From contig CAVVOG010000001.1 of the NCBI GenBank assembly GCA_963749895.1, positions 18,068-82,067 on the forward strand: DNA of 64,000 bases, given 5' to 3'. Every line of letters begins with the position of its first letter. The first letter of the stretch is position 1. A program made the translations under genes and the position numbers. The stretch comes from an uncultured Actinomycetes bacterium. Its GTDB lineage: Bacteria > Actinomycetota > UBA4738 > HRBIN12. The notes beneath the pieces were generated by a model, which searched no databases, was not told where the DNA came from, and saw nothing but the letters and a program-made list of their open reading frames with translations. Shown here one piece after another: positions 1 through 64,000 of the stretch.

Positions 1-1245
1 GACCTCGGGATGGTGCAGCTGTACGGGCTCGTCTTCTCGGCGTCGAGCCTGGCCACGATCGCCTCGATCCCCGTCACCGGCCGAGCGGTCGACGCGCTGG
101 GGGCCCGACGGGTCCTGATCCCGGTGCTGACCCTGTTCTGCGGCGGCCTCGTCGTGGCGGCGACCGCACCGGCGATGCCGGTCCTGCTGGTCGGGCAGTT
201 CCTGATCGGGGCCGGCGGCGGCGGCCTCTACGCGCTGTCGCTCGGGACGGTCGCGAAAGCCTTCCCGGATCGGCTTCGCCCTCGGGTGATGGCCCTGCTG
301 GCCACGATGTGGATCCTGCCCGGCTTGGTGGGACCGCCGTTCTCCGCACTCGTCGCGACCACGGTGGGCTGGCGCTGGGCGTTCGCGGCGCCCGTCCCGC
401 TCGTGCTCATCGGGTGGGCCCTGATCGCCCCGGCCCTCGATCTGGTGCCGCCCGACGAGCAGCGCGACGCGCACCTCGAGCTCCGATGGCCGCTGCAGCT
501 GATGCTGGGCACCGGGATGTTCCTGGTCGCCCTCACGGTCGTGCGGCCCTGGGCCCTGGTGATCGCCGCCGTCGGTGCGGGGGTCGCGGCTCCCGCCCTT
601 CGTCGCATCGTGCCGACCGGGACGTTCCGGGCCGCACCGGGGCGGCCCGCCGCCGCCGCCTCGGCCTTCCTGCTGTCGGCGGGCTTCCTCGCGATGGATG
701 CCTTCCTCACCCTGATGCTCACCGACATCCGCGGGCTCACGCTGGGACAGGCGAGCCTGTCGGTGACCGCCGCCTCGATCACCTGGGCGGCCGGCAGCCT
801 GTGGCAGTCGGGCAGGGCCGAACGGCTGCCGCTGCCGCGCCTGCTCCGGATCGGGACGGTCCTCGTGCTCGCCGGCCAGGTCGCGGTCGCCGCCTCCCTC
901 GACACGGGCGTACCGCTCGCCGTCGCGTTCGCCGGGTGGGCGGTGGTCGGCCTGGGCATGGGCATCTCGTTCCCGACGATCCCGCTGTCGGCGATGCGCG
1001 TGAGCGAGGCCGGCGAGGAGTCGGCGCAGCTGTCGTCGGTGCTCCTGCTCGACTTCCTCGGCGTCGCGACCGGCGCCGGCCTGGCCGGGGCCGCCGTGGC
1101 GGTGTCCGAGGCGGCCGGCGCGCCGCTGGCGGACGGGATCGCGGGCGCGTTCGCGATCGGGCTCGTCGCCCTCGTCGTCCTGCTGTGGACCGCCGGCCGG
1201 ATCCCCGACCGGGCGCCGTCCGAGCCCGGCCCCGCTACGCCTTGA
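1..1245 (+). CDS. MFS transporter, 5' end truncated by the window edge
   Basis: ORF 10..1245 has multiple hydrophobic helices and the MFS loop motif G-x-x-x-D-x-x-G-x-R (GRAVDALGARRVLI). This motif lies after TM2, so TM1 must sit upstream of position 1. Confidence 0.8.
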   Translation, partial: DLGMVQLYGLVFSASSLATIASIPVTGRAVDALGARRVLIPVLTLFCGGLVVAATAPAMPVLLVGQFLIGAGGGGLYALSLGTVAKAFPDRLRPRVMALLATMWILPGLVGPPFSALVATTVGWRWAFAAPVPLVLIGWALIAPALDLVPPDEQRDAHLELRWPLQLMLGTGMFLVALTVVRPWALVIAAVGAGVAAPALRRIVPTGTFRAAPGRPAAAASAFLLSAGFLAMDAFLTLMLTDIRGLTLGQASLSVTAASITWAAGSLWQSGRAERLPLPRLLRIGTVLVLAGQVAVAASLDTGVPLAVAFAGWAVVGLGMGISFPTIPLSAMRVSEAGEESAQLSSVLLLDFLGVATGAGLAGAAVAVSEAAGAPLADGIAGAFAIGLVALVVLLWTAGRIPDRAPSEPGPATP

Positions 1246-3721
1246 TCCGCGCGCGCGTCGGGTCGTACAACGCCTGCAACGACACCGTGACCGGGTAGCG
1301 CTTCCCGACGATCTCCAGCTCCCACGTCCCGCTCGCGATCGCCTCGTCGCTCGTGAACGCGGGGTCTTCGATCATCGCGAGCCCGACCGAGCCGCCCAGC
1401 GTGAAGCCGTAGGCCCCGATCCGGTTGATGCCGACGACCTGGCCGTCGCGCACGAGCGGCTCGTGCGCGTACAGCAGCGGCTCCGGGTCGTTCACCAGGA
1501 CCTGGACCATGCGGCTCTCCCGGGTGCCCGCGCCGCGCTGGACGACCAGGGCGTCGCGGCCGATGAACCCGCCGGGCTTGTCCCACGCGACCGCGAAGTC
1601 CAGCCCCACGTCGATCGGGGTGTCCGAGTTGTCGATATCCAGCCCGTAGTCCCGGTACGCCTTCTCCAGGCGCAGCGAGTTGAGCGCCAGCAGCCCCGCG
1701 TGTCCGATCCCCAGATCCTGCCCGGCCTCGAGCAGCGCCTCGTGCACCGTGAACGCGTAGTCGTTCGGGATGTGCAGCTCCCAGCCCAGCTCGCCCAGGT
1801 AGGTCACGCGGATCGCGAGCGCCTCCCCGTGCTGCACCTCGATGTTCCGCCCGGTCATGTAGGGGAACGCCTCGTTCGACAGGTCCGTCGTCGTCAGGCG
1901 CGACAGCAGCTCCCGGGAGCGCGGGCCCTGGATGCTCAGCAGCGTCCGCGCGGCGGTCATGTCGGTGATCGTGACGAACTCGCCGTCGGCGACGTGACGC
2001 TCGAGCCACGCGATCGTCCGCCGGTGGATCACGTCGGCGGCCACGACGACGAACGCCTCCTCGTGGACCCTCGTGACCGTGATGTCGGTCCAGATGCCGC
2101 CCTTCGGCGTGAGCATCTGCGTGTAGACGATCCGGCCGACCGGCACGCGGACGTCGTTCGCGCAGGTCCGCGACAGCAGGTCCTCGGCGTGGGGACCCTG
2201 GACGAGGATCTTCGCCATGAACGACATGTCCATGATCCCGACGCCCTCACGGATCAGCTCGTGCTCGACGCGGTTCGCCTCGAAGGACTGGTCGCGGCTC
2301 CAGCCCTGCGGACGCTCGTGCGGCACCCCGGGCGCCGCGAACCAGTCCGGCACCTCGTAGCCGGACAGCGGCATGAACACCGCGCCGGCCTCCACGAGCC
2401 GGTCGTGGATCACCGAACGCCGGACGTTGCGCCCCGACCACGGACGCCACGACGGGAACGCCGAGTCCCCGAACAGGGCGCCCAGCAGCTCGACGCCGCG
2501 CTCGGCGCGGAACGAACGGTTCGCCATCGACGGGACGACGCGGTCGATCGACATCGCCGTGACGTCCATCGGGGGTTCGCCGTCGACGATCCACTGGGCC
2601 AGGAGCGACCCGACGCCGCCCGAGAGCAAGATCCCGAGCGAGTTCAGGCCGCACGCGGAGAAGAACCCCCGCAGCTCGGGCGCCTCGCCCAGCAGCGGCC
2701 CGTTGTCCGGCGTGAAGCTCTCGGGCCCGCAGAAGAACTGCCGGATCCCGGCCTCGTGCAGCGCGGGGAACCGGTCCATCGCGTCGGACAGGAACCCGGC
2801 CATCCGGTCCCAGTCCGGCGGCAGCACGGCGAACCCGAGATCGACGGGGATGTCGTCGAGCGACCAGGGTGCCGCCTTCGGCTCGAACAGCCCGACGAGG
2901 ATGCCGCCGCCCTCCTCGCGGTAGTAGCCGTAGCGGTCCGGATCCTCGACCACGGGGAAGTCGGGATCGGCCCAGTCCACGTCGTCCGTGAGCAGGTAGT
3001 AGTGCTCGGCGGCCTGCAGCGGGACGCTCACGCCGGCGAGCGCGCCGACCTGTCGACCCCACATGCCGGCCGCGTTCACGACGGTCTCGCACTCGATCGT
3101 GCCCTGGTCGGTCACCACGCCCGTGACCCGCCCGCCGGCGGTGGTGAAGCCGGTGACCGTCACCCCTTCGAGGATCGTGACGCCGTCGGCCCGGGCGACC
3201 TTCGCGTAGGCCTGGGTGAAGTCGGCGGGGTTCACCCGCCCCTCGTCGGGCACCCACACGGCGGCGAGGACGTCGTCGACCTTCGCGACCGGCCACTTCT
3301 CCCGAACGAACTCCGGTCCGACCAGCTCCACGGGGACGCCGTGGTACTCGGCGTGCCGGGCCTCGCGGGTGAGCGTCTCGACACGCTGCGGCGTGCACGC
3401 CAGGTGCAGGTGCCCGATCGTGCGGAACCCGGTGTCCTGCCCGCTCTCCGCCTCGATCGTGGTGAGCAGCTCGGTCGTGTACCGGGCCATCCACAGGAAC
3501 GTCTCGGTGGGCATGCCGGCCGAGGTGATCAGCCCGGCCGCGTGCCAGGTGGTGCCCGCAGTGAGCTGTTTGCGCTCCAGCAGGACGACGTCGCGGATCC
3601 CCAGCTTCGCGAGGTGGTACGCGACGCTCACGCCGATCACGCCACCGCCCACGACCACGACGCTCGCGCGATCGGGCAACGTCCCTGCAGCGGTGCCGGC
3701 GGCCTGCGGGTCAGTGCTCAC
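1235..3721 (-). CDS. FAD-dependent oxidoreductase fused to an aminomethyltransferase (GcvT-like) domain; dimethylglycine/sarcosine dehydrogenase family
   Basis: N-terminal dinucleotide fold VVVVGGGVIGVSVAYHL and a C-terminal GcvT-like region. The likely GTG start at 3721 is preceded by GGAAGGAG. The long N-terminal extension of ORF 1235..3913 is discarded. Confidence 0.85.
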   Translation of the reverse strand: MSTDPQAAGTAAGTLPDRASVVVVGGGVIGVSVAYHLAKLGIRDVVLLERKQLTAGTTWHAAGLITSAGMPTETFLWMARYTTELLTTIEAESGQDTGFRTIGHLHLACTPQRVETLTREARHAEYHGVPVELVGPEFVREKWPVAKVDDVLAAVWVPDEGRVNPADFTQAYAKVARADGVTILEGVTVTGFTTAGGRVTGVVTDQGTIECETVVNAAGMWGRQVGALAGVSVPLQAAEHYYLLTDDVDWADPDFPVVEDPDRYGYYREEGGGILVGLFEPKAAPWSLDDIPVDLGFAVLPPDWDRMAGFLSDAMDRFPALHEAGIRQFFCGPESFTPDNGPLLGEAPELRGFFSACGLNSLGILLSGGVGSLLAQWIVDGEPPMDVTAMSIDRVVPSMANRSFRAERGVELLGALFGDSAFPSWRPWSGRNVRRSVIHDRLVEAGAVFMPLSGYEVPDWFAAPGVPHERPQGWSRDQSFEANRVEHELIREGVGIMDMSFMAKILVQGPHAEDLLSRTCANDVRVPVGRIVYTQMLTPKGGIWTDITVTRVHEEAFVVVAADVIHRRTIAWLERHVADGEFVTITDMTAARTLLSIQGPRSRELLSRLTTTDLSNEAFPYMTGRNIEVQHGEALAIRVTYLGELGWELHIPNDYAFTVHEALLEAGQDLGIGHAGLLALNSLRLEKAYRDYGLDIDNSDTPIDVGLDFAVAWDKPGGFIGRDALVVQRGAGTRESRMVQVLVNDPEPLLYAHEPLVRDGQVVGINRIGAYGFTLGGSVGLAMIEDPAFTSDEAIASGTWELEIVGKRYPVTVSLQALYDPTRARIKA

Positions 3722-3939
3722 GACGACTCCTTCCCCGTGCTCGGACGGCGGCGCCGCGCGCCGCCGGTGATGGCCGGATGCTATCGAGCCGCGGGGAGCG
3801 AGCGGTACCGGCCGGACGGTCCCCCTCATCAGGGCCCCCCTCGCCTGGGACCCGTGGGGGACGGGACGACCGGCTGTGGGCGAGGGGTGGCGCGTGCCGC
3901 ACGATGGACCCACACGGCCGATGGGAGGGGTGAGCGTCG

Positions 3940-4416
3940 ATGACCGACGTGACCGAGTACCTGGAGCGCAAGGGCATCGCGTTCGAGGTCCTGACCCACG
4001 AGCGGGCGTTCACCGGGATCGCCGAGGCGCGCGCGCTCGGCGTCGACGCCCACGTGGTCGTCAAGACCGTGATCGTCGAGTCGCGGGGCGAGCACGTGGC
4101 CATGGTGCTGCCGGCGGAGGAGCACCTCGACATGAAGCTCGTCCACGACGTCCTGGACGATCCCGAGGCGCACCTGGCCGACGAGGACGCGATCGTGCGG
4201 GACTTCGACTGGTCCGAACCGGGGGCGTTGCCGCCGATCGCGCCGCTGCTGGGGGTCGACGTGATCGTCGACCCATCGGTCCCCGACACCGGCCCCGTGC
4301 TGTTCGCCGCGGGACGGCAGACCGTGTCGCTCAAGGTCGGCGCCGAGGACCTGTTCGGGCACCAGCCGGTGCAGTTCTCGCAGGTCTCCGACGTGTGGTC
4401 CGGCGCCCGGACCTGA
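3940..4416 (+). CDS. YbaK/ProX-type aminoacyl-tRNA deacylase domain protein
   Basis: 158-aa ORF with the YbaK/EbsC deacylase fold signature; GGGAGGGG lies upstream of the ATG. Confidence 0.7.
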   Translation: MTDVTEYLERKGIAFEVLTHERAFTGIAEARALGVDAHVVVKTVIVESRGEHVAMVLPAEEHLDMKLVHDVLDDPEAHLADEDAIVRDFDWSEPGALPPIAPLLGVDVIVDPSVPDTGPVLFAAGRQTVSLKVGAEDLFGHQPVQFSQVSDVWSGART

Positions 4417-4537
4417 GTCGTCGGACACGCGGCCTCCCGGTGACGGGCCGTTCGGCACGGCTGAGGGCGGCGCGGGTCCGAGAGCATCGAAACGCGTATC
4501 CACTCGCGCGCACCGGCGCGCGGAAGGAGGTTCCATC

Positions 4538-5194
4538 ATGCCCGAGACCGAGACCCGCGAGGCCCCGACCCGGTCGTCCGCCGACTTCGTCGGGTTCGCA
4601 CCCGAAGAGGTCCCCCGCCGCAAGATCGAGCTGCCGCCTCCCGCGGATCCGGCACCCCTCGGACTCGCCGCGTTCGCGCTGACCACGTTCCTGCTGTCGG
4701 CGAGCAACGCGGGCTGGACCGACGGCGGCGCCGCCTGGCTCGGCTTCGCGTTCGCCTACGGCGGACTCGGCCAGCTGCTGGCCGGGATGTGGGAGTTCCG
4801 CAAGGCCAACGTGTTCGGCGCCACGGCGTTCTCGACGTACGGCGCGTTCTGGATCGGCCTCGGGCTCTACGTGCTCCTCGTCGAGGGCGCGAGCCCGAAC
4901 GCGCAGAACGACCTGGGCTGGATCCTGATGGCGTTCGCGATCTTCAACACCTACATGCTGGCGTTCAGCCTGCGGGTGAGCGTCGCGGTGTTCATGGTGT
5001 TCCTCACGCTGGAGATCACCGAGATCGTCCTGGCGGTCGGGTTCTTCCAGGCCTCCGAGTCGATCGTCGAGATCGGCGGCGTGATCGGCATCATCACCGC
5101 GCTCGTCGCGTGGTACACGTCGGCGGCCGGGGTCGTGAACGGCATGGCGGCGGGACGTCAGGTCCTGCCGGTCGGCCGTCCGGTCTGGCGCTGA
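4538..5194 (+). CDS. GPR1/FUN34/YaaH (SatP) family acetate/succinate channel
   Basis: Family motifs NPAPLGLAAFALTTF and YGGLGQLLAGMWEFRKANVFGATAFSTYGAFW; strong RBS GGAAGGAGG. Confidence 0.8.
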   Translation: MPETETREAPTRSSADFVGFAPEEVPRRKIELPPPADPAPLGLAAFALTTFLLSASNAGWTDGGAAWLGFAFAYGGLGQLLAGMWEFRKANVFGATAFSTYGAFWIGLGLYVLLVEGASPNAQNDLGWILMAFAIFNTYMLAFSLRVSVAVFMVFLTLEITEIVLAVGFFQASESIVEIGGVIGIITALVAWYTSAAGVVNGMAAGRQVLPVGRPVWR

Positions 5195-5250
5195 TCGACG
5201 GCGAGGTTCACGGGCGTCGGCCCGGCGGCACGGAGCCCTAGGATGGGCAC

Positions 5251-6324
5251 GTGACCGACCGGCCGACGCCCGACCGTATCCGCCTGGCCCCCAAGGTCCT
5301 GCTGCACGACCACCTCGACGGCGGCCTGCGTCCTCGCACGGTCGTCGAGCTGGCCGACGAGACCGGGTATCGCGAGCTGCCGACGACCGACGCCGACGAG
5401 CTCGCCACCTGGATGACCCGCGGCGCGAACCGCCGCGACCTGGTCCTGTACCTCGAGACCTTCGCGCACACGGTGGGCGTGATGCAGACCCCCGATGCGC
5501 TCGCCCGGGTCGCGCGCGAGTGCGCGGAGGACCTCGCCGACGACGGCGTCGTCTACGCCGAGATCCGGTTCGCCCCGGAACAGCATCTCCAACGGGGTCT
5601 CTCCCTCGACCAGGTCGTCGAGGCCGTGGTGCGCGGGTTCCGCGACGGGATGCGCACGCGCCCGATCGTGATCGGGGTGCTGCTGACCGCGATGCGCACC
5701 GCGGCGCGGTCGCTCGAGATCGCCGAGCTGGCGGTGCGCTGGCGGTCGCGCGGCGTCGTCGGGTTCGACATCGCCGGGGCCGAGGCCGGCTTCCCACCGA
5801 CCCGGCACCTGGACGCCTTCGAGTACGTGAGGCGCGAGAACTTCCACCTCACGATCCACGCCGGTGAGGCGTTCGGGCTGCCCTCGATCTGGGAGGCGCT
5901 GCAGATCTGCGGGGCCGAGCGCTTGGGCCACGGCGTGCGCATCGTCGACGACCTCGAGGTCGATCCCGACGGTGGCGCCCACCTGGGCCGGCTCGCCTCG
6001 CTGGTGCGCGACCGCCGGGTCCCGCTGGAGCTGTGCCCCACCTCGAACGTCCACTCGGGCGCCGCCGCCTCGATCGCCGAGCACCCGATCGGCCTGCTGA
6101 CGGCGCTGGGGTTCCGCACCACCGTGAACACCGACAACCGGCTGATGTCGAACACCTCGATGAGCCGGGAGATGGTGAGCCTGGTCGACGACCTGGGGTT
6201 CGGGTGGGACGGGCTCCGCCGGCTGACCACGAACGCCGCTCGGTCCGCGTTCCTCCCCTACGACGAGCGCGTCGAGCTGATCGAACGGGTGATCATGCCG
6301 GGCTACGACGCCCTGCAGGGCTGA
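5251..6324 (+). CDS. add: adenosine deaminase
   Basis: Signature [15 protein letters not shown] together with the metal-binding HAGE motif; 357 aa. Confidence 0.9.
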
Positions 6325-6325
6325 G

Positions 6326-6745
6326 CTACGCGCCGTTCACCTCGAACGGCAGCCCCTGGGCCTCCCAGTCGACGAACCCGCCCTCCAGCTCGGCGAAGTC
6401 GGTGAAGCCCGCGTCGACCATCTCCTGGGCCGCCTGCGTCGACATGTTGCCGCTGCGGCAGTAGATCACCAGGGACCCGTCGTCGGGCAGGGCGTCGAGC
6501 TGCGACGTGATGTCGAGGTACGAGATGAACGCGTCGGTCTCCGGGATCTCCCCTTCGTACGGGACGTGCACGTTCACGAGGTAGACGTCCTCGCTCGCCA
6601 TGCGCTCCTGCAGCGCGGCGGGGCTGACCCGCTCCCACCCCGCACCACCACCGCCGCCGTCGGCGGCCTCCTCCGAGTCGCCGCATGCCGTCAGCGTGAG
6701 GGCGGCTACGGCCCCCACGGCGAGCATCACGAACATCCGTCGCAT
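6326..6745 (-). CDS. rhodanese-domain lipoprotein (sulfurtransferase-like)
   Basis: Signal peptide with lipobox LTAC and the rhodanese active-site loop YCRSGNMS. Confidence 0.8.
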   Translation of the reverse strand: MRRMFVMLAVGAVAALTLTACGDSEEAADGGGGGAGWERVSPAALQERMASEDVYLVNVHVPYEGEIPETDAFISYLDITSQLDALPDDGSLVIYCRSGNMSTQAAQEMVDAGFTDFAELEGGFVDWEAQGLPFEVNGA

Positions 6746-6764
6746 CCTGTCGTTCCTCCTCGTG

Positions 6765-7220
6765 TCAGTCGGTGAACCCGATCAGCCGATGGGTCCCGTC
6801 GCAGAACGGCTTGCGCCGCGAGGCGCCGCAGCGGCACAGGGACAGGCGAACGTCCTGGCGGTACGGCTTCCCGGCCGAGTCGAGCACCGTCACGTTCCCG
6901 TGCACCAGGAGCGGGCCGTCGCGGTCGACGCGGATCTCGACCCCGGTGAGGGTGTCTTCCTCCTGCGGTCCGCCGTCGGTCCGGACGGCGTGGAGCGCGC
7001 CGGTCGGGCACCGGGCCACGACCTCGGCCACGTGCACGGGGTCGGCCCCTTCCAGGCGGATCCACGGGCGTGCCCGGGCCTGGAAGACCTCGGGGGCGCC
7101 GCGCAGGCACTCGGCGGCGTGGGTGCACAGGCGCGGCTCCCAGGTGACCTCGATGCCCTCGCCGACGTAGCGCCGGGCCACGTCGTGCTCGTACCGCGCC
7201 TCCTGCTGCTGATCGCTCAC
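6765..7220 (-). CDS. iron-sulfur protein: divergent 4Fe-4S mono-cluster domain fused to a CDGSH-type zinc-finger/Fe-S domain
   Basis: N-terminal Cys pattern C-x-H-x-x-x-C...C and the C-terminal CDGSH motif CRCGASRRKPFCDGTH. Confidence 0.7.
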   Translation of the reverse strand: MSDQQQEARYEHDVARRYVGEGIEVTWEPRLCTHAAECLRGAPEVFQARARPWIRLEGADPVHVAEVVARCPTGALHAVRTDGGPQEEDTLTGVEIRVDRDGPLLVHGNVTVLDSAGKPYRQDVRLSLCRCGASRRKPFCDGTHRLIGFTD

Positions 7221-7368
7221 GTCGGTCCCAACCTACCCGGTCGCGTGCGCATTCCGACGGCGTCCCTGCCGAGCCGGGGCTCCCGTCACGGAGGCGGGAG
7301 CCGCCCGCAGAGCTCCTGGTACGACTCCGTGACCCGCGGATCGGGCGGGCCGAGCCGATGACGCCAAG

Positions 7369-8700
7369 ATGAGGCGCATGGACACGGGTATCCAGGCGAC
7401 GACGCGCCCGAGCGGCCACCTGACGATCGACGGGTGCGACGCGGTCGAGCTCGCGAGCCGGTTCGGCACCCCGCTGTGGGTGATCTCGGAGACGACGATC
7501 CGGGCCAACGCCCGTCGCCTGCACGACGCGTTCGTCGCGGTGCATCCTCGGACCGGCGTCGTCTACGCGTCGAAGGCGAACCCGGAGCCGGCGGTGGTCC
7601 GGATCGCGCACGACGAGGGCTGCTGGGTCGACGTGGTCACGATGGGGCACCTGCGGCTGCTCGAGCGCGCCGGCGTCCCGGCCGCCCACACCGTGTTCAA
7701 CGGCAACGCGAAGACCGGCGAGGAGCTGGCGTGGGCGCTCGCGCACGGGATCGGCGTGATCAACGTCGACTCCCCCGCCGAGCTGGCCGCGATCGCCCGG
7801 CTCCAGCCGCTCGACGCGGCGCCGGTCGACCTGTGCCTGCGGCTGGCCACCGACCCCGCCCGTCACGGCGACGACTCCGCCTACGCGGCGGAGGAGCGCG
7901 GCTCGAAGTTCGGGATGAGCGAGGCGGAGGTCCTCGCCGCGCGCGAGGAGATCGCGGACCATCCCGGGCTCGCGTTCGCGGGGCTCCACAACCACGTCGG
8001 GTTCCCCGCCTACGACCTGCCGTACACCGGCGAGCTGGACCTGCGACGGCATCGCAGGGCCGCCGAGCAGACCCTCGAGCTGGCGGCCGAGCTCCCCGGG
8101 TGCCGGATCGTGAACCTGGGCGGCGGGTTCCGCGTCCCCAAGGACCACGGGTTCGGCCCGGGCGGGCTGACCGACATCCCGCCGGTCGAGGCCTACGCGG
8201 ACACGATCGGCGGGGCCGTGGTCGCGAGCGGCCTGGACGTCGAGCTGCTGGTGGAGGCCGGCGGCTACCTCGTGGCCGACGCGGTCACCCTGCTCGCCAC
8301 CGTGCTCCAGCGCAAGGCCGCGATCGACGGCGGGCCCGATTGGGTGATCGTCCGCGACACGTCGGCGTACCACTACGTCCGCGCCCTGATGTACGGGTTC
8401 CGGCATCACGCCGTCGCACCCGGACGGCTCGACGAGCCCACGACGGAGCGCGTGCGGCTGGCCGGTCCGGTGTGCACCACCGACACGCTGGCCGAGACCG
8501 ACCTGCCGCACCTGAAGGCCGGCGACCTGGTGGCGATCCTCGACCAGGGCGCCTACTGCGAGTCCGTCACGAGCGACTACTGCGCGATCCCGATCCCGGC
8601 GACAGTGCTCGCGTCGAGGGGGCGCGCGGCGCTCGTGCGGCGGCGCGAGACGGTCGAGGACCTGGTCGCCCGCTTCGACGTCCCGGACTGGCTGGACTGA
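7369..8700 (+). CDS. PLP-dependent decarboxylase, Orn/DAP/Arg decarboxylase family 2 (diaminopimelate-decarboxylase-like)
   Basis: FGTPLWV...VYASKANPEPAVV (PLP-Lys region) and the C-terminal beta-sandwich match the LysA family. The exact substrate cannot be assigned. Confidence 0.8.
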   Translation: MRRMDTGIQATTRPSGHLTIDGCDAVELASRFGTPLWVISETTIRANARRLHDAFVAVHPRTGVVYASKANPEPAVVRIAHDEGCWVDVVTMGHLRLLERAGVPAAHTVFNGNAKTGEELAWALAHGIGVINVDSPAELAAIARLQPLDAAPVDLCLRLATDPARHGDDSAYAAEERGSKFGMSEAEVLAAREEIADHPGLAFAGLHNHVGFPAYDLPYTGELDLRRHRRAAEQTLELAAELPGCRIVNLGGGFRVPKDHGFGPGGLTDIPPVEAYADTIGGAVVASGLDVELLVEAGGYLVADAVTLLATVLQRKAAIDGGPDWVIVRDTSAYHYVRALMYGFRHHAVAPGRLDEPTTERVRLAGPVCTTDTLAETDLPHLKAGDLVAILDQGAYCESVTSDYCAIPIPATVLASRGRAALVRRRETVEDLVARFDVPDWLD

Positions 8701-8707
8701 GCCGGTC

Positions 8708-9148
8708 CTACTCCCCGGCCATCTCCAGCTCCGCGTACTCGGCGTTCAGCGCGTCGACGCGCTCGGGATCGAGCAGGTCCTTCATCAGCAGCTGCCCACC
8801 CGTCCTGCGGACCGCATCGCGCAGTCCCGTCGACCACGTGTGCTCGAACAGCGCGACCACCGCGGTCTCGCCGGCCGGGATCGCGTCGACCGCGAGCGCG
8901 ATCTCGTCGGCGTGCAGCAGGCCCATCAGGTCGCCGAGCCCGTCGGCGAACGGCGCCAGCATCGCCTCGGACACCTCGCGCGGCGTCCGAACACGGACGT
9001 CGCCGGCGGGCGCCTTCTCGATGAACGCCAGGTCCACGAGGCGCACCGAACCCCGGTGCTCCACGGCGGACAGCTCCCGGCCGATCTCCGGCGGGATCGT
9101 CTCGCCCTCGTAGCCGATCACCACGAGCTCTAACGGGCCGATCGTCAT
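8708..9148 (-). CDS. hypothetical protein (conserved DUF-type, MTIGPLELVVIGYEG...)
   Basis: ATG at 9148 preceded by GAGGAGG. The upstream 100 codons of ORF 8708..9454 are discarded as a GC-rich run-on. Confidence 0.55.
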   Translation of the reverse strand: MTIGPLELVVIGYEGETIPPEIGRELSAVEHRGSVRLVDLAFIEKAPAGDVRVRTPREVSEAMLAPFADGLGDLMGLLHADEIALAVDAIPAGETAVVALFEHTWSTGLRDAVRRTGGQLLMKDLLDPERVDALNAEYAELEMAGE

Positions 9149-9272
9149 GACGGTGTCCTCCTCGCGTTCGCCTCTTGGATGGAGGCTCCGATCGCACCGT
9201 ACGGCGGACCCCGGAGACGCCCTACGGACGAAGGGCCGGGCCGTTGCGGGCCCCCCGGCTAGACTCGTCTGC

Positions 9273-10187
9273 ATGGAACCCTCCGCCGGACGCATCCTGG
9301 TCGCGGGCGCCTCGGGCGTGATCGGCTCGCGCGTCGTGGAGCGGCTCGTCGCCGCCGGGCGCACCGTCCGCGTCGGCGGTCGCCGGCCCCTCGAGCTCCA
9401 GGCACGCTGGCCCGATCTGGAGGCGGTCGAGCTCGACGTCCTGCGCGACGACACCGTGGCCGAGGCCCTGTCGGGGGCGGCGGCCGCCTACTACCTGGTC
9501 CATTCGATGGAACCGGGGACCGAGGGCGACTTCCACGCGCGCGATGCGACCGGCGCCCGGAGGTTCGCCCGCGCCGCCGCGGCGGCCGGCGTCGGGCGGA
9601 TCGTGTACCTAGGTGGCCTTGGCGACGAGAAGGGGCTGCTGTCCGAGCACCTGTGGAGCCGCCAGGAGATCGGCCGGATCCTCGCGGCCGAGGGGCCCGG
9701 GGTCGTGGAGCTGCGCGCCGCGATGGTCGTGAGCGCCCAGAGCGCCTCGTTCCGGATGGTCCGCGACCTGGTCCACCGGCTGCCGGCGATGGTCCTGCCG
9801 CGCTGGGTCTCGACCCCGACCCAGCCGATCGCGATCGACGACGTCCTGGCGTACCTGGAGGCCGCGCTCGACGTCGGGACCGACGAGCACCACCTGATCG
9901 TCGAGATCGGCGGCCCCGAGGTCCTGACGTACCGGCAGATGATCGAGCGTGTGGGCGCCGCGACCGGTCGCACCCCGCGGATGCTCGACGTCCCGGTCCT
10001 TACCCCGAAGCTCAGCTCGTACTGGACCGGCCTGACGACCTCGGTCCCCGCCGAGCTGGCCCGTCCCTTGATCGAGGGCCTGTCGAGCCCGACCGTCGTG
10101 CGGAGCGACACGGCCCGGACGCTGTTCCCCGCGATCGAGCCCGTCGGGTTCGACGAGGCCGTCAGGCGCGCGCTCGCCGGCGAGTGA
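9273..10187 (+). CDS. NAD(P)-binding Rossmann-fold protein (NmrA/atypical SDR, epimerase-like)
   Basis: ILVAGASGVIGSRVVERLV glycine-rich motif at the N-terminus after M at 9273; the upstream part of the ORF overlaps the divergent gene. Confidence 0.7.
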   Translation: MEPSAGRILVAGASGVIGSRVVERLVAAGRTVRVGGRRPLELQARWPDLEAVELDVLRDDTVAEALSGAAAAYYLVHSMEPGTEGDFHARDATGARRFARAAAAAGVGRIVYLGGLGDEKGLLSEHLWSRQEIGRILAAEGPGVVELRAAMVVSAQSASFRMVRDLVHRLPAMVLPRWVSTPTQPIAIDDVLAYLEAALDVGTDEHHLIVEIGGPEVLTYRQMIERVGAATGRTPRMLDVPVLTPKLSSYWTGLTTSVPAELARPLIEGLSSPTVVRSDTARTLFPAIEPVGFDEAVRRALAGE

Positions 10188-10560
10188 ACCAGGTCCCGGT
10201 CGACCAGAGCGCGGCGGCGATCAGCACCGGCTGGAACAGGAGCCGGACCCAACGCTCGGCGTCGGTGTCGAGCCCGAACGTGTCCGTGCCGTTGACCGCC
10301 TGATGCACGTTCCCCGGGAACACGAGCACGAAGAAGAGCGCGAGCGCCCAGCCGACCTCGCGGCGCCGGGACCGCCACGCGACGAGCGCCACCGCGAACG
10401 CGATCTCGATGACACCGCTGATCCACACCAGCGCCTCGCGAGCGGGGAGCCACGTCGGGGTCTGCCCGAGGAAGTCCTCGGTGGCCACGAGGTGCCCGAC
10501 GCCGGCCACCAGCATGAGGAGCGCAAGTCCCCACCGCACGAGCGCCTTCGCCGATCCCAT
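10162..10560 (-). CDS. small integral membrane protein (DoxX-like topology), hypothetical
   Basis: Four predicted helices. It overlaps the 3' end of the convergent gene at 9273..10187 by 26 nt. The start is uncertain (10560 or 10608). Confidence 0.5.
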   Translation of the reverse strand: MGSAKALVRWGLALLMLVAGVGHLVATEDFLGQTPTWLPAREALVWISGVIEIAFAVALVAWRSRRREVGWALALFFVLVFPGNVHQAVNGTDTFGLDTDAERWVRLLFQPVLIAAALWSTGTWFTRRRARA

Positions 10561-10610
10561 CCATCGACGGTACCGCGACCCCGCACGGTCGGCATGGGAC
10601 CATCCCACGC

Positions 10611-11753
10611 ATGGAGCGGACGGACGTCGCCATCGTCGGGGCGGGCGTGATCGGCCTCGCGTGCGCGGCCGAACTCGGGGCCCGTGGCCTCGGCGTCACG
10701 ATCCTCGAGGCGCTCCCCACGCCCGGGCAGGCGTCCTCCGCGAAGGCGAACGGGGGCGTGCGCGCGCAGTTCACCACCGCGCCGAACGTCGCGTTCTCGC
10801 TCGCGTCGATCGAGGAGTACGAGCGGCTGGAGCGCGACACGGGGCTGCCGGGGTTCCGCCAGCACGGCTACCTGTTGATCGCGGGCGACGACGCGACCGA
10901 GGCCGGGCTGCGCGCCGCGCGCGACCTCCAGCGCTCGATGGGGGTCGACACCGAGTGGCTCGAGCCGCAGGAGGTGGTCGCCGAGGCGCCGTTCGTGCGA
11001 GCCGACGGGATCCGCGGGGGGACGTTCCACGCGCGCGACGGGTTGATCGACCCCGCGGGGGTCGTCACGGCGCTCGAACGGGCGGCGAAGGCCAACGGCG
11101 CGACGATCCGGACCGGGGCGCCGGTCGCGGGGATCGACGCGGACGGCGACCGGTTCCGGGTGCGCCTGGAGGGCGACGAGCTCACGGCCGACGTCGTCGT
11201 GAACGCGGCAGGCGCCGACGCGCGCGTGGTGGCGAGGATGTTCGGCGCCGACGTGCCGGTCGAGCCGGTGCGGCGGAACCTCGCGCTGTTCCTGGACGCG
11301 CCGGGCGAGCCCACGCCGATGGTCGTGGACGTGGCGACCGGGGTGCTCGTGCGTCGCGAGGGCGCGGGTGGGTGGGTCGTCGCCTACTCGAACCCCGCCG
11401 ATCCGCCGGGGCGCGACGAGACCGTGGATCTGCGGTTCTTCGAGGACCTCGCGGAACGGGCGCCGGTCCGGTTCCCGTTCCTGGCGGACCTCCCGCTCGA
11501 CCCCGGGCGGTGCTGGGCGGGCCTGTACCCCGAGACGCCGGACCACCACGCGATCGTCGGGTTCGATCCCGATGTCGCGGGGCTCGTGCACTGCGTCGGG
11601 TTCGGGGGGCACGGGGTGATGCACGCGCCGGCCGCGGGGCTCGCCGTCGCGGAGCTGGTGACCGACGGCGCCTGCGCCTCGTTCGACCTGCGGCCGCTTC
11701 GGCCCTCGCGGTTCGCCGAGGGCGACCTGGTCGTCGAGACCGCCGTGCTGTGA
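10611..11753 (+). CDS. FAD-dependent oxidoreductase (DAO family, glycine/D-amino-acid oxidase-like)
   Basis: N-terminal DVAIVGAGVIGLACAAEL dinucleotide-binding motif; 380 aa. Confidence 0.8.
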   Translation: MERTDVAIVGAGVIGLACAAELGARGLGVTILEALPTPGQASSAKANGGVRAQFTTAPNVAFSLASIEEYERLERDTGLPGFRQHGYLLIAGDDATEAGLRAARDLQRSMGVDTEWLEPQEVVAEAPFVRADGIRGGTFHARDGLIDPAGVVTALERAAKANGATIRTGAPVAGIDADGDRFRVRLEGDELTADVVVNAAGADARVVARMFGADVPVEPVRRNLALFLDAPGEPTPMVVDVATGVLVRREGAGGWVVAYSNPADPPGRDETVDLRFFEDLAERAPVRFPFLADLPLDPGRCWAGLYPETPDHHAIVGFDPDVAGLVHCVGFGGHGVMHAPAAGLAVAELVTDGACASFDLRPLRPSRFAEGDLVVETAVL

Positions 11754-11832
11754 GTCCCTGGGCGACCGGGCCCTCCGGCACCGGGCGTCCGGGGTCGCGC
11801 GGGCGCAGGATGGCTGTCGAGGGAGGTGCACG

Positions 11833-12468
11833 ATGTCGAAGGTGTTGCTCGACCATGTGCCGGCCCGCACGCCGAGGGAGTACGCCCCCGTTCCGCCCCC
11901 GCGTCGGACGCCCGGTCGCTCGAAGATCGAGGCGGGCGTCCTCGGTCTGATCCTGGTGGCGATCTTGGTGTTCACGGCCGGGTTCGCGATGCTGTTCCCC
12001 GACGGCAGGGTCTCGTCCGACGCGTGGACGACGTACCGCGACCCGGGCGGGACGTTCGAGCTGCGGCTCCCGGCCGGGTGGGTGATCGCGCCGCAGGCTA
12101 CGGGCGTGCGGCTGGCGGGCGACGCGATGACCGTGGAGGTCACGGTCCTCGCCGACGAGACCACCAGCGTCGATCAGCTCGCGGGGCTGCGGGCGGGCGA
12201 GCTCGCGGACCTGGGCGCGGCTGAGGTCACGAGCGTGGAAGGCACGACGATCGCAGGTCGTCAGGCGGCGGCGGTCGAGGAGCTGTCCACCGGCGACGGC
12301 CGGGTGACCCGGCGGCTGTACGTCCAGGCCGGGGAGCGCACGGTCGTGACGATCGTGGCCACGGCGGACGAGGGCGCCTTCGATCGTGCGACGGTCGACG
12401 CGATCGTCGCGACGCTCGCGTTCCCCACGGATGTCGAGCCGGGTCTGGTCGATCAGTCGCGGCCGTAG
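11833..12468 (+). CDS. membrane-anchored hypothetical protein (N-in, single TM, extracytoplasmic domain)
   Basis: RBS GGGAGGTG; TM segment GVLGLILVAILVFTAGFAMLF. Confidence 0.5.
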   Translation: MSKVLLDHVPARTPREYAPVPPPRRTPGRSKIEAGVLGLILVAILVFTAGFAMLFPDGRVSSDAWTTYRDPGGTFELRLPAGWVIAPQATGVRLAGDAMTVEVTVLADETTSVDQLAGLRAGELADLGAAEVTSVEGTTIAGRQAAAVEELSTGDGRVTRRLYVQAGERTVVTIVATADEGAFDRATVDAIVATLAFPTDVEPGLVDQSRP

Positions 12469-13727
12469 CGGCCGGGTGCGAACGGCGCGAGGTCGAGGCC
12501 GGCGTCGCCGGTCGCGACCAGGCGTGCGATCGCGCGCCCCGTGACCGGCGCCAGGGTGAGCCCGAGCATGTTGTGCCCCGCCGCGACCACGACCCGCTCG
12601 TTACCGGGGATCGGGCCCAGGAACGGCAATCCGTCCGGCGTGATCGGGCGCGGCCCGACCCACTCGTCGTGGCGGCCCGTGAGGTCGACGTGCAGCAGCG
12701 GCTGCGCGGCCTTCACGATCGCGCCGATCCGCCGGCCGTTGAAGCGGTCGGTCGAGCCGTCGAACTCCATCGTCCCGGCGATCCGCAGCCGGCCGTCCAT
12801 CGGCGAGGCCATCACGTGCGCGTCGGACAGGTAGAGCACCTGGTCCGGCATCGGGTCGGCCTCGACCGAGAAGCTGTATCCCTTGCCCGGCTGCAGCTCC
12901 AGTCTGAGCCCGAGGGGAGCGACGAGGTCGCGGGTCCACACCCCCGCGGCGACGACCGCGGTCGCGCCGACGACCGGCCCGTCCGCGGTCGCGACGGTCA
13001 CCCCGTCGGGGCCGTCCTCGATCGCGCGGACCGCGGTGTCGGTGCGCAGGTCGACCCCTTCGTCCTCGAGCGCGGCGGCGAGGTCGTCGACGAACCGCCC
13101 CGGCTCGATCCAGCGCTCCCCCGGCAGCTCGAACCCGGCCGCGCCGACGTCGGTCAGCACCGGAGCCAGCTCACGCAGGTCGTCCCCGTCGAGGATCTCG
13201 CCGGGCTCCAGGCAGACCCCGCGGGCCGCCATCGCCGCGACGTGCTCCCATTCGTCGTGCGCCGCCTGCCAGGACCCGTGGACGAACAGGTAGCCGTCGG
13301 CACGTGCGGAGGTGCCGATCCCGGCGGCCGCCAGCTCGTCGTAGGCCTCGGTCACGCCGAGGGCCAGCGGCAGGAACGCCTCGACGCCGGCCTCGAATCG
13401 CTCACGCGTCGCGGCGGCCGCGAACCGTCGCAGGAACCCGGCCATGCGGGGCGCGTAGGTCGGCGCGACGTGCAGCGCCGCGTCGGGACGGGTCATCGCG
13501 CCGATCCCGTCTCGGAGCACCCCGGGAGCCGGCAGCGGTTCGACCATCGAGGGGCAGATCGCGCCGGCGTTCCCACGCGAGGCCCCGCCCCCCGGGTCCC
13601 CGCGCTCCAGGACCACGACCTCGAGCCCCGCGGCTCGGAGGAACCAGGCGCACGACAGCCCCACGACCCCGCCGCCGACGACGATCACCGGTCCGTCGCT
13701 CATCGGCGCCCACGCTACAAGACCCAT
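12453..13727 (-). CDS. FAD-dependent oxidoreductase, D-amino acid dehydrogenase (DadA)-like
   Basis: VIVVGGGVVGLSCAW motif and DadA-family length. The start is either 13727 or the M at 13703. The stop overlaps the convergent gene at 11833..12468 by 16 nt. Confidence 0.8.
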   Translation of the reverse strand: MGLVAWAPMSDGPVIVVGGGVVGLSCAWFLRAAGLEVVVLERGDPGGGASRGNAGAICPSMVEPLPAPGVLRDGIGAMTRPDAALHVAPTYAPRMAGFLRRFAAAATRERFEAGVEAFLPLALGVTEAYDELAAAGIGTSARADGYLFVHGSWQAAHDEWEHVAAMAARGVCLEPGEILDGDDLRELAPVLTDVGAAGFELPGERWIEPGRFVDDLAAALEDEGVDLRTDTAVRAIEDGPDGVTVATADGPVVGATAVVAAGVWTRDLVAPLGLRLELQPGKGYSFSVEADPMPDQVLYLSDAHVMASPMDGRLRIAGTMEFDGSTDRFNGRRIGAIVKAAQPLLHVDLTGRHDEWVGPRPITPDGLPFLGPIPGNERVVVAAGHNMLGLTLAPVTGRAIARLVATGDAGLDLAPFAPGRYGRD

Positions 13728-13812
13728 CTGCGGCGGGACCCCCCGACGGTTCGCGCCGTCGGCGCGAACCCCCTAGGCTGGGGCCTGTCCGAACGTCGAG
13801 GTGGGAGGATCG

Positions 13813-14763
13813 ATGGCCACGGAACCCGTCCTGGCCTGCCGAGGACTGCGCAAGACCTTCGACGAACGCGTCGCGGTCGACGACGTCGGCTTCACGATCG
13901 CGCCCGGCGAGACCTACGGGCTCCTCGGTCCGAACGGCGCCGGCAAGACGACGACGATCTCGATGATCTGCGGGCTGCTGTCCCGCGACGCCGGCGAGGT
14001 CGCGATCGAGGGCCGACCCCTCGACACCGGGACGGTCGACGTGAAGGCGGCGATCGGGTTCGTGCCGCAGGAGATCGCGATCTACCCTGACCTGAGCGCC
14101 ACCGAGAACCTCCGGTTCTTCGGCGCCCTCTACGGGCTGCGGGGCACGGAGCTCGAGGCGCGGACCGCCGAGGTGCTGACGACCGTCGGGCTCGCCGACC
14201 GGGCCGACGAACGGACCGCGGGCTTCTCGGGCGGGATGAAACGGCGGCTCAACATCGGGCTCGGTCTGCTGAACCGCCCGGCGCTCCTGGTCCTCGACGA
14301 GCCCACCGTCGGGGTCGACCCGCAGAGCCGCAACGCGATCTTGGAGTCGGTGGCCGACCTGTCGAAGGAGGGCATGGCCGTCCTGTACACGACCCACTAC
14401 ATGGAGGAGGCCGAGCGCCTCTGCGACCGGGTCGGGATCATCGACGAAGGCCACCTCAAGGCCGAAGGCACCCGCCGCGAACTGGTGGCGATGGTCGGCG
14501 AGCACGACCGGCTCCGCCTGGGGATGCGCGGCGACGGGGAGCCCGCGGCGATCGCGCTCCGCGCCCTCCCGGCGGTGATCGACGCGACGGCCGGTGACGG
14601 CGCGATCGACCTGCTCGTGCGCGACGCGCGCGTGGCGCTGGCCGAGATCGTCCGCACCGCGGCGGACGCTGGCGCCGAGATCGAGACCGTGGAGGTCCGC
14701 GAGCCCAACCTCGAGGCGGTCTTCCTGCACCTGACCGGCAAGGCGCTCCGCGACGAGGGCTGA
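13813..14763 (+). CDS. ABC transporter ATP-binding protein (ABC-2/DrrA-like)
   Basis: Walker A GPNGAGKTT, ABC signature FSGGMKRRL and Walker B LLVLDEPT; RBS GGGAGGA 4 nt before the ATG at 13813. Confidence 0.9.
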   Translation: MATEPVLACRGLRKTFDERVAVDDVGFTIAPGETYGLLGPNGAGKTTTISMICGLLSRDAGEVAIEGRPLDTGTVDVKAAIGFVPQEIAIYPDLSATENLRFFGALYGLRGTELEARTAEVLTTVGLADRADERTAGFSGGMKRRLNIGLGLLNRPALLVLDEPTVGVDPQSRNAILESVADLSKEGMAVLYTTHYMEEAERLCDRVGIIDEGHLKAEGTRRELVAMVGEHDRLRLGMRGDGEPAAIALRALPAVIDATAGDGAIDLLVRDARVALAEIVRTAADAGAEIETVEVREPNLEAVFLHLTGKALRDEG

Positions 14764-14764
14764 C

Positions 14765-15940
14765 GTGGCGGGCGGGACCGGACGCGCGACCGCGGCGATC
14801 GCCGGGAAGGACCTCCGGCGGCGGATCCGCGACCGGAGCGCGATCGTGATCGGGCTGATCCTGCCGTTCGCGCTCGCGGGGATCTTCAGCCTGACCCTCG
14901 GGGGGGCCGACGAGGAGGGGTTCACGGCGACCTTCGCGGTCGGCGACGATGACGGGGGTCCGCTCCCCGCGTCCTTCGTCGCGCTGCTCGAGGACCTCGA
15001 CTTCGTGACGCTGGCCGACGCCACGTCGGCGGCCGACGCCGAGCGCGGGGCCGACGACGGGACGATCGACGTCGCCGTGATCTTCCCCGAGGGGTTCAGC
15101 GAGGCGGCCCAGAGCGGGCAGCCGACCAGGATCGAGATCGTCTCCCACCCGGGCGACGACGTCGCGGCGCTGGTCGCGACGTCGATCGCGCGGTCGTTCG
15201 CCGCCCGGATCGACGGGGTCGGGATCGCCGTGGCGGTCGCGGCCCCCCAGCACGACCCCGACGCGACCGGGCGGGTGATCGCGGCGGCGCAGCAGGCGGC
15301 TCCGGTGATCGAGATCGTCGAGGACGAGGCCGCCTCACGGACCTTCTCGGCCGCGACCTACTTCGCGATCGGCATGGCGGTGTTCTTCCTGTTCTTCACG
15401 GTTGAGTTCGGGGTGCGCGGGCTATTGGAGGAACGCAACGAAGGGACGCTCGCCCGGCTCCTGGTCTCGCCGATCGCGCCGTCGGCGATCCTGGCCGGCA
15501 AGGCGCTGGCGAGCTACGCCGTCGGGTTCGTGTCGACCTCGCTGCTGGTGATCTCGAGCACGATCCTGCTCGATGCGACCTGGGGCGAGCCGCTCGGGGT
15601 CATCATGCTGGTCGTCGCGGGGGTGTTCACCGCGGTCGCGGTGACCGCGCTGGTGACGACCCTGGCCTCGACGCCGGCGCAGGCCGGGTCGTACGCCTCG
15701 ATCGTCGCGGTCGTCGGCGGGCTCCTGGGGGGGACGTTCTTCCCGATCTCACAGGCGCCGGGGGTCTTCGCCTCGCTCCGGTTCCTGTCCCCGCAGGGAT
15801 GGATGATGGAGGGGTTCCAGGAGCTCGCGTCGGGCGGGAGCGTGCCCGACGCGCTCCCCGCGATCGTCGGGACCTTCACGATCGGCGCGATCTGCGCCGC
15901 AGTGGCATGGGTCCGCGCCTCCAGGATCGTGGCGAGGTGA
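14765..15940 (+). CDS. ABC-2 family transporter permease
   Basis: GTG start 1 nt after the ATPase stop; large extracytoplasmic loop followed by a 5-6 helix bundle. Confidence 0.8.
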   Translation: MAGGTGRATAAIAGKDLRRRIRDRSAIVIGLILPFALAGIFSLTLGGADEEGFTATFAVGDDDGGPLPASFVALLEDLDFVTLADATSAADAERGADDGTIDVAVIFPEGFSEAAQSGQPTRIEIVSHPGDDVAALVATSIARSFAARIDGVGIAVAVAAPQHDPDATGRVIAAAQQAAPVIEIVEDEAASRTFSAATYFAIGMAVFFLFFTVEFGVRGLLEERNEGTLARLLVSPIAPSAILAGKALASYAVGFVSTSLLVISSTILLDATWGEPLGVIMLVVAGVFTAVAVTALVTTLASTPAQAGSYASIVAVVGGLLGGTFFPISQAPGVFASLRFLSPQGWMMEGFQELASGGSVPDALPAIVGTFTIGAICAAVAWVRASRIVAR

Positions 15941-17127
15941 GCGGCGTGCGCTCGTCCTCAGGCAGGAAGGCCGCCACGATCGCGCTCACGAACCTGCGCC
16001 GTCTGCTCCGCGACAAGACGGGCGCCTTCTTCGTCATCGTGTTCCCGTTCGCGATCATCCTCGTGCTGGGAGCGACCTTCGGGCAGGGGTTCACGCCGAA
16101 GCTCGGGGTCGTGGCGCCGGACACCCCGCTCGCCCAGGACCTCGTGCGACGGCTGGAGGCGGTCGACGGTCTGGAGCTCGTCGTCCACGCCGACGCCGAC
16201 GCCGTCCGCGACGCGGTGGAGCAGGGCTCGCTGGAGGGCGGCGTGATCGTCGCCGCCGACCACGACGAGGCGATCCGCGAGGGCGGGACCGCGCAGGTCG
16301 CCTACCTCGCGCGGCCGAGCGGCGCCGGGCAGGAGCTCCGGCTCACCGTGGCGGCCGTCGCCGACCGCCAGGCCGTCGCCGTGACGGCGGCGCGGATCGC
16401 GGTCGACGAGGGCGCGGCCGGCTCGTTCGAGGAGGCGCTGGCCGCGGCCCGCGCCGCGGAGGAGGTCGTCCCCGCGGTCGCCGTCTCGGCGCGGGCCGCG
16501 GGCGGTCAGGACGAGGTCGAGTACGGGATGGACGCCGGCGCCGCCCAGGAACTGGTCCTGTTCGTGTTCCTCACGTCGCTGTCGGCGTCCTCGATGCTGA
16601 TCGAGTCCCGTCGCCTCGGCGTGTCGCGCCGCATGATCGCCTCCCCCACGCCGGTGCGGACCGTCGTCGTCGGCGAGGCCCTCGGCCGCTACGTGATCGC
16701 GCTGTTCCAGGGCGCGCTGATCCTGTTGGGCACGGCGATCGTGTTCGGGGTCGACTGGGGAAACCCGTGGACCGCGATCCTCGTGGTGGCCCTGTTCGCG
16801 GCGACCGCCACCGGCGCCGCGATCTTGATGGGTTCGGCCCTTTCGAACGAACAACAGGCCGGGTCGCTCGGCGTCTTCCTGGGGCTCGCGCTCGCGGCTC
16901 TCGGCGGTGCGATGGTCCCGCTCGAGATCTTCCCGCCGGTGATGGCGCGGATCGCCCATCTGACGCCGCACGCGTGGGCGATCGAGGCGCTGAACGAGAC
17001 GATGGCGACCGGCGCGGGACCGGCCGACGTCGCCACGGACCTCGCGGTGCTCGCCGTCTACGCGGCGGCGCTGATCGCGTTCGCCGCCGTGCTGTTCCGG
17101 CGGCGGCTCACGACCACCTCCGGCTGA
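15937..17127 (+). CDS. ABC-2 family transporter permease (second subunit)
   Basis: GTG start overlapping the upstream stop (GTGA); a paralogue of the preceding permease. Confidence 0.8.
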   Translation: MSGVRSSSGRKAATIALTNLRRLLRDKTGAFFVIVFPFAIILVLGATFGQGFTPKLGVVAPDTPLAQDLVRRLEAVDGLELVVHADADAVRDAVEQGSLEGGVIVAADHDEAIREGGTAQVAYLARPSGAGQELRLTVAAVADRQAVAVTAARIAVDEGAAGSFEEALAAARAAEEVVPAVAVSARAAGGQDEVEYGMDAGAAQELVLFVFLTSLSASSMLIESRRLGVSRRMIASPTPVRTVVVGEALGRYVIALFQGALILLGTAIVFGVDWGNPWTAILVVALFAATATGAAILMGSALSNEQQAGSLGVFLGLALAALGGAMVPLEIFPPVMARIAHLTPHAWAIEALNETMATGAGPADVATDLAVLAVYAAALIAFAAVLFRRRLTTTSG

Positions 17128-17136
17128 CGCGCGGCC

Positions 17137-18057
17137 TCAGTCCGAGCCGCCCCCGTCGGTGCCCGCGTCATCGGCCGAGTCGGCGTCCGACGCGCCCGGA
17201 CCGGGCAGGTCGCCGGTCGGCTCGGGGCTCGGCACGGGCTCGGTCACCGGGGCCGGGGGAGGCGGTGGTGGCGCAGGCACGTCGGTCGCCGGGGTCGTCG
17301 GCGCCTCCGGCGCGGGGGTCGGCTCCTCGCCGGGCACGGTCGGGGCCACGATCGGCTCAGCGCCCTCGGCCGCGGTCGGCTTCTTCCGACCGAGCACCAC
17401 GGCGAGCACGACGACCGCCAGCACCGCGATCGCGCCGATCACGATCCACGTGACCGCGCCGCCGCCCGCACCTCCGGAGGCGATGGCGCTGCCGCGTGCG
17501 GAGATCTCCGTGGTCTCACCCAGCGCCGGGGTCCAGGTCACGGTGTTCCCGTCGATCTCGCCCGTCGCCTCCTCGACCTCACCGGGGAACGTGACCGCGA
17601 TCCGGACGTCGAACGAACCGAGGATCTCCTCGGCCCCGGGCGTCCCGGTCGGATCGAGGTCCTCGGAGGACGCGTCGAGCGAGCCCGTCACCACGAACGT
17701 GTCACCCTCGCGGGTGATCGACAGGTCGCTCCCCTCCGCCTCGGAGAACGCCGACAGCGGAGCGCCCTCGAACGTGAACTTCTGCCCGATGTAGTCGTCG
17801 TCCTCGTACGGCTCCGTCTCGAACTCCACGCCCTCGGGCAGCGGCCCCTCGCCCTCCGTGGTCTGCTCCATGAAGTCGTCGGCGCTCGCCCCGGACATCT
17901 CCAGGAGACCCTTGTCGAACGCGAACACGACCTCGCCGTCGACCGTGTCGTCCTCGTTCAGCGTGAGCGCTTGATCGAGCTTCAAGCAGCCCGACAGCAG
18001 CAGCGCCATCGCGCCGATGCCGAGGAGCCTGGCCCACGTACGGATCGCGGTTCGCAT
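17137..18057 (-). CDS. lipoprotein with a C-terminal TM anchor and Pro-rich acidic cytoplasmic tail (LppM/DUF3153-like topology)
   Basis: Signal peptide with lipobox LSGC, a C-terminal helix AVTWIVIGAIAVLAVVVLAVVLG, then RKK and a PAPEAPTTPATDVPAPPPPPPAPV tail. Confidence 0.65.
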   Translation of the reverse strand: MRTAIRTWARLLGIGAMALLLSGCLKLDQALTLNEDDTVDGEVVFAFDKGLLEMSGASADDFMEQTTEGEGPLPEGVEFETEPYEDDDYIGQKFTFEGAPLSAFSEAEGSDLSITREGDTFVVTGSLDASSEDLDPTGTPGAEEILGSFDVRIAVTFPGEVEEATGEIDGNTVTWTPALGETTEISARGSAIASGGAGGGAVTWIVIGAIAVLAVVVLAVVLGRKKPTAAEGAEPIVAPTVPGEEPTPAPEAPTTPATDVPAPPPPPPAPVTEPVPSPEPTGDLPGPGASDADSADDAGTDGGGSD

Positions 18058-18121
18058 ACGGATCCCTCCTGGGTGGATGACGCGTCCACCCTACCGGGCG
18101 CGCCACGCGTCCCCAGGATGT

Positions 18122-19369
18122 TCACGCGCCGCGCAGATCGGACACGATCGCGTCGGCCGCGCGCCGGCCGCCGAACAGCGCGCCCTGGATCGAGGCGGTG
18201 TCGCGGTGATCGCCCAGCACGTACCGCCCGGAGCCCAGGCGGACGCGACGACGCGGGGCGAACCCGGGGCGCTGGTCGGGGTGCCCGTGGGCGATCACGT
18301 ACGTCGCGACCTCGTCCCACGCGTCGGCGTCGGGGAACCATCCGCGCAGTTGCGTGCGGACCGCCTTCACCAGGTCGGGGGCCAGCGCCGCAGGCCCCGG
18401 AACCGCGGCGGCGACGAGGGCCTTCCCGCGGGGGGCGTAGGGAGGGGCGACCTCGCTCATCACCGCGAGGTTCTTCACGGGGCCCGAGCCCTCGCCGTCC
18501 AGGGCGAGCACCGGCCCCTCGAGCGGTGCGGCGGGCGCGGCGAGGTACACGCACGCGACCGGGCGCGAACCCGGGTCGGCGACGACGCCCGGCAGCAGGC
18601 GGGCCGCCTCCGGCCCCTCGGCCGCGACGGCCACCACCGGCGCGCGGAGCTCCTCGCCGTCCGCGAGCACGACCCCGCGGTCGGTCAGGCGCTCCACCCT
18701 CGCGCCGAGTCGGATCGTCCCGTCGGGGAGTCCCGCCGCGAGCTGTGCCGGGATCCGACCCATCCCGCCTGCGGGGACGGCCGCGTCGCCGGTCGCGAGC
18801 ATCCGCAGGATGATCCGGAACCGCTTGGCGGAGACCTCCAGGTCGGGATCGAGCTGGATCCCGGCGAACAGCGGCCCCAGGAGCCGCTCGACGGCCGCCT
18901 CGGACAGGCCCTCCTCGCGGAGCGCCTGTCGGGTCGTCTCGTCGGGACCCCGGAGTAGATCGGCGGCCCTCCCACGGGTCACCCGCCCGATCAGCCGCAG
19001 CAGCCTCGCCTTGTCGAGCGGGGAGCCGACCGGCGCGAACGTGGTCGACAGCGCCGCCCCCGGCTCGCGACGAGGATCGCCGACCCGGCGCCAGCGTCCG
19101 CCGACCCGCACGCGCGCGCCGGGGGCGAACGTCCGTAGGTCGAGCGCATCGAGGTCGAGCTGGACCTGGGCCTCCGGGTAGGCGGTCAGCAGGATCTGGA
19201 ACCCGCGGTCGAGCAGGAACCCGTCCACCTCGTCCGTGCGGACCCGGCCGCCGACGCCATCGCCGGCTTCCAAGACCGAGACCTCGAGCCCCGCGGCGTG
19301 CAGCCGACGGGCGCACGCGAGGCCCGCGAGGCCCGCACCCACGACGATCGCGTCCGCCATCCGGCTCAT
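18122..19369 (-). CDS. NAD(P)/FAD-binding oxidoreductase (amine-oxidase/phytoene-desaturase-like flavoprotein)
   Basis: DAIVVGAGLAGLACARRL...GGRV motif after the ATG at 19369; the 210 upstream codons of ORF 18122..19999 are discarded as GC run-on. Confidence 0.75.
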   Translation of the reverse strand: MSRMADAIVVGAGLAGLACARRLHAAGLEVSVLEAGDGVGGRVRTDEVDGFLLDRGFQILLTAYPEAQVQLDLDALDLRTFAPGARVRVGGRWRRVGDPRREPGAALSTTFAPVGSPLDKARLLRLIGRVTRGRAADLLRGPDETTRQALREEGLSEAAVERLLGPLFAGIQLDPDLEVSAKRFRIILRMLATGDAAVPAGGMGRIPAQLAAGLPDGTIRLGARVERLTDRGVVLADGEELRAPVVAVAAEGPEAARLLPGVVADPGSRPVACVYLAAPAAPLEGPVLALDGEGSGPVKNLAVMSEVAPPYAPRGKALVAAAVPGPAALAPDLVKAVRTQLRGWFPDADAWDEVATYVIAHGHPDQRPGFAPRRRVRLGSGRYVLGDHRDTASIQGALFGGRRAADAIVSDLRGA

Positions 19370-19389
19370 GCTCCCACGCGACGCCGGGC

Positions 19390-20601
19390 TCAGCCCGGGA
19401 GGAACCGCTGCACCGCGTGGCCGGCGACCACCTGCCCGATCGCGAGGCAGGCCGTGGCCGCGGGCGACGGCGCGTTGCGGACGTGGATCACCCCGGGGCC
19501 GGCCTGCAGGACGAAGTCGTCGACGAGTCCGCCGGCCCGGTCGAGCAACTGTGCCCGGATACCCGCGGGCGCCGGCTCCAGGTCCCGGGGTTCGATGCCG
19601 GGGAGCATCCGCGAGATCGCCTCGGCCGTCGCGGGACGCCACAGATCGCGCAGGTACTCCCCGGCGGCCACGCCCGGGTGCCGCGCGGCGAGCCGCCAGA
19701 GCCCCGGGAACCCCACGGCGTCCCACGCGTCGCGCGGGTCCACGGCCCAGCGCCCGTAGCGCTCCCGAGCGAACGCGAGCACGGCGTTGGGCCCCGCCCA
19801 GACCTCGTCGTCGATGCGGCGGGTCAGGTGCACCCCCAGGAACGGCAGCCCCGGTGCGGGCACCGGGTAGACGAGGCCGCGGACCCGCTCGGCCGCTCCG
19901 GGGCGGAGCCGCAGGTACGCGCCGCGGAACGGCACGACCCGGCGGTCGTCGCGGACCCCGGTCATCGCGGCGACCCGATCCGAACGCAGCCCCGCGCACG
20001 CGACCACCCCGCGCGCGAGGATCTCGTCGCCCGATCGCGTCCTCACGATCCGACGAGGGCCGGAGGGCTCGACGGCGACGACCTCGGATCCGGTCCGCAC
20101 CGCTCCTGCGGCGGCCGCGATGTCGTCCGCGAGCGCCTCGGCCACGGCCCGGAAGTCGACCACGCCCGTCTCGGGAACGTGGAGGGCGCGGACCCCGGTG
20201 ACCTCGGGCTCGACCTCACGCAGCCCGGCGGCGTCGAGGAGCCGCAGACCCTCGAGCCCGTTCGCGTCGCCGCGCGCCCTCAGATCGTCGAGCCGGGCGG
20301 CCTCGGCGTCGTCCAGCGCCACGACGAGCTTGCCGGTGCGTCGCACCGCGATCCCGCGCTCCGTCGCGTAGGACTCGAGCTCGGTCCGGCCCCGACGGCA
20401 GAGCCGAGCCCGCCACGACCCCGGCTCGTAGTAGAGCCCGGAGTGCAAGACCCCGGAGTTGCGGCCGCTCTGGTGGGCGGCGACCCCGTCCTCGCGTTCG
20501 AGGACGACGACCCGGGTCCCCGGGCGCGCCTCGAGCAACCGGACGGCGGTGGCGAGCCCGACGAGGCCCCCACCGATCACGACGACGTCCGCGCGCTCCA
20601 C
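19390..20601 (-). CDS. lhgO: L-2-hydroxyglutarate oxidase/dehydrogenase-like FAD flavoprotein
   Basis: DVVVIGGGLVGLATA and HQSGRNSGVLHSGLYYEPGS signature. The GTG start lies 12 nt after the Rrf2 stop with GGAGG between, so the two are translationally coupled. Confidence 0.8.
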   Translation of the reverse strand: MERADVVVIGGGLVGLATAVRLLEARPGTRVVVLEREDGVAAHQSGRNSGVLHSGLYYEPGSWRARLCRRGRTELESYATERGIAVRRTGKLVVALDDAEAARLDDLRARGDANGLEGLRLLDAAGLREVEPEVTGVRALHVPETGVVDFRAVAEALADDIAAAAGAVRTGSEVVAVEPSGPRRIVRTRSGDEILARGVVACAGLRSDRVAAMTGVRDDRRVVPFRGAYLRLRPGAAERVRGLVYPVPAPGLPFLGVHLTRRIDDEVWAGPNAVLAFARERYGRWAVDPRDAWDAVGFPGLWRLAARHPGVAAGEYLRDLWRPATAEAISRMLPGIEPRDLEPAPAGIRAQLLDRAGGLVDDFVLQAGPGVIHVRNAPSPAATACLAIGQVVAGHAVQRFLPG

Positions 20602-20613
20602 GAGCGCCTCCGA

Positions 20614-21039
20614 TCAGACCGGGGTGTCGGCGCGGTTGGCGGCCACCTCGGCGAGCGTCGTCTCCCCGACCGTCGCCTGGATCTGAGGCCGGATCTCGCG
20701 CCAACGGAAGTGGAGCTCGCAGGGGTTCTCGGAGGAACACTCCTCGCGCCAGAACAGGCAGCGTCCCTCGAACACGTCGGGCCCCTCGACCGCCAGGAGG
20801 ACTTCGCCGATCGTGATCTCCTCCGGGGGACGCGCCAGCAGGTACCCGCGCCCCCGGCGAGACTCCAGGACCCCGCCCTCGGCGAGCATCCGCATGATCT
20901 TGTGCAGGTACGCGAGCGGCAGGTCCGCCGCTTCCCCGATCTCGCGAGCGTCCACGAAGTCGCCGGCAGGTCGGTCGGCCAGCACCAGCAGGGCCTCGAT
21001 CGCGTAGCGGCTCTCGCGCGCTAGCCGCATCTCCTCCAC
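20614..21039 (-). CDS. Rrf2-family transcriptional regulator with a three-Cys Fe-S cluster motif (IscR/NsrR type)
   Basis: N-terminal wHTH MRLARESRYAIEALLVLA; Cys motif C-x6-C-x5-C (CLFWREECSSENPC). Confidence 0.85.
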   Translation of the reverse strand: MEEMRLARESRYAIEALLVLADRPAGDFVDAREIGEAADLPLAYLHKIMRMLAEGGVLESRRGRGYLLARPPEEITIGEVLLAVEGPDVFEGRCLFWREECSSENPCELHFRWREIRPQIQATVGETTLAEVAANRADTPV

Positions 21040-21067
21040 CTCCCGGCGCCACCGCGCCCGTCCGTGA

Positions 21068-21925
21068 TCACAGGTCCCGCCTCGGCAACGCCCACCGGGC
21101 GAGCACCAGCGGTCCGACCGTCCATGCCGCCAACGACCCCGCCAGCACGCCCACCGAGCCCACGGTCCCGAACGTCGAGACCAGGTAGGCCCCGAACGGC
21201 CCGAGCGCCGTCCCGCGGAAGTTCGTGCCCAGCAACGCGAGGATACGTCCGGCCTCCAGGGGGTTCAGGACGATCGCGGCCAGCAACCCCTGGGGCCCGA
21301 GGTGGACCGACGGGGCGAGCGCCGCCAGCGCGAGGTCCACGCCCAGCGAGAACACGATCCACAGGCCGACACCGCCGGCCACCGCCTGCGCCCGGTTCGA
21401 CGCGAACGACGACAACGCCACCCCGATCGCGACGCTCGACGCGGCGACCCCCAGGGTCGCCCCGATCAGGGTCACCAAGGCGGGGACGTCGCTGCCGCGC
21501 GCCACGCTCGACATCACGAGCAGCGCGACCCCGTAGCCGACCCCGAGGGTGACCCACATCGACCCGGTGAGCCCGAGGAACGCACCGGCCACGATCGACG
21601 AGCGCCGCATCGGCTGGGCGGCCATCATCGCCAGGAGCCCCTGTTCGCGGGCCCCGACGATCGCGCCGGAGCCCAGCAGCAGCCCCATCAGCGACGGCAG
21701 CAGGATCCCGAGGTTCACGAGCGTCGCCGAGGCGGGGCCGATCCCCGACAGCCCCAGCTCGCGGACCGTGCGGAACCCCAGGAGCGTCACGGTCAGGCAC
21801 AGCACGCCGAAGATCGCCGCCATCACCAGCACCCAGCGGGCACGCACGCTGGTGCGGAACTCCCATCCCGCGATCGTGCGGGCCGGCGAACGTCGCCGCG
21901 GCACCGGGGTCGTGACCGCGCTCAT
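21068..21925 (-). CDS. nosY: ABC-2 type permease, NosY-like
   Basis: 6-TM permease whose ATG overlaps the nosF stop (ATGA). Assigned by its position in the nosDFY triad. Confidence 0.75.
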   Translation of the reverse strand: MSAVTTPVPRRRSPARTIAGWEFRTSVRARWVLVMAAIFGVLCLTVTLLGFRTVRELGLSGIGPASATLVNLGILLPSLMGLLLGSGAIVGAREQGLLAMMAAQPMRRSSIVAGAFLGLTGSMWVTLGVGYGVALLVMSSVARGSDVPALVTLIGATLGVAASSVAIGVALSSFASNRAQAVAGGVGLWIVFSLGVDLALAALAPSVHLGPQGLLAAIVLNPLEAGRILALLGTNFRGTALGPFGAYLVSTFGTVGSVGVLAGSLAAWTVGPLVLARWALPRRDL

Positions 21926-22626
21926 CCCGCCGCCTCCAGCCCCTCGTCCTCAGCCGGCTTCGGCCCATCGAACGGGGTCCCGGTGAAGTCCTCGTCGAGC
22001 GCCAGGCGGCCGTCCTCCACCGTGATGCCGCGGTCGGCGACCCGCCGGAGCTCCGAGGGGGCCGGTGAGCTCACGATCGCGGTGACCCCTCGCTCGTCGC
22101 GCAGGCGGCGCAGGACGCCCCAGAACACCTCGCGGCCCTCCTCGTCCAGGTTCGCGACCGGCTCGTCCAGCAGGAGCAGGGTCGGATCTCCGAGCAGCGC
22201 GATCGCGAGCGCGACCCGGTGACGCTGGCCACCCGAGAGCGTGCCGATCCGCGCGTCGTCGTCACGGACGAAGCCCTCGGGGAGCGGCACGGTGGCCCGG
22301 TCGGCGCCGCGGAGATCGGCGAACAGGTCGAGCATCTCGCCGACCGTGGCGTGCTCGGGCATCCCGACGGTCTGCGGCAGGTAGCCGATCCGCTCCCGAT
22401 GCGCCGGCGTGGCGTCGAGCTCGGCGCCGTCGAGACGGATCACGCCCTCGTGGCGGACGAGCCCGGCCACGCACTTCAGGAAGGTGCTCTTGCCGCTGCC
22501 GTTCGGCCCGCCGAGCGCGACGATCCTGCCCGCGGGCACGTCGAGGTCGACGCCGTGCAGCCCGAAGCCGCCCGGGTACACCTTGCGGAGCGCCTCGACG
22601 CGCAGACGTGACGTGCGCTCGCTCAT
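21922..22626 (-). CDS. nosF: ABC transporter ATP-binding protein, NosF-like
   Basis: Walker A GPNGSGKST, signature LSGGQRHRVAL, Walker B LLLLDEP. The ATG at 22626 overlaps the nosD stop (ATGA). Confidence 0.85.
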   Translation of the reverse strand: MSERTSRLRVEALRKVYPGGFGLHGVDLDVPAGRIVALGGPNGSGKSTFLKCVAGLVRHEGVIRLDGAELDATPAHRERIGYLPQTVGMPEHATVGEMLDLFADLRGADRATVPLPEGFVRDDDARIGTLSGGQRHRVALAIALLGDPTLLLLDEPVANLDEEGREVFWGVLRRLRDERGVTAIVSSPAPSELRRVADRGITVEDGRLALDEDFTGTPFDGPKPAEDEGLEAAG

Positions 22627-24122
22627 GCCGCCACCACCCTGCGGGGTCGCCGGCGCGCACGGACCAGGAGCCAGCCGCAGCCGAGGGTGAGCGCGAGCCC
22701 GGGGATCCACAGCGGTGCCCGCGGCCCGATCCGCTCGGCGGCCAGTGGCGGCGACGACAGCTCGGTCAGCGGTGCGTCGTCGAGCACGAGCGGCTCGGCC
22801 GGCGCCCACCGCTCCTCGACCGCCGACAGCAGCCGGAACGCCGGTCCGGAGGCGAGCGCGAGCAGGACGGGATCCTCCGCGATCAGCTGGCTCGTCCGGC
22901 CGCTCCGCGAGTACGCGAGGTCACCGGTGCCGTCGCCTCCGGCGTCGAAGCCGCCGTAGTCGCTCCAGTAGTTGCCCACGCCGTCGACGGTCCAGACCGC
23001 CTGCGTGCGCCCCGTCCCCCCGAGGGCCACCTGCGTCGTGTTCTCCACGAAGCCGTTGTCCGTGAACCACGCGTCGGCCGACGGGAACAGCAGGACGCCG
23101 ATCTGGTTCACCGCCACGGTGTTCCGAACCAGTCGGGCCGGCTCACCCCCCGTGCGGCCCGCGTCGTCGATGTGCACCGCGACGCGGTTGTCGGCGATCA
23201 CGTTGTCGCGCAGCAGCACGCCGCCGGCGTCCTTCACCAGGACGCCGAACCCGGTCGACGGGCTGCCGTTCTCGGTGATCGTGTTGCCCTCGACCGCGAC
23301 GGGCCCCCCGTACATCAGGACGATGCCGGAGAGGTTCCCGCTCAGGTCGTTGCCGCGGAACGCCACGTCGGCCGCGTACATGTCGTGGAGGCCGTAGCGG
23401 CTGTCCGACACGCGGACGCCCTCGATGACGCAGCCGGTCCCGTACGTCAGCTGGACGCCGTCGCGGACCGTCTCGATCACGCTGTCGCGCACGATCGTCC
23501 GTTCGCTGTCGAACAGCCAGATCCCGTCGCCGCGGAGCTTCGTAGGTTCGGCCTCGCCGCCGGCGTCGGTCGCGACGTCGCTCACCGCGTGGAGCTCTCC
23601 GGAGATGATCCCGCTGCCGCGGACCGTCACGCGCTCGATCACGACGTCACGGGCGCGCTGCACGGTGATGCCCATGTAGGAGTCCTGGACCTCCAGGTCG
23701 TGAAGGTACGCCCGGTGTCCCCCGCGCTTCACCAAGATCCCGGACGGCGCGCCCACCGGGAAGCGCTCGCTCCCGCGAACGAGGATGCCCGACACCTCGA
23801 CGTCGGGGGCCGCGACCGTGAGCACCGAACCCTCGCCCTGCCCGTCGAGCACGACGCCGGGCGCACCGACCAGCGTGATCGGCGCGTCGATCGTGAAGTT
23901 GCCGGTGTGGGTGCCGGCCGGAACGGTGACGGTCGACCCCGGCACCGCCGCGTCCAGCATCGCCTGCAGGTCACCCGTGGCGCCGGCGGGGGCCACGGGG
24001 AGCACCGTCGCCCCTGCGAGGGCGAGGCCCCCGAGCAGGAGGCGGACGGCGACGCGGACGCCCGCCACGGCGCTACCCCGTGACCGACGCGGGTTCGTCG
24101 GCCGGCGACGCGGCCTCGTCAC
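22623..24122 (-). CDS. nosD: periplasmic copper-binding protein NosD (right-handed parallel beta-helix repeats)
   Basis: Signal peptide followed by repeated beta-helix units (TVRGSG.., NVIADNRVAVHI.., FVENTT..). The exact start is uncertain (24122, or an internal Val near 24068). Confidence 0.85.
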   Translation of the reverse strand: MTRPRRRPTNPRRSRGSAVAGVRVAVRLLLGGLALAGATVLPVAPAGATGDLQAMLDAAVPGSTVTVPAGTHTGNFTIDAPITLVGAPGVVLDGQGEGSVLTVAAPDVEVSGILVRGSERFPVGAPSGILVKRGGHRAYLHDLEVQDSYMGITVQRARDVVIERVTVRGSGIISGELHAVSDVATDAGGEAEPTKLRGDGIWLFDSERTIVRDSVIETVRDGVQLTYGTGCVIEGVRVSDSRYGLHDMYAADVAFRGNDLSGNLSGIVLMYGGPVAVEGNTITENGSPSTGFGVLVKDAGGVLLRDNVIADNRVAVHIDDAGRTGGEPARLVRNTVAVNQIGVLLFPSADAWFTDNGFVENTTQVALGGTGRTQAVWTVDGVGNYWSDYGGFDAGGDGTGDLAYSRSGRTSQLIAEDPVLLALASGPAFRLLSAVEERWAPAEPLVLDDAPLTELSSPPLAAERIGPRAPLWIPGLALTLGCGWLLVRARRRPRRVVAA

Positions 24123-24738
24123 CGTCCTCGTCGGACCGTCCGGCCGTCACGAACTCCTTGACGAAGCCCCAGTACATCGGGCCGAGCGTGACGAGCGCCG
24201 CGGCGCCGAACAGGCACCACAGCGCCTCGCCCGGCCACGCGATCGTCTTCACGTTGCTCGCGACCGCGACCTTCCCGATCACCCAGGGGGTGAACGGCTC
24301 GACGTCGATCGGGGCGGCAGGATCGATCGTGTGACCCATCTGGTACAGGCGGTACTGGATGTCGATCAGCACCCCGATCGGGATCAGCCAGAGCAGGACG
24401 ATCGCGCCGCGTCGCCACCATCCCGAGAGGACGGTGGCCACCGCGATCAGCGCGATCGCGGCGACGAGCGCCGGGTTCCACAACACCGTCTCCGCCAACT
24501 CGCCCATGTCGAAGACCTTCACCCCGACGTAGTGGTTCAAGATCGCGATCTCGTCGACGTCGCCCTCGATCCGATCGCCGTAGGCGGTCAGGACCAGCTG
24601 GCGGTTCGGGTACTGCAGGACCTCGAGCCGGGCCTGCCAGACGGGCAAGCCGAAGGCCAGGACGACGAGGACGACGGCCACCGCGCCGAAGACGACCCGG
24701 ACGAGCCGGTCCCCTCGAGCGCTCCGGTCAGCCGTCAT
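24073..24738 (-). CDS. polytopic membrane protein of unknown function inside the nos cluster (possible NosB-like)
   Basis: 5-6 predicted helices, no signal or lipobox; located between the cupredoxin gene and nosD. Confidence 0.55.
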   Translation of the reverse strand: MTADRSARGDRLVRVVFGAVAVVLVVLAFGLPVWQARLEVLQYPNRQLVLTAYGDRIEGDVDEIAILNHYVGVKVFDMGELAETVLWNPALVAAIALIAVATVLSGWWRRGAIVLLWLIPIGVLIDIQYRLYQMGHTIDPAAPIDVEPFTPWVIGKVAVASNVKTIAWPGEALWCLFGAAALVTLGPMYWGFVKEFVTAGRSDEDGDEAASPADEPASVTG

Positions 24739-24767
24739 CCTCGATCGTCCCTCCGAACGTCAGGACC

Positions 24768-25238
24768 TCATCCCACCGTGAGCGTGCCGACCATCGTGGC
24801 CGGGTGGGCGAAGCAGTTGAAGGTGTAGGTGCCCGCGGGGAGCGCCGGGATCTCGTACACGACCTCGGCGACGCCGTTGATCAACTCGTTGTTCGCGGGC
24901 GCGAACACCGGGGTCACGGTCGTGTCGGTGCCCTCGAAGATCTGAACGTTGTGCGGGATGCCCGTGTCGTCGTTCTTGAACAGGATCGTGAACGGGGTGT
25001 CGGCGGGCGCGGACAGCTCCGTCTCGGCGAACCCGGTGTTCGAGGACCCGACCGGCGCGGTGATCGTGAGTTCGGTCGACGGCGCCGTCGTCTCGGTCTC
25101 GGTCGCGGCCGACGACGAAGTGGACGTCGCCGCGCTGGAGGTCGTGGTCGTCTCGTCGGCCGGGCTGTCGCCGCCCGAGCAGGCCGACAGGACGAGCCCG
25201 GCGACCACCGCGACCGCGGCGATCCGGATGAACCTCAT
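24768..25238 (-). CDS. cupredoxin (plastocyanin/azurin-type blue copper) lipoprotein
   Basis: RBS AAAGGAG; lipobox LSAC; type-1 copper ligands His (PHNVQIF) and C-x2-H-x3-M (FNCFAHPATM). Confidence 0.8.
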   Translation of the reverse strand: MRFIRIAAVAVVAGLVLSACSGGDSPADETTTTSSAATSTSSSAATETETTAPSTELTITAPVGSSNTGFAETELSAPADTPFTILFKNDDTGIPHNVQIFEGTDTTVTPVFAPANNELINGVAEVVYEIPALPAGTYTFNCFAHPATMVGTLTVG

Positions 25239-25341
25239 GCGTGCTCCTTTCGATGCGGATCCCTCGTGAGCTGCGTGGAACGCGAGGGGGGCGCCGGGTG
25301 GCGCCCCCACCATGGTAGGGGCGCCACCCGGCTTGGGGGGG

Positions 25342-27318
25342 TTAGGGCGCCACCTCGATCCAGCCCTGCATCTCGAGGTGGAGGGCGGAGCAGAACTCCG
25401 TGCAGTACATCGCGAAGGTCCCCGGCCGGTTGAGCGGCAGGTCGACGTTCACGACCTCGCCCGCGTCGATCGAGACCTCGATGTTGTGCTGAGGGATCGC
25501 GAACCCGTGGGTCGCGTCGGGCGTCTGCTCCACGTTCGTCAGGTGCAGCCGGAGGGTGTCGCCGACCTTCGCCTGGATCGTGTCCGGCGTGAAGTGGCTC
25601 CGCAGCACCGACATGTAGACGTGGACGTCCTTGCCGTCGCGCTCGATCTTCTCCTGCCCGGCTTCGATCGCGAACTCGGACCTCGCCCAGGTGGCGGGGT
25701 CCGTCCCCGGGTCGTACACCTGGATCGTGTGGACGAGCTTGTCCGCCTTGATCATCTGGACGTAGTGCGGCTCGCCCATGCCGATCGGCGCGTCGTACAG
25801 CACCTCCATCTGGTCGCCGGTCAGGTCGACCAGCTGGAAGTTCTGCGGGTGCAACGTGCCGAGCGGCGGGAAGCGGTCGATCGACCACTTGTTGAGCGCC
25901 ACGAGGTAGGTCCCGTCGGGGTTCACCGTGTCGCCCTCGGCGGTCACCAGGTGCCCGATGTTGTACTGGACCGGCAGCTTCTCCACGAGCTGGAACGCAT
26001 CCCCGTCGTGCCCGGCCTTCGGCCCGAGGGACCACTTCGCGACGGCCGTGTCGATGAACAGCGACGTGTAGGCGTAGCCCTTGTCGTCGAACTGCGTGTG
26101 GAGCGGCCCCGCACCCAGCTCGACCTGCGCGATCATCACGTCCTCGAGCTTGAGGATCGGCACGCCGTACTCGTCTTCGCCCTCGTAGGTGCCGGCGTCG
26201 ATCGCGGCCTTGATCTTCTCGAACTCGTAGACGCTGCCGTTCGGATCGAGCTTGCCGCCGATGCAGATGTAGTCGCCGGTCGGATTCACGTCGACGCCGT
26301 GCGGGCTCTTCGGCTCTGGCGCGAGCGTCAGGACCTTCTCGGCTGCAGCCACGTCGAGCGGGATCACGTTCATCCCGTTGATCTCGACCGTCTCGCCGGC
26401 CTTGAAGAGCTCCTCGGCCTTCTGCCAGTCGATGATGTGGAGGTAGTCGTAGTCGTTCGCGGAGGCGCCGGCCTCGAGCGGCTGACCACCCTGCGAGGTC
26501 CCGACCGCCATCTCCGAGTTGTACGAGTTGATGAATCCGTAGCCGAAGCTGGTCAGCTTGCCGGCGTCGGCGAGGTCCTGCGTGTACGGGGGAAGTTCGA
26601 TCTGGAAGGTGCTCGCCTTGTCGAACCTGCCGGTCTCCTGGTCGATCGCGATCCACGTCGAGAACCCGCGGAACTCCTCCTTGAACCTCGACAGGGGCGC
26701 GTAGCCGTTCACGGGGGTCGGCGTCATCGTCGAGATGTGCACGTACTCCGAGTTGGGCGTCACGAAGCACCCGCCGTGCGAGGTCTGGAGGTTGGGGATG
26801 TCCCAGATCTCCTTGGTCTTGAAGTCGCGGAGATCGATCATCGCGATCCGGCCGTTCGCGCGGTCGTTGATGTAGAGCCAGCGACCGTCGTAGTCGCCCT
26901 CGGTCTCGGACAGCGCCGGGTGGTGCGTGTCACCCCAGTACACCGGGTTGCTCTTGTCGGGGTCGATCCCACCCTCGAGCACGAGGTTCCCCTGATCGCT
27001 GCCGTAGCCGTACCCCTGCCACGCATCGGGTGTGAAGACGGGGATCACCTTGAGGACGCGCATCGAGGGCACACCCATCACGATCATCTGCCCGGAGTGC
27101 CCGCCGGACGCGAACATGAAGTACGGGTCGTACTCGCCGGGTGGGACGAACGTCTTCTGCGCGGCGCTCGACTGGTCACCCGTCAGCCCCTGCCCGGAGT
27201 CGCCGTCGTCCCCGCCGGACGAGGAGAACCCGACCCTCGCCCCGGCTGCCCCGACCACGACGCCGCCCGCGAGCATGCCCAGCGCCGCTCGGCGAGAGAC
27301 CTGCGGTCCACCTGCCAT
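25342..27318 (-). CDS. nosZ: nitrous-oxide reductase NosZ (Tat-dependent)
   Basis: Twin-arginine signal SRRAALGMLAGG and a beta-propeller body. C-terminal CuA site HGF...YCTEFCSALHLEM. RBS GAAGGAGGAG lies before the ATG at 27318; an alternative upstream ATG exists at 27354. Confidence 0.95.
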   Translation of the reverse strand: MAGGPQVSRRAALGMLAGGVVVGAAGARVGFSSSGGDDGDSGQGLTGDQSSAAQKTFVPPGEYDPYFMFASGGHSGQMIVMGVPSMRVLKVIPVFTPDAWQGYGYGSDQGNLVLEGGIDPDKSNPVYWGDTHHPALSETEGDYDGRWLYINDRANGRIAMIDLRDFKTKEIWDIPNLQTSHGGCFVTPNSEYVHISTMTPTPVNGYAPLSRFKEEFRGFSTWIAIDQETGRFDKASTFQIELPPYTQDLADAGKLTSFGYGFINSYNSEMAVGTSQGGQPLEAGASANDYDYLHIIDWQKAEELFKAGETVEINGMNVIPLDVAAAEKVLTLAPEPKSPHGVDVNPTGDYICIGGKLDPNGSVYEFEKIKAAIDAGTYEGEDEYGVPILKLEDVMIAQVELGAGPLHTQFDDKGYAYTSLFIDTAVAKWSLGPKAGHDGDAFQLVEKLPVQYNIGHLVTAEGDTVNPDGTYLVALNKWSIDRFPPLGTLHPQNFQLVDLTGDQMEVLYDAPIGMGEPHYVQMIKADKLVHTIQVYDPGTDPATWARSEFAIEAGQEKIERDGKDVHVYMSVLRSHFTPDTIQAKVGDTLRLHLTNVEQTPDATHGFAIPQHNIEVSIDAGEVVNVDLPLNRPGTFAMYCTEFCSALHLEMQGWIEVAP

Positions 27319-27336
27319 GGTGCTCCTCCTTCTCTC

Positions 27337-27353
27337 TGGACCTTTCTGGTCCA
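27337..27353. promoter_or_regulatory. perfect palindrome TGGACC-N5-GGTCCA, 19 nt upstream of the nosZ start; candidate operator
   Basis: Read directly from the sequence. It is part of a GGACC/GGTCC-rich array spanning 27337-27485. Confidence 0.4.
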
Positions 27354-27400
27354 TTGCCCCGTCACCGTGGCACCGATCGAACGTCGGAGGGAAGCGCGAA

Positions 27401-27430
27401 GGTCCCGGGTTCGAGAGGACCTTTGGACCA
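27401..27430. promoter_or_regulatory. GGTCC-N11-GGACC inverted repeat overlapping a GGACCtttGGACCA direct repeat in the nosZ/MBL divergent intergenic region
   Basis: Read directly from the sequence (coordinates +/-1). Confidence 0.35.
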
Positions 27431-27488
27431 TCTTCGTCCAGAGGTACCTCACGGCGATCGCTCGGACCGGCGCTGTTAGGGTCCCGCC

Positions 27489-28352
27489 ATGACGATCGCG
27501 ACGATCACCGTCGGCCACGTCGAGGTGACCGCACTGCTCGACGGGATCTCCGAGGACATCCCGATCCTGGAGGCCTTCCCCGACGCCCCGCCCGACGCGC
27601 TCCTCGCTGCGCGCGACCGGTTCCCGGACGTCTACGGCCCGGACGACACGTGGCGCCTGACCGTGCGCGCATGGCTCGTGCGGCACCCGGAGGGCGAGCT
27701 CCTGATGGACACGGGGGTCGGCTCGACCGCGGCGATGTCGTGGTTCCCGGAACCCGGTCGCCTCCACGAAGCCCTGGCAGAGGCCGGCACCGCCGCCCAC
27801 CTCGTGAACACCGTCGTCGTGTCCCACATCCACGACGACCACGTGGGGGGCACGGTCACCACCGAGGGCGAGCTTGCGTTCCCGAACGCCCGGTTCGTGA
27901 TCCAACGAGCCGACCTGGACGCCGCCCGCACGAGCGCGACGGCCGCCGATGCCGACGAGGAGGACGTCGCGGTCTGGGACACGCTCCTCGCCCCCCTGGA
28001 GGCCGCCGGGCTCTTCGACGTGGTGGAGGGTGACCACGCCCTCACCGGGTCCCTCCGACTCCACCACGCGCCCGGCCACACGCCCGGCCACCAGGTCCTG
28101 CGCATCACGTCGAAGGGCTCGCGGGCGCTGCTCTCGGCGGACACCTGGAACCACCCGGCACAGCTCGCCCACCCGGACTGGTCCTCGGCGCCCGATGGAG
28201 CGCCCGGCAGGGCGGCCGCGACCCGCCGATCGATGCTCGCGGGACTCCTGTCCCATCCCGGCACGATCGTGGCCACGACGCACTTCGCCGAGGCGTTCGG
28301 GCACGTGGTGAGCGGACGCGACGGTCTCGCGACCTGGGAGCCGGTGGCGTAG
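27489..28352 (+). CDS. MBL-fold metallo-hydrolase (lactonase-like)
   Basis: HxHxDH motif SHIHDDHVGG and C-terminal His ligands (HHAPGHTPGH). Confidence 0.8.
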   Translation: MTIATITVGHVEVTALLDGISEDIPILEAFPDAPPDALLAARDRFPDVYGPDDTWRLTVRAWLVRHPEGELLMDTGVGSTAAMSWFPEPGRLHEALAEAGTAAHLVNTVVVSHIHDDHVGGTVTTEGELAFPNARFVIQRADLDAARTSATAADADEEDVAVWDTLLAPLEAAGLFDVVEGDHALTGSLRLHHAPGHTPGHQVLRITSKGSRALLSADTWNHPAQLAHPDWSSAPDGAPGRAAATRRSMLAGLLSHPGTIVATTHFAEAFGHVVSGRDGLATWEPVA

Positions 28353-28362
28353 GGCGAACCCG

Positions 28363-29613
28363 TCAGATCACGAACGGTTCCGACGGCGTGGACTGCAGGA
28401 AGGTCCCGCCGTCCTCGGTGAAGGCCATCGTGTTGATGCTCATCGCGAGCCCGGCCTGCTGGGGGAGGTAGAAGTTGGCCTCGTAGTTCATGACGTCGCC
28501 GGGCTCGAACGTCGCGTCGCCCGGATCCACGCCCAGCTCGTAGACGAAGTCCCCCACCCAGTCGGGAGGGAACGCGATCCCCAGCTCGTAGCCGCCGACC
28601 CACCACTCGTCGCCCAACAGACCGACGTCGCGGTAGTAGCTCTCCACCCTCGCGAGGAGGTCGCGCACCGGAAGCCCCGGCCGGATCGCGTCGGCGACGA
28701 CGTTCACCGCGTCGGTCGTCTTGCGGATGTGCGCGAGCACCTCCGCATCGGGCTCGCCGATCGAGAAGCATCGCGCGGTGTTCGCGTGGTAGCGGTGATG
28801 GACGCCGCACACGTCGACGTTGACGATGTCGCCGGGCATGATCTGTCGCCTGCTGGCCAGCCCGTGGACCGTCGCGGCCCGAGGGCCGCTGACCACCGGC
28901 AACGGGATCGCCGCGACCTCGCCGCCGGCAGCGGCCATCGCGTGGATCATCGCGCCGTAGACCTCCAGCTCCGTCACGCCGGGCTCCGCGAGGGCGTCGT
29001 GTGCCGCCGAGAGCCCCACGTCGGCGATCCTCTGCGCCGTCCGCACGTAGGCGAGCTCCTGCGGGGACTTGCGGCGTCGAACCGCCCGGACGACGTCGGT
29101 CCCGTCGACGACCTCGGCGGCGCCTGCCGACTCCAGCACGGCCTGGAACCGCTCCGAGACGGTCCGCGGCGGCCGGTAGCAGCGCATCTCCAGCCCGACG
29201 CGGCCGCCGAGCCATCCCTCGGCCTTCAGCTCGCCCGCGATGAAGTCGAATCCTTCGGGTCCGAGCCCCTCGAAGATCCGCACGTCCGGGGAGACAGCGG
29301 TGAACTGGAGCAGCGCGGCCTCCTCGGGATCGTCGAAGTGGATCGACCTGTCGTGGTCGACGTGGACGGCGACCCCCGAGGCCGGCATCCATCCGGCCGG
29401 GCCGTTGGCCTGGTACCACTCGGCCGCGTATCCGGTCAGGTAGTTGATCGACTCGGGCGCCGTCACGTAGAGGAGGTCGATCCCCCGGTCGGCCATCGCC
29501 GCCCGGACGCGAGCGAGCCGCTCGCGGTACTCGCGGAGCGAGAACGGGGCCTCGAGCTGCGGGTTCAGCCGCTCCAGCACCCGGCGCTTGTTCGGTCCCA
29601 TCGCATCCCCCAT
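28363..29613 (-). CDS. M24-family metallopeptidase (creatinase/Xaa-Pro aminopeptidase/ectoine-hydrolase-like)
   Basis: Creatinase_N-like N-terminus plus a pita-bread C-terminal domain. RBS GAAGGAGGAAC lies before the ATG at 29613. Confidence 0.8.
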   Translation of the reverse strand: MGDAMGPNKRRVLERLNPQLEAPFSLREYRERLARVRAAMADRGIDLLYVTAPESINYLTGYAAEWYQANGPAGWMPASGVAVHVDHDRSIHFDDPEEAALLQFTAVSPDVRIFEGLGPEGFDFIAGELKAEGWLGGRVGLEMRCYRPPRTVSERFQAVLESAGAAEVVDGTDVVRAVRRRKSPQELAYVRTAQRIADVGLSAAHDALAEPGVTELEVYGAMIHAMAAAGGEVAAIPLPVVSGPRAATVHGLASRRQIMPGDIVNVDVCGVHHRYHANTARCFSIGEPDAEVLAHIRKTTDAVNVVADAIRPGLPVRDLLARVESYYRDVGLLGDEWWVGGYELGIAFPPDWVGDFVYELGVDPGDATFEPGDVMNYEANFYLPQQAGLAMSINTMAFTEDGGTFLQSTPSEPFVI

Positions 29614-29653
29614 CGCTGACCGTTCCTCCTTCGGCTCTCGCCGCGGCGCGCGC

Positions 29654-32203
29654 CTACGGGCACGTATCGAACGTGTTGGTGCCGCCGCCCCCACGACAGA
29701 CGTCTCTCCCGGCCCCGCCGCTGAGGTGATCGTTCCCCGGCCCGCCCTCCAGACGGTCGCGCCGGTCGCCACCGGAAAGGAAGTCGCCCCCGGCCCGGCC
29801 GATCAGCACGTCGCGGCCGCCGAAACCGTAGAGGGAGTTCGGACCGGCGTCGCCGCGGAGACGGTCGTCGCCCAGGAGGGTGCCGTACACGTGGTCGATC
29901 CGCCGGTACCGGTCCGTACCCACGATCGGTCCCCACCCGCGGCCCTTCGCCAGGTTGACCTCGACCCGCTTGCGTGTGCACCGGTTCCCCACGCAGCTGA
30001 AGTAGCTCACGGTGTCGCGTCCGGAGACCCCGTCGATGAGATCGTCGCCGCCGAGACCGGTGAGCACGTTGTCACCGTCGTCGCCCCGCAGGACGTCGTC
30101 GCCAGAGCCGCCGAAAGCACCCTCGAGCCCCCGCAGCGTCGATCGGTCCTGTCCGACGAACGCCCGCTCGGTCCCGAGGTCGACCTCGACCGGTCGACCG
30201 AGGTTCGAGTAGGACACGTAGTCGTAGCCGCCGCCGCCAAGGACGAGGTCCTCGCCGCCGCTCGGATAGATCACGTCGTCTCCGCCGCGTGCACACAGCA
30301 CGTCCGTCAGCGGTGTCCCGACCAGCTGATCGTTGCCCGACGTGCCGTCGTGCGTGCACGTCGTGGCGTCGAGCCCCTCGATCGTCACCGATGCCGCATC
30401 GTCGGTGGGGTCGGGGTCGTCGGCGCTCGTGACGGCCGCCTCGAGCACGACCGGGCCCGTGCGACGGAGCTCGACGTCGATCGAGAGCCGAGCGACTTCC
30501 CCACGGGAGAGCGCCCCGACGGGGCAGTCGATCCGCCCCGAGGATCGGACGCAGAGACCGGGCGCCTTCACCACCGTCGCGCCCGACCCGGTGTCGAGGG
30601 ACAGCACCACGCCGTCCGGGCCGGTCGGCCCGTTCGCCACCGCGACGAGATCGACGTCCACCGCGCGTCCCTTCAGCGCTCGAGGGGGGACCCGAGTGAT
30701 CGCGACGGCGACGTCGGCGCCCGATGACGGCGGCGGCACCACGCGGGCCCACGTCGTCCGCCACCGGTCACCGTCCACGCTCGGGGTCGCCGCCGACGTC
30801 TGTACCGTCCACAGGCTGCCGTCTGACGGGTCGGCCACCGTGGCGCTCGTGTCACCCCAGCGGTTCGTGCCGTCGACGTCCGGGACCGCGTACGGAGCCT
30901 CACCGGGCGCGAAGACGACCTCGCCGCCGAGCGTCCCGATCGCGTCGGCGACGGTGCGGAGCCGGTACGCACCGCTCGCGTACCTGCTCTCGGAGAACCT
31001 CGTGTATCCGAGGAGGAGGTCGCCGGCAGGGTTGACGGCGAGCGACGGGAACGCCGACACGACCCCCAAGCGGCCCTGCTGGAGCACGGTTCCCTCGGGG
31101 AGGAACTGCCACCACTGCACGGAGGCGCGCGTGGGCTCCGACGCCGGCAGGAAGACCGTGTGAGCGCACCAGATCGTGCCGTTGCGCATCGTGCACGTCT
31201 GGAGGCGGGTGTCACCGGTATCGATCGCGACCGCCGAGCCACGCTGCGGTGCGTCGACCGCGGTCGTCGACCACCTCGACCCGACGACCGCGGCGGCTCG
31301 TGAGATGTACTCGGGCTCCGCCGTGGTGCCCGAGAGCGCCCCGATCGTGAGCGCGCGACCGTTGCCGTCGTCGCTCGCGATCAGTTGTGCCCCGACGAAC
31401 GCGTCCATCGTCGTGACCGGCGCCAGGCCCCGGCGTCCTCCGTCCACCACGCGCGCCAGCGTCATCGCGGGATCGTCGTCCTCCGCCTCGGTGCGGTCGA
31501 ACCCGAGCAGCAGCGACCCGGCGGCCCGTCCGTCGGCGATCACGTCTCGGTCGGTCGCCACCGAGATCCAATCCGCGGAGAACCCCACACGCGTCGAGCG
31601 CACCTCGCGATCGCCGCCCGCGGCGGCGTCGACCCGGACCATCCACCAGCCACCGGTCGGGTCGGAGGTCTTCGAGACCGCGAGCACGACGCCGGCCTCC
31701 CTGCGACCGGGATCCACGCAGGCGGCCATCACGAAGCGTTTGCCGAACGGCTCCCAGACGACGACCGGGTCGACGACGTCGACGATCGACGGGTCGAATG
31801 CGCGCCACCAACCCAGCAACGAGGACGCGGCGAGCACCCCGCCGTCCTTCGAGGAGACCCGTACCCCGTCCGCGACGACCTGCACGAGGTGCGAGGTCCC
31901 CACGGCGCCGTGGGTGTCGGGGGGCGACACCGTCGCGTCTCCCTCGATCCCGGGGATCGTCGCCGCCGGATCGGGTGAGGCGGCGAGGATCGTCCGTTCC
32001 CCACGGCGTAGGTCGGTCGACGGGATCGCCTCCGCCGCGATCAGTCGCTCGCCGTCCACGATCACCTGCGACCTGTCGGGTCCCGCGCTCCGACCGAGCA
32101 GCGAGGGCGGCGGGACCGAGACGGCGCCGGCGACGGTCGGCGCGACGGTCGACGACACCGCGAGCGCGGCGATCACGACGGCGAGGGCGCGGGTCCGGAG
32201 CAT
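29654..32203 (-). CDS. large secreted protein with C-terminal RTX (hemolysin-type Ca-binding GGxGxD) repeats
   Basis: Sec signal MLRTRALAVVIAALAVSSTVAPTVAGA; about 500 aa of unknown domain, then tandem nonapeptide repeats (GGSGDDVLRGDDGDNVLTGLGGDDLIDG...). Confidence 0.8.
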   Translation of the reverse strand: MLRTRALAVVIAALAVSSTVAPTVAGAVSVPPPSLLGRSAGPDRSQVIVDGERLIAAEAIPSTDLRRGERTILAASPDPAATIPGIEGDATVSPPDTHGAVGTSHLVQVVADGVRVSSKDGGVLAASSLLGWWRAFDPSIVDVVDPVVVWEPFGKRFVMAACVDPGRREAGVVLAVSKTSDPTGGWWMVRVDAAAGGDREVRSTRVGFSADWISVATDRDVIADGRAAGSLLLGFDRTEAEDDDPAMTLARVVDGGRRGLAPVTTMDAFVGAQLIASDDGNGRALTIGALSGTTAEPEYISRAAAVVGSRWSTTAVDAPQRGSAVAIDTGDTRLQTCTMRNGTIWCAHTVFLPASEPTRASVQWWQFLPEGTVLQQGRLGVVSAFPSLAVNPAGDLLLGYTRFSESRYASGAYRLRTVADAIGTLGGEVVFAPGEAPYAVPDVDGTNRWGDTSATVADPSDGSLWTVQTSAATPSVDGDRWRTTWARVVPPPSSGADVAVAITRVPPRALKGRAVDVDLVAVANGPTGPDGVVLSLDTGSGATVVKAPGLCVRSSGRIDCPVGALSRGEVARLSIDVELRRTGPVVLEAAVTSADDPDPTDDAASVTIEGLDATTCTHDGTSGNDQLVGTPLTDVLCARGGDDVIYPSGGEDLVLGGGGYDYVSYSNLGRPVEVDLGTERAFVGQDRSTLRGLEGAFGGSGDDVLRGDDGDNVLTGLGGDDLIDGVSGRDTVSYFSCVGNRCTRKRVEVNLAKGRGWGPIVGTDRYRRIDHVYGTLLGDDRLRGDAGPNSLYGFGGRDVLIGRAGGDFLSGGDRRDRLEGGPGNDHLSGGAGRDVCRGGGGTNTFDTCP

Positions 32204-32243
32204 GGACCGGCATCGTACCGCCGCGGTCCGTGAGACCCCCGGC

Positions 32244-32891
32244 TCACCAGGGCAGCCCGACGGTATCCGCGATGAACCAGATCGTCCCGAGCGCCGCGGC
32301 GACGATCGTGATCGCCACGCCGATCGCCCACGGGAGCCGGCGCCAGGCGACGAGGACCCCGAGGACGACGCCGGCCGCAGCGGTGCCGAGCTGAAGGGCG
32401 AGGCGCGAGGTTGCCTCGATCCGGACCGCGGCGTCGCTGCCCGAGATACACAGGTCGAACCCGGTCGCCAGCCGGTACCCGTCCGGACACACGGGAGAGT
32501 CGATCACCTGCAGCCCGAGGACCAGGCCCGCCAGCGCGATCAGGACGGCCTCTCCCCAACGCCACCCGTCGCCCCCGTTCGGGTCCGACGGTCGCCAGAC
32601 GCCGCCCCACAGCACGACCGCACCCAGGGCCGCGGTGGCGAGACCCGCCATCACGAAGACGCCCCCGACCCCCACCGTGGTCCGGCACCACTCGCGCCCG
32701 GCGGGGCCCCCGTACGGGCACGTGAGCTCGGCCCAGGCCGACCAGACCGTGAACAAGCCCGCGAGCATCACGCACGTGCCGACCGTGATCTGCGCTGCCC
32801 TCCCACGGACGGAAACCGGCTCCAACCCGCGGGAACGCTGGGCTCGTCGGGTGGTCGCGGGCGTGGTCGCGGGCGTCGTCACGACCCTCAT
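32244..32891 (-). CDS. integral membrane protein, hypothetical
   Basis: 4-5 hydrophobic helices with Cys pairs in the loops. The start is uncertain; the Arg-rich N-terminal extension is probably not coding. Confidence 0.5.
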   Translation of the reverse strand: MRVVTTPATTPATTRRAQRSRGLEPVSVRGRAAQITVGTCVMLAGLFTVWSAWAELTCPYGGPAGREWCRTTVGVGGVFVMAGLATAALGAVVLWGGVWRPSDPNGGDGWRWGEAVLIALAGLVLGLQVIDSPVCPDGYRLATGFDLCISGSDAAVRIEATSRLALQLGTAAAGVVLGVLVAWRRLPWAIGVAITIVAAALGTIWFIADTVGLPW

Positions 32892-32956
32892 CCTGGCAGG
32901 CGGTGTGCACCGGTGTGTGCAAGGTCCGCGGTCATCGGGTATCCTGCGCACTTCGG

Positions 32957-33412
32957 ATGCGAACCCCCCGGCGCACCCTCCTTCCCGTTCTCCCCCTCTT
33001 GGTGGCGATGCTCTGCGTGCTGTGGGCCGGCCCGGCCGCGGCCGGGAACCGGGCGGAGCGCCAGCGGGAGAAGCTCCTCGGCTTCGTGAACGACGTACGG
33101 ACCCACCGCGGGGTGAAACCCCTGCGTGAGCTCTCCGGTCTGTCCGACATCGCCCGTTCGCACACGCGGGCCATGGTGCGGCAGGGCCGGCTGTTCCATA
33201 CGCAGGACCTGGCGAAGAAGGTCCGGTCGTGGAGCCCCGTCCGGTGGGGCGAGAACGTCGGCTACGGCCCCTCGATCTGGCGCGTCGTCAAGATGTGGCA
33301 ACGGAGCCCGAGCCACTACGCCAACATGATCGGGCGCGGGTTCCACCGTGCCGGGGTGGCTGTGGTCTACGCCAAGGGTTGGTACTGGGCGACCCTCATC
33401 GTCATCAGCTGA
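32957..33412 (+). CDS. secreted CAP-domain (SCP/PR-1-like) protein
   Basis: Signal peptide and CAP motifs (HTRAMVRQGRLFH, GENVGYG, HYANMIG). Confidence 0.8.
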   Translation: MRTPRRTLLPVLPLLVAMLCVLWAGPAAAGNRAERQREKLLGFVNDVRTHRGVKPLRELSGLSDIARSHTRAMVRQGRLFHTQDLAKKVRSWSPVRWGENVGYGPSIWRVVKMWQRSPSHYANMIGRGFHRAGVAVVYAKGWYWATLIVIS

Positions 33413-33488
33413 GCGGGCCACCCGTCGCTCGACGCCCCGGTCCGTCTGCGCTACGGTCGGTATGTCTCTCGTTCCACAGGAGGGAGCC

Positions 33489-33677
33489 ATGGACGTCAAG
33501 GTCGGCGATCGGATCGCTGTCGAGACCGAGCGGGTGGGCCAGCCGGAGCGCGAAGGCGAGGTCCTCGAGTTGATCCAAGGTGCCGGTGGCCTGTCGCTGC
33601 GCGTGCGCTGGTCCGACGGACACGAGTCGATCTTCAGCCCGGCGGCCGGGGCGGTCAGGGTCCTGACGGACCACTGA
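33489..33677 (+). CDS. DUF1918-family small protein
   Basis: RBS AGGAGGGAG before the ATG; MDVKVGDRIAVE...GHESIFSPAAGAVRV. Confidence 0.6.
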   Translation: MDVKVGDRIAVETERVGQPEREGEVLELIQGAGGLSLRVRWSDGHESIFSPAAGAVRVLTDH

Positions 33678-33710
33678 CCTGGTTGCGGGTTCCCGGTCCG
33701 ACGTGACCGG

Positions 33711-36700
33711 TCAACCCGCGAGCGTCCGGAGCTGCCGCAGGGCGACCGTCAGCTGCGAGCCGTCGGTGACGCCCTCGACCGCCAAGGAGCGCATGAAGCG
33801 CCGCACGCGTTCCGCGGCCTCCGCGCGTGCCTCCAGGAACGTGTCGACGGCGTCGTCGATCGATCCACCGGAAGCCCCGTCGAGCACGCGTTCGCACAGG
33901 CGGCGGCGCAGAGCGAGGAGATCGTCCTCGGTCGACTGCAGCGCCCACCGCTGCCAGCGCGTGGTCGTGGGCAGCGACGCCAGCTGGGTCTCGAGCCAGT
34001 CGATCTCGAGCCGCTCCCCGAGCACGAAGAAGCCGCGGGCCACCTCCAGCGGCGACCATCCCGTCGCATGCGCCACGGCGATGATGTCGGGGGCGTGCAC
34101 GAGCTCAGGCTGGAAGGCGTGTCGGCGTGCCACGACCTCGGGGGCGCCGGCCGCGATCAGCCGTTGCGCTTCCTGCTCGTGCTCCTCTCGCCAGGCCTCC
34201 GGGCCGATCTGGTGGATCGCGGCCGACAGCTCGGCGAACGAGTCCCGAGCCTCTCCCACCGCCTCCGACAGCCGCCGCCCCGCCGCCTGCACGAGGTACC
34301 AACGGGAGGTCGTCTCGACGAGCCAGTCGACCCCGGTCATCAGCTCGGCCTGCACGATCGGGTCGATCTGACCGTCGAGGGCCTCCACGTCGGCCCAGCG
34401 TGCGACGGCCCCGGTCACGTCGCGCGCGATCCGGAACGCCCGGACCACATCGGCGGCATGCGCGCCGGTCTCGGTGACCATCCGGGAGACGAACGTGATC
34501 CCTTGCGAGTTGACGACGTCGTTCGCCGCCATCGTGGCGATGATCTCGCGGCGGAGCGGGTGTTCCGTGAGCAGATCGCCGAACCGCTCCACGATCGCCG
34601 AGGGGAAGTAGCGTTGAAGATCCACGGCCAGGTAGTCGCTGTCGGGGAGGTCGCTGGCGAGCAGCGCCGAGTACACGGAGCGCTTCGCGTAGGCGAGCAG
34701 GACCGACATCTCGGGGCGGGTGAGCCCCATCCCGGCCGCCCGCCGTTCCAGCACCTCTTCGCTCGTGGGCAGGAACTCGACCTCACGCTCGAGCTCTCCC
34801 TCGGCCTCGAGCTGCTGCATCAACTCCTCGTAGGCCTCGATCCGGGCCGGTGCGACCTGCTCCTCCTGGGACAGGATCTGCGCCTGGAGATAGTTGTCGT
34901 ACAACACGTGCTGGACCACATCGGGGGCGCATGCCTCCAGCAGCTCGTTGCGCCCCTCGACCGTCAGCTGGCCGCGGGCGATCGCGAGCCCCAGCAGGAT
35001 CTTCCAGTTGACCTCGTGGTCCGACGTGTCGACGCCCGCGGAGTTGTCGATGAAGTCGGTGTTGATCCGGCCCCCGGCGAGCGCGTACTCGATCCGACCG
35101 CGCTGGGTGAAGCCGAGGTTGCCGCCCTCGCCTACGACGCGGGCTCGGACGTCCCGCCCGTTCACCCGCACGGCGTCGTTGCCTCGGTCTCCCGCGTCGG
35201 CGTGGGTCTCCCGGGCGGACTTCACGTAGGTGCCGATCCCGCCGTTCCACAGTAGATCGACCGGCGCCTGCAAGATCCAACGGATCAGTTCGTCCGGGGT
35301 CATCTCCGCGGGCGCGTCGTCGGGGATCGAGAGGGCGGCGCGCACCTGCGGCGACGGAGCCACGCTCTTGGCCCTGCGGTCCACGACGTCCCCGCCGACG
35401 GACAAGAGCGAGCGGTCGTAGTCGTTCCACGACGAACCGGGCTGCTCGAACAGCCGCTGTCGCTCGACGAAGGACACCTTGGGGTCGATCGGCTCGGGAT
35501 CGAGGAACACGTGACGGTGATCGAACGCGGCGACGAGCCGGATCATCTCCGTGTAGAGCATGCCGTTGCCGAACACGTCGCCCGACATGTCGCCGACCCC
35601 GACCACGGTGAACGGATCTCGGCGCACGTCGATCCCCGGTTCGCGGAAGTGGCGCTTCACCGACTCCCACGCCCCGCGTGCCGTGATCCCCAGCGCCTTG
35701 TGGTCGTAGCCCGCTGAGCCCCCGCTCGCGAACGCGTCACCGAGCCAAAAGCCGTAGCGACCCGCCTGCTCGTTCGCGATGTCGGAGAAGGTCGCGGTTC
35801 CCTTGTCGGCCGCGACGACGAGGTACGCGTCCGGCGCGTCGAGCACACGGACCCCCTCCGGATGCACGATCTCGCCGTTCACCAGGTTGTCCGTGATGTC
35901 GAGCAGCCCGTGCATGAAGGTCACGTACTGCGTGACCACCTCCTGCCTGAGCTCCTCCGGCGTGGCGGGCGTGCGCTTCAGGACGAACCCGCCCTTCGAG
36001 CCGTCCGGCACGATGACCGCGTTCTTCACCTTCTGCGCCTTCATCAGGCCGAGCACCTCGGTGCGGTAGTCCTCCTTGCGGTCGGACCATCGGATCCCGC
36101 CGCGGGCGACCATCCCGCCGCGCAGATGGATCGCTTCCATCGTCGGCGAGTACACGAAGATCTCGAACAACGGATGCGGCTTGGGCATCTCCGGCACGTC
36201 GGCCGAGCGGAGCTTGAACGACAGGAACGAGCGGTCGGGCAGGTAGGCGTTGGTACGGACCGTGCTCTCGATCGTCCCCAGGAGCGACCGGATGATCTGA
36301 TCTTGGTCCAACGATGCGACCGACCCGAGATCGGCGAGGATCTGGGTTCGGATCGCCGTCGCCTCCTCGTCGCCCCCGGCGCGCGTGGGGTCGAACCGCG
36401 CCTCGAACAGCGCGACGAGTCGCGCCGCGATGTGCGGGTTCTCGGCCATCGCGTCGTTGCGGTAGTCCTCGGTGAACCGGCTCGACACGCGCATCCGGTA
36501 CTTGCGGTACGCGCGCAGGATCTGGACCTGTCGCCAGTCGAGGCCCGCGAACGTCACGAGGCGGTTCAGCGAGTCCACCTCGGCGGAGCCCCGCCACATC
36601 GCCCCGATCGCATCGACGACCCGCACGGAATCGGTCTCGAGGTTCAGGACGGCCCCGCGCCCGTCCAGCACGCCGAAGTCGTGGATGTACACCCGCCCGG

Positions 36701-38552
36701 CCCCACGGAGCTGCACCGGCACCTCTTCGACCGCCCGGAGACCGAGCGACTCGAGCAGCGGCATGAACGCTGACAGGTCGACCTTGCCCCCGGTCTTGTA
36801 GAGCTTCACCCGGGTGAGCCGCTCGCCGACGGTCTCGTTGTCCACGCCGACCACGAACCCGTCCGGGCTGCCTTCGAGCTCCTCGAGATGCAGCACGTCC
36901 TCCACGACGAGCGCCCAGTCCGTATCGGAGGTCTTGTAGTAGTCGGGGAACCGTGAGGCGTACTTCGTCGCGAGCGCGCTGCCGCGGTCGCGGCCCAGCC
37001 GGGCGACGAGGGTGTCGTGCAGATCGTCGTCCCACGTCCGCGCGAGCCGCTCCACCTCCGCCTCGAGCTCCTCGTAGGGCACCTCCGGGATGTGCACGCC
37101 GGGGTCGACGTGGATCGTGAAGAAGATCCGCGCGGACTCGGTCTCGCCGAGCGAGAGGTGGTAGTCGATCGTCGAGCCGTTGAAACGCTCGAGGAACATC
37201 GACTGCAGCCGTTTGCGGAGGGAGGCGCTGAACCGCTCCCGAGGCAGGGCCACCACGATCGACACCTGCCGTCCGTAGAGGTCCCTGCGCACGAGCACCC
37301 TGATCCCGCCGTGCTTCTCGAGCTGGAGCAGGCCCGTCACGAGCTGACGGAGGTCCTCGGCAGACGCGAGGAACAGCTCGTCGCGCGGGAACGACTCGAA
37401 CAGCTCGACGGCCTGCTTGTAGTCGTGCGACCCCGGGATCAGATCCTCGGCCGCGATGATCTGGTCGAGCTTGTGGTGCAGCAGCGGCGTCGAGGACGCC
37501 GACTCCATGTACGCCTTCGAGGTGAACAACCCGATGAGTCGCGCCTCACCGTGGATCTCGCCGTCGGCTCCGACGATCCGGACACCGATCGAGTCCATCC
37601 GCGCGCGTCGGTGCACGGTCGAGTACGAGTTCGTCTTGCCGAGCGCGAGCAGATCGCCTTCGACAATCCGACGTCGGACGTCGGTCGGCAGCGTGTCCAG
37701 CGGGGTGACCTCCCCGAACATCGAGGTCGACGTGTCCGCCAAGATCCCCAGGCCGCTCGAGGGGACCGCATGGATCGATCGTCCTCGCTCGGTGTCGAGG
37801 AGCTCGTACTCGCGGTAGCCGAGCAGCACGAAGTTGAGCTGGAGCAGCCAGTCGAGGAAGTCGACGGTCTCGCCGACCTCCTGGGGCGAGTAGCGCACGG
37901 CCGCCGCCCGCGCCAGCTCGATCATGTGGCGTACGCGATCTTGCATCGGCTCGAAGTCGCGCACGACCAGTCGGACGTCATGCAGGATCGTCCGGATCCG
38001 CTCTTCCAGGCGCGCCTGCTCGTCGGCAGACAGCTCACGCTCGAGCTCGAAGTGCATCACCGATTCGCGGTGCGACGCGTCGCGCCCCGACATCACCCGC
38101 TCGAGGCGGCCCTCGCCGTCGCGCGCCGTACCGATCACCGGGTGGAGCAGCCGTCGGAAGGGGAGGTCCGCGGCGACGAGCTCCTCGGACACCGAATCGA
38201 CCAGGAACGGCGAGTCGTCGGTGTTCGTCTCCAGGACCGAACCCGGTGCCGTGTACCCGTGCTCCTCGAGCGTCGGGGTGAACACCCGCACGGCCGACGG
38301 TCGGTTGCCGCGTTCATCGATCAAGGAGAACAGCGATGCCGTCATCCGGTAGAGGGCCTCGGTACCGACCTCCTGCATCTCGTCGGCCGACAGCCTCCGC
38401 ACGAACGCCTTCGCGAACGCGACGAGCGCGTCCTGGCGCTGGGGCGGGGCCTCGGCGTGGATCCGCTCGGCGATCGCGTCGAAGTAGGAGGAACCGGCGG
38501 GAGGCGACGGTGCGGCGGGGGGCTGCGCGGAGTGTGGCTCGGTATCGGACAC
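33711..38552 (-). CDS. NAD-specific glutamate dehydrogenase, giant (about 180 kDa) GDH family
   Basis: 1613 aa, uninterrupted; central catalytic domain with Gdh-specific N- and C-terminal extensions. GTG start. Confidence 0.93.
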   Translation of the reverse strand: MSDTEPHSAQPPAAPSPPAGSSYFDAIAERIHAEAPPQRQDALVAFAKAFVRRLSADEMQEVGTEALYRMTASLFSLIDERGNRPSAVRVFTPTLEEHGYTAPGSVLETNTDDSPFLVDSVSEELVAADLPFRRLLHPVIGTARDGEGRLERVMSGRDASHRESVMHFELERELSADEQARLEERIRTILHDVRLVVRDFEPMQDRVRHMIELARAAAVRYSPQEVGETVDFLDWLLQLNFVLLGYREYELLDTERGRSIHAVPSSGLGILADTSTSMFGEVTPLDTLPTDVRRRIVEGDLLALGKTNSYSTVHRRARMDSIGVRIVGADGEIHGEARLIGLFTSKAYMESASSTPLLHHKLDQIIAAEDLIPGSHDYKQAVELFESFPRDELFLASAEDLRQLVTGLLQLEKHGGIRVLVRRDLYGRQVSIVVALPRERFSASLRKRLQSMFLERFNGSTIDYHLSLGETESARIFFTIHVDPGVHIPEVPYEELEAEVERLARTWDDDLHDTLVARLGRDRGSALATKYASRFPDYYKTSDTDWALVVEDVLHLEELEGSPDGFVVGVDNETVGERLTRVKLYKTGGKVDLSAFMPLLESLGLRAVEEVPVQLRGAGRVYIHDFGVLDGRGAVLNLETDSVRVVDAIGAMWRGSAEVDSLNRLVTFAGLDWRQVQILRAYRKYRMRVSSRFTEDYRNDAMAENPHIAARLVALFEARFDPTRAGGDEEATAIRTQILADLGSVASLDQDQIIRSLLGTIESTVRTNAYLPDRSFLSFKLRSADVPEMPKPHPLFEIFVYSPTMEAIHLRGGMVARGGIRWSDRKEDYRTEVLGLMKAQKVKNAVIVPDGSKGGFVLKRTPATPEELRQEVVTQYVTFMHGLLDITDNLVNGEIVHPEGVRVLDAPDAYLVVAADKGTATFSDIANEQAGRYGFWLGDAFASGGSAGYDHKALGITARGAWESVKRHFREPGIDVRRDPFTVVGVGDMSGDVFGNGMLYTEMIRLVAAFDHRHVFLDPEPIDPKVSFVERQRLFEQPGSSWNDYDRSLLSVGGDVVDRRAKSVAPSPQVRAALSIPDDAPAEMTPDELIRWILQAPVDLLWNGGIGTYVKSARETHADAGDRGNDAVRVNGRDVRARVVGEGGNLGFTQRGRIEYALAGGRINTDFIDNSAGVDTSDHEVNWKILLGLAIARGQLTVEGRNELLEACAPDVVQHVLYDNYLQAQILSQEEQVAPARIEAYEELMQQLEAEGELEREVEFLPTSEEVLERRAAGMGLTRPEMSVLLAYAKRSVYSALLASDLPDSDYLAVDLQRYFPSAIVERFGDLLTEHPLRREIIATMAANDVVNSQGITFVSRMVTETGAHAADVVRAFRIARDVTGAVARWADVEALDGQIDPIVQAELMTGVDWLVETTSRWYLVQAAGRRLSEAVGEARDSFAELSAAIHQIGPEAWREEHEQEAQRLIAAGAPEVVARRHAFQPELVHAPDIIAVAHATGWSPLEVARGFFVLGERLEIDWLETQLASLPTTTRWQRWALQSTEDDLLALRRRLCERVLDGASGGSIDDAVDTFLEARAEAAERVRRFMRSLAVEGVTDGSQLTVALRQLRTLAG

Positions 38553-38736
38553 GGTTCAGGCCTCGTCGGTCGGTGCCGTCGGGAAGGGTTCGGAGGGCCC
38601 ATTGTGGCAGGTCAGGCGAACGACCGTTCGAGACGTTGTCCGTCCCGAACGATGGAGGCCGACGCGCCCTGGCGACATCGATACGCCACCACCTACCTTG
38701 TCGAGTTGGAGGGGTCTACACAAGGGGGTGAACCCC

Positions 38737-39564
38737 ATGAAGTGGTGGACGAGATGGCGGGTCTGCCTCGCGTCCGTGATCGGCCTCACACTGGTGTTTC
38801 CCGCTACGGCGACGAAGTCACTGCCCGTGGCGGAGGTGTGGCCGGACTCACCGGTTGCCGCCACCTTCTCGGCGGGACGAGGGGATGGGTACATGCGCGT
38901 GGAGGTGACCCGACACGGCAACCTGCTGTTCGAATCACCTCAAGGGGTTCTCCTGACCGCGTTCGACGACGGGTACGCGCTCTGCGCTCCAGCGCCGACC
39001 ATGGAGGCCTTCGCCTACGACCTTCCTGTCGGGGAGGTGTGGCCGCTGGAGCAGGGCTTCACGTCGGCCTCGGTGAAGCAGCCAACTCCTGGCGCCTTCC
39101 CGGTCAAGATCATCCGGAAGACCACCGATGGGCGGCTCCGAGTGGACCAGACCTGGCAGGTTCCCGATGCGGCCGAGCGAGACGTGACCGTTCGGATGAC
39201 CGTGCGCAACCTGACCTTGACGACGATCGACGACGTGGCCTTGATGCGCAGCGCCGACGCGCACTACTCCGAGGACCTCTCGTGGTTCTTCCTCGGCGCG
39301 ACGACCGATGACACGGCTTTCCAGTGGTGGCAGGACCTCGCGAGCGAGGACGTGCGGGGGTTGGCGATGACCGCAGGGTCTCTCGGTCGGCCACACGAAG
39401 CCGGGATGTCGACCGATGTCGACCTCGCACTGTCATGCGGCGGCTTCGCCGAGATGTACCCGGACGCGCTGCGCGGCGGCGGGTTCCCCCAGGTCGTGTA
39501 CCAGCTTGGCACGCTCGAGCCTCGGGAGGAGGCGAGGTTCGTCTTCTCCTACCGTCGCATGTGA
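38737..39564 (+). CDS. secreted hypothetical protein
   Basis: RBS AAGGGGGTG and the signal peptide MKWWTRWRVCLASVIGLTLVFPATA; no recognisable domain. Confidence 0.6.
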   Translation: MKWWTRWRVCLASVIGLTLVFPATATKSLPVAEVWPDSPVAATFSAGRGDGYMRVEVTRHGNLLFESPQGVLLTAFDDGYALCAPAPTMEAFAYDLPVGEVWPLEQGFTSASVKQPTPGAFPVKIIRKTTDGRLRVDQTWQVPDAAERDVTVRMTVRNLTLTTIDDVALMRSADAHYSEDLSWFFLGATTDDTAFQWWQDLASEDVRGLAMTAGSLGRPHEAGMSTDVDLALSCGGFAEMYPDALRGGGFPQVVYQLGTLEPREEARFVFSYRRM

Positions 39565-39674
39565 GAACGGGCCCGTGCCGAGGGCCGCTGCTGCAAGTAG
39601 TGCCGAACGCGTAGCCGGGGTAGGCTACGTGCCGAGCGGGTGGCTGCCGGGCGCCCGCGGGGAGGGGCGTTCGG

Positions 39675-41015
39675 GTGGAAGACACGCGCATCCGTGTGGT
39701 CGTCGGCGAGGGGGACTCCCCTCGTCGCGGACTGCTCCGGTTCGTCCTGGAGGGCGACGGCTACGACGTCGTCGCGGACGCGTCCACTGCGGCCCAGCTG
39801 GCGCGCGCGGTCGCCGACCATGACCCGGAGGTCGTGGTCCTCGACGACGGCATCGGCGCGACGGCCCCTCAGGTCGTCCGCGAGATCTCTCCCCGAACGA
39901 AGATCATCCTGGTCTGGCCCGATGCGGTCGTGCCGATCGGCGGGGACGCACGGGTCGAGCCGTCGCAGGTCCTTCGACAGCTCGGCCCCACCGTCGCGAA
40001 GGTGGCCGCGGGGATCGCCGGACTCACCACGATCGAGCGCCCGGACTGGATCGAGAAGGTTCGCAAGGACCCCGCGACCCTGAGGGAGCGGCTCGAGCGC
40101 AGCGGCGGGCTCCCGAAGCGACCGAGCGTGACGGAGCTCCAGCGGCGCGGCCAGCGCCTGCACCCGGCCTCTCCCTCCGAGGAGGAACGGACCGGCGATC
40201 GAGACGAGGCCGGAGTCGCGCCGGTCCTCCCGCTCGCTGCTGCCGGCGCCGTGATCGGAGCGAGCGGGGCCGCGGAGGCGACGATCGAGCTCCCCGACTC
40301 CCCGGAAGCCGGGGCCCCGGTCCTGCACCTGCCTCCCGATGAGGGAGCCCCCGTGCCTGCAGGCGCCGGGGCGGCCGACGCGAACGCGACGGAGTTCAAC
40401 CGCCGGCTCGGTGCGATGGCGCTCGGAGGGGCGGCGGTGGTCGGCGCGGTCGTGCTCGCGCTGGCGCTCGGCGGCTCCAGGGTCCCGACCGACATCATCC
40501 TGGCGGAGGGTCCCGGGACGGCGGTCGTACCCGGACCGGCGATCGACTCCGGTCTCGACGAGCCCGAACCCCAGGAGCCCGGCGGTGAACCGGGCGAGCG
40601 TCCCGACGACGACGGCACGCAGCCCCCTCCCGGCATCGTGCCGGGAACCACGACCGACGGCCAGGACGACGGAACGCCCGGCGGCGGAACCGACCAGCCG
40701 CCGGCGCCCCCGGGGGGCGGGACCGAGCCTCCGCCGGAGATCCCCGGAGGCGAGAACCCGCCTTCCCCGCCTCCCACGTATCCCCCGTCTCCCCCGCCAC
40801 TCAGCGCCCCCGGAAGGAGCGCGCTGAGCAACCCACACGGTGTCCCACCAGGTCAGACGTCCGACGCGAGGTCGGCCTCCAGCAGCGTCACGGGCCCTGC
40901 CGGCAACGGCGCCCGTCACTGGGTCGACGGTCTCCCGGGCCACGCTGGCGAGCACGGACAGGGGATCGACCGCGGCAAGGGCCTGGACAAGATCCGGGAC
41001 CGCCTGGGCTCGTGA
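39675..41015 (+). CDS. membrane protein with an N-terminal degenerate receiver (REC-like) domain, a single TM and a Pro/Gly/Asp-rich extracytoplasmic region
   Basis: RBS GGAGGGG before the GTG. The REC-like fold lacks the acidic pair (VVVGEGDSP) but keeps an Asp in the VVVLDDGIG context. TM: LGAMALGGAAVVGAVVLALALGG. Confidence 0.6.
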   Translation: MEDTRIRVVVGEGDSPRRGLLRFVLEGDGYDVVADASTAAQLARAVADHDPEVVVLDDGIGATAPQVVREISPRTKIILVWPDAVVPIGGDARVEPSQVLRQLGPTVAKVAAGIAGLTTIERPDWIEKVRKDPATLRERLERSGGLPKRPSVTELQRRGQRLHPASPSEEERTGDRDEAGVAPVLPLAAAGAVIGASGAAEATIELPDSPEAGAPVLHLPPDEGAPVPAGAGAADANATEFNRRLGAMALGGAAVVGAVVLALALGGSRVPTDIILAEGPGTAVVPGPAIDSGLDEPEPQEPGGEPGERPDDDGTQPPPGIVPGTTTDGQDDGTPGGGTDQPPAPPGGGTEPPPEIPGGENPPSPPPTYPPSPPPLSAPGRSALSNPHGVPPGQTSDARSASSSVTGPAGNGARHWVDGLPGHAGEHGQGIDRGKGLDKIRDRLGS

Positions 41016-41040
41016 CGGCCGCTCCGCCATACTCGCACCC

Positions 41041-41886
41041 ATGACGGTGCAGAACGGCCACGGCACCCTCCGCCGCGTCTACGTCCGTCCGCCGGATTCC
41101 GCTGCTGTCCACGCGTGGGCCGACCATGGTTGGCACGCGCCGATCGATCTCGACCGTGCCGCCGAGGAGCACGCGGCCTTCCGCGCGGAGCTGGAGCGCG
41201 CCGGAGCCGAGGTCGTCGTCGGGACGACGCCGGTCCCGGGCGACCCCGACGCGATCTACGCGTACGACCCGTTGCTGCCTACCGACGACGGCGTCGTCGT
41301 CCTGCGTCCGGGCAAGGAGCAACGCCGGGGGGAGCCCGACGCCCTCGCCGCCGACCTCGAGGCCCTCGGCTTGAAGGTCCGTGGGCGGCTCGAGGCGCCC
41401 GCGACCGCCGAGGGCGGCGACATGTTCTTCCTCGACGAACGGACCCTCCTGGTCGGGATCGGCTACCGCACGAACGAGACCGCCGTCGAGCAGCTGCGGA
41501 CGTTGCTGCCCGACGTCGACGTCGCGTCCTTCGACCTGCCGCACCTCAACGGCCCCGACGAGTGCCTGCACCTGATGTCGTTCGTCTCCCCGCTCGACGC
41601 CGACCTCGCGGTCGTGTACCTCCCCCTGATGCCCGTCCGCCTCGTCCAGCTGCTCGCCGCGCGCGACGTCACGCTGGTGGAGGTGCCCGAAGCCGAGTTC
41701 CCGACGATGGGACCGAACGTGCTCGCCCTTGGACCCCGCCTGGCGCTCGCGTTGGAGGGCAACCCGATCACGAAGGAGCGGATGGAGGCGGCCGGGGTCG
41801 AGGTCCGCACCTACCGAGGCGACGAGATCAGTCGCAAGGGCGACGGCGGCCCGACCTGTCTGACCCGGCCCCTCGAGCGGGGTTGA
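41041..41886 (+). CDS. amidinotransferase-superfamily enzyme (dimethylarginine dimethylaminohydrolase/arginine-deiminase-like)
   Basis: Pentein-fold signatures and a C-terminal catalytic Cys in a G-G-P-T-C-L context. Confidence 0.75.
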   Translation: MTVQNGHGTLRRVYVRPPDSAAVHAWADHGWHAPIDLDRAAEEHAAFRAELERAGAEVVVGTTPVPGDPDAIYAYDPLLPTDDGVVVLRPGKEQRRGEPDALAADLEALGLKVRGRLEAPATAEGGDMFFLDERTLLVGIGYRTNETAVEQLRTLLPDVDVASFDLPHLNGPDECLHLMSFVSPLDADLAVVYLPLMPVRLVQLLAARDVTLVEVPEAEFPTMGPNVLALGPRLALALEGNPITKERMEAAGVEVRTYRGDEISRKGDGGPTCLTRPLERG

Positions 41887-42147
41887 CGTCGCGGGCACGT
41901 CCCGCCACGGGGGGGTCCACCGGCCCGTCCGCCCGATGACCGCCACGACCTACCGTTGAGCCAGACGGGGAGGTGGCGACGCGACGCGTCCGGACCGCTC
42001 GACGGTCGGCCGCACCGTGAGCCCAGGTTCGCCGGCGTGTGCTCCTGAGCCACGTCCGCCTGGGTCGCGGGGCGATGCCGACGGATGCGTGAGGGGTCGT
42101 CGACCGCACCGTCGTCCGGCCTGAACCCCCCTCGGCCGGACGTTCCG

Positions 42148-42183
42148 GGCGGGGGCGCGGCGAGCGAGCGCCGCGCCCCCGCC
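42148..42183. other. perfect 15-bp GC hairpin (GGCGGGGGCGCGGCG-agcgag-CGCCGCGCCCCCGCC) inside a 349-bp non-coding gap
   Basis: Read directly from the sequence. No U-tract follows on either strand. Confidence 0.35.
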
Positions 42184-42235
42184 AGCATCTCGGGTCGGCG
42201 CAGGCCCGCTGGACACCGGTCGGTATCCTTCGGGC

Positions 42236-42715
42236 GTGGACGAGTTCTGGGTGCTCCTGCACCTCACCGGCGTATCGGCGTTCCTGATCGTGCACGGCGT
42301 CCAGATGTGGATGATGTTCGCCCTGCGTCCCGCCTATCCGGATCGTGCTCGGATCTTCGACCGTGCTGAGATCTCCCGGCGGGCGACCCTCCCGATGTAC
42401 GTCTCCCTCGGGGTGCTCCTGGTCTTCGGCGTCGTCGCCGGGCTCGCCGGCGACTGGTTCACGGGCGGCGCCGCGTGGCTCTGGGGCTCGATCGTCGTGC
42501 TGCTGGTCGTGACCGGCCTGATGTCCATCCTGGCGACCGGGTTCATGCGCAAGGTCCGAGAGGCCACGACCCAGTGGGCAGACGGCAGCTACACGATGAG
42601 CGATGAGGAGCTCCAGGCGCTTCTCGACGGACCGCAGGTGGCGCTCTCGAGCGCGATCGGCGGCGTCGGACTGCTGGTGATCTTGTTCCTGATGGTCGTC
42701 AAGCCGGGCGCGTGA
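42236..42715 (+). CDS. small integral membrane protein, hypothetical
   Basis: Four helices; immediately followed by serC. Confidence 0.55.
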   Translation: MDEFWVLLHLTGVSAFLIVHGVQMWMMFALRPAYPDRARIFDRAEISRRATLPMYVSLGVLLVFGVVAGLAGDWFTGGAAWLWGSIVVLLVVTGLMSILATGFMRKVREATTQWADGSYTMSDEELQALLDGPQVALSSAIGGVGLLVILFLMVVKPGA

Positions 42716-42719
42716 ACCG

Positions 42720-43826
42720 ATGAGCGAGCGCGTCGTCAACTTCTCCGCGGGTCCCGGCGCGCTCCCGCTTCCGGTGCTCGAAGAGGCGCAGCGCGATCTG
42801 GTGAGCCTTCCAGGCGTGGGCGCGTCGGCGCTGGAGGTCTCGCACCGTGGCGCATGGTTCCGCTCGACGATCGAGGAGGCCGAGGCGAACCTGCGCGAGC
42901 TGCTCGCGATCCCCGACACCCATCGCGTCGTGTTCTGCCAGGGCGGGGCCACGATGCAGTTCTCGATGCTCGCGATGAACCTCCTGCGCGGCGCCACCGT
43001 TCCGGCCGAGTACGTGGTGACGGGCTCGTGGGGCGCGAAGGCGGTCAAGGAGGCCGAGCGGGAGGGTCCGACCCGGATCGCCTGGACCGGCCGCGACGAG
43101 GGCTTCGTCCGCGTACCCGACACCGAGGAGCTGCTGGAGGTCCTGAGCGGCCACGCCCCCTACGTCCACGTGACGACGAACGAGACGATCCAGGGGGTCG
43201 AGTACGCGGACACGCCCGTCGTGCCCGACGCGTCACCGCTCGTCGCGGACGCGTCGTCGGACTTCCTGTCGCGCCCGATCGAGGTCGGCCGCTTCGGGCT
43301 GCTGTACGCGGGAGCGCAGAAGAACGCCGGACCCGCTGGGGTGACCGTCGCGATCGTCCGCGAGGATCTGCTCGCGCGGATCCCCGACGGCCTCCCGACG
43401 ATGCTCGACTACCGCACGTACGTCGAGCACGGTTCGCTGTACAACACGCCACCCGTGTTCTCGATCTACGTGCTCACGCTCGTCACCCGGTGGCTCCGCG
43501 ACGAGATCGGTGGGCTCGTCGCGATGCACGAGCGCAACCGCGAGAAGGCCGCGCTCCTCTACACGGAGATCGACGCCGCCCCCGGGTTCTACCGGGGGCA
43601 TGCCGACGAAGGGTCCCGGTCATCGATGAACGTGACGTGGCGTCTGCCGACCGAGGAGCTCGATGCGACGTTCGTCGCCGAGACCGCCGCCGAGGGCATG
43701 GTCGAGCTGAAGGGACACCGGAGCGTGGGCGGCATCCGTGCGTCGATCTACAACTCGATGCCCGTCGCGGGAGTCGAGCGCCTGGCCGCGTTCATGCGGG
43801 ACTTCCGCGCGCGCCACGCCGGGTAG
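42720..43826 (+). CDS. serC: phosphoserine aminotransferase
   Basis: VVNFSAGPGALPLPVLEEAQRDL N-terminus and the class-V aminotransferase fold; 368 aa. Confidence 0.9.
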   Translation: MSERVVNFSAGPGALPLPVLEEAQRDLVSLPGVGASALEVSHRGAWFRSTIEEAEANLRELLAIPDTHRVVFCQGGATMQFSMLAMNLLRGATVPAEYVVTGSWGAKAVKEAEREGPTRIAWTGRDEGFVRVPDTEELLEVLSGHAPYVHVTTNETIQGVEYADTPVVPDASPLVADASSDFLSRPIEVGRFGLLYAGAQKNAGPAGVTVAIVREDLLARIPDGLPTMLDYRTYVEHGSLYNTPPVFSIYVLTLVTRWLRDEIGGLVAMHERNREKAALLYTEIDAAPGFYRGHADEGSRSSMNVTWRLPTEELDATFVAETAAEGMVELKGHRSVGGIRASIYNSMPVAGVERLAAFMRDFRARHAG

Positions 43827-43835
43827 CGGACGCGG

Positions 43836-44201
43836 CTACTCCTGGGCCACGAGCGCGACGTCGAACTCGGTCCCCTCGGGATCGGTGAACGTCCGCCAGG
43901 TGAAGGGCGTGAGCTCGCGCTCGACCCCATCCCACGATCCCCCCAGGTCCTGGATGTGACGGGTCACCGCCTCGAGGTCGGCGACGCCGAGATCCAGGTG
44001 GATCCGGGTCTTCCCCTGTTTCGGCTCGGGCACCTTCTGGATGCACACGACCGGGAGCCCGTCGGCGCCCTTCAGGAAGATGAACCGGCCCTCGTCGAAC
44101 TCGCTGTCGATCTCGGTCCCGAGGACCCCCGCCCAGAAGGCCGCGACCCTCGGTGCGTCGTTCGCGTCGATCGTGATGAACAGGAAGCTGGTGTCGGACA
44201 T
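43836..44201 (-). CDS. VOC (glyoxalase/bleomycin-resistance fold) family protein
   Basis: 121-aa beta-alpha-beta-beta-beta module. Confidence 0.7.
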   Translation of the reverse strand: MSDTSFLFITIDANDAPRVAAFWAGVLGTEIDSEFDEGRFIFLKGADGLPVVCIQKVPEPKQGKTRIHLDLGVADLEAVTRHIQDLGGSWDGVERELTPFTWRTFTDPEGTEFDVALVAQE

Positions 44202-44211
44202 CGGGACCCCC

Positions 44212-45570
44212 TCAGGCGCCGATCAGCTCGTCGGCCATCTCCGTGTAGACCTCGGTGTGCCGGTCCACGTCATCGGCCGTCGTCGCCGGCGACATCAGCG
44301 CCATGTTGTGGAACGGCGTCATCAAGATCCCGCGGTTCAGCAGGTAGAGGTGGATGTAGGGGTCGACCTCCTCGTCCTGCCCCGCGGCGGCCTCGGCCCC
44401 GTTGCGCGCGCGGTCGGGGCGGAACAGGTACTCCACCCGGCACCCCAACCGAACGACGTGCCAGGGCAGCTCGCGGCTATCGATCACGCTGCGCACGCCT
44501 TCCTCGAAGCGCTCGCCGAGGCCGATCATCCGCTCGAACGCCTCGTCGGTCATCACCTCACCGAGGGTCGCGCGCATCGCCGCGAGCGAAAGAGCGTTGC
44601 CCGCGAGGGTCCCGCCGACACCGCCGACGTCGGCGTTCTTCCAGTCGGTGTGCTCGTAGACGCGCGCCGACAGCTCCTCGCTGAATCCGTAGGCGGCGCT
44701 CGCGATCCCCGCCCCCAGCGTCTTGCCGATCGTCACGATGTCGGGTTGCAGGCCCCACGCCTTCGTGCAGCCCCCCGGGCCGGCGCTGATCGTGTGCGTC
44801 TCGTCGATCAGCAGCAGGGTCCCGTACTTCGTGCACAGCTCACGGACCGCCTCGTGGTACCCGGGATCGGGCAGCACGATGCCGATGTTCGTCAGGGCCG
44901 GCTCGAACAAGCAGACGGCCACGTCGCCGTGCGCGAGGGCAGCCTCGAGCCCCTCGAGGTCGTTGATCTCGACCACGCGGGTCGTCTCGTCGAGGGGGAC
45001 CGGCAGGCCGATGTTCCCCTCGCGGGCCACGACGTTGCCGGCCTCGTCGAGCGTCGCGAACGACTCGTCGACGGACCCGTGGTAACACCAGTTGTGGACG
45101 ATCACCTTCGAGCGGCCGGTCACCTGGCGCGCCCAGCGGATCGCGAACCGGTTCGCATCGGTCGCGGTCAGCGTGAAGTTCCAATAGGGGACACCGAACC
45201 TGCGGGCGAGCTCGGAGCCGACCCAGGTCGCATCCTCGGTCGGGAGCATCAACGTGATGCCCTTGGACGCCTGCGTGGAGATCGCGTCGACGCTCACCTT
45301 CGGTGAGTGGCCGGCCATCCCCCCGGTGTCGCCCAGGCAGAAGTCGACGAATCCGTTGCCGTCCACGTCCCAGAAACGGGCGCCCTCCGCACGTTCGACG
45401 AACACCGGGTAGTCCCCCGGCCAGCGCGTCATCCAGTTCATCGGGACGCCGAACAGCAGCGACGCCTTCGCGTCCTCGGCGAGCTCGCCCGAGCGCGGGT
45501 GACGCTCGCGGAACAGGGCACGCTCGCGCTCCATCAGCTCGTGCAGTCGGGAACGGTCGATCGTCCTCAC
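44212..45570 (-). CDS. class-III aminotransferase (glutamate-1-semialdehyde aminomutase-like)
   Basis: PLP-fold with the conserved IDETHTISAGPGGCT...IGKTLGAG region. Confidence 0.85.
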   Translation of the reverse strand: MRTIDRSRLHELMERERALFRERHPRSGELAEDAKASLLFGVPMNWMTRWPGDYPVFVERAEGARFWDVDGNGFVDFCLGDTGGMAGHSPKVSVDAISTQASKGITLMLPTEDATWVGSELARRFGVPYWNFTLTATDANRFAIRWARQVTGRSKVIVHNWCYHGSVDESFATLDEAGNVVAREGNIGLPVPLDETTRVVEINDLEGLEAALAHGDVAVCLFEPALTNIGIVLPDPGYHEAVRELCTKYGTLLLIDETHTISAGPGGCTKAWGLQPDIVTIGKTLGAGIASAAYGFSEELSARVYEHTDWKNADVGGVGGTLAGNALSLAAMRATLGEVMTDEAFERMIGLGERFEEGVRSVIDSRELPWHVVRLGCRVEYLFRPDRARNGAEAAAGQDEEVDPYIHLYLLNRGILMTPFHNMALMSPATTADDVDRHTEVYTEMADELIGA

Positions 45571-45637
45571 GTGGGGCCCTCCTCGCTCGGATCCACCGCG
45601 GCTCGTGCGGCGAGGCGCAGTCTAGTACCGTCGCCTC

Positions 45638-46777
45638 GTGAGCTGGCCCGTGGTCCTCGCCGCCGGTGGCCCCCGCGAGCGCGGCCGTGCGTACGGCGCG
45701 CAGGCCGCCACGCAGGTCGGGCGATCGATCGAGATCTACGAACGGGTCTTCGCGCACTACGCGCAGCTCCCGTGGGCCGAGGTGCGACGGCGCGCCGCGG
45801 CGTTCGTCGAGGCGATCGACGCGTGCGACGTGCAGCTGCTCCCCGAGCTGGAGGGCATCGCGGAGGGTGCCGGGGTCGAGGCCGAGGACGTCTTGGCGGT
45901 GAACCTGCGGACCGAGGTCATGTTCGGGCTCGACGCCCGCCCGGCACGGGCCGCGATGAAGGAGTGCACGGCGATCGGGCGGCGGCTCGACGATGGGCAG
46001 GTCTGGATCGCGCAGAACTGGGACTGGAAACCGGCGGTACGCGAGACCTGCGTGCTGCTCGTCTGCGCGCCGCACGACCGCCCGGCGTTCGTGACCCTCG
46101 TCGAGGCGGGTCTGTGGGCGAAGTGCGGGGCGAACGAGGCCGGGCTGGGTCTGGCGACGAACGCCCTGCAGTCCAGCCGGGACCACGGAGAGCCAGGTGT
46201 TCCGTTCCACGCGATCTTGCGCCGGATCTTGACGAGCGCGACCGTCGAGGAAGCGCTCGACGCGGTCCGTCGGGGACCCCGTGCGTCGAGCGCGAACTAC
46301 CTGATCGGCGGGCGATCCGGTCGGGTCGTCGACCTCGAGTGTGCCCCCGGAGGGCCCGGGGACCTGTTCGCGCAGGAGGGCCCCGCGCTCGTCCACGCGA
46401 ACCACTTCGTGTGGCCGCTCCGGCCGTTCGAGGATCTGGGCCTGATCGACGGCGAAGACTCCCCCGTACGGCACGCGTGCGCGGCGTCGCGGGCCCCGGA
46501 CACCCGGACGCTCGAGGATCTCCACGCGCTGCTGTCGTCCCACGACGACCCGTCGGGGAGCGTGTGTGCCCACGGGGATCCGTCCCTGGACCCGGTCGAG
46601 GACTACGTCACGGTCGGTTCGTTCGTCGCGGATCTGACGTCCGGGACGATCGCCCTGACCCACGGGAATCCCTGCACCGCACCGTATGAGATCCTCAACC
46701 TCTCGGATCTCGTGCGGCGTGCGCGCGAGGGCGCGGGTCAACCCGCCGCCCCAGGGGCCGATACCGGCATCAGATGA
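45638..46777 (+). CDS. C45-family peptidase / acyl-CoA:6-aminopenicillanic-acid acyltransferase-like Ntn-hydrolase
   Basis: Candidate nucleophile Cys in KECTAIG, followed by IAQNWDW. Confidence 0.65.
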   Translation: MSWPVVLAAGGPRERGRAYGAQAATQVGRSIEIYERVFAHYAQLPWAEVRRRAAAFVEAIDACDVQLLPELEGIAEGAGVEAEDVLAVNLRTEVMFGLDARPARAAMKECTAIGRRLDDGQVWIAQNWDWKPAVRETCVLLVCAPHDRPAFVTLVEAGLWAKCGANEAGLGLATNALQSSRDHGEPGVPFHAILRRILTSATVEEALDAVRRGPRASSANYLIGGRSGRVVDLECAPGGPGDLFAQEGPALVHANHFVWPLRPFEDLGLIDGEDSPVRHACAASRAPDTRTLEDLHALLSSHDDPSGSVCAHGDPSLDPVEDYVTVGSFVADLTSGTIALTHGNPCTAPYEILNLSDLVRRAREGAGQPAAPGADTGIR

Positions 46778-47292
46778 CCTCACCGCATCCCCTCGCCGGC
46801 GTCCGCCGTGCCGCGGTCGCCGTGACCCTGTCGGTGCTCGCCGCGAGCGCCTGCTCCGACGCGGGGATCCCCCGCGGGGTCGATCCGGTCGCGAGCGCCT
46901 CGATCGTCGCGACCGTCCCCCCGCGGATCGGTCGTGAGGGATGCGATCGAGGATCGCCCATCGAGGAGATCGACGGCAGGCTCGAGGTGGAGGGACGGGT
47001 CGCCGGTGATCGCGACGAACTCTGGGCGTTGTTCGCGACCACGGCGCTCCGGTCGGGCGAGCCGGTCGACGTCCGCTGGCGGATCGGAGGTGACCGGTCG
47101 ATGCGCGTAACCCTCGTGGGTCCGAACGATCGCGTCGCTCCGGCCCCACCGCCCAGACCGGAGGCCTCGACAGGGTGGGACCGGCCGGGCGAACCGTGGG
47201 CCGGGCCGATAACGTTCCCGCAGGCCGGGTGCTGGCGCGTGGTCGTCGAGCGCGCGCGCGTCCGGGGGGAGCTGTGGGTCGAGGTCGGGTGA
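46774..47292 (+). CDS. lipoprotein, hypothetical
   Basis: ATG overlaps the upstream stop (ATGA); lipobox LAASAC. Confidence 0.6.
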   Translation: MTSPHPLAGVRRAAVAVTLSVLAASACSDAGIPRGVDPVASASIVATVPPRIGREGCDRGSPIEEIDGRLEVEGRVAGDRDELWALFATTALRSGEPVDVRWRIGGDRSMRVTLVGPNDRVAPAPPPRPEASTGWDRPGEPWAGPITFPQAGCWRVVVERARVRGELWVEVG

Positions 47293-47339
47293 GGGGCGAC
47301 CACCCCGGATCGACGAGCAGCTCGGGGTACCATCGGTCG

Positions 47340-48557
47340 ATGACCCGGAGGCCCCCGCTCCCAGCTGTCGCCCTCGCGCTCACGCTGGCCTTCGGCATCG
47401 CCGCGGCCGATGGGGCGCCGGCGTCGGCCGGTACACGACCGAAGTGGATCACGCGGATCCAGGAGGTCGTCGGCGACCGCCCGTTCTCGATCGCGATCGG
47501 GAACGACGGCGACCACTGGTACCGCCACCGGGCGTGGGTCCGCAGGGCACCCGCCTCGAACGAGAAGCTCCTGCTCTCGATGGCGCTGTTCGAGCGGTAC
47601 GGCACGACGCGGACGATCCGGACCTGGGCGATGGCCGACGGCCAGGTCGTCGACGGGGTCTTGCGCGGCGACCTGTGGCTCGTGGGGCGCGGGAACCCCG
47701 AGATCGACACGCTCGATCTCACTCGGCTGGCCGCTGAGCTCGACGCGGCGGGGATCCGACGGATCCGCGGAGGGGTGCGGGGGGCGATCGGACCGTTCGC
47801 CCGCGACTGGTGGGCGACGGGCTGGCGCGACTACTTCCCCGACGTCTACATCGCGTTGCCGACCGCGCTCGCCTTCAAGCAGAACCGCGACGGCTCCGGT
47901 GGGATGGTCACCGACCCGGAGCGACGGGCCGCCAAGACGATGACCGCACGTCTCGGGGCGCTCGGGATCGGGGTCCGCGACCCCGCGGGCGCCGGGAAGC
48001 CGCCGCAGGGGATGGGACGGCTCGCGTTCGTCGACTCCGACCCCTTGCGAGACGTGGTCCGCCGGATGAACCTGCGCTCACGCAACTTCTGGGCCGAGGT
48101 GCTCGGCAAGCGCCTCGGCGCCGACACGTACGGGAGGGGCACGATCGACAACGGCGCGAGGGCGATCTGTGCCTACGCGGCCGCGCACGGCCTGGACTTC
48201 ACCTGCTACGACGGCTCGGGGTTGTCGTACGCGAACCGTGCCTCGGCGCTCGGGATCGTCCAGCTGCTGTGGGACGCCCAGACGGAGCCGTGGGGCGACA
48301 CGCTGCGCTCGACGCTCCCCGGCGGCGGGCAGGGCACCCTCGAAGATCGCCTCCTCCAGGTCCGCGTGCGGGCGAAGACCGGCACCCTGGACGACGTGAG
48401 CGCCCTGTCGGGATGGGTCTGGCTCCAGCGCTCGAACGAGTGGGCCGAGTTCTCGATCCTGTCGAGCGGCTTCGACGATCAGGCGGCCAAGACGATCGAG
48501 GACCAGATCGTCCGTGTCGTCAGCGCGAACGCGATCGACCCCGACCCCACCGACTGA
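47340..48557 (+). CDS. D-alanyl-D-alanine carboxypeptidase/endopeptidase (PBP4, peptidase S13)
   Basis: Signal peptide, SxxK-type N-terminal region (ASNEKLL), and KTG triad (RAKTGTL). Confidence 0.8.
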   Translation: MTRRPPLPAVALALTLAFGIAAADGAPASAGTRPKWITRIQEVVGDRPFSIAIGNDGDHWYRHRAWVRRAPASNEKLLLSMALFERYGTTRTIRTWAMADGQVVDGVLRGDLWLVGRGNPEIDTLDLTRLAAELDAAGIRRIRGGVRGAIGPFARDWWATGWRDYFPDVYIALPTALAFKQNRDGSGGMVTDPERRAAKTMTARLGALGIGVRDPAGAGKPPQGMGRLAFVDSDPLRDVVRRMNLRSRNFWAEVLGKRLGADTYGRGTIDNGARAICAYAAAHGLDFTCYDGSGLSYANRASALGIVQLLWDAQTEPWGDTLRSTLPGGGQGTLEDRLLQVRVRAKTGTLDDVSALSGWVWLQRSNEWAEFSILSSGFDDQAAKTIEDQIVRVVSANAIDPDPTD

Positions 48558-48583
48558 TCCGATCGAGGCCGGATCACCCGCGC

Positions 48584-50182
48584 TCAGCGTTCGTCAGGGT
48601 TCTCCCGAGGGTGGACGAGGCCGAACGCGTACGCGTCGACGAGCGCCTCCCACGATGCCTCGATGATGTTCTCGCTCACGCCGACGGTGGTCCACTCGGA
48701 CTCGCCGTTCGAGGTGTCGATCAAGACCCGGACCACGGCCCCGGTACCGACGCTCTGGTCGAGCACGCGGACGCGGTAGTCCTCCAGCGACATGTGCCCG
48801 AGCTCCGGATAGTCATTCGTGAGCGCCTTGCGGAGCGCGTTGTCGAGCGCACCAACGGGCCCCTGCCCCTCCGCCGACTCGATGTGACGCGTGCCCTTGG
48901 TCCGGACCTTCACGGTCGCCTCAGCGAGCGGGCCCTCCTCGTCGCCGACCCGCTCCTCCACGTGCACGCGGTAGCTCTCGATGTCGAAGAACGGCTGCTG
49001 CCACCCCGCGGCGCGTCGCAACAGCAGCTCGAGCGAAGCCTCGGCGACGTCGAACGCATAGCCGGCGGCCTCACGGTCCTTGATCTGGGCGACCGCGGTC
49101 GGGATCGCGTCGTCGGGCATGTCGTAGCCGAACTCGGCCGCCTTCATCCGGATCGTGGCCGCACCGCCGTAGTCCGACGCCACCACCCCGCGACGGTTCC
49201 CGACCGTATCCGGCGCGACGTGCTCGTAGGCCCGGGTCAGCCGCGCGACACCGCTGGTGTGCAGCCCCGCCTTGTGGGTGAACGCGTGGCGTCCGGCGTA
49301 CGGCTGGTGCGCGTCGGGCGCCAGGTTCGCGACCTCCGCCACGTAGTGCGCGAGTTCGGTCAGGTGCTCCACGCTCCCGCCCGGGAGCGCGTCGTCGACC
49401 CCCATCTTCAGCACGAGATCGGCGGTGATCGGGATCAGGTCGGCGTTGCCGGTGCGCTCCCCGTAGCCGTTCACGGTTCCCTGCACCTGATACACGCCCG
49501 CGTCGACCGCGATCAGCGAGTTCGCCACGGCGCAGCCCGCGTCGTTGTGGACGTGGATCCCGAGCGCGACCGCCGTCTGCGCCTTGACCTCATGGACGAT
49601 CCGGGCCACGTCGAACGGGAGCATCCCCCCGTTGGTGTCGCACAGGACCAGGCGCTCCGCGCCCGCCTCCTCGGCCGCCTCGAGCACCCGCATCGCGAAC
49701 CCCGGGTTCGCGACGTACCCGTCGAAGAAATGCTCGGCGTCGAAGAAGACTCGCCGACCCTCGCGCCGGAGGAACGCGATCGAGTCTCGGACCATCTCGA
49801 CGCCCTCCTCGATCCCGGTCCGCAGCGCCTCGGTCACGTGCAGGTCCCACGACTTGCCCACCAAGCACACGACCTCGGTCCCCGTGTCGAGGAGACCGCG
49901 CAGGACCTGGGAATCCTCGGCTCGCTCCCCCGCCTTGCGCGTCATCCCGAACGACGTCAGCTGCGCGTGCTTCAGGGTCTCCTTCGTCGCGACCTTGAAG
50001 AACTCGGTGTCGCGCGGGTTCGCACCCGGCCAGCCGCCCTCGACGTAGGGGAAGCCCACCTGGTCGAGCTTGTGAAGGATGCGCAGGCGATCTTCGATCG
50101 TGTAGCTGAGGTCCGCACGCTGTGCGCCGTCACGCAGGGTCGTGTCGTACAGCTCGACGGAGGGTGTCGTCGCCTCGCTCAC
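48584..50182 (-). CDS. cimA: (R)-citramalate synthase-like enzyme of the LeuA family
   Basis: LYDTTLRDGAQ and the YVEGGWPGANPRD motif typical of CimA-type synthases. The GTG start overlaps the leuB stop (GTGA). The N-terminal 128 codons of ORF 48584..50566 belong to leuB in another frame. Confidence 0.85.
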   Translation of the reverse strand: MSEATTPSVELYDTTLRDGAQRADLSYTIEDRLRILHKLDQVGFPYVEGGWPGANPRDTEFFKVATKETLKHAQLTSFGMTRKAGERAEDSQVLRGLLDTGTEVVCLVGKSWDLHVTEALRTGIEEGVEMVRDSIAFLRREGRRVFFDAEHFFDGYVANPGFAMRVLEAAEEAGAERLVLCDTNGGMLPFDVARIVHEVKAQTAVALGIHVHNDAGCAVANSLIAVDAGVYQVQGTVNGYGERTGNADLIPITADLVLKMGVDDALPGGSVEHLTELAHYVAEVANLAPDAHQPYAGRHAFTHKAGLHTSGVARLTRAYEHVAPDTVGNRRGVVASDYGGAATIRMKAAEFGYDMPDDAIPTAVAQIKDREAAGYAFDVAEASLELLLRRAAGWQQPFFDIESYRVHVEERVGDEEGPLAEATVKVRTKGTRHIESAEGQGPVGALDNALRKALTNDYPELGHMSLEDYRVRVLDQSVGTGAVVRVLIDTSNGESEWTTVGVSENIIEASWEALVDAYAFGLVHPRENPDER

Positions 50183-51240
50183 GGGGCCGACCCCTCCACG
50201 ACCAGATCGCCGACCTCGGTCGTCGTGAAGCCCATCTGCGCCGGCGCGCATGCTCGACATCTGCGAGGTCGCGCTGCGGATCCCCCGGTCGACGTCGTCG
50301 GCCGCCTCGTCCTCGCCGAGCTGCCGCAGCAGCATCTCGAGGGCGCCGATCGCCGCGAGCGGATTGATCGTGCCCTTGCCGGTCTCACTGGGCGCGGTGC
50401 CACCGATCGGCTCGAACATCGAGACGCCGTGCGGGCTGATGTTGCCCCCGGCGGCGATCCCCATGCCGCCCTGGATCATCGCTCCGAGGTCCGTGATGAT
50501 GTCGCCGAACATGTTGTCGGTGACGATCACGTCGAACCGGCCGGCGAGTCCAGGAAGTAGATGCACGCTGCGTCGACGTGGACGTAGTCGGTCTCGACGT
50601 CCGGGTACTCGAGGCCGACCGCGTCGACGACCCGCTGATAGAGGTCCCCGGCGAACGTCAGCACGTTCGTCTTGTGGACGAGCGTGACCTTCTTCCGGCG
50701 GCCGGGCCGCATCGCCAGATCGAAGGCGTAGCGGACGATCCGCTCGACCCCGTGGCGCGTGTTGACCGACTCCTGCACCGCGACCTCGTGCGGCGTGCCC
50801 TTGCGGTGGAACCCGCCGGCCCCGCTGTACAGGCCCTCCGAGTTCTCACGCACGACGATCATGTTCACGTCGTCCTCGGTATGGCTCGGTACCAGCGTCT
50901 CGACGCCCGGGTAGCGCACGACCGGTCGCAGGTTGACGTACTGGTCCAGCTCGAACCGGATCCGCAGCAGGAGGTCTCGTTCCAGGATCCCCGGCTTCAC
51001 CCGAGGATCACCGACCGCCCCGAGGTAGATCGCGTCCATCGAACGGAGCCGCTCGAGCTCGTCGTCGGGAAGGACCTCACCGGTGCGGAGGTACCGGTCG
51101 GCGCCCAGGTCGAAGTCCACGAGCGTCACCCCGAAGCCGTGACGCTCCCGTACCGCCTCGAGGACCTTGAGCCCCTCGCCGATCACCTCCGGTCCGGTGC
51201 CGTCGCCGGCGATCACCCCGATCGTGTGGGTCCGGGTCAC
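50179..51240 (-). pseudogene. leuB: 3-isopropylmalate dehydrogenase gene split over three frames (two compensating frameshifts); either a pseudogene or assembly indels
   Basis: The N-terminal 237 aa (ORF 50527..51240) end at a stop after [14 protein letters not shown]. The middle segment [13 protein letters not shown]...GTINPLAAI continues in a second frame (ORF ..50566). The C-terminus ..[13 protein letters not shown] returns to the first frame (ORF 50179..50403). Confidence 0.8.
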
Positions 51241-52784
51241 GGGGTGACCTCGTTCGACTGCGCGGCGTCCTTCGCCTGGACCTGGAGGGCGCGGTTGATC
51301 GCGGCCAGGTAGGCGCGGGCGCTCGCCTCGACGACGTCGGTGGCGACCCCGCGGCCGGTGACGCGCCGGCCGTCGACGTCGAGCTGGACGACGACGTCGC
51401 CGAGCGCGTCGGACCCGCCGGTGACCGAGGAGACGTTGAAGCTCACGAGACGCGCCTCGATCCCCGACGCGCGCGCGATCGCACCCATCGCGGCGTCGAT
51501 CAACCCATCGCCGATCGCCGACTCCTCGACCGTCTCGTCACCCTTCTTCAGGTGAACCGTGGCGCGCGGCTGGAGATGGGTACCGCCCCCGACGACCACC
51601 GATTCGAGCACGAAGAGGTCCTCCTCGGCCGATCCGAGCTCCTCGGCCACGATCGCGGCCAGGTCCTGGTCGGTCAGGCTGATCTTGCGGTCCGCGAGAT
51701 CCTTGAACCGCGCGAACGCGCGGTTCAAGGGCGCCTCGTCCAGGGTGATCCCCAGCTTGTCCAGCGCGTCGACGAACGCATGGCGGCCACTGTGCTTGCC
51801 CAGGACCAGACGGTTGCCCTCCAGCCCGATCTCGAGGGGATCCATGATCTCGTAGGTCTCGCGGTTCGCGAGCACACCGTGCTGGTGGATCCCGCTCTCG
51901 TGCGCGAACGCGCTGGACCCGACCACGGCCTTGTTCGGCTGGACGCCGTACCCGGTGGTCATGCTCACCAGCCGAGAGGTCCGGGTGATCTCCTTGATGT
52001 TCAGCCCGTGGGTCACGCCTAGGTGCTCCCGACGGGTCCGCACGATCATCGCGATCTCCTCGAGCGAGCAGTTGCCCGCCCGCTCGCCGATCCCGTTGAC
52101 CGCGACCTCGACCTGACGCGCGCCGTTCTCGATCCCGGCGAGCGCGTTCGCGACGGCGAGCCCCAGGTCGTTGTGGCAGTGGGTCGAGATCACGACCTCG
52201 TCCGGGAGGTCGTCGCGGACGATCCGGATCAGTTCGCCGAACTCGCTCGGCGTGGCGTACCCGACCGTGTCGGGAACGTTGATCGTCGTCGCCCCGCAGC
52301 GCACCGCGAGGCGATAGCACTCGAGCAGGAAGTCGAGCTCGGTGCGGGTCGCGTCCTGCGCCGAGAACTCGACGTCGTCGGTGTAGGTCTTCGCGAGCTT
52401 CACGTTGTCCTCGATCGCCTGCAGGACCTGCTGGTTCGACATCTTGAGCATCGCGCCCATCTGGATGTCGCTCGTCGAGATGAACGTGTGGATCCGCCAG
52501 CGCTCCGCGCCCTTGAGGGCCTCGGCCGCGCGCTCGATGTCGCCGGTCGCGGTGCGGGCGAGCGCGGCGATCACCGGCCCCTTCATCGAGTCGGCGATCT
52601 CGCGGACGGCCTCGAACTCACCCTGCGACGAGATCGGGAACCCGGCCTCGAGGATGTCCACCTGCAGCCGCGCGAGCTGCTCGGCGATCTCCACCTTCTC
52701 GGGGCGGGTGAGCGCGATCCCGGGGGCCTGCTCCCCGTCGCGAAGGGTCGTGTCGAAGATCCGGACTACGTCAGCGTCGGTCAT
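51237..52784 (-). CDS. leuA: 2-isopropylmalate synthase (short bacterial type)
   Basis: [11 protein letters not shown], HxH metal site and a LeuA dimerisation/regulatory C-terminal domain. RBS GGAAGG. The ATG overlaps the ilvC stop (ATGA). Confidence 0.9.
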
Positions 52785-53795
52785 GCCGGCGGTACCTTCC
52801 TGTCGCTGTCCAACCACGGCATCATCTGGCGCAGCTCGCGCCCCACCTGCTCGAGCTGGGACGTCTGCGCCTCGCGCCGAAGTCGCAGGAAATCGGGGAA
52901 CCCCGCGTCGGCCTCGGCGATCCACCGCTGCGCGAACGTGCCGTCCTGGATCTCGGTGAGGACCTGCTTCATCTGCTGACGGGAGTGCTCGTCAACCACA
53001 CGAGGGCCGCTCTGGTAGTCGCCCCACTCGGCGGTGTCGGACACGCTGTAGCGCATCCACGACAGCCCGCCCTCGTAGATCAGGTCGATGATCAGCTTCA
53101 GCTCGTGGAGGCATTCGAAGTACGCGATCTCCGGCTGGTAGCCAGCCTCCACGAGCGTCTCGAAGCCGTTCCTGATCAGCTCGGAGATGCCGCCGCACAG
53201 GACGGTCTGCTCACCGAACAGATCGGTCTCGGTCTCCTCCTTGAACGTCGTTTCGATGATGCCGGCGCGCGCGCACCCGATCCCGGCGCCGTAGGCGAGC
53301 GCGCGCTCCCGCGCCTTCCCGGTCGCGTCCTGCTGCACGGCGACCAGGCCGGGCGTGCCGATCCCCTGCTCATACGTGCGGCGGACGAGGTGCCCGGGGC
53401 CCTTCGGCGCGATCATCGTGACGTCGACCCCCGCGGGCGGCACGACCGTCCCGAAGTGGACCGAGAATCCGTGGGCGAACATCAGCATGTCCCCGTCCTT
53501 CAGGTTCGGGGCGATGTCCTCGGCGTAGACCTTCGCGTGGGAGGTGTCCGGGAGCAGGCACATCATCGACGTCCGCCTCGGCGACGGCCTCCGCGGTGTC
53601 GAGGACGCGCAGACCGGCCTCCTCGGCCGTCGCGCGACTCGCCGACCCGGGGCGCAGCCCGACCCGAACGTCGTACCCGCTGTCCTGAAGGTTCTGGGCG
53701 TGGGCATGACCCTGGGAGCCGAAGCCGAGGACCGCGATCTTCTGCCCGGTCAACGCGGAGGCGTCGGTGTCATTCTCGTAGTAGATCGTCGCCAT
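52781..53795 (-). pseudogene. ilvC: ketol-acid reductoisomerase gene with one apparent frameshift near 53565-53575; a pseudogene or an assembly indel
   Basis: N-terminus [36 protein letters not shown]...AEADV lies in one frame (ORF 53370..53795). [22 protein letters not shown]... to the C-terminus lies in another (ORF 52781..53707). The overall length is not a multiple of 3. Confidence 0.8.
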
Positions 53796-53841
53796 CTGAC
53801 TCCGTTCCTTCCTGTGTACGGCCTGTGAGGTGAGGTGGACG

Positions 53842-54372
53842 TCAGCCGATCGCGCTCTTCAGGACGCGTTCGCGGATCCCGCGATCGCCACGCGCCAGGG
53901 CGATGCGACCCGTCCGCGAGAGCTCCACGATCCCGAAGTCCTCGACCAGCTCGAGCAGCGCCTGGAGCTTGTCCGGCTTGCCGGTCGCCTCCAAGGTGAG
54001 CGTCGCGTGCGTCACGTCGACGATGTTCACCCGGAACACCTCGGCGATCTCCATCACGCGGGCCCGGGCATCGCCGGAGGCACGCACCTTCACCAACATC
54101 AGCTCGCGCTCGACGGCCGAGCCCGGCTCGTGCTCGAGGATCTTGATGATGTTGATCAGCTTGTTCAGCTGCTTCGTGACCTGCTCCAACGGCTTCATCT
54201 CGACGTTGACGACGATCGTCATCCGTGAGACGCCGGGGGTCTCGGTGGCCCCCACCGCGAGCGAGTCGATGTTGAACCCGCGGGCCGCGAACAGCCCCGC
54301 CACGCGGGTCAACACACCGGGCTTGTCCTCGACGAGTACCGAGATCGTGTGCAGCGCATCGCCGTTCGTCAT
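53842..54372 (-). CDS. ilvN: acetolactate synthase small (regulatory) subunit
   Basis: ACT domain [33 protein letters not shown]; the ATG overlaps the ilvB stop (ATGA). Confidence 0.9.
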
Positions 54373-56117
54373 GCGATCGGAGCCTCCGAAGGGTCGGTGG
54401 TGGGCTGGACCTGCTCGGGCCCGAGGATGATGTCGTCGTTCGAGGCGCCGGAGGGCACCATCGGGAACACCATCTCGCCGGGGTCGACGCGGAAGTCGAT
54501 CACCACGCTCCGATCGGTGATCGCGTACGCCTTCTCGATCGCCGCATCGACCTCGTCGGGACTCTCCACCCGAAGCCCGACCGCGCCGTAGGCTTCGGCC
54601 AACTTCACGTAGTCGGGCACGTTGGGGTCGAGCCACACGCCCGAGTAGCGCTCGTCGAAGAACAGCTCCTGCCACTGGCGGACCATCCCGAGGTACCCGT
54701 TGTTCAAGATCGCCGTGACGAACGGGATGTCCTCGGTCCGGCTGGTCGCGAGCTCCTGCGCCGTCATCTGGAAGCAGCCGTCGCCGTCGATCGCGACCAC
54801 ACGCTTCTTCGGCTGGCCGACCTTCGCGCCCATCGCCGCCGGGACCGCGAAGCCCATCGTGCCGAGACCGCCGGAGTTGATCCAGTGCCGGGGCCGCTCG
54901 AACCGCCAGTACTGCGAGGCGTACATCTGGTGCTGCCCGACGCCGCTGACGAGGATCGTGTCGGCGTCCGCCAGGGCGTGCAGCCGCTCGACGCAGTGCT
55001 GTGGCTTCAGCAGCCCGTTCGAGGTGTCGTACCGGTAGGGGTACGTCTCCTGCCACTCCTTCAGCTGGGCGAGCCACGCAGATCGGTCGGGGACCCCACC
55101 CGCCTCGTCCTGGCGCTTCACGAGCTCGGCGGCGAGCTTGCCGATCACGTCCTTGCAGTCGCCGACGATCGGCACGTCGACCACGCGGTTCTTGCCGATC
55201 TCGGCCGGATCGATGTCGACGTGCACGACCTTCGCATGCGGAGCGAACCCGGCCAGCTTGCCGGTGACACGGTCGTCGAAGCGCGCGCCCAGCGCGACCA
55301 GCAGGTCAGCCTTCTGCATCGCGGTGACGGCCGTGTAGTTCCCGTGCATCCCGGGCATACCCAGGCAGAGCTCGTGGGAGTCGGGGAACGCGCCGCGCGC
55401 CATCAGCGTCGTGACGACCGGGAGCTTCCCCGTCGTGGCGAGCTGGAACAGCTCCTTATGGGCGTCAGCCTTGATCACGCCGCCGCCGACGTACAGCACC
55501 GGCCGCTTGGCCTTGAGGATCATCTTCACGGCCTCGCCGATCTGACGGGCGTTGCCCTTCGTCGTGGGCTTGTAGCCGGGCAGCGAGACCCGATCCGGCC
55601 ACTTGTAGTTCACGTCGGCGATCAACACGTCCTTCGGCAGGTCAATCACGACCGGACCGGGGCGGCCGGTGCTGGCGATGTGGAACGCCTCGCGGACCGT
55701 CTCGACGATCTGCGCGGGGTCCTTCACCAGGAAGTTGTGCTTCGTGACGGGCATCGTGATGCCGGTTACGTCGGCCTCCTGGAACGCGTCGTTGCCCACG
55801 ACCGGGGTCGGGACCTGGCCGGTGATCGCGACGATCGGGACGGAGTCCATCTTCGCGTCGGCGAGGGGGGTGACGAGGTTCGTCGCCCCGGGCCCGGACG
55901 TGGCCATGCACACGCCGACCTTGCCGGTCGCCCACGAGTAGCCCTCGGCGGCGTGCCCGGCGCCTTGCTCGTGGCGGCACAGGATGTGGCGGATCGGGCT
56001 CTTGTCGACGAGCGGGTCGTAGATCGGCATGCTCGCCCCGCCCGGGATGCCGAAGATGACCTCGACCCCCTCCTGCTCGAGGGCCTTCAGCAGCGCCTCC
56101 GCGCCGGTCATCTTCAT
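54369..56117 (-). CDS. ilvB: acetolactate synthase large (catalytic) subunit
   Basis: ThDP enzyme. [27 protein letters not shown] start with AGGAGGTG upstream; GDG...NN ThDP motif. The upstream 137 codons of ORF 54369..56528 are discarded. Confidence 0.9.
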
Positions 56118-56437
56118 CCCGCCGCCACCTCCTCGGGACGGTCCTCGACGGGACCGGTCTCGACCCGCCGGACCTGCGCCTGCAGGCGGTGCGCCAGGTT
56201 GCGGCACGCCCGCTCGAACTCCCAGGGGGTCCAATCCCGGCGCCGGGTCTGCAGGACGTCGGGTTCGGTCTCCTCGGAGAACCCGAACCCACCGCCCAGG
56301 TAGGTCACCTCGGAGGCGAGGTAGCGGTCGACGACGGCGCGCGTGGACGGGTCGGCGGCCTCGACGGTCACCTGCGCGGGCCCCTCCCACAGCACGCTCG
56401 CGACCACGGTTCCGTCTCGCTCGAACTCGTACCGCAT
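56114..56437 (-). CDS. small hypothetical protein (107 aa) between the attenuator and ilvB; its stop overlaps the ilvB start (ATGA)
   Basis: Strong RBS GGAAGGAG 6 nt before the ATG at 56437; [19 protein letters not shown]...; no recognisable domain. Confidence 0.5.
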
Positions 56438-56499
56438 GGTGCGCTCCTTCCGTGGCCGGCTCCCGTGGACCCGGCGGTGCTCCGACGATCGGCGGGTAG

Positions 56500-56541
56500 A
56501 AAAAACCCCCCGCGGCGGCGAGGGGCATCTGGCGCGGGGGG
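56500..56541 (-). terminator. intrinsic terminator/attenuator hairpin (CCCCCCGCG-N18-CGCGGGGGG followed by a T6 run on the minus strand) in the ilvB leader
   Basis: Read directly from the sequence (coordinates +/-1). It lies between the leader peptide ORF and the first structural genes. Confidence 0.6.
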
Positions 56542-56568
56542 TCATCGGGCCTCTCGGCCCGCCCGCGC

Positions 56569-56622
56569 CTAGGCGATAAGTACCAGGGTGCTGCGACCCG
56601 TGATCACGGTGCTCGTATGCAT
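56569..56622 (-). CDS. candidate ilv-leu attenuator leader peptide [17 protein letters not shown] (17 aa, rich in Val/Ile/Leu/Thr)
   Basis: Short ORF ending about 25 nt upstream of the terminator hairpin. The same reading frame appears as the tail of the spurious ORF 56569..57609. Confidence 0.5.
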
Positions 56623-56697
56623 GTCCGTCGGACAGTGTGGGCGCGCGGTGCGGAGCGTGTCAACCTCGGCGGCCCAAGGCTCACGTAGCATCACGGG

Positions 56698-57525
56698 ATG
56701 TTCACGAACCACGTACTCGACGCCGGCGGGGTGCGCTGCCGCGTCCTGGTGGACGGGTGGCGCGCCGTATCGCCTCGGTTCGTGTTCCGCGGGTACGACG
56801 AGGACGTCCACGGGCCGCTCGTGCGCCCCGGGATGGACGCGGACGGACTCCTGCCCGGCCGTTTCGCGGCGCTGCTGATCGAGAGCCCGGACGGGCTGGT
56901 CCTGGTGGATGCGGGCATGGGGCCGTTCGCGGGCGAGATGGAGGCCGGCCGGCTCACGGGGGAGCTCGACGCGCTCGGCATCTCCCGGACCGACATCGGG
57001 ACCGTCGTCGTCACCCACGGACACGCCGACCACGTCGGGGGGCTCGTCACGAACGACGGCGTCCCCGCCTTCTACGAGGCACGACACCTCGTCCACCCCG
57101 CCGAGCTGGCCTTCTGGCGCTCTCCGGCGGCCCGGGAGCTGCCGGGCGACGCGGGCGAGCCCGCCCGGGTCGCCTTCGGTGCCCTGCGCGCCGGCGGCCT
57201 CCTGGACGAGGCGACCGGCGGAGCGCCGGTCGCCTCGGGCGTCCGGATCCTCGAGGCCCCCGGGCACACCCCCGGCCACCTCGCCGTCGTGGTCAACGAC
57301 GCGCTGCTGTGGGCCGGCGACGCGATCGTCCACCCGGTCAACGTGCCGCATCCCGAGTGGGTGAGCGCCGCCGACATGGACGCTCGCAACGCCCAGACCC
57401 GCGTGGAGCTGCTCGAACGCGCCGCCGACGACCGGCTCATGCTGGCGGGAAGTCATCTGCCCGTCGAGGGCACGGTCCGCCGCGAGGCGGCCGGATTCGC
57501 GTTCGACATCGCGTCGCCCGGTTGA
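56698..57525 (+). CDS. MBL-fold metallo-hydrolase (lactonase-like), paralogue of the gene at 27489..28352
   Basis: THGHADHVGG motif and the ...APGHTPGH... ligands. It is divergent from the ilv leader. Confidence 0.8.
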   Translation: MFTNHVLDAGGVRCRVLVDGWRAVSPRFVFRGYDEDVHGPLVRPGMDADGLLPGRFAALLIESPDGLVLVDAGMGPFAGEMEAGRLTGELDALGISRTDIGTVVVTHGHADHVGGLVTNDGVPAFYEARHLVHPAELAFWRSPAARELPGDAGEPARVAFGALRAGGLLDEATGGAPVASGVRILEAPGHTPGHLAVVVNDALLWAGDAIVHPVNVPHPEWVSAADMDARNAQTRVELLERAADDRLMLAGSHLPVEGTVRREAAGFAFDIASPG

Positions 57526-57572
57526 CCCGGGTGACCACCCCGAAGCCGGTCCGGCTAGCATGGGGGTACCCG

Positions 57573-59132
57573 ATGCAGGCTTCCATGCCAACGGCGTTCG
57601 AGTCTCCACTCGTCGTCGTCTCGAACCGAGGCCCCGTGTCCTTCAGCCGCGATGAGGGCGGGGCCCTGATCGGCGAGCGTGGGTCCGGCGGCCTCGTCAC
57701 CGCCCTGGCCGGCGTGCTGTTCGAGTCCGATGCCACGTGGCTCGCCGCGGCGATGACGGATGCCGACCGCGAGGTCGCCGCGACCGGCCGGCCGATCGAC
57801 GTCGAGCCCGCCGGACGGGCGTCGTTCGTCGACATCGACCCGGTCCGCTACGAGGGCTACTACAACGGCATCGCGAACCGGGTGCTCTGGCTGATGCACC
57901 ACTACCTGTTCGATCTGGCCTATCTGCCGGCGTGGGACACCGAGACCCGACTGATCTGGAACGACTACCGCGAGGTGAACGCGACCTTCGCGAAGGCCCT
58001 CGACGCCGAACGCGACCGCGACCCCGTCTACCTGGTGCAGGACTACCAGCTGAGCCTGGTCCCTCAGATGCTCCGGGACATGCAACCGAACGCCCGGATC
58101 ACGCACTTCACGCACACTCCCTTCGCCGGCCCGACGTACCTGCGGCTGCTGCCGGCGGGGATGCGCGAGGAACTGCTCCGCGGGCTGCTCGGCGCCGACA
58201 TCCTGGGGTTCCAGGCCGATCGCTGGGCCGAGAACTTCCTGCTGGCCGTCCGCGACACCCTGCACGACGCCCACGTGGACGTGCGACGGCGGCGGATCGA
58301 CATCGACGGCCGGCGGGTGCTGGTGCGCGGCTACCCGATCGCGCTGGACCCCGTGCCGCTGCGCCGCACGTCCACCTCCCGCGAGGTCAAGGAGCTGCGC
58401 CGCGAGTTGGGGGCGTGGCGCGGCGACGCGAAGCTCTTGCTCCGGGTCGACCGGCTGGAGCTGTCGAAGAACATCGTGCGCGGCTTCCACGCGTACGACA
58501 CCTTCCTCACCGAGCACCCGGAATGGCGCGGGAAGGTGCGGTTCCTGTCGATCCTGCCGCGCTCACGCACCGAGATCCCCGAGTACGTGTCGTACGCGGA
58601 GCGGACCCTGGAGACGGCCGCCGAGATCAACGCGCGGCACGGAGGCCAGGACTGGACCCCGCTCGAGGTGAGGACCGAGGAGGACTACATCGGGGCGGTG
58701 GCCGCCTACGGTCTGTACGACACGCTCCTGGTGAACCCGATCTTCGACGGGATGAACCTCGTCGCGATGGAAGGGCCGCTGGTGAACAAGCGCCACGGGA
58801 CCCTGGCGCTGTCGGTGAACGCGGGCGCGTACGGCCGGCTCGGCCGCCACGCGATCGCCCTCAACCCGTTCGACGTCGTCGAGACCGCCGAGGCGATCCA
58901 CCTCGGCCTGACGATGCCGGAGGACGAGCGGACCCGCCGGGCCCGAGGGCTGATGCGCTCGGTCCTCGCCAGCAGCCCGACCCGATGGCTCACGGCGCAG
59001 CTGCGAGATCTCGACGCGGTCCGCGGGGTCGTCGCACGTCCTCGTCCCAAGCCGTTCGCGGAGGAGCCGTTCGACGGCGAGCCGGCGGTGCCCGACGAGC
59101 TGAACGGCGGGCTCCACAGGCCCGAGGGCTGA
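57573..59132 (+). CDS. otsA: alpha,alpha-trehalose-phosphate synthase (GT20)
   Basis: LVVVSNRGP start region and GT20 motifs (LWLMHHYLF, VQDYQLSLVPQMLR, HFTHTPFAG); the upstream part of ORF 56637..59132 is discarded. Confidence 0.85.
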   Translation: MQASMPTAFESPLVVVSNRGPVSFSRDEGGALIGERGSGGLVTALAGVLFESDATWLAAAMTDADREVAATGRPIDVEPAGRASFVDIDPVRYEGYYNGIANRVLWLMHHYLFDLAYLPAWDTETRLIWNDYREVNATFAKALDAERDRDPVYLVQDYQLSLVPQMLRDMQPNARITHFTHTPFAGPTYLRLLPAGMREELLRGLLGADILGFQADRWAENFLLAVRDTLHDAHVDVRRRRIDIDGRRVLVRGYPIALDPVPLRRTSTSREVKELRRELGAWRGDAKLLLRVDRLELSKNIVRGFHAYDTFLTEHPEWRGKVRFLSILPRSRTEIPEYVSYAERTLETAAEINARHGGQDWTPLEVRTEEDYIGAVAAYGLYDTLLVNPIFDGMNLVAMEGPLVNKRHGTLALSVNAGAYGRLGRHAIALNPFDVVETAEAIHLGLTMPEDERTRRARGLMRSVLASSPTRWLTAQLRDLDAVRGVVARPRPKPFAEEPFDGEPAVPDELNGGLHRPEG

Positions 59133-59133
59133 G

Positions 59134-60948
59134 TCAGCGTCGCACGCGGACGCGGCGGGCCAGACGGGGGCGACGATCCGCCGGGCCGACCTCCCCCCGG
59201 CTGAGGTTCATCGCGGTGCCGATCAGCGACACGTGTGAGAACGCCTGAGGGAAGTTGCCGACCAAGCGGCGCCGGACCGGGTCGTACTCCTCGGAAAGGA
59301 GCCCCAGGTCGGTGCGAACGTCGAGCACGCGCTCGAACAGCTCTCGCGCCTCGTCGGTCCGACCCTGGAGCGCCAGGCAGTCGGCGAGCCAGCACGTGCA
59401 CGGGAGGAACGCGCCCTCGCTTCCGGGCAGACCGTCGACGTGGGACCCGGTGTCGTAGCGCAGGACGAACCCGTCCGCCAGCAGCCGTTCCGCGATCGCG
59501 TCGACCGTCCCGCGGACTCGGGGATCGGTGGCGGGCAGGAACCCGACGAGCGGGATCATCAGGGTCGCCGCGTCGAGGTGCTTCGAACCGTACGACTGGG
59601 TGAATGCCCCGAGCTCGTCGTCGAAACCCTCGCGACAGACCTCGTCGTGGATCTCGGTGCGCAGGGCGCGCCAGCGCTCGACCGGCCCGTCGAACCCGAA
59701 CAGCTCGACGTCGCGGATCGCGCGGTCGATCCCGACCCAGGCCATCACCTTGGAGTGGGTGAAGTGGCGCTGGCCGCCGCGGACCTCCCAGATGCCTTCG
59801 TCGGGCTCGCGCCAGCGCGACTCCAGGGCGTCGAGGATCCGCAGCTCCATCTCCCACGCGGCGGCCTCGTGCGGGAGCCCCTCCCGCGACGCCTGGTGCA
59901 GCAGGTCGAGGATCTCGCCGTACACGTCGAGCTGGAACTGGCGCGAGGCGTCGTTGCCGACCCGAACGGGGAGCGAGCCCTCGTAGCCGGTCAGCCACCC
60001 GAGCTCCATCTCGGGGATCCGGCGCTCACCCGCGAGCCCGTACATGATCCGCAGGTCGTGCGGGTCCCCGGCCACCGCGCGCAGGAGCCATTCGCGCCAC
60101 GCCCCCGCCTCGCGCTCGTAGCCGGCCTGCAGCAGGCTGTACAGGGTGAACGTGGCATCACGGAGCCAGCAGAACCGGTAGTCCCAGTTCCGCGATCCAC
60201 CGAGCTCCTCCGGGAGCGACGTCGTGACCGCCGCGACGATCCCTCCGGTCGGACGGTAACTGAGCGCCTTCAGGGTGATGAGCGACCTCATGACCGCATC
60301 GCGCCACTCGCCACGGTACGTGCACTGCGTGGTCCAGTCGCGCCAGAAGCGCGTCGTGGCGCGGGCCGCGTCCCACGGATCGATCCGCGGCGGCGGAAGC
60401 TCGTGCGAGCGGTGCCAGACCAGGATGAACGCCACACGCTCCCCGGCCCGGACCTGCAGGTCGGACGTGACCAGTCCGGTCACGACCTCGAGCGGGGCGT
60501 CGGTGCGGAGCTCCACGGCGTCGGGGCCCGCGACCGCGGTGACGCTCCGCTTCCCCTGCCGAAGCCACGGGACGGCGGCCCCGTAGTCGAAGCGCAGGTT
60601 CAGCTCCATCCGCATCGGAACCACGCCGCGTAGCCCCTCGACCAGCCGCACCACCCGGGCCTGACCCCGTCGCGGCGTCATGAAGTCGGTCACGCGGACG
60701 GAACCGGATCCGACCTCGTACTCGGTCTCGAGCACGAGCGTGTCGGGACGGTAGGCGCGCCGCGTCCGGAAGGGCTCGGACGGAGCGAGCAGCCAGCGTC
60801 CGTGCTCGGGCTCACCGACCAACGCCGCGAAGCACGCGCCCGAGTCGAAGCGCGGCAGACACAGCCAGTCGATCGAGCCGTCACGGCCGACGAGCGCAGC
60901 CGTGTGCGTGTCGCCGATCAGCGCGTAGTCCTCGAGCGGGAGCGCCAC
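59134..60948 (-). CDS. glycoside hydrolase family 15 protein (glucoamylase/trehalase-like)
   Basis: 604 aa with an (alpha/alpha)6 barrel and GH15 N-terminal beta-sandwich (LIGDTHTAALVGRDGSIDWLCLPRFDS). Confidence 0.85.
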   Translation of the reverse strand: MALPLEDYALIGDTHTAALVGRDGSIDWLCLPRFDSGACFAALVGEPEHGRWLLAPSEPFRTRRAYRPDTLVLETEYEVGSGSVRVTDFMTPRRGQARVVRLVEGLRGVVPMRMELNLRFDYGAAVPWLRQGKRSVTAVAGPDAVELRTDAPLEVVTGLVTSDLQVRAGERVAFILVWHRSHELPPPRIDPWDAARATTRFWRDWTTQCTYRGEWRDAVMRSLITLKALSYRPTGGIVAAVTTSLPEELGGSRNWDYRFCWLRDATFTLYSLLQAGYEREAGAWREWLLRAVAGDPHDLRIMYGLAGERRIPEMELGWLTGYEGSLPVRVGNDASRQFQLDVYGEILDLLHQASREGLPHEAAAWEMELRILDALESRWREPDEGIWEVRGGQRHFTHSKVMAWVGIDRAIRDVELFGFDGPVERWRALRTEIHDEVCREGFDDELGAFTQSYGSKHLDAATLMIPLVGFLPATDPRVRGTVDAIAERLLADGFVLRYDTGSHVDGLPGSEGAFLPCTCWLADCLALQGRTDEARELFERVLDVRTDLGLLSEEYDPVRRRLVGNFPQAFSHVSLIGTAMNLSRGEVGPADRRPRLARRVRVRR

Positions 60949-60968
60949 GGCCCGACACTACCGCGCGG

Positions 60969-62216
60969 TCAGCCGTCGAGGACGTCGAGGAACTCGTCGA
61001 GATCGGGGGCGACGCTGTACGTCGGCTCGAGGTAGCCCTCGAGCGCCTCGATCGTCTTGTAGCCGTTGCCGGTGACGAACGCGACCGTCTCCTCGTCGGG
61101 ACGGATCACGCCCTGCTCGGCGAGGCGTTTGAGGTTCGCGATCGTGACGCCGCCGGCCGTCTCGGTGAACACGCCCTCGGTCGAGGCCAGCAGCTCGATC
61201 CCCTCGACGATCTCGGCTTCCGTGCACCACTCGATCGCGCCCTGGGTCTGGCGCGAGACCTGCATCGCGAACATCCCGTCGGCGGGTGAGCCGATCGCGA
61301 GCGACCGCGCGATCGTGTCGGGCTTCATAGGTGTGACCTGCTCGTCGCCGTTCTTGAAGGCCTGGGCCACGGGGCGGCAGCCTTCGGGCTGGGCGCCGGA
61401 CACGCGGTAGGGCTTCTCCTCGACCGCGCCGATCGCGATCAGCTCGGAGAACGCGCGGTGGACCTTCGTGAGGAGCGCGCCGGAGGCGATCGGGACGACG
61501 ACGTGATCGGGCAGGCGCCAGCCGAGCTGCTCGGCCACCTCGAACCCGAGCGACTTCGACCCTTCCGCGTAGAAAGGCCGCATGTTCACGTTCACGAACG
61601 CCCACGGCAACGCCTCCGCCACCTCGGAGCACAGCCGGTTCACGGCGTCGTAGTTCCCCTTGACCGCGACGACCTTCGCACCGTAGGCCTCGGTCGCGAG
61701 GATCTTCGCGCGCTCGAGATCCTCGGGCACGAACACGTAGCAGGGCATGCCGGCCTTCGCGGCGTGCGCCGCGGTCGCGTTCGCGAGGTTCCCGGTGGAG
61801 GCGCACGAGATGGCCTCGAACCCGAACGCGCGGGCCATCGTGATCGCGACGCTGACGACGCGGTCCTTGAACGAGTTCGACGGGTTGACCGAGTCGTCCT
61901 TGATCCAGAGCTTCTCGAGCCCGAGCCGCTCGGCGAGGTTGTCGGCGCGGCGAAGCGGCGTGAAACCGGCCCCGAGGTCGACGCGCTCGATCCCGGGACC
62001 GCCGGGCAGCAGGTACTCGTACCGCCAGAGCGACAGGGGCCCGGCCTCGACGTCACGACGGAAGTCGTCGCCGTCGAGCGACTGGAGGTCGTACGAAGGC
62101 TCGAGTGGACCGAAGCACTCCTCGCAGATCGTGAGCGGCTCGACCGGGTATTGCTGACCGCAGATCCGGCACTGCAGCGCCGCGGGCGTCGTGATGCCCC
62201 TGGCAGTGGTCACCAC
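60969..62216 (-). CDS. thrC: threonine synthase with an N-terminal zinc-ribbon
   Basis: [22 protein letters not shown] Zn-ribbon and PLP fold-type II with Lys in [12 protein letters not shown] start with AGGAGCG upstream; overlaps the ilvD stop. Confidence 0.85.
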
Positions 62217-63889
62217 GTCGTCGCTCCTGTGTCGGCCGACCCGACGGTGCGCGCGTACTTCGCGAGCGCCCCCTGCGTGTACTTGGGCGCGGGCGCGGTC
62301 CACTCGGCACGGCGTCGCTCCAGCTCAGCGTCGTCGACGACCATGTCGATCCGGCGGTTCGCGGCGTCGATCACGATCTCGTCGCCCTCGCGGACCAGCG
62401 CGATCGGACCGCCGACGCACGCTTCCGGCGCCACGTGTCCGACCGAATACCCCTTCGTGGCGCCGCTGAACCGCCCGTCGGTGATCAGGGCGACGTCCTT
62501 GCCGAGGCCGGCTCCGGCCACCGCGGCCGTCACCGCGAGCATCTCGGGCATGCCTGGAGAGCCCTTCGGACCCTCGTAGCGGATCACGATCACGTCGCCG
62601 GCCTCGATCCGGCCGGCGGCGACCGCGTCGAACGCCTCCTTCTCGGAGTCGAACGGCCGGGCACGGCCGCGGAAGTCGAGGGAGGCGGCGCCCGCGGTCT
62701 TCATGACGCAGCCGTCCGGCGCGAGGTTGCCGCGCAGGATCGCGGTCCCGCCCTCGGCGTGGATCGGATCGGCGGCGGGACGTACGACGGTCCCGTCGGG
62801 TGCGGGCGGGTCGAGCGCCTTGAGGTTCTCCGCGATCGTCCCGCCGGTGACCGTCACGCAGTCCCCGTGCAGGAGCCCCATGTCGAGGAGCTCCTTCATC
62901 ACGACCGGCACACCGCCGACGCGGTCGAGGTCGCTCATCACGAACCGCCCTGCCGGACGGACGTCGACGAGGTGCGGGGTCCGGCGCGAGATCCGGTCGA
63001 AGTCCTCCAACTCGAGCTCCACGTGCGCCTCACGCGCGATCGCGAGCAGGTGCAGGACCGCGTTCGTCGATCCGGCGACCGCCATCACGACCGTGATCGC
63101 GTTCTCGAAGGCCTCCTTCGTCATGATCTGCCGCGGACGGAGGTCCATCTCGACCACCTTCGTCGCGGTCAGACCGGTCTCGCGCGCGGCGACCTCTCGC
63201 CGGTAGTCGACGGCGGGAGGGCTCGCGCTCCCGGGCACGGACATGCCCAGGGCCTCGCCGACGCAGGCCATCGTGTTGGCCGTGTACATCCCGGCGCACG
63301 ACCCGGTGCCCGGGCAGGCGCTGCGCTCGACCGCCAGCAGCTCGTCGTCGGACATCGAACCCTTCGCGTGGGCGCCCACGGCTTCGAACACGTCCTGGAT
63401 CGTGACGTCCTTGCCGGCGTACGTACCGGGCAGGATCGTGCCGCCGTACAGGTAGACGCTCGGCAGGTCCATCCGTGCCATCGCCATCAGCATCCCGGGC
63501 TCCGACTTGTCACAGCCGGCGATGCCGACCAGCGCGTCGAGCCGTTCCGCGTGGACGACCAGCTCGACCGAGTCCGCGATCAGGTCGCGGCTCATCAGCG
63601 AGGCCTTCATCCCCTCGTGTCCCATCGCGATGCCGTCGGACACCGCGATCGTCGTGAACTCGATCGGGACGCAGTCCCCCTGGCGGACGCCCTCCTTCGC
63701 CAGCGCGGCCAGCTTGTCGAGGTGGTAGTTGCAGGGGGTCACCTCGTTCCAGCTGGAGGCCACGGCGACCTGCGGCTTCCCGAAGTCCTCCTCGCTGAAG
63801 CCGACGGCCCGGAGCATCGCCCGTGCCGGTGCGCGCTCGGGGCCTTCGGTGACCTCCCAGCTGCGGGGACGCCTGCGCCCGCTTCCCAT
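62210..63889 (-). CDS. ilvD: dihydroxy-acid dehydratase
   Basis: ILVD/EDD family motifs ([36 protein letters not shown]). The ATG at 63889 has GGGAGG upstream. Confidence 0.9.
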
Positions 63890-64000
63890 CTCGTGGACCT
63901 CCCTCGCTCCCGTGACCTGGCGACGCCGGGCAGAGGCCCCCACGGTAGCAACGCCGCGGTGACGCCGACGACGGCGCCGTCGATAGGATGCGATCGATGG

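Follow-up and report, generated by a model that had tools for sequence, protein, structure and literature searches.

The Wolinella-type clade II nos cluster of Campylobacterota has the gene order nosZ-B-D-G-C1-C2-H-F-Y-L, as attributed to Hein et al. (2017) in PMC11409646 and PMC9697520. The combination of a twin-arginine (Tat) signal on NosZ with nosB has already been published for a Chloroflexota subgroup of clade II (PMC11409646), and sequence motifs, a fusion to NosL, and a proposed role involving copper have been described for NosB (PMC9697520). NosL reportedly serves as a chaperone dedicated to building the CuZ centre (PMC6530538).

A compact seven-gene nos cluster in Actinomycetota

The 64-kb stretch of actinobacterial DNA analysed here (the window) holds seven intact, full-length nos genes, in the order nosZ, cupredoxin, nosB, nosD, nosF, nosY, and rrf2, as judged from its open reading frames (ORFs) and from Pfam and NCBIfam models. 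We read them as an Actinomycetota version of the clade II nos cluster, a self-contained seven-gene module that would work by the mechanism set out below, and from the sequence we put the probability of this reading at about 0.75. Since the module is found in 15 or more further actinobacterial genomes, whose NosZ identities range from 93% to 62%, it would be an undescribed version of a system already known and not a separate kind. What sets it apart is the phylum, the lack of nosL and cytochromes, and a cupredoxin in the position of nosL, together with the conserved Rrf2 regulator and palindrome. An earlier note on this DNA had called the architecture unusual and mixed, which holds for the missing nosL and cytochromes, the cupredoxin, and the phylum, but not for a clade I character of NosZ; Tat together with nosB in clade II has been published before (PMC11409646).

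All seven genes lie on the minus strand. A spacer of 103 nt separates nosZ from the cupredoxin gene, and those that follow measure 29, 4, -4, -4, and 37 nt; reading the junctions confirmed that the start codons of nosF and nosY overlap the preceding stop codons as ATGA. The earlier description of a compact, intact cluster in an actinobacterial genome, on one strand and with tiny or negative spacers, is accurate except for the 103 nt 3' of nosZ. This spacer contains a perfect 18-bp GC-rich hairpin (25293-25332, minus strand) that lies 13 nt past the nosZ stop codon and lacks a U-tract. The 84-nt hairpin segment folds at -50.7 kcal/mol (z = -5.5), and no shuffle folds equally well. The hairpin is common only to the window and its nearest relative, L001, and is possibly an attenuator or a transcript stabiliser. 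Upstream of nosZ, the end coordinate 27488 of the earlier note takes in the remaining intergenic stretch as far as a divergent gene for an MBL-fold protein.

The cupredoxin and the missing genes

The cupredoxin gene (24768-25238, minus strand) encodes a type-1-copper lipoprotein of 156 amino acids (Pfam Cupredoxin_1 and Copper-bind), in which a signal peptide with the lipobox LSAC is followed by a Thr/Ser-rich tether and a plastocyanin-like domain. Its His-Cys-His-Met ligands align in register with those of plastocyanin, orthologues with a complete N terminus retain both the lipobox and the ligands, and the best matches among solved structures are plastocyanins (1e-5) and auracyanin B (1e-2). 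The protein resembles auracyanin, halocyanin, pseudoazurin, and plastocyanin in fold and copper site, and the first two also in their lipid anchor and flexible linker, but is only about 25 to 30% identical to any solved protein. Pseudoazurin is an electron donor of NosZ.

As the earlier note had it, this lipoprotein is the only visible electron carrier. Pfam searches of the plausible ORFs in the window returned no NosR, NosL, ApbE, Nir, Nor, or cytochrome c family, no CXXCH motif was present in window ORFs with a coding-type codon composition (GC3 filter), and a NosL HMM had no match in the six frames of the 64 kb; positive controls were recovered at 7.6e-67, 5e-22, and 5e-8. Likewise, neither nosL nor c-type cytochrome genes were found in the available stretches around 15 related actinobacterial clusters, and the cluster itself lacks a module for electron input (NosGH, cytochromes b or c, Rieske). 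The reported lack of nosR, nosL, nosX/apbE, and c-type cytochromes thus extends across the window. However, the absence of nosR and nosX is normal, because it is the rule for clade II, and does not indicate the mixed architecture for which it had been taken. These searches cover 64 kb, and other parts of the genome may encode NosL, further copper chaperones, Nir, Nor, and the quinol oxidase.

In the mechanism that we propose, the Tat system would carry NosZ across the cytoplasmic membrane to its outer face, in a cell without a classical periplasm, and NosDFY and NosB would load the enzyme with copper and sulfide, copper reaching NosD without NosL from another source. The membrane-tethered cupredoxin would pass electrons to CuA, a role taken by cytochrome c, pseudoazurin, auracyanin, or halocyanin elsewhere, and would itself be reduced by a quinol oxidase encoded at another site, most likely the actinobacterial bcc complex.

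Conceivably, the cupredoxin is not, or not only, an electron donor and replaces NosL in delivering copper to NosD and NosZ. It is a lipoprotein, as NosL is, and lies between nosZ and nosB, the exact slot that in all Chloroflexota sister clusters is taken by a nosL confirmed with Pfam. These sisters also own a cupredoxin or cytochrome c upstream of nosZ, and the failure to detect NosL in the window and in the available stretches of the 15 actinobacterial loci fits such a replacement. Yet the type-1 site is strictly conserved in the plastocyanin register. Sites of this type hold copper tightly, as is typical of electron transfer and not of Cu(I) hand-over, so that their conservation counts against a copper-delivery role, and cupredoxins are established NosZ donors in other organisms. 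Moreover, ample copper largely makes up for the loss of NosL, whose absence may therefore need no replacement at all. We consider a copper-delivering cupredoxin unlikely and favor its assignment as the electron donor.

Assembly proteins, regulator, and conservation

The tetraspan membrane protein of 221 amino acids encoded at 24073-24738 (minus strand), which the earlier note had left unassigned, is by BLASTP and published motifs NosB, the hallmark of clade II. It matches genes at the nosB position in Campylobacter (8e-11), a deltaproteobacterium (2e-21), Thermomicrobium (8e-12), and Haloferax (2e-17), and carries the motifs LNHYVGV and MGHTIDP. Its AF2 model (pLDDT 83) contains four helices as well as beta hairpins, with an extracytoplasmic beta-sheet. 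The family comprises 1192 representatives. Among the best 148, 39 are longer than 600 amino acids, and all six sampled representatives above this length proved to be NosB-NosD or NosB-NosD-NosF fusions by Pfam; single ORFs with a fused NosB also occur in loci L013, L019, and L038. Because many relatives make NosB as one chain with NosD, or with both NosD and NosF, it is probably a membrane subunit of the NosDFY machine, and the fusions tie it to copper-centre assembly. For Wolinella NosB, electron transport has been discussed alongside copper handling, and the fusion evidence is compatible with a role in electron transfer too.

nosD (22623-24068, minus strand) starts at a GTG at 24068, immediately beyond the short nosB spacer, with an alternative GTG at 24122. 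Its product, a beta-helix maturation protein, scores 114 bits on Pfam NosD and 281 bits on TIGR04247, slightly below the 300-bit cut-off, and hydropathy points to a signal or anchor at the N terminus and, at the C-terminal end, a membrane helix with RARRRPRR behind it. nosF (21922-22626, minus strand) encodes an ABC ATPase (Pfam ABC_tran) and has orthologues at the same position in all loci compared, and nosY (21068-21925, minus strand) encodes an ABC-2 permease (Pfam ABC2_membrane_2). As judged by these family assignments, NosDFY is the ABC-type assembly machine of the CuZ centre.

The last gene (20614-21030, minus strand), with an ATG at 21030 preceded by GGAGGTGGAGGAG, encodes an Rrf2 regulator of 138 amino acids (Pfam Rrf2, 105 bits; TIGR00738, 93 bits) that does not reach the thresholds for IscR, NsrR, or any other named subfamily. 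It is found 3' of nosY in 11 of the 15 actinobacterial loci. A cysteine triad, C91-x6-C98-x5-C104, is followed by His106 and is invariant in the aligned actinobacterial orthologues, and the protein is probably an Fe-S-cluster sensor. A perfect palindrome, GGACCAGAAAGGTCC, lies at 27338-27352, 20 to 34 nt upstream of the nosZ start codon, and a second copy with one mismatch at 27425-27439, in the divergent nosZ/MBL intergenic region. The exact GGACC-N5-GGTCC occurs only once in the 64 kb, upstream of nosZ; sites with one mismatch show no enrichment there (20 observed versus 11.4 expected). In 10 actinobacterial loci the core CAAnGGA[C/G]-N7-GTCC[G/A]TT is invariant and in the same relative place, while their upstream regions are otherwise 47% identical. 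We infer a putative operator, possibly of the cluster's own Rrf2, although it could instead serve a different transcription factor. In our proposal, an Fe-S Rrf2 would probably repress the operon at this GGAC-N7-GTCC palindrome until inactivated by a redox or NO signal.

The complete seven-gene layout was present in 11 of the 15 actinobacterial relatives, and in an all-against-all comparison of 12 loci and the window these seven genes were the only ones conserved. For NosB, NosD, NosF, and NosY, as for NosZ, the closest relatives belong to one set of Chloroflexota and Actinomycetota clusters, which argues that the cluster evolved as a unit. Relative to L001, dN/dS ranges from 0.07 (nosZ) to 0.31 across the seven genes, indicating purifying selection. 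Such values are hard to reconcile with a decaying or non-respiratory remnant that no longer supports N2O reduction for want of NosL and a quinol-oxidising module, a reading to which the missing electron-input genes and nosL would lend themselves, as would ilvC and the leuB region elsewhere in the window, which appear frameshifted. All nos genes are full length, however, their metal ligands are all intact, the layout is kept in 15 other genomes over the wide range of NosZ identities given above, and the cluster of Thermomicrobium roseum is cytochrome-free as well, which makes decay distinctly improbable.

Clade of NosZ and comparison with known nos systems

The nosZ gene (25342-27318, minus strand) has an ATG preceded by AGGAGG and a product of 658 amino acids identical to database protein P0001. 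Its CuA and CuZ ligand sets are complete, with invariant ligand columns, in agreement with the intact CuA site noted earlier; the CuA motif then quoted occurs in both clades and so has no power to discriminate between them. By sequence, NosZ is a clade II enzyme and not clade-I-like as had been supposed: its score is 770 bits on TIGR04246, the model for clade II (cut-off 625), versus 416 on TIGR04244, that for clade I (cut-off likewise 625), and it is 48 to 55% identical to clade II references versus 32 to 37% to clade I and haloarchaeal ones. A neighbor-joining distance tree with few reference sequences from clade I, clade II, and haloarchaea placed it inside clade II, the two clades being split at 100% bootstrap with haloarchaea on the clade I side, and grouped the actinobacterial NosZ in a subclade (90%).

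The twin-arginine motif SRRAALG was found as described, and VSRRAALGM is kept in most of the closest homologues (above about 66% identity). The signal has a weakly hydrophobic h-region and an Arg in its c-region, and in the related locus L039 tatA adjoins nosZ. The nearest Acidimicrobiia relatives have Sec-like NosZ N termini on an otherwise identical cluster, so that a Tat signal is not essential to the layout. A Tat signal is a textbook clade I trait and the gene set matches the haloarchaeal clade I cluster, but a mosaic in which a clade-I-like NosZ lost nosR, nosL, and nosX and gained clade II or archaeal parts is hardly credible given a clade I score far under the cut-off, the 100% bootstrap separation from clade I including haloarchaea, the common closest relatives of NosZ and NosB/D/F/Y, and the Tat signals throughout the neighbouring part of clade II, in Chloroflexota and Thermomicrobium (our own sequences; PMC11409646).

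Taken as an Actinomycetota version of the clade II cluster, the locus shares with the Wolinella-type locus L024 a NosB after nosZ and homologous NosD, NosF, and NosY. Between nosD and nosF, however, L024 has two monohaem cytochrome c genes and a ferredoxin-like Cys-rich gene, corresponding to the quinol-oxidising NosGH/C1/C2 module and missing from the window, and the Wolinella-type cluster includes NosL. Wolinella-type NosZ is exported by Sec.

The resemblance to haloarchaea proposed in the earlier note is real in gene content, the Haloferax larsenii plasmid pHl5678-2 (pcy-nosZ-nosB-nosD-nosF-nosY) having a nearly equal set. Haloarchaeal loci likewise combine a Tat NosZ, a plastocyanin-family cupredoxin of halocyanin type, nosDFY, and a NosB homologue (2e-17) directly after nosZ, without nosR or cytochromes; no nosL was found in the Haloferax locus either, whereas the Natronorubrum aibiense plasmid cluster has one. 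In contrast to the window, their cupredoxin is upstream or divergent and Rrf2 is lacking, and their NosZ, a clade I enzyme only 35 to 37% identical, falls on the opposite side of the tree.

The Thermomicrobium roseum megaplasmid carries a similarly minimal, cytochrome-free clade II cluster of nosZ, nosB, nosD (783 amino acids, probably including NosF), nosY, and nosL. Its NosZ is 55% identical and has a Tat motif but, unlike that of the window, is a predicted lipoprotein (LLASC); nosL is present, and cupredoxin and Rrf2 are missing.

For Chloroflexota, the comparison took in the Tat-type clade II clusters already described, such as those of class OLB14 (PMC11409646), and loci L009 to L023 from Dehalococcoidia, Anaerolineae, and Tepidiformales. 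There, nosL (Pfam PF05573) stands between nosZ and nosB, where the window has its cupredoxin and no nosL, a cupredoxin or cytochrome c lies upstream of nosZ, and NosB is fused to NosD in L013 and L019, the two loci examined at the level of ORFs, whereas the two are separate in the window. In common with the window, these clusters have a clade II NosZ (57 to 63% identical) with a twin-arginine signal, the order nosB, nosD, nosF, nosY, in many cases followed by an Rrf2 gene, and a cupredoxin within the cluster.

The seven-gene cluster and its conservation

At a G+C content of about 72%, the raw ORF lists of the window are crowded with shadow frames. Seven consecutive genes on the minus strand were singled out by codon-position G+C combined with family searches. 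In order of transcription these are nosZ (25342-27318, with an ATG start behind AGGAGG), a cupredoxin gene (24768-25238; PF13473, PF00127), nosB, coding for a 221-residue membrane protein and recognized by homology and NosB signatures (24073-24738), nosD (22623-24068; PF05048), nosF (21922-22626; PF00005), nosY (21068-21925; PF12679), and a gene for an Rrf2 regulator (20614-21030; PF02082). Translation of nosZ from the AGGAGG-preceded ATG yields a product identical to the 658-residue database protein P0001. NosD, NosF, and NosY are encoded together and score 114, 101, and 72 bits, respectively, on their Pfam models; on the subfamily model TIGR04247, NosD narrowly misses the cut-off (281 versus 300). 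The earlier note had described a compact cluster of coupled genes, and reading of the junctions bears this out, the cluster being real and intact: ATGA overlaps join nosD to nosF and nosF to nosY, and nosD starts 4 nt past the preceding stop codon.

The spacer downstream of nosZ is 103 nt long and contains a perfect 18-bp hairpin (25293-25332, minus strand), which is GC-rich, lacks a U-tract, and lies 13 nt past the nosZ stop. An 84-nt segment with this hairpin folds at -50.7 kcal/mol (z = -5.5). Among the relatives, the hairpin was found in the locus of the nearest one alone. It may govern how abundant nosZ transcripts are relative to those of the accessory genes. A sigma-70 scan returned zero promoter-like sites and zero terminator-like sites on the minus strand, as is to be expected at 72% GC. 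The G+C content falls to 0.68 across nosZ; since it is equally low elsewhere in the window, recent horizontal transfer is unsupported. A plus-strand ORF with high GC3 antisense to the cupredoxin gene (24946-25269) was rejected as a shadow ORF because its third-codon positions are shared with the minus-strand gene, and its tblastn resemblance to NosL (E = 0.56) is noise.

Within the species-representative genome collection, 12 Actinomycetota loci share the order nosZ-cupredoxin-nosB-nosD-nosF-nosY, and in 9 of them rrf2 follows nosY. Independent gene calls gave the same order in three further contigs, one of 2.65 Mb and one from an Acidimicrobiia member with a fused NosB-NosD. When flanking ORFs were compared all against all across the window and the 12 loci of the collection, the seven genes alone were held in common, which defines the module. 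Relative to the nearest relative (93% NosZ identity), dN/dS lies between 0.07 and 0.31 for all seven genes, and homologues originate from many metagenomes. The nos module is conserved and selectively maintained in uncultured Actinomycetota. Split nos genes were seen in three related long-read MAG loci (L001, L025, and L026).

Two neighboring genes were considered as members and left out. An MBL-fold lactonase-like gene (27489-28352, plus strand) is divergent from nosZ and shares with it the palindrome-bearing intergenic region. Its best family, AidB, scores 92 bits, far under the cut-off, and it remains below all other cut-offs as well; it lies next to nosZ in only three other actinobacterial loci (L001, L006, and L007), with a weak match of 30% identity near nosZ in the Chloroflexota locus L009. 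Downstream, a gene for L-2-hydroxyglutarate oxidase (19390-20601, minus strand; NF008726, 474 bits) begins 12 nt past the rrf2 stop with its own GGAGG and may thus be cotranscribed with the nos genes, yet this FAD oxidase is common to the nearest relative only.

Genes for FAD-dependent oxidoreductases are unusually dense in the window (1235-4009, 10518-11753, 12453-13772, 18122-19360, and 19390-20601): there are four from the DAO family, with a GcvT-type aminomethyltransferase joined to one, and an amine-oxidase/HpnE-like gene. The remaining window is devoted mainly to amino acid metabolism, with ilv and leu genes and a 1,614-residue NAD-glutamate dehydrogenase (33711-38555). Two of its ORFs look frameshifted, either through assembly indel errors or as pseudogenes: in the ilvC ORF (52781-53749) the first ~63 KARI_N positions are missing and homologues cover 84% of the ORF, and in 48584-50845 a C-terminal fragment of isopropylmalate/isocitrate dehydrogenase is joined to a LeuA-like synthase. 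In a protein search, IlvC matched entries labeled no more closely than "Actinomycetota bacterium." A large protein of the secreted type, which combines a DUF11 domain with RTX calcium-binding repeats at its C terminus, is encoded 2 kb from the nos cluster (29654-32203, minus strand), without an evident link to it.

The Rrf2 protein (PF02082, 105 bits) carries three cysteines, C91-x6-C98-x5-C104, followed by a histidine, and the triad is invariant in the aligned actinobacterial orthologues. Such a C-terminal cysteine cluster on an Rrf2 fold agrees with the Fe-S-cluster regulators of the IscR/NsrR/RirA type. The protein nevertheless belongs to none of the named subfamilies IscR, NsrR, RirA, and CymR, as it falls far short of the cut-off of every equivalog model (IscR, 63 versus 207; NsrR, 29 versus 182). 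A palindrome, GGACC-N5-GGTCC (27338-27352), is located 20 to 34 nt upstream of the nosZ start and has its sole exact copy in the window there. Its core, CAAnGGA[C/G]-N7-GTCC[G/A]TT, does not vary among 10 actinobacterial loci, while the rest of their upstream regions is only 47% identical. From co-occurrence we take the palindrome to be the putative Rrf2 operator.

NosZ clade and export signal

The earlier note took NosZ to be clade-I-like, and this assignment is wrong. The protein scores 770.3 bits on the clade II model TIGR04246 (cut-off, 625) and fails both the clade I model TIGR04244 (415.7 bits; cut-off, 625) and the model for clade III, the lactonase type (NF052460; 195 bits; cut-off, 700). 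Likewise, it shares 48 to 55% identity with the clade II enzymes from Campylobacter, a deltaproteobacterium, and Thermomicrobium but only 32 to 37% with clade I enzymes, both proteobacterial and haloarchaeal. The phylogeny that had been suggested, against clade I, clade II, and haloarchaeal sequences, also places NosZ in clade II. In this bootstrapped neighbor-joining (distance) tree of a limited reference set (32 sequences, 654 columns), the split between the two clades has 100% support, and the window NosZ falls within an actinobacterial subclade (90%), beside Acidimicrobiia-type enzymes and then those of Chloroflexota (99%). The solved NosZ structures that matched were the well-known clade I enzymes or had similar scores, about 330 bits.

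The CuZ histidines H132, H133, H181, H340, H407, H456, and H518 and the CuA ligands H604, C639, C643, H647, and M650 all occupy columns that are invariant in the 32 sequences. As these columns are shared by both clades, the CuA motif on which the clade I reading had drawn does not discriminate between them. Of the clade I hallmarks, the window holds the Tat motif as the sole match, nosR and apbE being absent. By model scores and phylogeny, we classify the window NosZ as a clade II enzyme with complete CuZ and CuA ligand sets; a cluster that has nosB but lacks nosR and nosX agrees with this.

The predicted twin-arginine signal, in contrast to the clade, had been read correctly. The N terminus VSRRAALGM is kept in most of the closest homologues (above ~66% identity), and VSRRAALG agrees with the Tat pattern S/T-R-R-x-hydrophobic-hydrophobic; the h-region is only weakly hydrophobic (hydropathy, 1.61), and the c-region contains an arginine. 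A Sec-type signal peptide as in clade II was not found on the window NosZ. On these features we consider the Tat signal real. In Chloroflexota relatives the motif reads TRRELI, and the slightly more distant Acidimicrobiia-type enzymes have Sec-like N termini. A search of the window for a tatA homologue found none; in a related actinobacterial contig (L039), a 56-residue TatA/B/E-family gene (8550-8720) lies divergently about 280 nt upstream of a Tat-type nosZ.

The NCBI product name for these NosZ proteins includes "Sec-dependent," which is the name of the model and nothing more. With such labels attached in spite of a Tat motif, surveys that sort clades by signal peptide or accessory genes could misfile these enzymes. 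The NosZ encoded on the megaplasmid of the cultured Thermomicrobium roseum (L032, 8794-10821) is also labeled "Sec-dependent" and carries VSRRGLLG followed by a lipobox, LLASC. Judging from these motifs, Tat would export this NosZ as a lipoprotein, and it would provide a culturable model for clade II enzymes of the Tat type.

Missing partners, the cupredoxin, and NosB

The absence of nosR, nosL, nosX, and c-type cytochromes, as originally noted, holds throughout the 64-kb window. Pfam searches of essentially every plausible ORF there returned no NosR, NosL, ApbE, Nir, Nor, or cytochrome c, and no CXXCH motif occurs in coding-type ORFs of the window. A NosL HMM built from 9 sequences, with positive controls at 7.6e-67, 5e-22, and 5e-8, gave no match below E = 0.097 when run on all six frames of the window and of 15 actinobacterial loci. 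That nosR and nosX are missing is normal for clade II clusters; what makes this cluster minimal is that nosL, cytochromes, and a quinol-oxidizing module are all absent.

In the slot between nosZ and nosB, NosL is found by tblastn in all Chloroflexota sister loci that cover the interval (two of them Pfam confirmed), and the same slot holds the cupredoxin in all 15 actinobacterial loci. In Chloroflexota relatives, a cupredoxin or a cytochrome c is encoded upstream of nosZ. The window cupredoxin exceeds the cut-offs of PF13473 (34.8 bits) and PF00127 (24.8 bits), and its His-Cys-His-Met ligands stand in plastocyanin register and are conserved in orthologues. It has a signal peptide with an L-x-[AGS]-C lipobox, MRFIRIAAVAVVAGLVLSAC, and both a cysteine-containing lipobox and a Thr/Ser-rich tether recur in those orthologues whose N terminus is complete. 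These features identify it as a predicted lipoprotein of the plastocyanin family with a type 1 (blue) copper site. Its position in the nosL slot suggests, as the main alternative to a role in electron transfer, that it stands in for NosL as a copper donor; the intact type 1 copper site argues against this, and we disfavor it.

The membrane protein encoded directly upstream of nosD, and separated from nosZ by the cupredoxin gene, had been called unassigned, and that label was wrong. It has zero Pfam or NCBIfam family matches but is homologous to the product of the gene after nosZ in a Campylobacter locus with the Wolinella gene order (27% identity over 164 residues, E = 8e-11), a deltaproteobacterium (2e-21), Thermomicrobium (8e-12), and Haloferax (2e-17). 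Conserved NosB stretches, LNHYIGM and YGHN, are quoted from van Spanning (2011) in PMC9697520. In the window protein these correspond to LNHYVGV (residues 67 to 73) and MGHTIDP (residues 134 to 140); among 22 homologues, G135 and P140 do not vary, and N68, H69, Y70, and H136 hardly do. By this homology and the two published signatures, we assign the protein as NosB. Four long helices appear both in its hydropathy profile and in the AlphaFold (AF2) model (pLDDT, 83), which also has two regions of beta hairpins. The positive-inside rule would put this sheet, together with the two conserved histidines, on the outer side. Structure searches with NosB gave generic tetraspan matches only.

Fusions that occur naturally in many organisms offer a testable answer to what NosB does. 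A NosB-family profile search collected 1,192 representatives, and 39 of the best 148 of these exceed 600 residues (32 of 600 to 800 residues and 7 longer). All six long database proteins analyzed with Pfam (P0156, P0157, P0165, P0257, P0260, and P0285) are NosB-NosD or NosB-NosD-NosF fusions, and fused ORFs were read directly in two Chloroflexota sister loci (L013, 12429-14471; L019, 12249-14477) and a further contig (L038, 11459-13522). NosB-NosD fusions measure ~650 to 750 residues and NosB-NosD-NosF fusions ~890 to 1,150. Such fusions create a physical link between NosB and the machine that assembles CuZ, which argues that NosB is itself a part of the copper-center assembly machinery. They complement a known NosB-NosL fusion and the copper role suggested for NosB (PMC9697520).

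The C terminus of the window NosD (22623-22720) consists of a hydrophobic helix followed by RARRRPRR; the prediction is thus that NosD has a membrane anchor at each end and is not a soluble periplasmic protein. Such anchoring would suit a cell that lacks an outer membrane, and the helix and basic tail fit the topology that fusions of NosB, NosD, and NosF require.

Proposed mechanism and relation to known systems

As the most likely mechanism, we propose that Tat would move NosZ across the membrane to its outer face, where NosDFY and NosB would assemble its copper centers without NosL. A quinol oxidase whose genes lie elsewhere, with the actinobacterial bcc complex as the obvious but hypothetical candidate, would supply electrons to the tethered cupredoxin, which would hand them on to CuA, and the Fe-S Rrf2 protein would gate transcription. 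In a more far-reaching reading, Actinomycetota would possess their own minimal N2O-respiration module without c-type cytochromes, NosL, or a dedicated quinol oxidase. The lipid-anchored cupredoxin in the nosL slot would be the electron donor and possibly also a copper source, NosB would belong to the NosDFY assembly machine as one of its subunits integral to the membrane, and an Fe-S Rrf2 repressor would act via a GGAC-N7-GTCC operator. We give this far-reaching reading a probability of roughly one in five.

For the greenhouse gas N2O, NosZ is the one biological sink known. Whether a soil emits or consumes N2O depends on which organisms have a working NosZ, and few groups of soil bacteria are as abundant as Actinomycetota. 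From the conserved module it follows that some of them may consume N2O with a stripped-down apparatus that dispenses with cytochromes and NosL. In a recent survey, 98% of Actinomycetota with denitrification genes were classed as "initiators" and 1% as "terminators" (PMC12569097). If the far-reaching reading is true and the module is active in soil, one of the most abundant soil phyla, now counted almost entirely as N2O producers, would contain an overlooked N2O sink; if true, it would also provide a direct handle on the function of NosB.

The actinobacterial layout, free of NosL and cytochromes and bearing a cupredoxin, appears to be undescribed: the freely readable literature that was searched contained no actinobacterial nos cluster of this kind. 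The combination of Tat and nosB is already known, a clade II subgroup that has both having been described in Chloroflexota (PMC11409646). The haloarchaeal resemblance raised in the earlier note holds for gene content but not for phylogeny. Haloferax larsenii has the order pcy-nosZ-nosB-nosDFY; in Natronorubrum, nosZ-nosB-nosDFYL is accompanied by a protein of the plastocyanin family. The cluster of Thermomicrobium roseum is likewise cytochrome free but, in contrast to the actinobacterial module, has kept nosL.

Follow-up and report, generated by a model that had tools for sequence, protein, structure and literature searches.

A Lipoprotein Cupredoxin Encoded between nosZ and nosB in Uncultured Actinomycetota, a Candidate Electron Donor to Nitrous-Oxide Reductase

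Introduction

To our knowledge, nitrous-oxide reductase (NosZ) is the only biological sink of the greenhouse gas N2O. The route by which electrons reach clade II NosZ is ill-defined beyond Wolinella and a few Bacillota. Several small blue-copper proteins provide points of comparison. The pseudoazurins of Achromobacter cycloclastes and Paracoccus pantotrophus are type-1 copper cupredoxins that have been discussed as proteobacterial donors to NosZ. These proteins are soluble, periplasmic and basic, carry a C-terminal helical extension and a C-x2-H-x4-M ligand loop, partner with clade I NosZ and NirK, and are encoded outside the nos cluster. Amicyanin has a C-x2-H-x2-M loop. The auracyanins of Chloroflexus and Roseiflexus are membrane-anchored carriers of respiratory or photosynthetic electron transfer with an N-terminal tether. 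The lipid-modified azurin of Neisseria (Laz) is a cupredoxin lipoprotein with a low-complexity linker that serves denitrification-related enzymes; it belongs to the azurin family (C-x4-H-x4-M), is anchored in the outer membrane of a diderm and has no nos linkage.

The suggestion that pseudoazurin donates electrons to NosZ is cited in PMC9240420. In Bacillota, the lipoprotein cytochrome c NosC is encoded before clade II nosZ and is presumed to be a dedicated donor (PMC3475470). Deinococcus ficus also has a c-type cytochrome gene immediately before nosZ. In the haloarchaeon Haloferax mediterranei, the copper protein Pcy was co-enriched with Nos and proposed as its donor (PMC7754194). Its gene (HFX_RS15890, annotated as "plastocyanin/azurin family copper-binding protein") lies immediately upstream of nosZ, and Halomicrobium salinisoli has a halocyanin gene in its nos cluster. 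A blue-copper donor to Nos is therefore not a new principle, given the haloarchaeal, pseudoazurin and Bacillota cytochrome c precedents, and the novelty implied by an earlier note on the present locus has to be reduced accordingly. In the open-access literature that we searched, we found no account of a cupredoxin within a nos cluster from actinobacteria. Here we describe such a cluster.

Results and Discussion

The nos Cluster

The cluster (Table 1) lies within a stretch of 64,000 nucleotides (the window) from an uncultured actinobacterium. Genes in the window were called from GC3 and then swept with Pfam; neither an Rfam scan nor a tRNA scan gave a match. NosZ scores 770 bits against TIGR04246 (cut-off 625) versus 416 bits against the Tat-type clade I model and carries the CuA motif CTEFCSALHLEM. 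Instead of the Sec-type signal by which clade II "Sec-dependent" NosZ is recognized, the protein has a twin-arginine motif, and all 15 orthologues that were checked retain SRRxAL. This combination of a Tat signal with a clade II-type core fits the Tat-plus-nosB subgroup reported in Chloroflexota and archaea (PMC11409646).

Table 1. Features of the nos cluster and of the cupredoxin gene, with positions counted from the first letter of the window
Feature	Position	Strand	Basis
nosZ, nitrous-oxide reductase, clade II-type core, Tat signal SRRAALG	25342..27354	minus	TIGR04246, nos_propeller, Cupredoxin_1
Predicted 18-bp G+C-rich hairpin without U-tail, nosZ-cupredoxin intergenic	25293..25332	minus	RNA fold
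Ribosome-binding site AAGGAG	25245..25250	minus	6 nt before ATG; upstream CGAAAGGAGCACGC-ATG
Cupredoxin lipoprotein gene, 156 aa	24768..25238	minus	ORF, GC3, Pfam, homologues
Predicted signal peptide and lipobox L-S-A-C, residues 1-20	25179..25238	minus	MRFIRIAAVAVVAGLVLSAC
Low-complexity linker, residues 21-55	25074..25178	minus	Ser/Thr/Ala-rich, acidic; SGGDSPADETTTTSSAATSTSSSAATETETTAPST
Predicted cupredoxin beta-sandwich domain, residues 56-156	24771..25073	minus	AF2, invariant ligands, profile, Foldseek
His96 codon, putative type-1 Cu ligand	24951-24953	minus	in GIPHNVQIF
Cys142 codon, putative type-1 Cu ligand	24813-24815	minus	in FNCFAHPATM
His145 codon, putative type-1 Cu ligand	24804-24806	minus	in FNCFAHPATM
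Met149 codon, putative type-1 Cu ligand	24792-24794	minus	in FNCFAHPATM
nosB-like membrane protein, 221 aa, ~4 hydrophobic segments	24073..24738	minus	hydropathy, homology, conserved position
nosD, periplasmic beta-helix maturation protein	22623..24122	minus	Pfam NosD 114 bits
nosF, ABC ATPase, ATG at 22626	21922..22626	minus	Pfam ABC_tran; conserved position
nosY, ABC-2 permease	21068..21925	minus	Pfam ABC2_membrane_2 72 bits; conserved position
Rrf2-family regulator, last of cluster	20614..21039	minus	Pfam Rrf2 105 bits

The nosB-like protein has no Pfam or NCBIfam match. Its hydropathy profile contains three strong segments and one weaker, C-terminal segment, and its sequence matches the post-nosZ proteins of Thermomicrobium roseum (30% identity, E 1e-12) and Haloferax mediterranei (32% identity, E 1e-20). 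It agrees with the operational definition of NosB as a 4- or 6-helix membrane protein adjoining clade II nosZ (PMC11388526, PMC3475470), being one gene away from nosZ here. The nosD product scores 281 bits against TIGR04247, slightly below the cut-off of 300. The start of nosF overlaps the nosD stop codon. The Rrf2 regulator shows weak similarity to NsrR and IscR.

The Cupredoxin Gene

The cupredoxin gene starts 103 nt past the nosZ stop, and 29 nt separate its end from the following gene. All three genes share one strand, and the arrangement is in keeping with the earlier statement that the cupredoxin gene lies directly downstream of nosZ. The RNA fold of positions 25225-25350 reaches -61.2 kcal/mol (z = -3.8 versus shuffles) and contains the intergenic hairpin listed in Table 1, which was not picked up by a consensus terminator scan. 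Of the relatives, only the closest two, L005 and L006, have hairpins here as well, that of L006 with a different sequence. The hairpin of the window may act as a transcript stabilizer or a partial terminator. Consensus promoter and terminator scans gave nothing useful on this strand.

The boundaries proposed before, 24768-25238, coincide exactly with a minus-strand ORF (ATG at 25238-25236, stop codon at 24770-24768). A mechanical ORF list extends the frame to 25313 (181 aa), but homologues share the start at 25238, with AAGGAG 6 nt 5' of the ATG. The GC content at codon positions 1/2/3 is 0.54/0.57/0.97 (window GC 71%), a pattern that identifies the ORF as a true coding frame. A database search at E<=1e-3 recovered 369 homologues of the protein. 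Exact look-ups of the window's cupredoxin and NosZ sequences returned no record, and a tblastn search of the cupredoxin against PLSDB plasmids no match.

GC-rich genomes typically contain many spurious long ORFs, and the six-frame list has several overlapping ones here, among them an antisense ORF (24949-25269; GC3 0.93). The possibility that the cupredoxin frame arose by chance, or is what is left of a decaying gene, therefore had to be considered. The antisense ORF owes its high GC3 to third-codon positions that it shares with the real gene. The cupredoxin frame has the higher GC3 of 0.97 and a ribosome-binding site; its homologues are conserved across the whole domain with invariant ligands, its Pfam scores exceed the cut-offs, and its fold is predicted confidently. 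Pfam matches, homologues, invariant ligands and fold already refute this reading, to which we assign virtually no probability. The gene at 24768-25238 is real.

A Lipoprotein with a Type-1 Copper Domain

The N-terminus (sequence MRFIRIAAVAVVAGLVLSAC) has a positively charged n-region, a hydrophobic h-region and a lipobox of the form [LVI][ASTVI][GAS]C, as the earlier note had read from LSAC. Across 30 homologues neither Ala19 nor Cys20 varies, and a lipobox was found in those orthologous loci that could be parsed. NCBIfam returned weak matches to actinobacterial lipoprotein N-termini. From this sequence pattern Cys20 is predicted to be the lipidated N-terminus of the mature protein. The Thr/Ser-rich linker described before comprises 35 residues with 11 Thr, 9 Ser, 6 Ala, 5 Asp plus Glu and no Lys or Arg, and has a pLDDT of 48-57 in the AF2 model. 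In orthologues it spans 21-50 residues, mostly with more than 85% S/T/G/P/A/D/E.

The following domain matches Pfam Cupredoxin_1 (PF13473; 34.8 bits, cut-off 27) and Copper-bind (PF00127; 24.8 bits, cut-off 21.2). Structure prediction, which the earlier note had proposed as a check, returned a cupredoxin fold: residues 56-156 form a Greek-key beta-sandwich of seven strands with a pLDDT of 94-99. The best Foldseek matches are auracyanin 6kol and plastocyanins (E 1e-7 to 1e-9). The type-1 ligands named earlier (the His of PHNVQIF and the Cys-x2-His-x3-Met motif) correspond to His96, Cys142, His145 and Met149. All four are invariant in the 30 homologues, down to 55% identity, and match the plastocyanin His/Cys/His/Met one-to-one in a HMMER profile alignment. 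The C-x2-H-x3-M spacing occurs in all orthologues. The protein ends 7 residues past Met149, with a strand. The fold is confidently that of a plastocyanin/auracyanin-like cupredoxin. Profile scores, ligand set and fold place the domain among the type-1 (blue) copper cupredoxins, and the conserved ligands suggest that copper is bound at the His96/Cys142/His145/Met149 site.

Plastocyanin proper was rejected, since the protein scores 24.3 bits against TIGR02656 versus an equivalog cut-off of 87.85. Homologues that JGI labels "plastocyanin" bear this name at the level of the domain only. Pseudoazurin was rejected because of the C-x2-H-x3-M loop and the missing C-terminal helical extension. The loop also excludes amicyanin, and amicyanin PDB entries matched only at E 0.04-0.8.

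Linkage to nosZ across Genomes and Metagenomes

The linkage between cupredoxin and nosZ is conserved. The comparison covered orthologues of 55-79% identity at 25 genome loci, all from Actinomycetota MAGs, and the order nosZ-cupredoxin-nosB-nosD-F-Y-Rrf2 is present at 24 of these loci. Of 33 orthologous metagenome contigs, 20 extend far enough upstream to be informative, and all of these (20/20) encode NosZ there; 24 extend far enough downstream, and every one (24/24) encodes NosB or NosD on that side. Where an orthologous locus extends far enough, the Rrf2 gene follows nosY with essentially no exception. In most relatives the nosZ-cupredoxin gap is just 20-35 nt long and includes a ribosome-binding site, with motifs resembling GGAAGGA or GAAGGAG. 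The locus displays what characterizes a donor module of a nos cluster: a small extracytoplasmic redox protein that resides in the cluster and is conserved in the lineage. Six metagenome loci that lack nos genes (55-69% "identity") were rejected as exceptions to the linkage; they are short-segment matches to oxidase-linked paralogues (E ~1e-21 to 1e-23).

The one genuine exception (L022) encodes a cupredoxin orthologue with intact ligands, while nosZ and nosB-D-F-Y-Rrf2 are all missing. This locus keeps the same flanking genes (GDH, CAP, MBL ... DAO), and 95/100 NJ bootstraps nest its cupredoxin among the nos-linked orthologues. Because L022 keeps the cupredoxin after nos loss, the protein can persist without adjacent nos genes. 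Distant paralogues adjoin cytochrome oxidase genes. Chloroflexia have the paralogous domain at the C-terminus of a membrane protein whose gene lies beside COX1 and COX3, which places the wider family in respiratory electron-transfer contexts.

The intact copy at the syntenic site of L022 and the oxidase-linked paralogues both speak for a broader role. The protein could be a general membrane-tethered carrier that links the bcc complex with several terminal enzymes, for example NirK or an oxidase, and merely be co-located or co-regulated with nos. Known small blue-copper proteins, such as pseudoazurin and azurin, do serve several partners. We nevertheless consider this explanation rather unlikely: 24/25 genome loci and every informative metagenome contig have the gene within the cluster, flanked by nosZ and nosB, mostly at a distance of 20-35 nt from nosZ, and no nir, nor or oxidase genes occur near it in the window. 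A general carrier also overlaps with a donor to NosZ, since NosZ and another partner can both be served.

Electron Donation to NosZ

Taken together, the evidence supports a type-1 copper protein with a lipid anchor and a functional tie to NosZ. We judge it likely, on well-supported inference, that this protein is the electron donor to NosZ. The cupredoxin would be exported by Sec and lipid-modified at Cys20, and in a monoderm actinobacterium the anchor would hold it at the outer surface of the cytoplasmic membrane. A flexible tether of ~35 residues, acidic and rich in Ser and Thr, would join the anchor to the copper domain. The arrangement of the genes suggests co-transcription, by which the protein would be made together with NosZ. 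We infer that it acts as a one-electron shuttle from a membrane quinol-oxidizing complex, presumably the actinobacterial cytochrome bcc complex, to CuA of the Tat-exported NosZ; direction, partners and upstream reductant are all part of this proposal. The upstream reductant is not encoded in the window. The cupredoxin would fill the place taken by NosC in Bacillota and by cytochrome c550 or pseudoazurin in Proteobacteria.

The earlier note had the cupredoxin substitute for c-type cytochromes or NosR. The first half of this claim agrees with the window, in which no ORF of at least 80 aa contains CxxCH and no cytochrome match was found in 64 kb. The second half is imprecise. NosR had no match anywhere in the 64-kb window, but clade II clusters have nosB in place of nosR anyway (PMC11409646). 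The apt comparison is with the lipoprotein cytochrome c that nos clusters of Bacillota encode, NosC (PMC3475470).

Simple electrostatic steering, as with basic pseudoazurin, is not evident: both partners are strongly acidic, with a net charge of -10 on the cupredoxin domain and likewise on the CuA domain, and of -50 on mature NosZ as a whole.

Copper Delivery as an Alternative

A tblastn search with two NosL queries found no NosL in the window or in the actinobacterial nos loci (flanks <=10 kb), and every ORF of the window's cluster is already assigned. By contrast, nosL is present in the related clusters of T. roseum, Haloferax and Hymenobacter. T. roseum has the closest NosZ outside the clade (55% identity), in a cluster with NosL and without a cupredoxin, the reverse of what is found here. 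That pattern is also compatible with a role in copper delivery. In such a role the lipoprotein cupredoxin would replace the missing NosL and hand copper to apo-NosZ (CuA and/or CuZ) outside the membrane. Copper chaperones with a cupredoxin fold, PCuAC and CupA, lend this idea some plausibility, as does a "cupredoxin" encoded next to the Hymenobacter nos cluster, which lacks His ligands and resembles a copper-handling protein. For lack of these ligands, the same protein, which is encoded beside nosDFY, was rejected as a bacterial precedent for the cupredoxin of the window.

The plastocyanin-aligned, invariant His-Cys-His-Met set argues against copper delivery, because it denotes a buried, tight redox site and not a labile Cu(I) transfer site. 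The cupredoxin has no NosL match at E<=0.01, so that identity with NosL was rejected as well. The Haloferax cluster holds both Pcy and NosL, hence the two are not interchangeable there. A short, divergent NosL can escape a tblastn search with two queries, and NosL may be encoded elsewhere in the genome. NosL is reported to be needed mainly for CuZ assembly when copper is limited (PMC6530538). In our assessment copper delivery is improbable as the function of this protein. A combination of roles is also conceivable: the cupredoxin might both wire the quinol machinery to NosZ, possibly via NosB, and supply or buffer copper for assembly, thereby replacing NosC-type cytochromes and NosL. On this reading the N2O-reducing module of the lineage would have neither haem c nor NosL. 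We give this a very small chance.

Comparison with Described Carriers

As a likely donor to NosZ, the cupredoxin most resembles the haloarchaeal proteins in setting. Like these, it is encoded inside a cluster of nosZ, a nosB-like gene and nosD-F-Y and combines a lipobox (LAGC there) and a type-1 copper domain with an acidic linker of low complexity between the two. The NosZ enzymes, too, share a Tat signal and a homologous nosB-like neighbor. Besides their archaeal, as opposed to bacterial, origin, the haloarchaeal proteins differ in carrying a Tat instead of a Sec signal and a C-x2-H-x4-M instead of a C-x2-H-x3-M loop. The genes lie before nosZ in Haloferax, after nosY in Halomicrobium and between nosZ and nosB in the window, and the Haloferax cluster has nosL. 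Pcy is only 25% identical to the cupredoxin (gapped alignment, pairwise E 0.006), and the Halomicrobium halocyanin gave no BLASTP alignment.

NosC of Bacillus azotoformans and Geobacillus is likewise a small lipoprotein redox carrier by clade II nosZ in a monoderm host, in clusters where nosZ is followed by a four-helix NosB (PMC3475470). In contrast to the cupredoxin with its copper, NosC carries haem c on an unrelated fold, and its gene lies upstream of nosZ. Compared to pseudoazurin, the window's protein is predicted to be lipid-anchored, is acidic (net -10) and stops right after the last strand.

Auracyanins are the best structural match (6kol, E 9e-9; also 2aan and 1qhq), with sequence-profile matches of ~1e-5. 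They are only 25-26% identical, larger (~125-140 residues) and devoid of nos linkage. Plastocyanin is the best match by sequence profile (E 4e-7): the four ligands all align, GFPHNV matches GIPHNV, and the surface is acidic and the size similar. The window's protein differs by a ligand loop that is one residue shorter, by being a lipoprotein and by its non-photosynthetic context.

Conclusions

The cluster belongs to a lineage of widespread, uncultured soil and sediment actinobacteria. It points to a copper, not a haem c, carrier as the route from the membrane to NosZ in monoderms without soluble cytochrome c. Haloarchaea and Actinomycetota have the same solution, with lipobox, linker and blue-copper domain inside the nos cluster, in sequences that are only distantly related. 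If the proposed function is correct, the cupredoxin would be a concrete and readily expressed candidate donor for in vitro assays of NosZ. N2O reduction would also require more copper in these organisms, and nosZ, cupredoxin and nosB together would provide a marker set for recognizing these N2O reducers in metagenomes.

The cupredoxin gene and its product

The frame between nosZ and the nosB-like gene is read from ATG at 25238 to a stop codon at 24770–24768. The ORF list starts it at an upstream ATG (25313); the start conserved among homologues is 25238, and AAGGAG lies six bases 5' of it. Because the GC content of the three codon positions is 0.54, 0.57 and 0.97 in a window of 71% GC, this frame is genuinely coding. 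The high GC3 of an antisense ORF (24949–25269) reflects only the third positions that the two reading frames have in common.

The product scores above the curated cut-offs of Pfam Cupredoxin_1 (34.8 bits, cut-off 27) and Copper-bind (24.8 bits, cut-off 21.2). A database search returned 369 homologues, almost all of 140–170 aa and named, where the source gives any name, 'cupredoxin domain-containing protein [Actinomycetota bacterium]' or 'plastocyanin'. Across 30 aligned homologues with identities down to 55%, the four putative ligands and the Ala-Cys of the lipobox are invariant, and linker length and sequence vary freely. Linkers at orthologous loci span 21–50 residues, mostly with more than 85% S, T, G, P, A, D or E. 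We infer that the protein binds copper at this site.

AlphaFold2, run with the homologue alignment, folds residues 56–156 into a seven-strand sandwich (pLDDT 94–99). Residues 1–55 reach a pLDDT of about 50, and the N-terminal part is therefore a flexible tether. The reading frame, lipobox, linker and copper-ligand motifs described in the earlier note are thus all present, and the structure prediction it proposed yields a cupredoxin sandwich. The Pfam matches, homologues, ligand conservation and confident fold exclude a spurious ORF.

A profile search of PDB sequences ranked plastocyanins first (E 4e-7, all four copper ligands aligned) and auracyanins A and B next. Foldseek against the PDB placed Roseiflexus auracyanin first (E 9e-9), followed by a Nitrosopumilus cupredoxin and plastocyanins. 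At 24 bits against an NCBIfam equivalog cut-off of 88, it cannot be classed as a plastocyanin proper. Its ligand loop, C-x2-H-x3-M, also differs from those of plastocyanin and pseudoazurin (x2, x4) and of amicyanin (x2, x2).

Table. Features of the nos cluster, the cupredoxin and related loci (window coordinates unless a residue range or locus handle from the genome scan is given)
Feature	Location	Strand	Description
nosZ	25342–27354	minus	first in order, before cupredoxin
NosZ N-terminus	27250–27354	minus	VSRRAALGML
G+C hairpin	25293–25332	minus	just after nosZ stop codon
Cupredoxin gene	24768–25238	minus	156 aa
Signal peptide and lipobox	residues 1–20	minus	MRFIRIAAVAVVAGLVLSAC, ends at lipobox, Cys20
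Linker	residues 21–55	minus	9 Ser, 11 Thr, 6 Ala, 5 acidic, 0 basic
Copper domain	residues 56–156	minus	GIPHNVQIF (His96); FNCFAHPATM (Cys142-x2-His145-x3-Met149)
nosB-like gene	24073–24738	minus	221-aa membrane protein, after cupredoxin
nosD	22623–24122	minus	after nosB-like gene
nosF	21922–22626	minus	after nosD
nosY	21068–21925	minus	after nosF
Rrf2-family regulator	20614–21039	minus	cluster end; weak similarity to NsrR and IscR models
RTX protein	29654–32203	minus	849 aa, secreted; DUF11/CLIPPER domain, C-terminal RTX calcium-binding repeats
Cupredoxin locus without nos genes	L022:8400–12900		CAVVDF010000006.1, MAG MFD02199.bin.2.138
Second lipoprotein-type cupredoxin	L018:11006–11443	minus	~4 kb past Rrf2 gene of an actinobacterial nos cluster
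Fused cupredoxin paralogues	L040:9092–10330; L042:9158–10282		Chloroflexia / Limnocylindrales MAGs
'Cupredoxin domain-containing protein'	L166:12965–13342		125 aa; Hymenobacter sp. DG25B plasmid

The surrounding nos cluster

On the clade II 'Sec-dependent' model TIGR04246 (cut-off 625) NosZ reaches 770 bits, compared with 416 on the clade I Tat model. Even so, a twin-arginine motif lies at its N-terminus, and a hydrophobic stretch rich in Gly, Ala and Val comes after it. The motif (SRRAALG) is conserved in 15 of 15 orthologues examined (loci L005–L028 of the genome scan). The window NosZ has no lipobox, in contrast to its Thermomicrobium roseum homologue, which combines SRRGLLG with the lipobox LASC. 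Clade II enzymes with a Tat signal and an accompanying nosB are known from a Chloroflexota subgroup and from archaea (PMC11409646), and on its sequence the NosZ of Actinomycetota looks like an extension of this subgroup.

No Pfam or NCBIfam model matches the 221-aa protein. Since it contains about four hydrophobic segments and its homologues are encoded directly after nosZ in T. roseum (30% identity, E 1e-12) and in Haloferax mediterranei (32%, E 1e-20), it fits the operational definition of NosB (PMC3475470, PMC11388526). The Rrf2 regulator, kept at the cluster end in essentially all orthologous loci, is a candidate for NO- or redox-responsive control of the nos genes.

No ORF of the cluster (20614–27354) is left unassigned. 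With Pfam, no cytochrome, NosR, NosL, nir, nor or nar gene was detected anywhere in the 64-kb window, and a CxxCH haem-c motif is absent from all its ORFs of 80 aa or more. Housekeeping genes occupy the flanks (NAD-glutamate dehydrogenase, branched-chain amino acid biosynthesis, flavin oxidases and ABC-2 transporters). The RTX protein gene lies 2.3 kb upstream of nosZ, with MBL and M24 peptidase genes between, and keeps this place in the closest relative, L001; a link to N2O reduction is not evident. Between 57525 and 59134 (~1.6 kb) no ORF passes the GC3 filter, and there is no Rfam or tRNA match.

Searches by tblastn with T. roseum and Haloferax NosL queries found no nosL in the window or in the related actinobacterial loci L005–L029, whereas the nos clusters of Thermomicrobium, Haloferax and Hymenobacter each have one. 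The cupredoxin might then deliver copper in place of NosL, all the more as T. roseum shows the complementary pattern of nosL without the cupredoxin. We consider this role very unlikely, given that the type-1 ligand set is canonical and invariant and that Haloferax has nosL together with Pcy, a plastocyanin-like lipoprotein encoded beside nosZ.

Linkage to nosZ

A genome scan with one genome per species yielded 78 loci, in which nos genes were then sought by tblastn with the window Nos proteins. The 25 loci of at least 55% identity all belong to Actinomycetota or 'Actinomycetes' MAGs, and 24 of them show the order nosZ-cupredoxin-nosB-nosD-F-Y-Rrf2, the contig ending before nosZ in two of the 24. 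The 53 loci below 55% come mostly from Chloroflexia and Limnocylindrales, and none has nos genes. Among 33 further orthologous contigs from a metagenome scan, NosZ is encoded upstream in all 20 whose upstream sequence spans 400 nt or more, and NosB or NosD downstream in all 24 with enough downstream sequence.

Most relatives have a gap of 20–35 nt between nosZ and the cupredoxin gene, with the ribosome-binding site inside, which argues for co-transcription; these short gaps have no hairpin. In the window and in L005 and L006, its closest two relatives, the gap widens to 103–127 nt and contains a G+C hairpin of 17–19 bp. The window hairpin is a perfect 18-bp stem without a U-tail, and its region folds at z = -3.8 relative to shuffles; that of L006 differs in sequence. 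This element may stabilise the transcript or, as a partial terminator, adjust how much NosZ is made relative to the accessory proteins.

One locus of 55% identity, L022, departs from this pattern. It is syntenic with the window flanks (NAD-GDH, CAP-domain protein and metallo-beta-lactamase on one side, DAO oxidase on the other), and only a cupredoxin with all ligands lies between them; nosZ and nosB-D-F-Y-Rrf2 are all missing from the site. A neighbour-joining tree of the copper domain nests L022 within the nos-linked clade (95 of 100 bootstraps). The simplest reading is a secondary loss of nos with an intact cupredoxin retained. Its retention would point to a recent loss, to a nos cluster at another place in that genome, or to a second partner for the protein.

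At two distant loci, L040 and L042, a membrane protein of ~400 aa carries the cupredoxin at its C-terminus, after some 300 residues. Its gene directly follows those of cytochrome oxidase subunits I and III and precedes a thioredoxin-like lipoprotein and an ABC transporter. These neighbours place the wider family in respiratory contexts, and the fusion may be an oxidase-associated blue-copper subunit. L022 and these paralogues would also suit a general respiratory carrier not dedicated to NosZ. We judge that alternative, which overlaps with the donor explanation, unlikely in view of the near-universal position of the cupredoxin within the nos cluster.

Two other cupredoxin-like proteins were encountered. 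The second cupredoxin of L018 is 30% identical to Haloferax Pcy over 177 aa (E 1e-6). The Hymenobacter gene converges on the end of a Bacteroidota nosZ-nosB-nosL-nosDFY cluster. Its product has a C...CGMGM motif and an N-terminal transmembrane segment but lacks the His ligands of a type-1 site; its role is probably copper handling, not electron transport.

Proposed mechanism

The best-supported explanation is that the cupredoxin acts as a lipid-anchored one-electron shuttle. Sec export and lipidation of Cys20 would place it on the outer side of the membrane, which the copper domain would sweep on its ~35-residue tether. Its electrons would come from a membrane quinol-oxidising complex, and their acceptor would be CuA of NosZ. 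The window has no bearing on the identity of the upstream reductant, which we can only infer; the cytochrome bcc complex is the obvious quinol-oxidising candidate in Actinomycetota. The cupredoxin domain (net charge -10; homologues -6 to -16) and NosZ (-50; CuA domain -10) are both acidic, so that docking would need a hydrophobic patch, not charge complementarity. Conserved synteny, ligand invariance, the fold, the lack of alternative carriers nearby and archaeal precedent favour the proposal of the earlier note that this protein is the likely electron donor to NosZ.

Relation to known systems

Lipid-anchored cupredoxins include halocyanin, auracyanin A and Neisseria Laz, and pseudoazurin has been discussed as a NosZ donor in Proteobacteria. 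PMC9240420 cites this suggestion for pseudoazurin. The equivalent role in Bacillota is attributed to NosC, a lipoprotein cytochrome c whose gene precedes nosZ (PMC3475470), and Deinococcus ficus also encodes a c-type cytochrome ahead of nosZ.

The closest analogues are the blue-copper proteins of haloarchaeal nos clusters. Pcy of H. mediterranei (173 aa, 'plastocyanin/azurin family') combines a Tat signal, an LAGC lipobox, a Gly/Ser/Thr-rich linker and a type-1 site. Its gene lies immediately upstream of nosZ, in a cluster that also has a nosB-like gene and nosD, F, Y and L. Membrane proteomics showed Pcy to be co-enriched with Nos, for which it was put forward as electron donor (PMC7754194); copper proteins have been suggested to replace c-type cytochromes in haloarchaea (PMC11218638). 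Halomicrobium salinisoli encodes a halocyanin of Pcy-like architecture after nosY. The window cupredoxin shows marginal similarity to Pcy (25% identity, E 0.006) and no detectable sequence similarity to this halocyanin. It shares superfamily and architecture with the haloarchaeal proteins and belongs to a different family.

Our searches of open-access literature found no description of an actinobacterial nos cluster or of a cupredoxin inside one. The principle of a blue-copper donor, notably a lipobox-linker-type-1 copper protein encoded in nos clusters, is already known. What is new is the occurrence of such a protein in uncultured Actinomycetota whose nos clusters have a Tat-type clade II NosZ and no nosL, together with the cupredoxin family itself, its ligand-loop spacing and its fixed position between nosZ and nosB.

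Follow-up and report, generated by a model that had tools for sequence, protein, structure and literature searches.

The intergenic region upstream of nosZ in the 64,000-nt stretch of DNA analysed here (hereafter, the window) is very probably a conserved cis-acting control module shared by nosZ and nirK, built from a distal palindrome D, a -10-like hexamer and a proximal palindrome P. We propose that P is read by the Rrf2-family regulator encoded at the end of the nos operon and D by a second factor, and to this two-factor model as a whole, which was derived by sequence comparison, we would assign a probability of roughly 0.6. Organisms with clade II-type NosZ are important soil N2O sinks, and to our knowledge almost nothing is known about nosZ regulation in uncultured Actinomycetota. 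The model offers two DNA elements with exact coordinates, together with a candidate iron-sulphur regulator (Table 1).

The NosZ protein encoded in the window was assigned to the clade II type by family model (NCBIfam TIGR04246, 770 bits against a cut-off of 625), and it carries a twin-arginine-type signal peptide. Pfam scans of about 30 window genes detected no regulator near nos besides the Rrf2 gene.

Table 1. Positions of the regulatory elements and genes of the nosZ locus in the window
Feature	Position	Strand	Remarks
Rrf2-family regulator gene, 138 aa, last of nos operon	20614..21030	-	ATG at 21030; Pfam Rrf2 3.9e-30
Remaining nos operon	21068..25313	-	Gene order same at all related loci
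nosY	21068-21925	-	Pfam ABC2_membrane_2
nosF	21922-22809	-	nos operon
nosD	22623-24122	-	Pfam NosD
Conserved ORF of no known function	24073-24738	-	nos operon
Cupredoxin gene	within 24768-25313	-	tblastn, 70% identity
nosZ, nitrous-oxide reductase, 658 aa	25342..27318	-	Pfam nos_propeller + Cupredoxin
nosZ ribosome-binding site GGAGG	27325..27329	-	6 nt before ATG at 27318; read from sequence
P1, 23-bp palindrome CTCTGGACCTTTCTGGTCCATTG	27334..27356	.	nosZ strand reads CAATGGACCagaaaGGTCCAGAG
nosZ -10-like hexamer CACGGT	27364..27369	-	Putative, predicted from sequence
D, distal palindrome GCGAAGGTCCCGGGTTCGAGAGGACCTTTGG	27396..27426	.	Core GGTCC-N11-GGACC 27401-27421
P2, weak second P-type site CTTTGGACCATCTTCGTCCAGAG	27421..27443	.	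Core 27425-27439; third-best P-matrix window match, 8.8
GGACC copy, assigned to no element	27464..27468	.	Unmatched in register in L001, L042
MBL-fold hydrolase -10-like hexamer TAGGGT	27477..27482	+	Putative; 6 nt before ATG at 27489

A preliminary description of this DNA had reported a cluster of GGWCC pentamers ahead of nosZ, and the cluster was borne out: seven copies fall within 170 bp (27338-27507), with starts at 27338, 27348, 27401, 27417, 27425, 27464 and 27480, against an expectation of 0.93. A further GGWCC starts at 27305, inside nosZ. The perfect palindrome TGGACCTTTCTGGTCCA at 27337-27353, the position of its centre (27345) 27 nt from the nosZ ATG (minus strand, 27318), the inverted repeat GGTCC-N11-GGACC at 27401-27421 and the direct repeat GGACCtttGGACCA at 27417-27430 were likewise found as described. 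In the whole window GGWCC occurred 351 times, or 0.93 per 170 bp, where base composition predicts 297, so it is not depleted, nor does it behave as a generic repeat. Seven copies per 170 bp was the window maximum, with five for the runner-up, and this density peak arises despite a lower GC content of the region (64% versus 71% for the window). In 400 order-2 Markov simulations, a maximum of at least seven was reached in 2.75% of the simulated windows (P ~0.03).

The counts of sub-patterns in the window were close to random expectation. GGACY-N5-RGTCC gave two matches versus 1.04 expected and GGTCC-N11-GGACC one versus 0.58, neither being significant alone, while GGAC-N7-GTCC gave six versus 5.8. 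A cluster that by itself reaches only P ~0.03, with bare cores no commoner than expected at random, might be attributed to chance, to a generic genomic repeat or to the trace of a GGWCC restriction-modification system. However, the overall frequency of GGWCC is as expected, D and P are each single-copy per locus, and their spacing is fixed across about 20 independent promoters of two different genes, so that chance or a generic repeat is effectively refuted and this whole reading is exceedingly improbable. Within our comparison, the strong case against chance is the conservation at related loci, not the sub-pattern counts in one window.

The comparison set comprised about 20 independent promoters from uncultured Actinomycetota, and 844 kb of locus DNA was scanned. 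D was upstream of a [T/C]ANNNT hexamer by 30-32 nt in all 19 distinct promoters (15 nosZ and 4 nirK), and the P core was downstream of the hexamer by 7-14 nt in 17 of 18 promoters (1 nt in L008), the remaining promoter, that of L002, having no P site; the rest of the intergenic sequence was not alignable between loci. The same D/-10/P layout also precedes the genes of NirK-like nitrite reductases. The hexamer reads TACGGT, TAGGGT, TAGCTT, TAACTT or TAGCCT in the relatives; that of the window, CACGGT, departs from TANNNT. We predict a nosZ transcription start near 27357, in which case P1 would cover about +1 to +23. A two-hexamer consensus scan of 27200-27600 found no sigma-70 promoter, and a consensus scan of the same interval found no intrinsic terminator. 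The earlier suggestion that the region regulates nosZ is supported by comparative evidence.

The GGWCC copies had been regarded as equivalent half-sites of one regulator, a view that we abandon, since they resolve into two elements that differ in half-site polarity and spacing, P being GGAC-N7-GTCC and D being GTCCC-N9-GGGAC. When the two are aligned on their dyads, both have an N7 centre, but the arms are unrelated and the polarity is opposite. Furthermore, D and P have been gained and lost independently across loci.

P follows the consensus CAAyGGAC-N7-GTCCrTTG and is dyad-symmetric in 22 aligned sites. The core of P1 occupies 27338-27352, and the element includes the 17-bp palindrome noted above. 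With a weight matrix trained without P1, this site topped the 63,978 window positions with a score of 19.6, versus 9.4 for the next, and 17 of 18 related promoters have a counterpart in this position. In the 844 kb of loci, the P matrix gave 34 matches scoring at least 20, all at the promoters under comparison. The comparison of related loci thus favours the previous interpretation of the palindrome as a dimer-type operator. A weak second site, P2, abuts D on its nosZ-distal side, and the GGACC of P2 makes up the second half of the direct repeat GGACCtttGGACC; the repeat is indeed present, but we read it instead as the junction of D and P2. At the corresponding position, P2 is stronger in L042, L025, L026 and L065 and, as read by eye, in L037 and L054.

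D has the consensus CCGAw-GGTCCCG-N7-CGGGACC-wyCG, which is symmetric in its information profile. As a palindrome of about 29 bp it can be written CGAwGGTCCCG-N7-CGGGACCwTCG, and its centre is close to -54, counted from the predicted nosZ start. The D of the window scored 26.8 with the D matrix, and matches of at least 26 in the 844 kb of loci all lay in nosZ or nirK promoters. A tRNA-like fragment, considered because of the GGTTCGA in the D spacer, was rejected since the spacer sequence differs at every locus. In L002, the flank-inclusive matrix gave a score of less than 12 to an uncertain candidate for a second D (4577, upstream of a radical-SAM gene). Elements similar to D are present in L019 as well, a Dehalococcoidia locus.

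The Rrf2 protein, which the preliminary description had named as a possible binder, proved to be the best candidate on comparative evidence. It keeps the cluster ligands of IscR as C-X6-C-X5-C-X2-H, and these Cys3His ligands are conserved without exception in 24 members of the clade. Among proteins of known structure, E. coli IscR is the nearest to it (E = 2e-10), while the PDB entry of NsrR was matched with E = 4e-5. The gene lies directly after nosY in about 30 loci and is divergent from a NirK-like gene in L034/36, L054, L056 and L065/66, one or the other arrangement being found in nearly all loci. The P score was at least 17.7 at 17 of the 18 promoters linked to this Rrf2 clade, the exception being L044, where the gene is present and P is degenerate (2.5). 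In five nos loci without a clade member (L002, L093, L096, L095 and L094) the score was at most 1.5, a presence/absence pattern that comprises few independent lineages and is confounded by phylogeny; L002 and L093 are one lineage, and the Rrf2 protein of L094 is only 30% identical. P is thus absent from all five, but three of them (L002, L093 and L096) retain D and the hexamer.

For more distant homologues (43-47% identical, lower-GC organisms), the site gCCAAAGGACT-N5-rGTCCTTTGac was seen 27-35 nt ahead of the homologue's own gene, at the head of an unrelated operon of a flavoprotein, cytochromes and a molybdoenzyme, where D is absent. The P sites of L078 and L080 scored 23, even though these loci were outside the training set. 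Rrf2 sites are generally dyad-symmetric and about 19-29 bp long; the arms are arranged as 7-N5-7 for NsrR (PMC1274295), and an 11-3-11 repeat has been called characteristic of full-length Rrf2 sites in the case of RsrR (PMC5015018). That an Rrf2 protein can repress nirK and further denitrification genes is known from NsrR (PMC1274295). P shows the general geometry of an Rrf2 operator (CAAyGGACy-N5-rGTCCrTTG, 23 bp, symmetric), and, as looked for in such operators, it stands beside the cognate gene and co-occurs with it across genomes. These observations suggest that P is likely the operator of the Rrf2 regulator, which we slightly favour as acting there by repression. When recognition-helix residue 43 (H, S, A or Q) was compared with the base flanking the P core, the two did not covary cleanly, Ser proteins being found with both TGGAC and CGGAC, a comparison in which phylogeny confounds.

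In E. coli, Fe-S cluster biogenesis is regulated by the [2Fe-2S] Rrf2 protein IscR, which needs its cluster to bind type 1 sites and binds type 2 sites with or without it. By analogy, a single Rrf2 protein might bind both P and D, repressing from P and activating from D according to its cluster state. IscR is the closest characterised relative and has the same Cys3His ligands, and it sets the precedent of one protein that acts as repressor and activator through two unrelated site types, activation from type 2 being established (PMC5411485, PMC4169559). D, with its length and dyad symmetry, is also within the size range of Rrf2 sites; it sits between the nirK and Rrf2 genes at the divergent loci and co-occurs with P at promoters linked to the Rrf2 clade. 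However, D persists at its fixed spacing in L002/L093 and L096, where P is gone and no Rrf2 gene was found in 14-22 kb, although such a gene could be elsewhere in the genome. In addition, the distant homologues carry P without D, and the CC...GG spacing of D is 2 bp shorter than that of IscR type 2 (PMC4169559). On balance, we consider it unlikely that one protein reads both elements.

If D is instead read by a second factor, one version would make it a pair of DevR/DosR/OsdR boxes (GGGAC-N4-GKCCC) for a hypoxia- or NO-responsive NarL-family regulator. Indeed, the inner half-sites of D, GGGAC/GTCCC, are the half-site of M. tuberculosis DevR/DosR and Streptomyces OsdR, and together with the outer flanks they form perfect boxes in L003/4 (GGGACCCCTGTCCC), L006/7 (GGGACCCTCGGCCC) and L093 (GGGACCTCCGTCCC), and only there, while GGTCCGATGGTCCC in L071 and L065 is similar to the OsdR consensus AGGGCCGATCGGCCCT (PMC5069765). 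Relative to the predicted start, the proximal box would be centred at about -42.5 and the distal box at about -65.5; adjacent boxes with the proximal one near -42.5 are known for these regulators of hypoxic or anaerobic respiration genes (PMC3177182, PMC5069765), and the tandem-box promoters of M. tuberculosis DevR, with centres in helical phase at -42.5 and -63.5 and a poorly conserved second box, offer a precedent (PMC3177182). In L002/L093 and L095, nos is flanked by genes of a GAF-HisKA_3 kinase and a NarL-type regulator, and L093 also has a universal stress protein. On the other hand, the conserved halves of D face apart (GTCCC-N9-GGGAC), and the outer halves that would complete the boxes are poorly conserved (0.1-1.3 bits versus 1.5-2.7 for the inner ones). 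The boxes would be 23 bp apart (22 in L001) and not 21, and in the window each of the two putative boxes has at least 3 of 10 mismatches to the 18-20-bp palindrome GGGAC-N4-GTCCC with G5 and C7 in both halves; neither the DevR nor the OsdR consensus was acceptably matched in 27300-27500. The two-component pair of L095 occurs without D, no such regulator was found in the 64-kb window, and the strict inner inverted repeat at a fixed N9 would better suit one symmetric protein. The box-pair interpretation of D thus seems doubtful to us.

Since P1 is downstream of the predicted start, it could also form a 5'-UTR hairpin affecting mRNA stability or translation, with D as a hairpin in an upstream transcript. 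In a 9-bp stem model, 86% of the cells were paired, and position 4/20 changes symmetrically (TA in 7, AU in 6 and CG in 5 sequences), but symmetric change is expected equally for the half-sites of a homodimer. The core GGA/TCC is sequence-invariant over phylum-level distances, and of the 22 sequences, 6 and 7 have lost the inner pairs 8-16 and 9-15, respectively, without compensation. Moreover, P2 and the P sites of the distant homologues stand elsewhere relative to the genes, and D is upstream of the -10 hexamer, with arms that never covary and a spacer of constant length but freely changing sequence. What accompanies P is a DNA-binding protein of the winged-helix type, and we regard a function at the RNA level as highly improbable.

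In the two-factor model that we prefer, P1, which overlies the predicted start of transcription, and the weaker P2 beside D would both be Rrf2 operators, and the Rrf2 dimer would most likely occupy P1 and block transcription until its cluster is altered, by NO, O2 or the redox state. Comparable blocking is exerted by NsrR, and by holo-IscR at type 1 sites. D would be bound by a different factor encoded outside the window, most likely an activator, because no -35 element can be recognised in these promoters; among the candidates is a NarL-family response regulator similar to DevR/OsdR. The occurrence of the same D/-10/P module at NirK-like genes suggests that it marks a small denitrification regulon, nirK and nosZ being wired to one module in this lineage, and the signature of D, 31 nt, TANNNT and then P may be usable to find co-regulated denitrification genes in metagenomes. 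More tentatively, D could be the site of an undescribed denitrification master activator of nosZ, nirK and perhaps other genes, with a new Rrf2 subfamily gating the start through its GGAC-N7-GTCC operator. If true, this D activator would be common to uncultured Actinomycetota and possibly Chloroflexota, and N2O reduction in soil Actinomycetota would be governed by a two-key switch that has no counterpart in the NosR/NnrR/DNR systems known from model denitrifiers.

NsrR, an Rrf2 repressor with a [4Fe-4S] cluster that senses NO, acts on hmp, nirK/aniA and norB in Proteobacteria, Bacillus and Streptomyces. The system described here resembles it in having an Rrf2-family iron-sulphur regulator whose gene adjoins the N-oxide genes that it is proposed to control, and an operator that overlaps the promoter for repression, as predicted here; nirK is a known NsrR target. 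The operators of both are palindromic with N5 between the arms, the NsrR site being gATGyAT-N5-ATrCATc (PMC1274295), and the Lys next after helix residue 43 matches Lys45 of ScNsrR (PMC5411485). In contrast, P has the GC core GGAC/GTCC where the NsrR operator is AT-rich, the two sequences being unrelated, there is an IscR-like His after the third Cys, and the proposed target is an actinomycetotal nosZ in a clade II-type cluster. The best match to the NsrR consensus in 27300-27500 was mismatched at 6 of the 14 specified bases, and the Rrf2 protein scored 29 bits against a cut-off of 182 with NCBIfam NF008240, giving no sign of NsrR orthology. For the FNR/DNR/NnrR box TTGAT-N4-ATCAA (near -41.5), no match with three or fewer mismatches was found in 26881-28432, and the best in 27300-27500 had 4 of 10. 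These mismatch scans confirmed the earlier remark that the sites are unlike the FNR/DNR and NsrR consensus.

As for IscR, its ligands Cys92, Cys98, Cys104 and His107 all align with the Rrf2 protein. The differences are that the NCBIfam IscR model gave 63 bits against a cut-off of 207, that position 43 has His, Ser, Ala or Gln instead of Glu, and that the gene lies in nos/nirK clusters and not in isc/suf. Neither P nor D fits the IscR consensus of either type: in 27300-27500, type 1 showed 12 of 25 mismatches, and type 2 (AxxxCCxxAxxxxxxxTAxGGxxxT) had a sole loose match at 27434 (2 of 9 mismatches), which is neither D nor P. In our reading, the system would represent a new form of NsrR/IscR-type control.

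In the literature that we searched, a single paper mentioned Rrf2 together with clade II nosZ. Rrf2 genes have been noted in clade II nos clusters on marine Bacteroidetes metagenome scaffolds, a report of gene content only, with no operator, in which, as here, Rrf2 recurs alongside clade II-type clusters without nosR (PMC6264515). The Rrf2 proteins encoded at the ends of Acidimicrobiia/Chloroflexota nos clusters are 28-32% identical to that of the window and their loci are without P, suggesting that the Rrf2-nos association probably arose more than once.

Finally, nothing in the analysis connected the cluster with control of the MBL-fold hydrolase gene, which had been suggested as a possible target. 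No conserved geometry with respect to D or P2 was found, and a putative -10 hexamer of its own stands 6 nt from the start codon; control by D or P2 was rejected. The GGWCC copies at 27464 and 27480 had also been counted as operator half-sites, but neither is conserved as a part of the system, and the GGTCC at 27480 would be explained by its overlap with the putative MBL -10 hexamer. From its sequence, the MBL gene appears to have its own promoter and a leaderless mRNA, and TAGGGT or TAGGCT is likewise present 6-7 nt ahead of the MBL start in L001, L042 and L006.

The 170-bp divergent intergenic region between nosZ and the MBL-fold hydrolase gene contains seven GGWCC (GGACC or GGTCC) pentamers, starting at 27338, 27348, 27401, 27417, 27425, 27464 and 27480. 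This is the highest count per 170 bp in the window (GC content 71%), where the average is 0.93 and the runner-up five, bearing out the preliminary description of about seven copies against roughly one expected; the three repeats that it had reported are also exactly in place (see table). Of the windows simulated with an order-2 Markov model, 2.75% reached a maximum of at least seven. The palindrome, the inverted repeat and the direct repeat, taken singly, each occur in the window at chance frequency, and the case for function therefore rests on comparison with other loci. The region indeed emerged from this comparison as regulatory, but not as an array of equivalent half-sites: the array consists of two different elements, a distal palindrome D and a GGAC-N7-GTCC palindrome P (sites P1 and P2), probably read by two different proteins.

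Coordinates of the features discussed
Feature	Position	Strand	Remarks
Rrf2-family regulator gene	20614-21030	minus	
221-aa ORF	24073-24738	minus	between cupredoxin gene and nosD
nosZ	25342-27318	minus	ATG at 27318, GGAGG before ATG
P1	27334-27356		
Palindrome	27337-27353		TGGACCTTTCTGGTCCA
-10-like hexamer	27364-27369	minus	CACGGT
Inverted repeat (D core)	27401-27421		GGTCC-N11-GGACC
Direct repeat	27417-27430		
P2	27421-27443		abuts D
Hexamer before MBL gene	27477-27482		TAGGGT
MBL-fold gene	start 27489	plus	
DevR-type palindrome	28241-28254		GGGACTCCTGTCCC, perfect

We obtained 31 loci from a NosZ scan of species-representative genomes, and more by looking up homologues of Rrf2 and NosZ and by a metagenome scan with an Rrf2 alignment (handles L001-L096). 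Of the 31, loci with 68-94% NosZ identity belonged to uncultured Actinomycetota MAGs, and loci near 60% to Chloroflexota. In the window, nosZ is followed on the same strand by a cupredoxin gene, a conserved unknown ORF, nosD, nosF, nosY and the Rrf2 gene. The order nosZ ... nosY-Rrf2 is kept in the Actinomycetota loci, and the Rrf2 gene directly follows nosY on about 30 metagenome contigs. At L034/36, L054, L056 and L065/66, the Rrf2 orthologue is instead divergent to a multicopper protein gene, whose best family match is the copper nitrite reductase TIGR02376 (184 bits, under the cut-off of 296).

The related promoters, whose intergenic sequences are otherwise not alignable, share one layout. 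D reads GGTCCC-N9-GGGACC in all compared promoters, except for L042 (AGTCCC) and L001 (N8, possibly a long-read homopolymer error). An information profile of 21 sites extended its symmetry outward to CCGAw-GGTCCCG-N7-CGGGACC-wyCG, with a spacer of free sequence and constant length. A [T/C]ANNNT hexamer (TACGGT, TAGGGT, TAGCTT, TAACTT, TAGCCT or TATCGT among its variants) lies 30-32 nt past D in 19 of 19 promoters, and the GGAs-N7-GTCC core of P lies at most 14 nt past the hexamer (7-14 nt in 17 promoters, 1 nt in L008) in all but L002, where P is absent. Including its flanks, P forms a palindrome of 23 bp, CAAyGGAC-N7-GTCCrTTG, as in L032 (TAACGGACTggataGGTCCGTTA) and L037 (CCATTGGACGagaagGGTCCAATGG). 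This layout recurs in the nirK promoters; in L054 it is D, 31 nt, TAGCCT, 14 nt and GGATAaaacaAGTCC. In L001, the closest relative (94% NosZ identity, long-read MAG), single-base deletions relative to the window affect both the D and P2 spacers (5860-5905), and could reflect errors of homopolymer sequencing instead of true differences. L092 (1970-2300) and L091 carry a promoter-like stretch with a strong P site (CAAAGGACCAGAACAGTCCGTTG) and cgaaGGTCCC ... GGGACCttcg, in which the hexamers are 26 nt apart instead of 9. Immediately after this stretch comes an Rrf2 reading frame reduced to its C-terminal third, which looks like a deletion from a nos or nirK promoter to the middle of the regulator gene.

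If the hexamer is a -10 element, nosZ transcription would start near 27357, with P1 at about +1 to +23 and the D centre near -54. A -35-like hexamer is not apparent, and a generic two-hexamer scan matched nothing at the nosZ promoter, which would fit an activator-dependent actinobacterial promoter. The D/P module would work like repression of the NsrR or IscR type 1 kind joined to an upstream activator site. By sequence, neither element belongs to the NsrR, IscR, DevR or FNR site families, in line with the earlier remark that the array resembles no NsrR or FNR box. For uncultured Actinomycetota, this would be the first model to spell out cis regulation of nosZ and nirK, and the D and P matrices can be used for tracing the regulon.

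Both matrices were specific. The symmetric P matrix gave 42 matches scoring at least 14 in 844 kb of locus sequence, and all 34 scoring at least 20 were at expected promoters. With the window site left out of training, P1 ranked first of 63,978 window positions (19.6 vs 9.4). P2 ranked third in the window (8.8), and since stronger sites hold the same position in L042, L025, L026 and L065, the "extra" half-site beside D, the direct repeat, would belong to a second P-type operator. D matches of at least 26 were only the expected ones, the window scoring 26.8. In the Chloroflexota loci, nosZ has no upstream D, the exception being a D-like pair (ccgaatGGCCCcggcctgccgGGACCttcgg, cgaaGGTCCctgctgcccgcgGGACGttcg) upstream of the small gene preceding nosZ in L019, a Dehalococcoidia MAG (5154-5260); the D-type element may thus extend beyond Actinomycetota.

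Three lines of sequence evidence link the Rrf2 clade with P but not with D. First, distant homologues (43-47% identity; L078, L080-L087), from organisms of 52-60% GC, lack D but have, 27-35 nt ahead of their own genes, gCCAAAGGACT-N5-rGTCCTTTGac; L078 and L080 were outside the P training set. Second, the Actinomycetota nos loci without the Rrf2 gene (L002/L093 and L096) retain D together with a TANNNT hexamer 31-32 nt away, and P is absent there (best score -0.4 or lower). Third, among loci with an unrelated Rrf2, L094 (30% identical) has neither element, and the Chloroflexota L017 and L018 (28-32%) have no P match of at least 14, L017 showing only a weak D-like match (16.7) upstream of its Rrf2 gene. 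Altogether, P occurs at 17 of 18 clade-linked promoters, the exception being L044 with a degenerate P, and at none of 5 other loci, these lineages being few and not phylogenetically independent. The Rrf2 protein, already named as a candidate binder of the palindrome, is thus likely to bind P. The genes of the distant homologues head an unrelated operon that encodes an Fe-S flavoprotein, cytochrome b, a multihaem cytochrome c and a large molybdoenzyme of the DMSO-reductase family (for example L083 2663-12386). With the near-perfect palindrome CAAAGGAC-N7-GTCCTTTG about 30 nt upstream (for example L083 2624-2646), this arrangement suggests that these regulators control their own genes and act in a further pathway of anaerobic respiration.

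The closest solved structure to the Rrf2 protein is E. coli IscR, whose four cluster ligands all align, as C-X6-C-X5-C-X2-H, and are invariant in 24 clade members. The protein falls under the curated cut-offs for IscR, NsrR, CymR and RirA, and its homologues are tightly grouped (71 clusters at ≥53% identity, the next ≤45%). P is like known Rrf2 operators in its arms N5 apart and length of about 23 bp (PMC1274295, PMC5015018), but matches none of them in sequence. P might alternatively act as an RNA hairpin: among 22 aligned P sites, 86% of cells are paired and position 4/20 changes symmetrically, as expected just as much for homodimer half-sites. Because the P core never varies, two pairs next to the loop are disrupted, with no compensating change, in 6 and 7 of the 22 sequences, and no covariation is seen in D, which lies upstream of the hexamer, the DNA-operator reading is the more economical one.

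When aligned on their dyads, D and P share an N7 centre, but their arms are unrelated and of opposite polarity; one binding mode cannot account for both. A second mode of the same Rrf2 protein is a candidate reader of D, as IscR uses two site types, type 1 and type 2 (PMC5411485), but D persists in loci without the Rrf2 gene and its spacing does not fit type 2. The other candidate is a DevR/OsdR-like response regulator. The inner halves of D equal DevR half-sites, its flanks complete perfect GGGAC-N4-GKCCC boxes in L003/4, L006/7 and L093, and the centre of the proximal box would be near -42.5, the position known from M. tuberculosis (PMC3177182; for the OsdR consensus, PMC5069765); furthermore, GAF-HisKA_3 kinase and NarL-regulator genes adjoin nos in L002/L093 and L095. 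However, information content is low in the outer halves, the box spacing would be 23 bp and not 21, the flanks of D in the window fail to complete such boxes, and L095 lacks D. The nos clusters of L093 and L095, both without the Rrf2 gene, are flanked by genes for the sensor kinase, the NarL-type response regulator and CBS/BON proteins (L093 1411-6916, L095 15766-19652), with a universal stress protein also in L093; the set is similar to the DevS/DevR dormancy locus of mycobacteria. D-like repeats further occur in L093 ahead of a sulfite/nitrite reductase gene (19321) and immediately before the regulator gene (near 6227).

Control of the MBL gene by the array, also envisaged earlier, was not supported, as no link of this gene to D or P was found. 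The GGTCC at 27480 falls inside the TAGGGT located 6 nt ahead of the MBL ATG, and since a TAGGGT/TAGGCT hexamer precedes the MBL start by 6-7 nt in four lineages (the window, L001, L042 and L006), the sequences indicate that the MBL gene has a promoter of its own and a leaderless mRNA. For the GGACC at 27464, no conserved counterpart was found in the related loci. The MBL-fold hydrolase weakly matches AidB-type acyl-homoserine lactonases as its best family (92 bits vs the cut-off of 360). The DevR-type palindrome within the 3' end of its gene is probably fortuitous, since about 11 matches with at most one mismatch are expected by chance in the window.

The 221-aa ORF has no Pfam or NCBIfam family match and is kept in all related nos clusters; it is an uncharacterised accessory component of this lineage's nos cluster. 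NosZ best matches the clade II ("Sec-dependent") model TIGR04246 (770 bits), despite which its N-terminus carries a twin-arginine (Tat-type) motif, MAGGPQVSRRAALGMLAGG. Such N-termini also occur in related Actinomycetota loci, and in L096 a tatA-like gene lies immediately upstream of nosZ.
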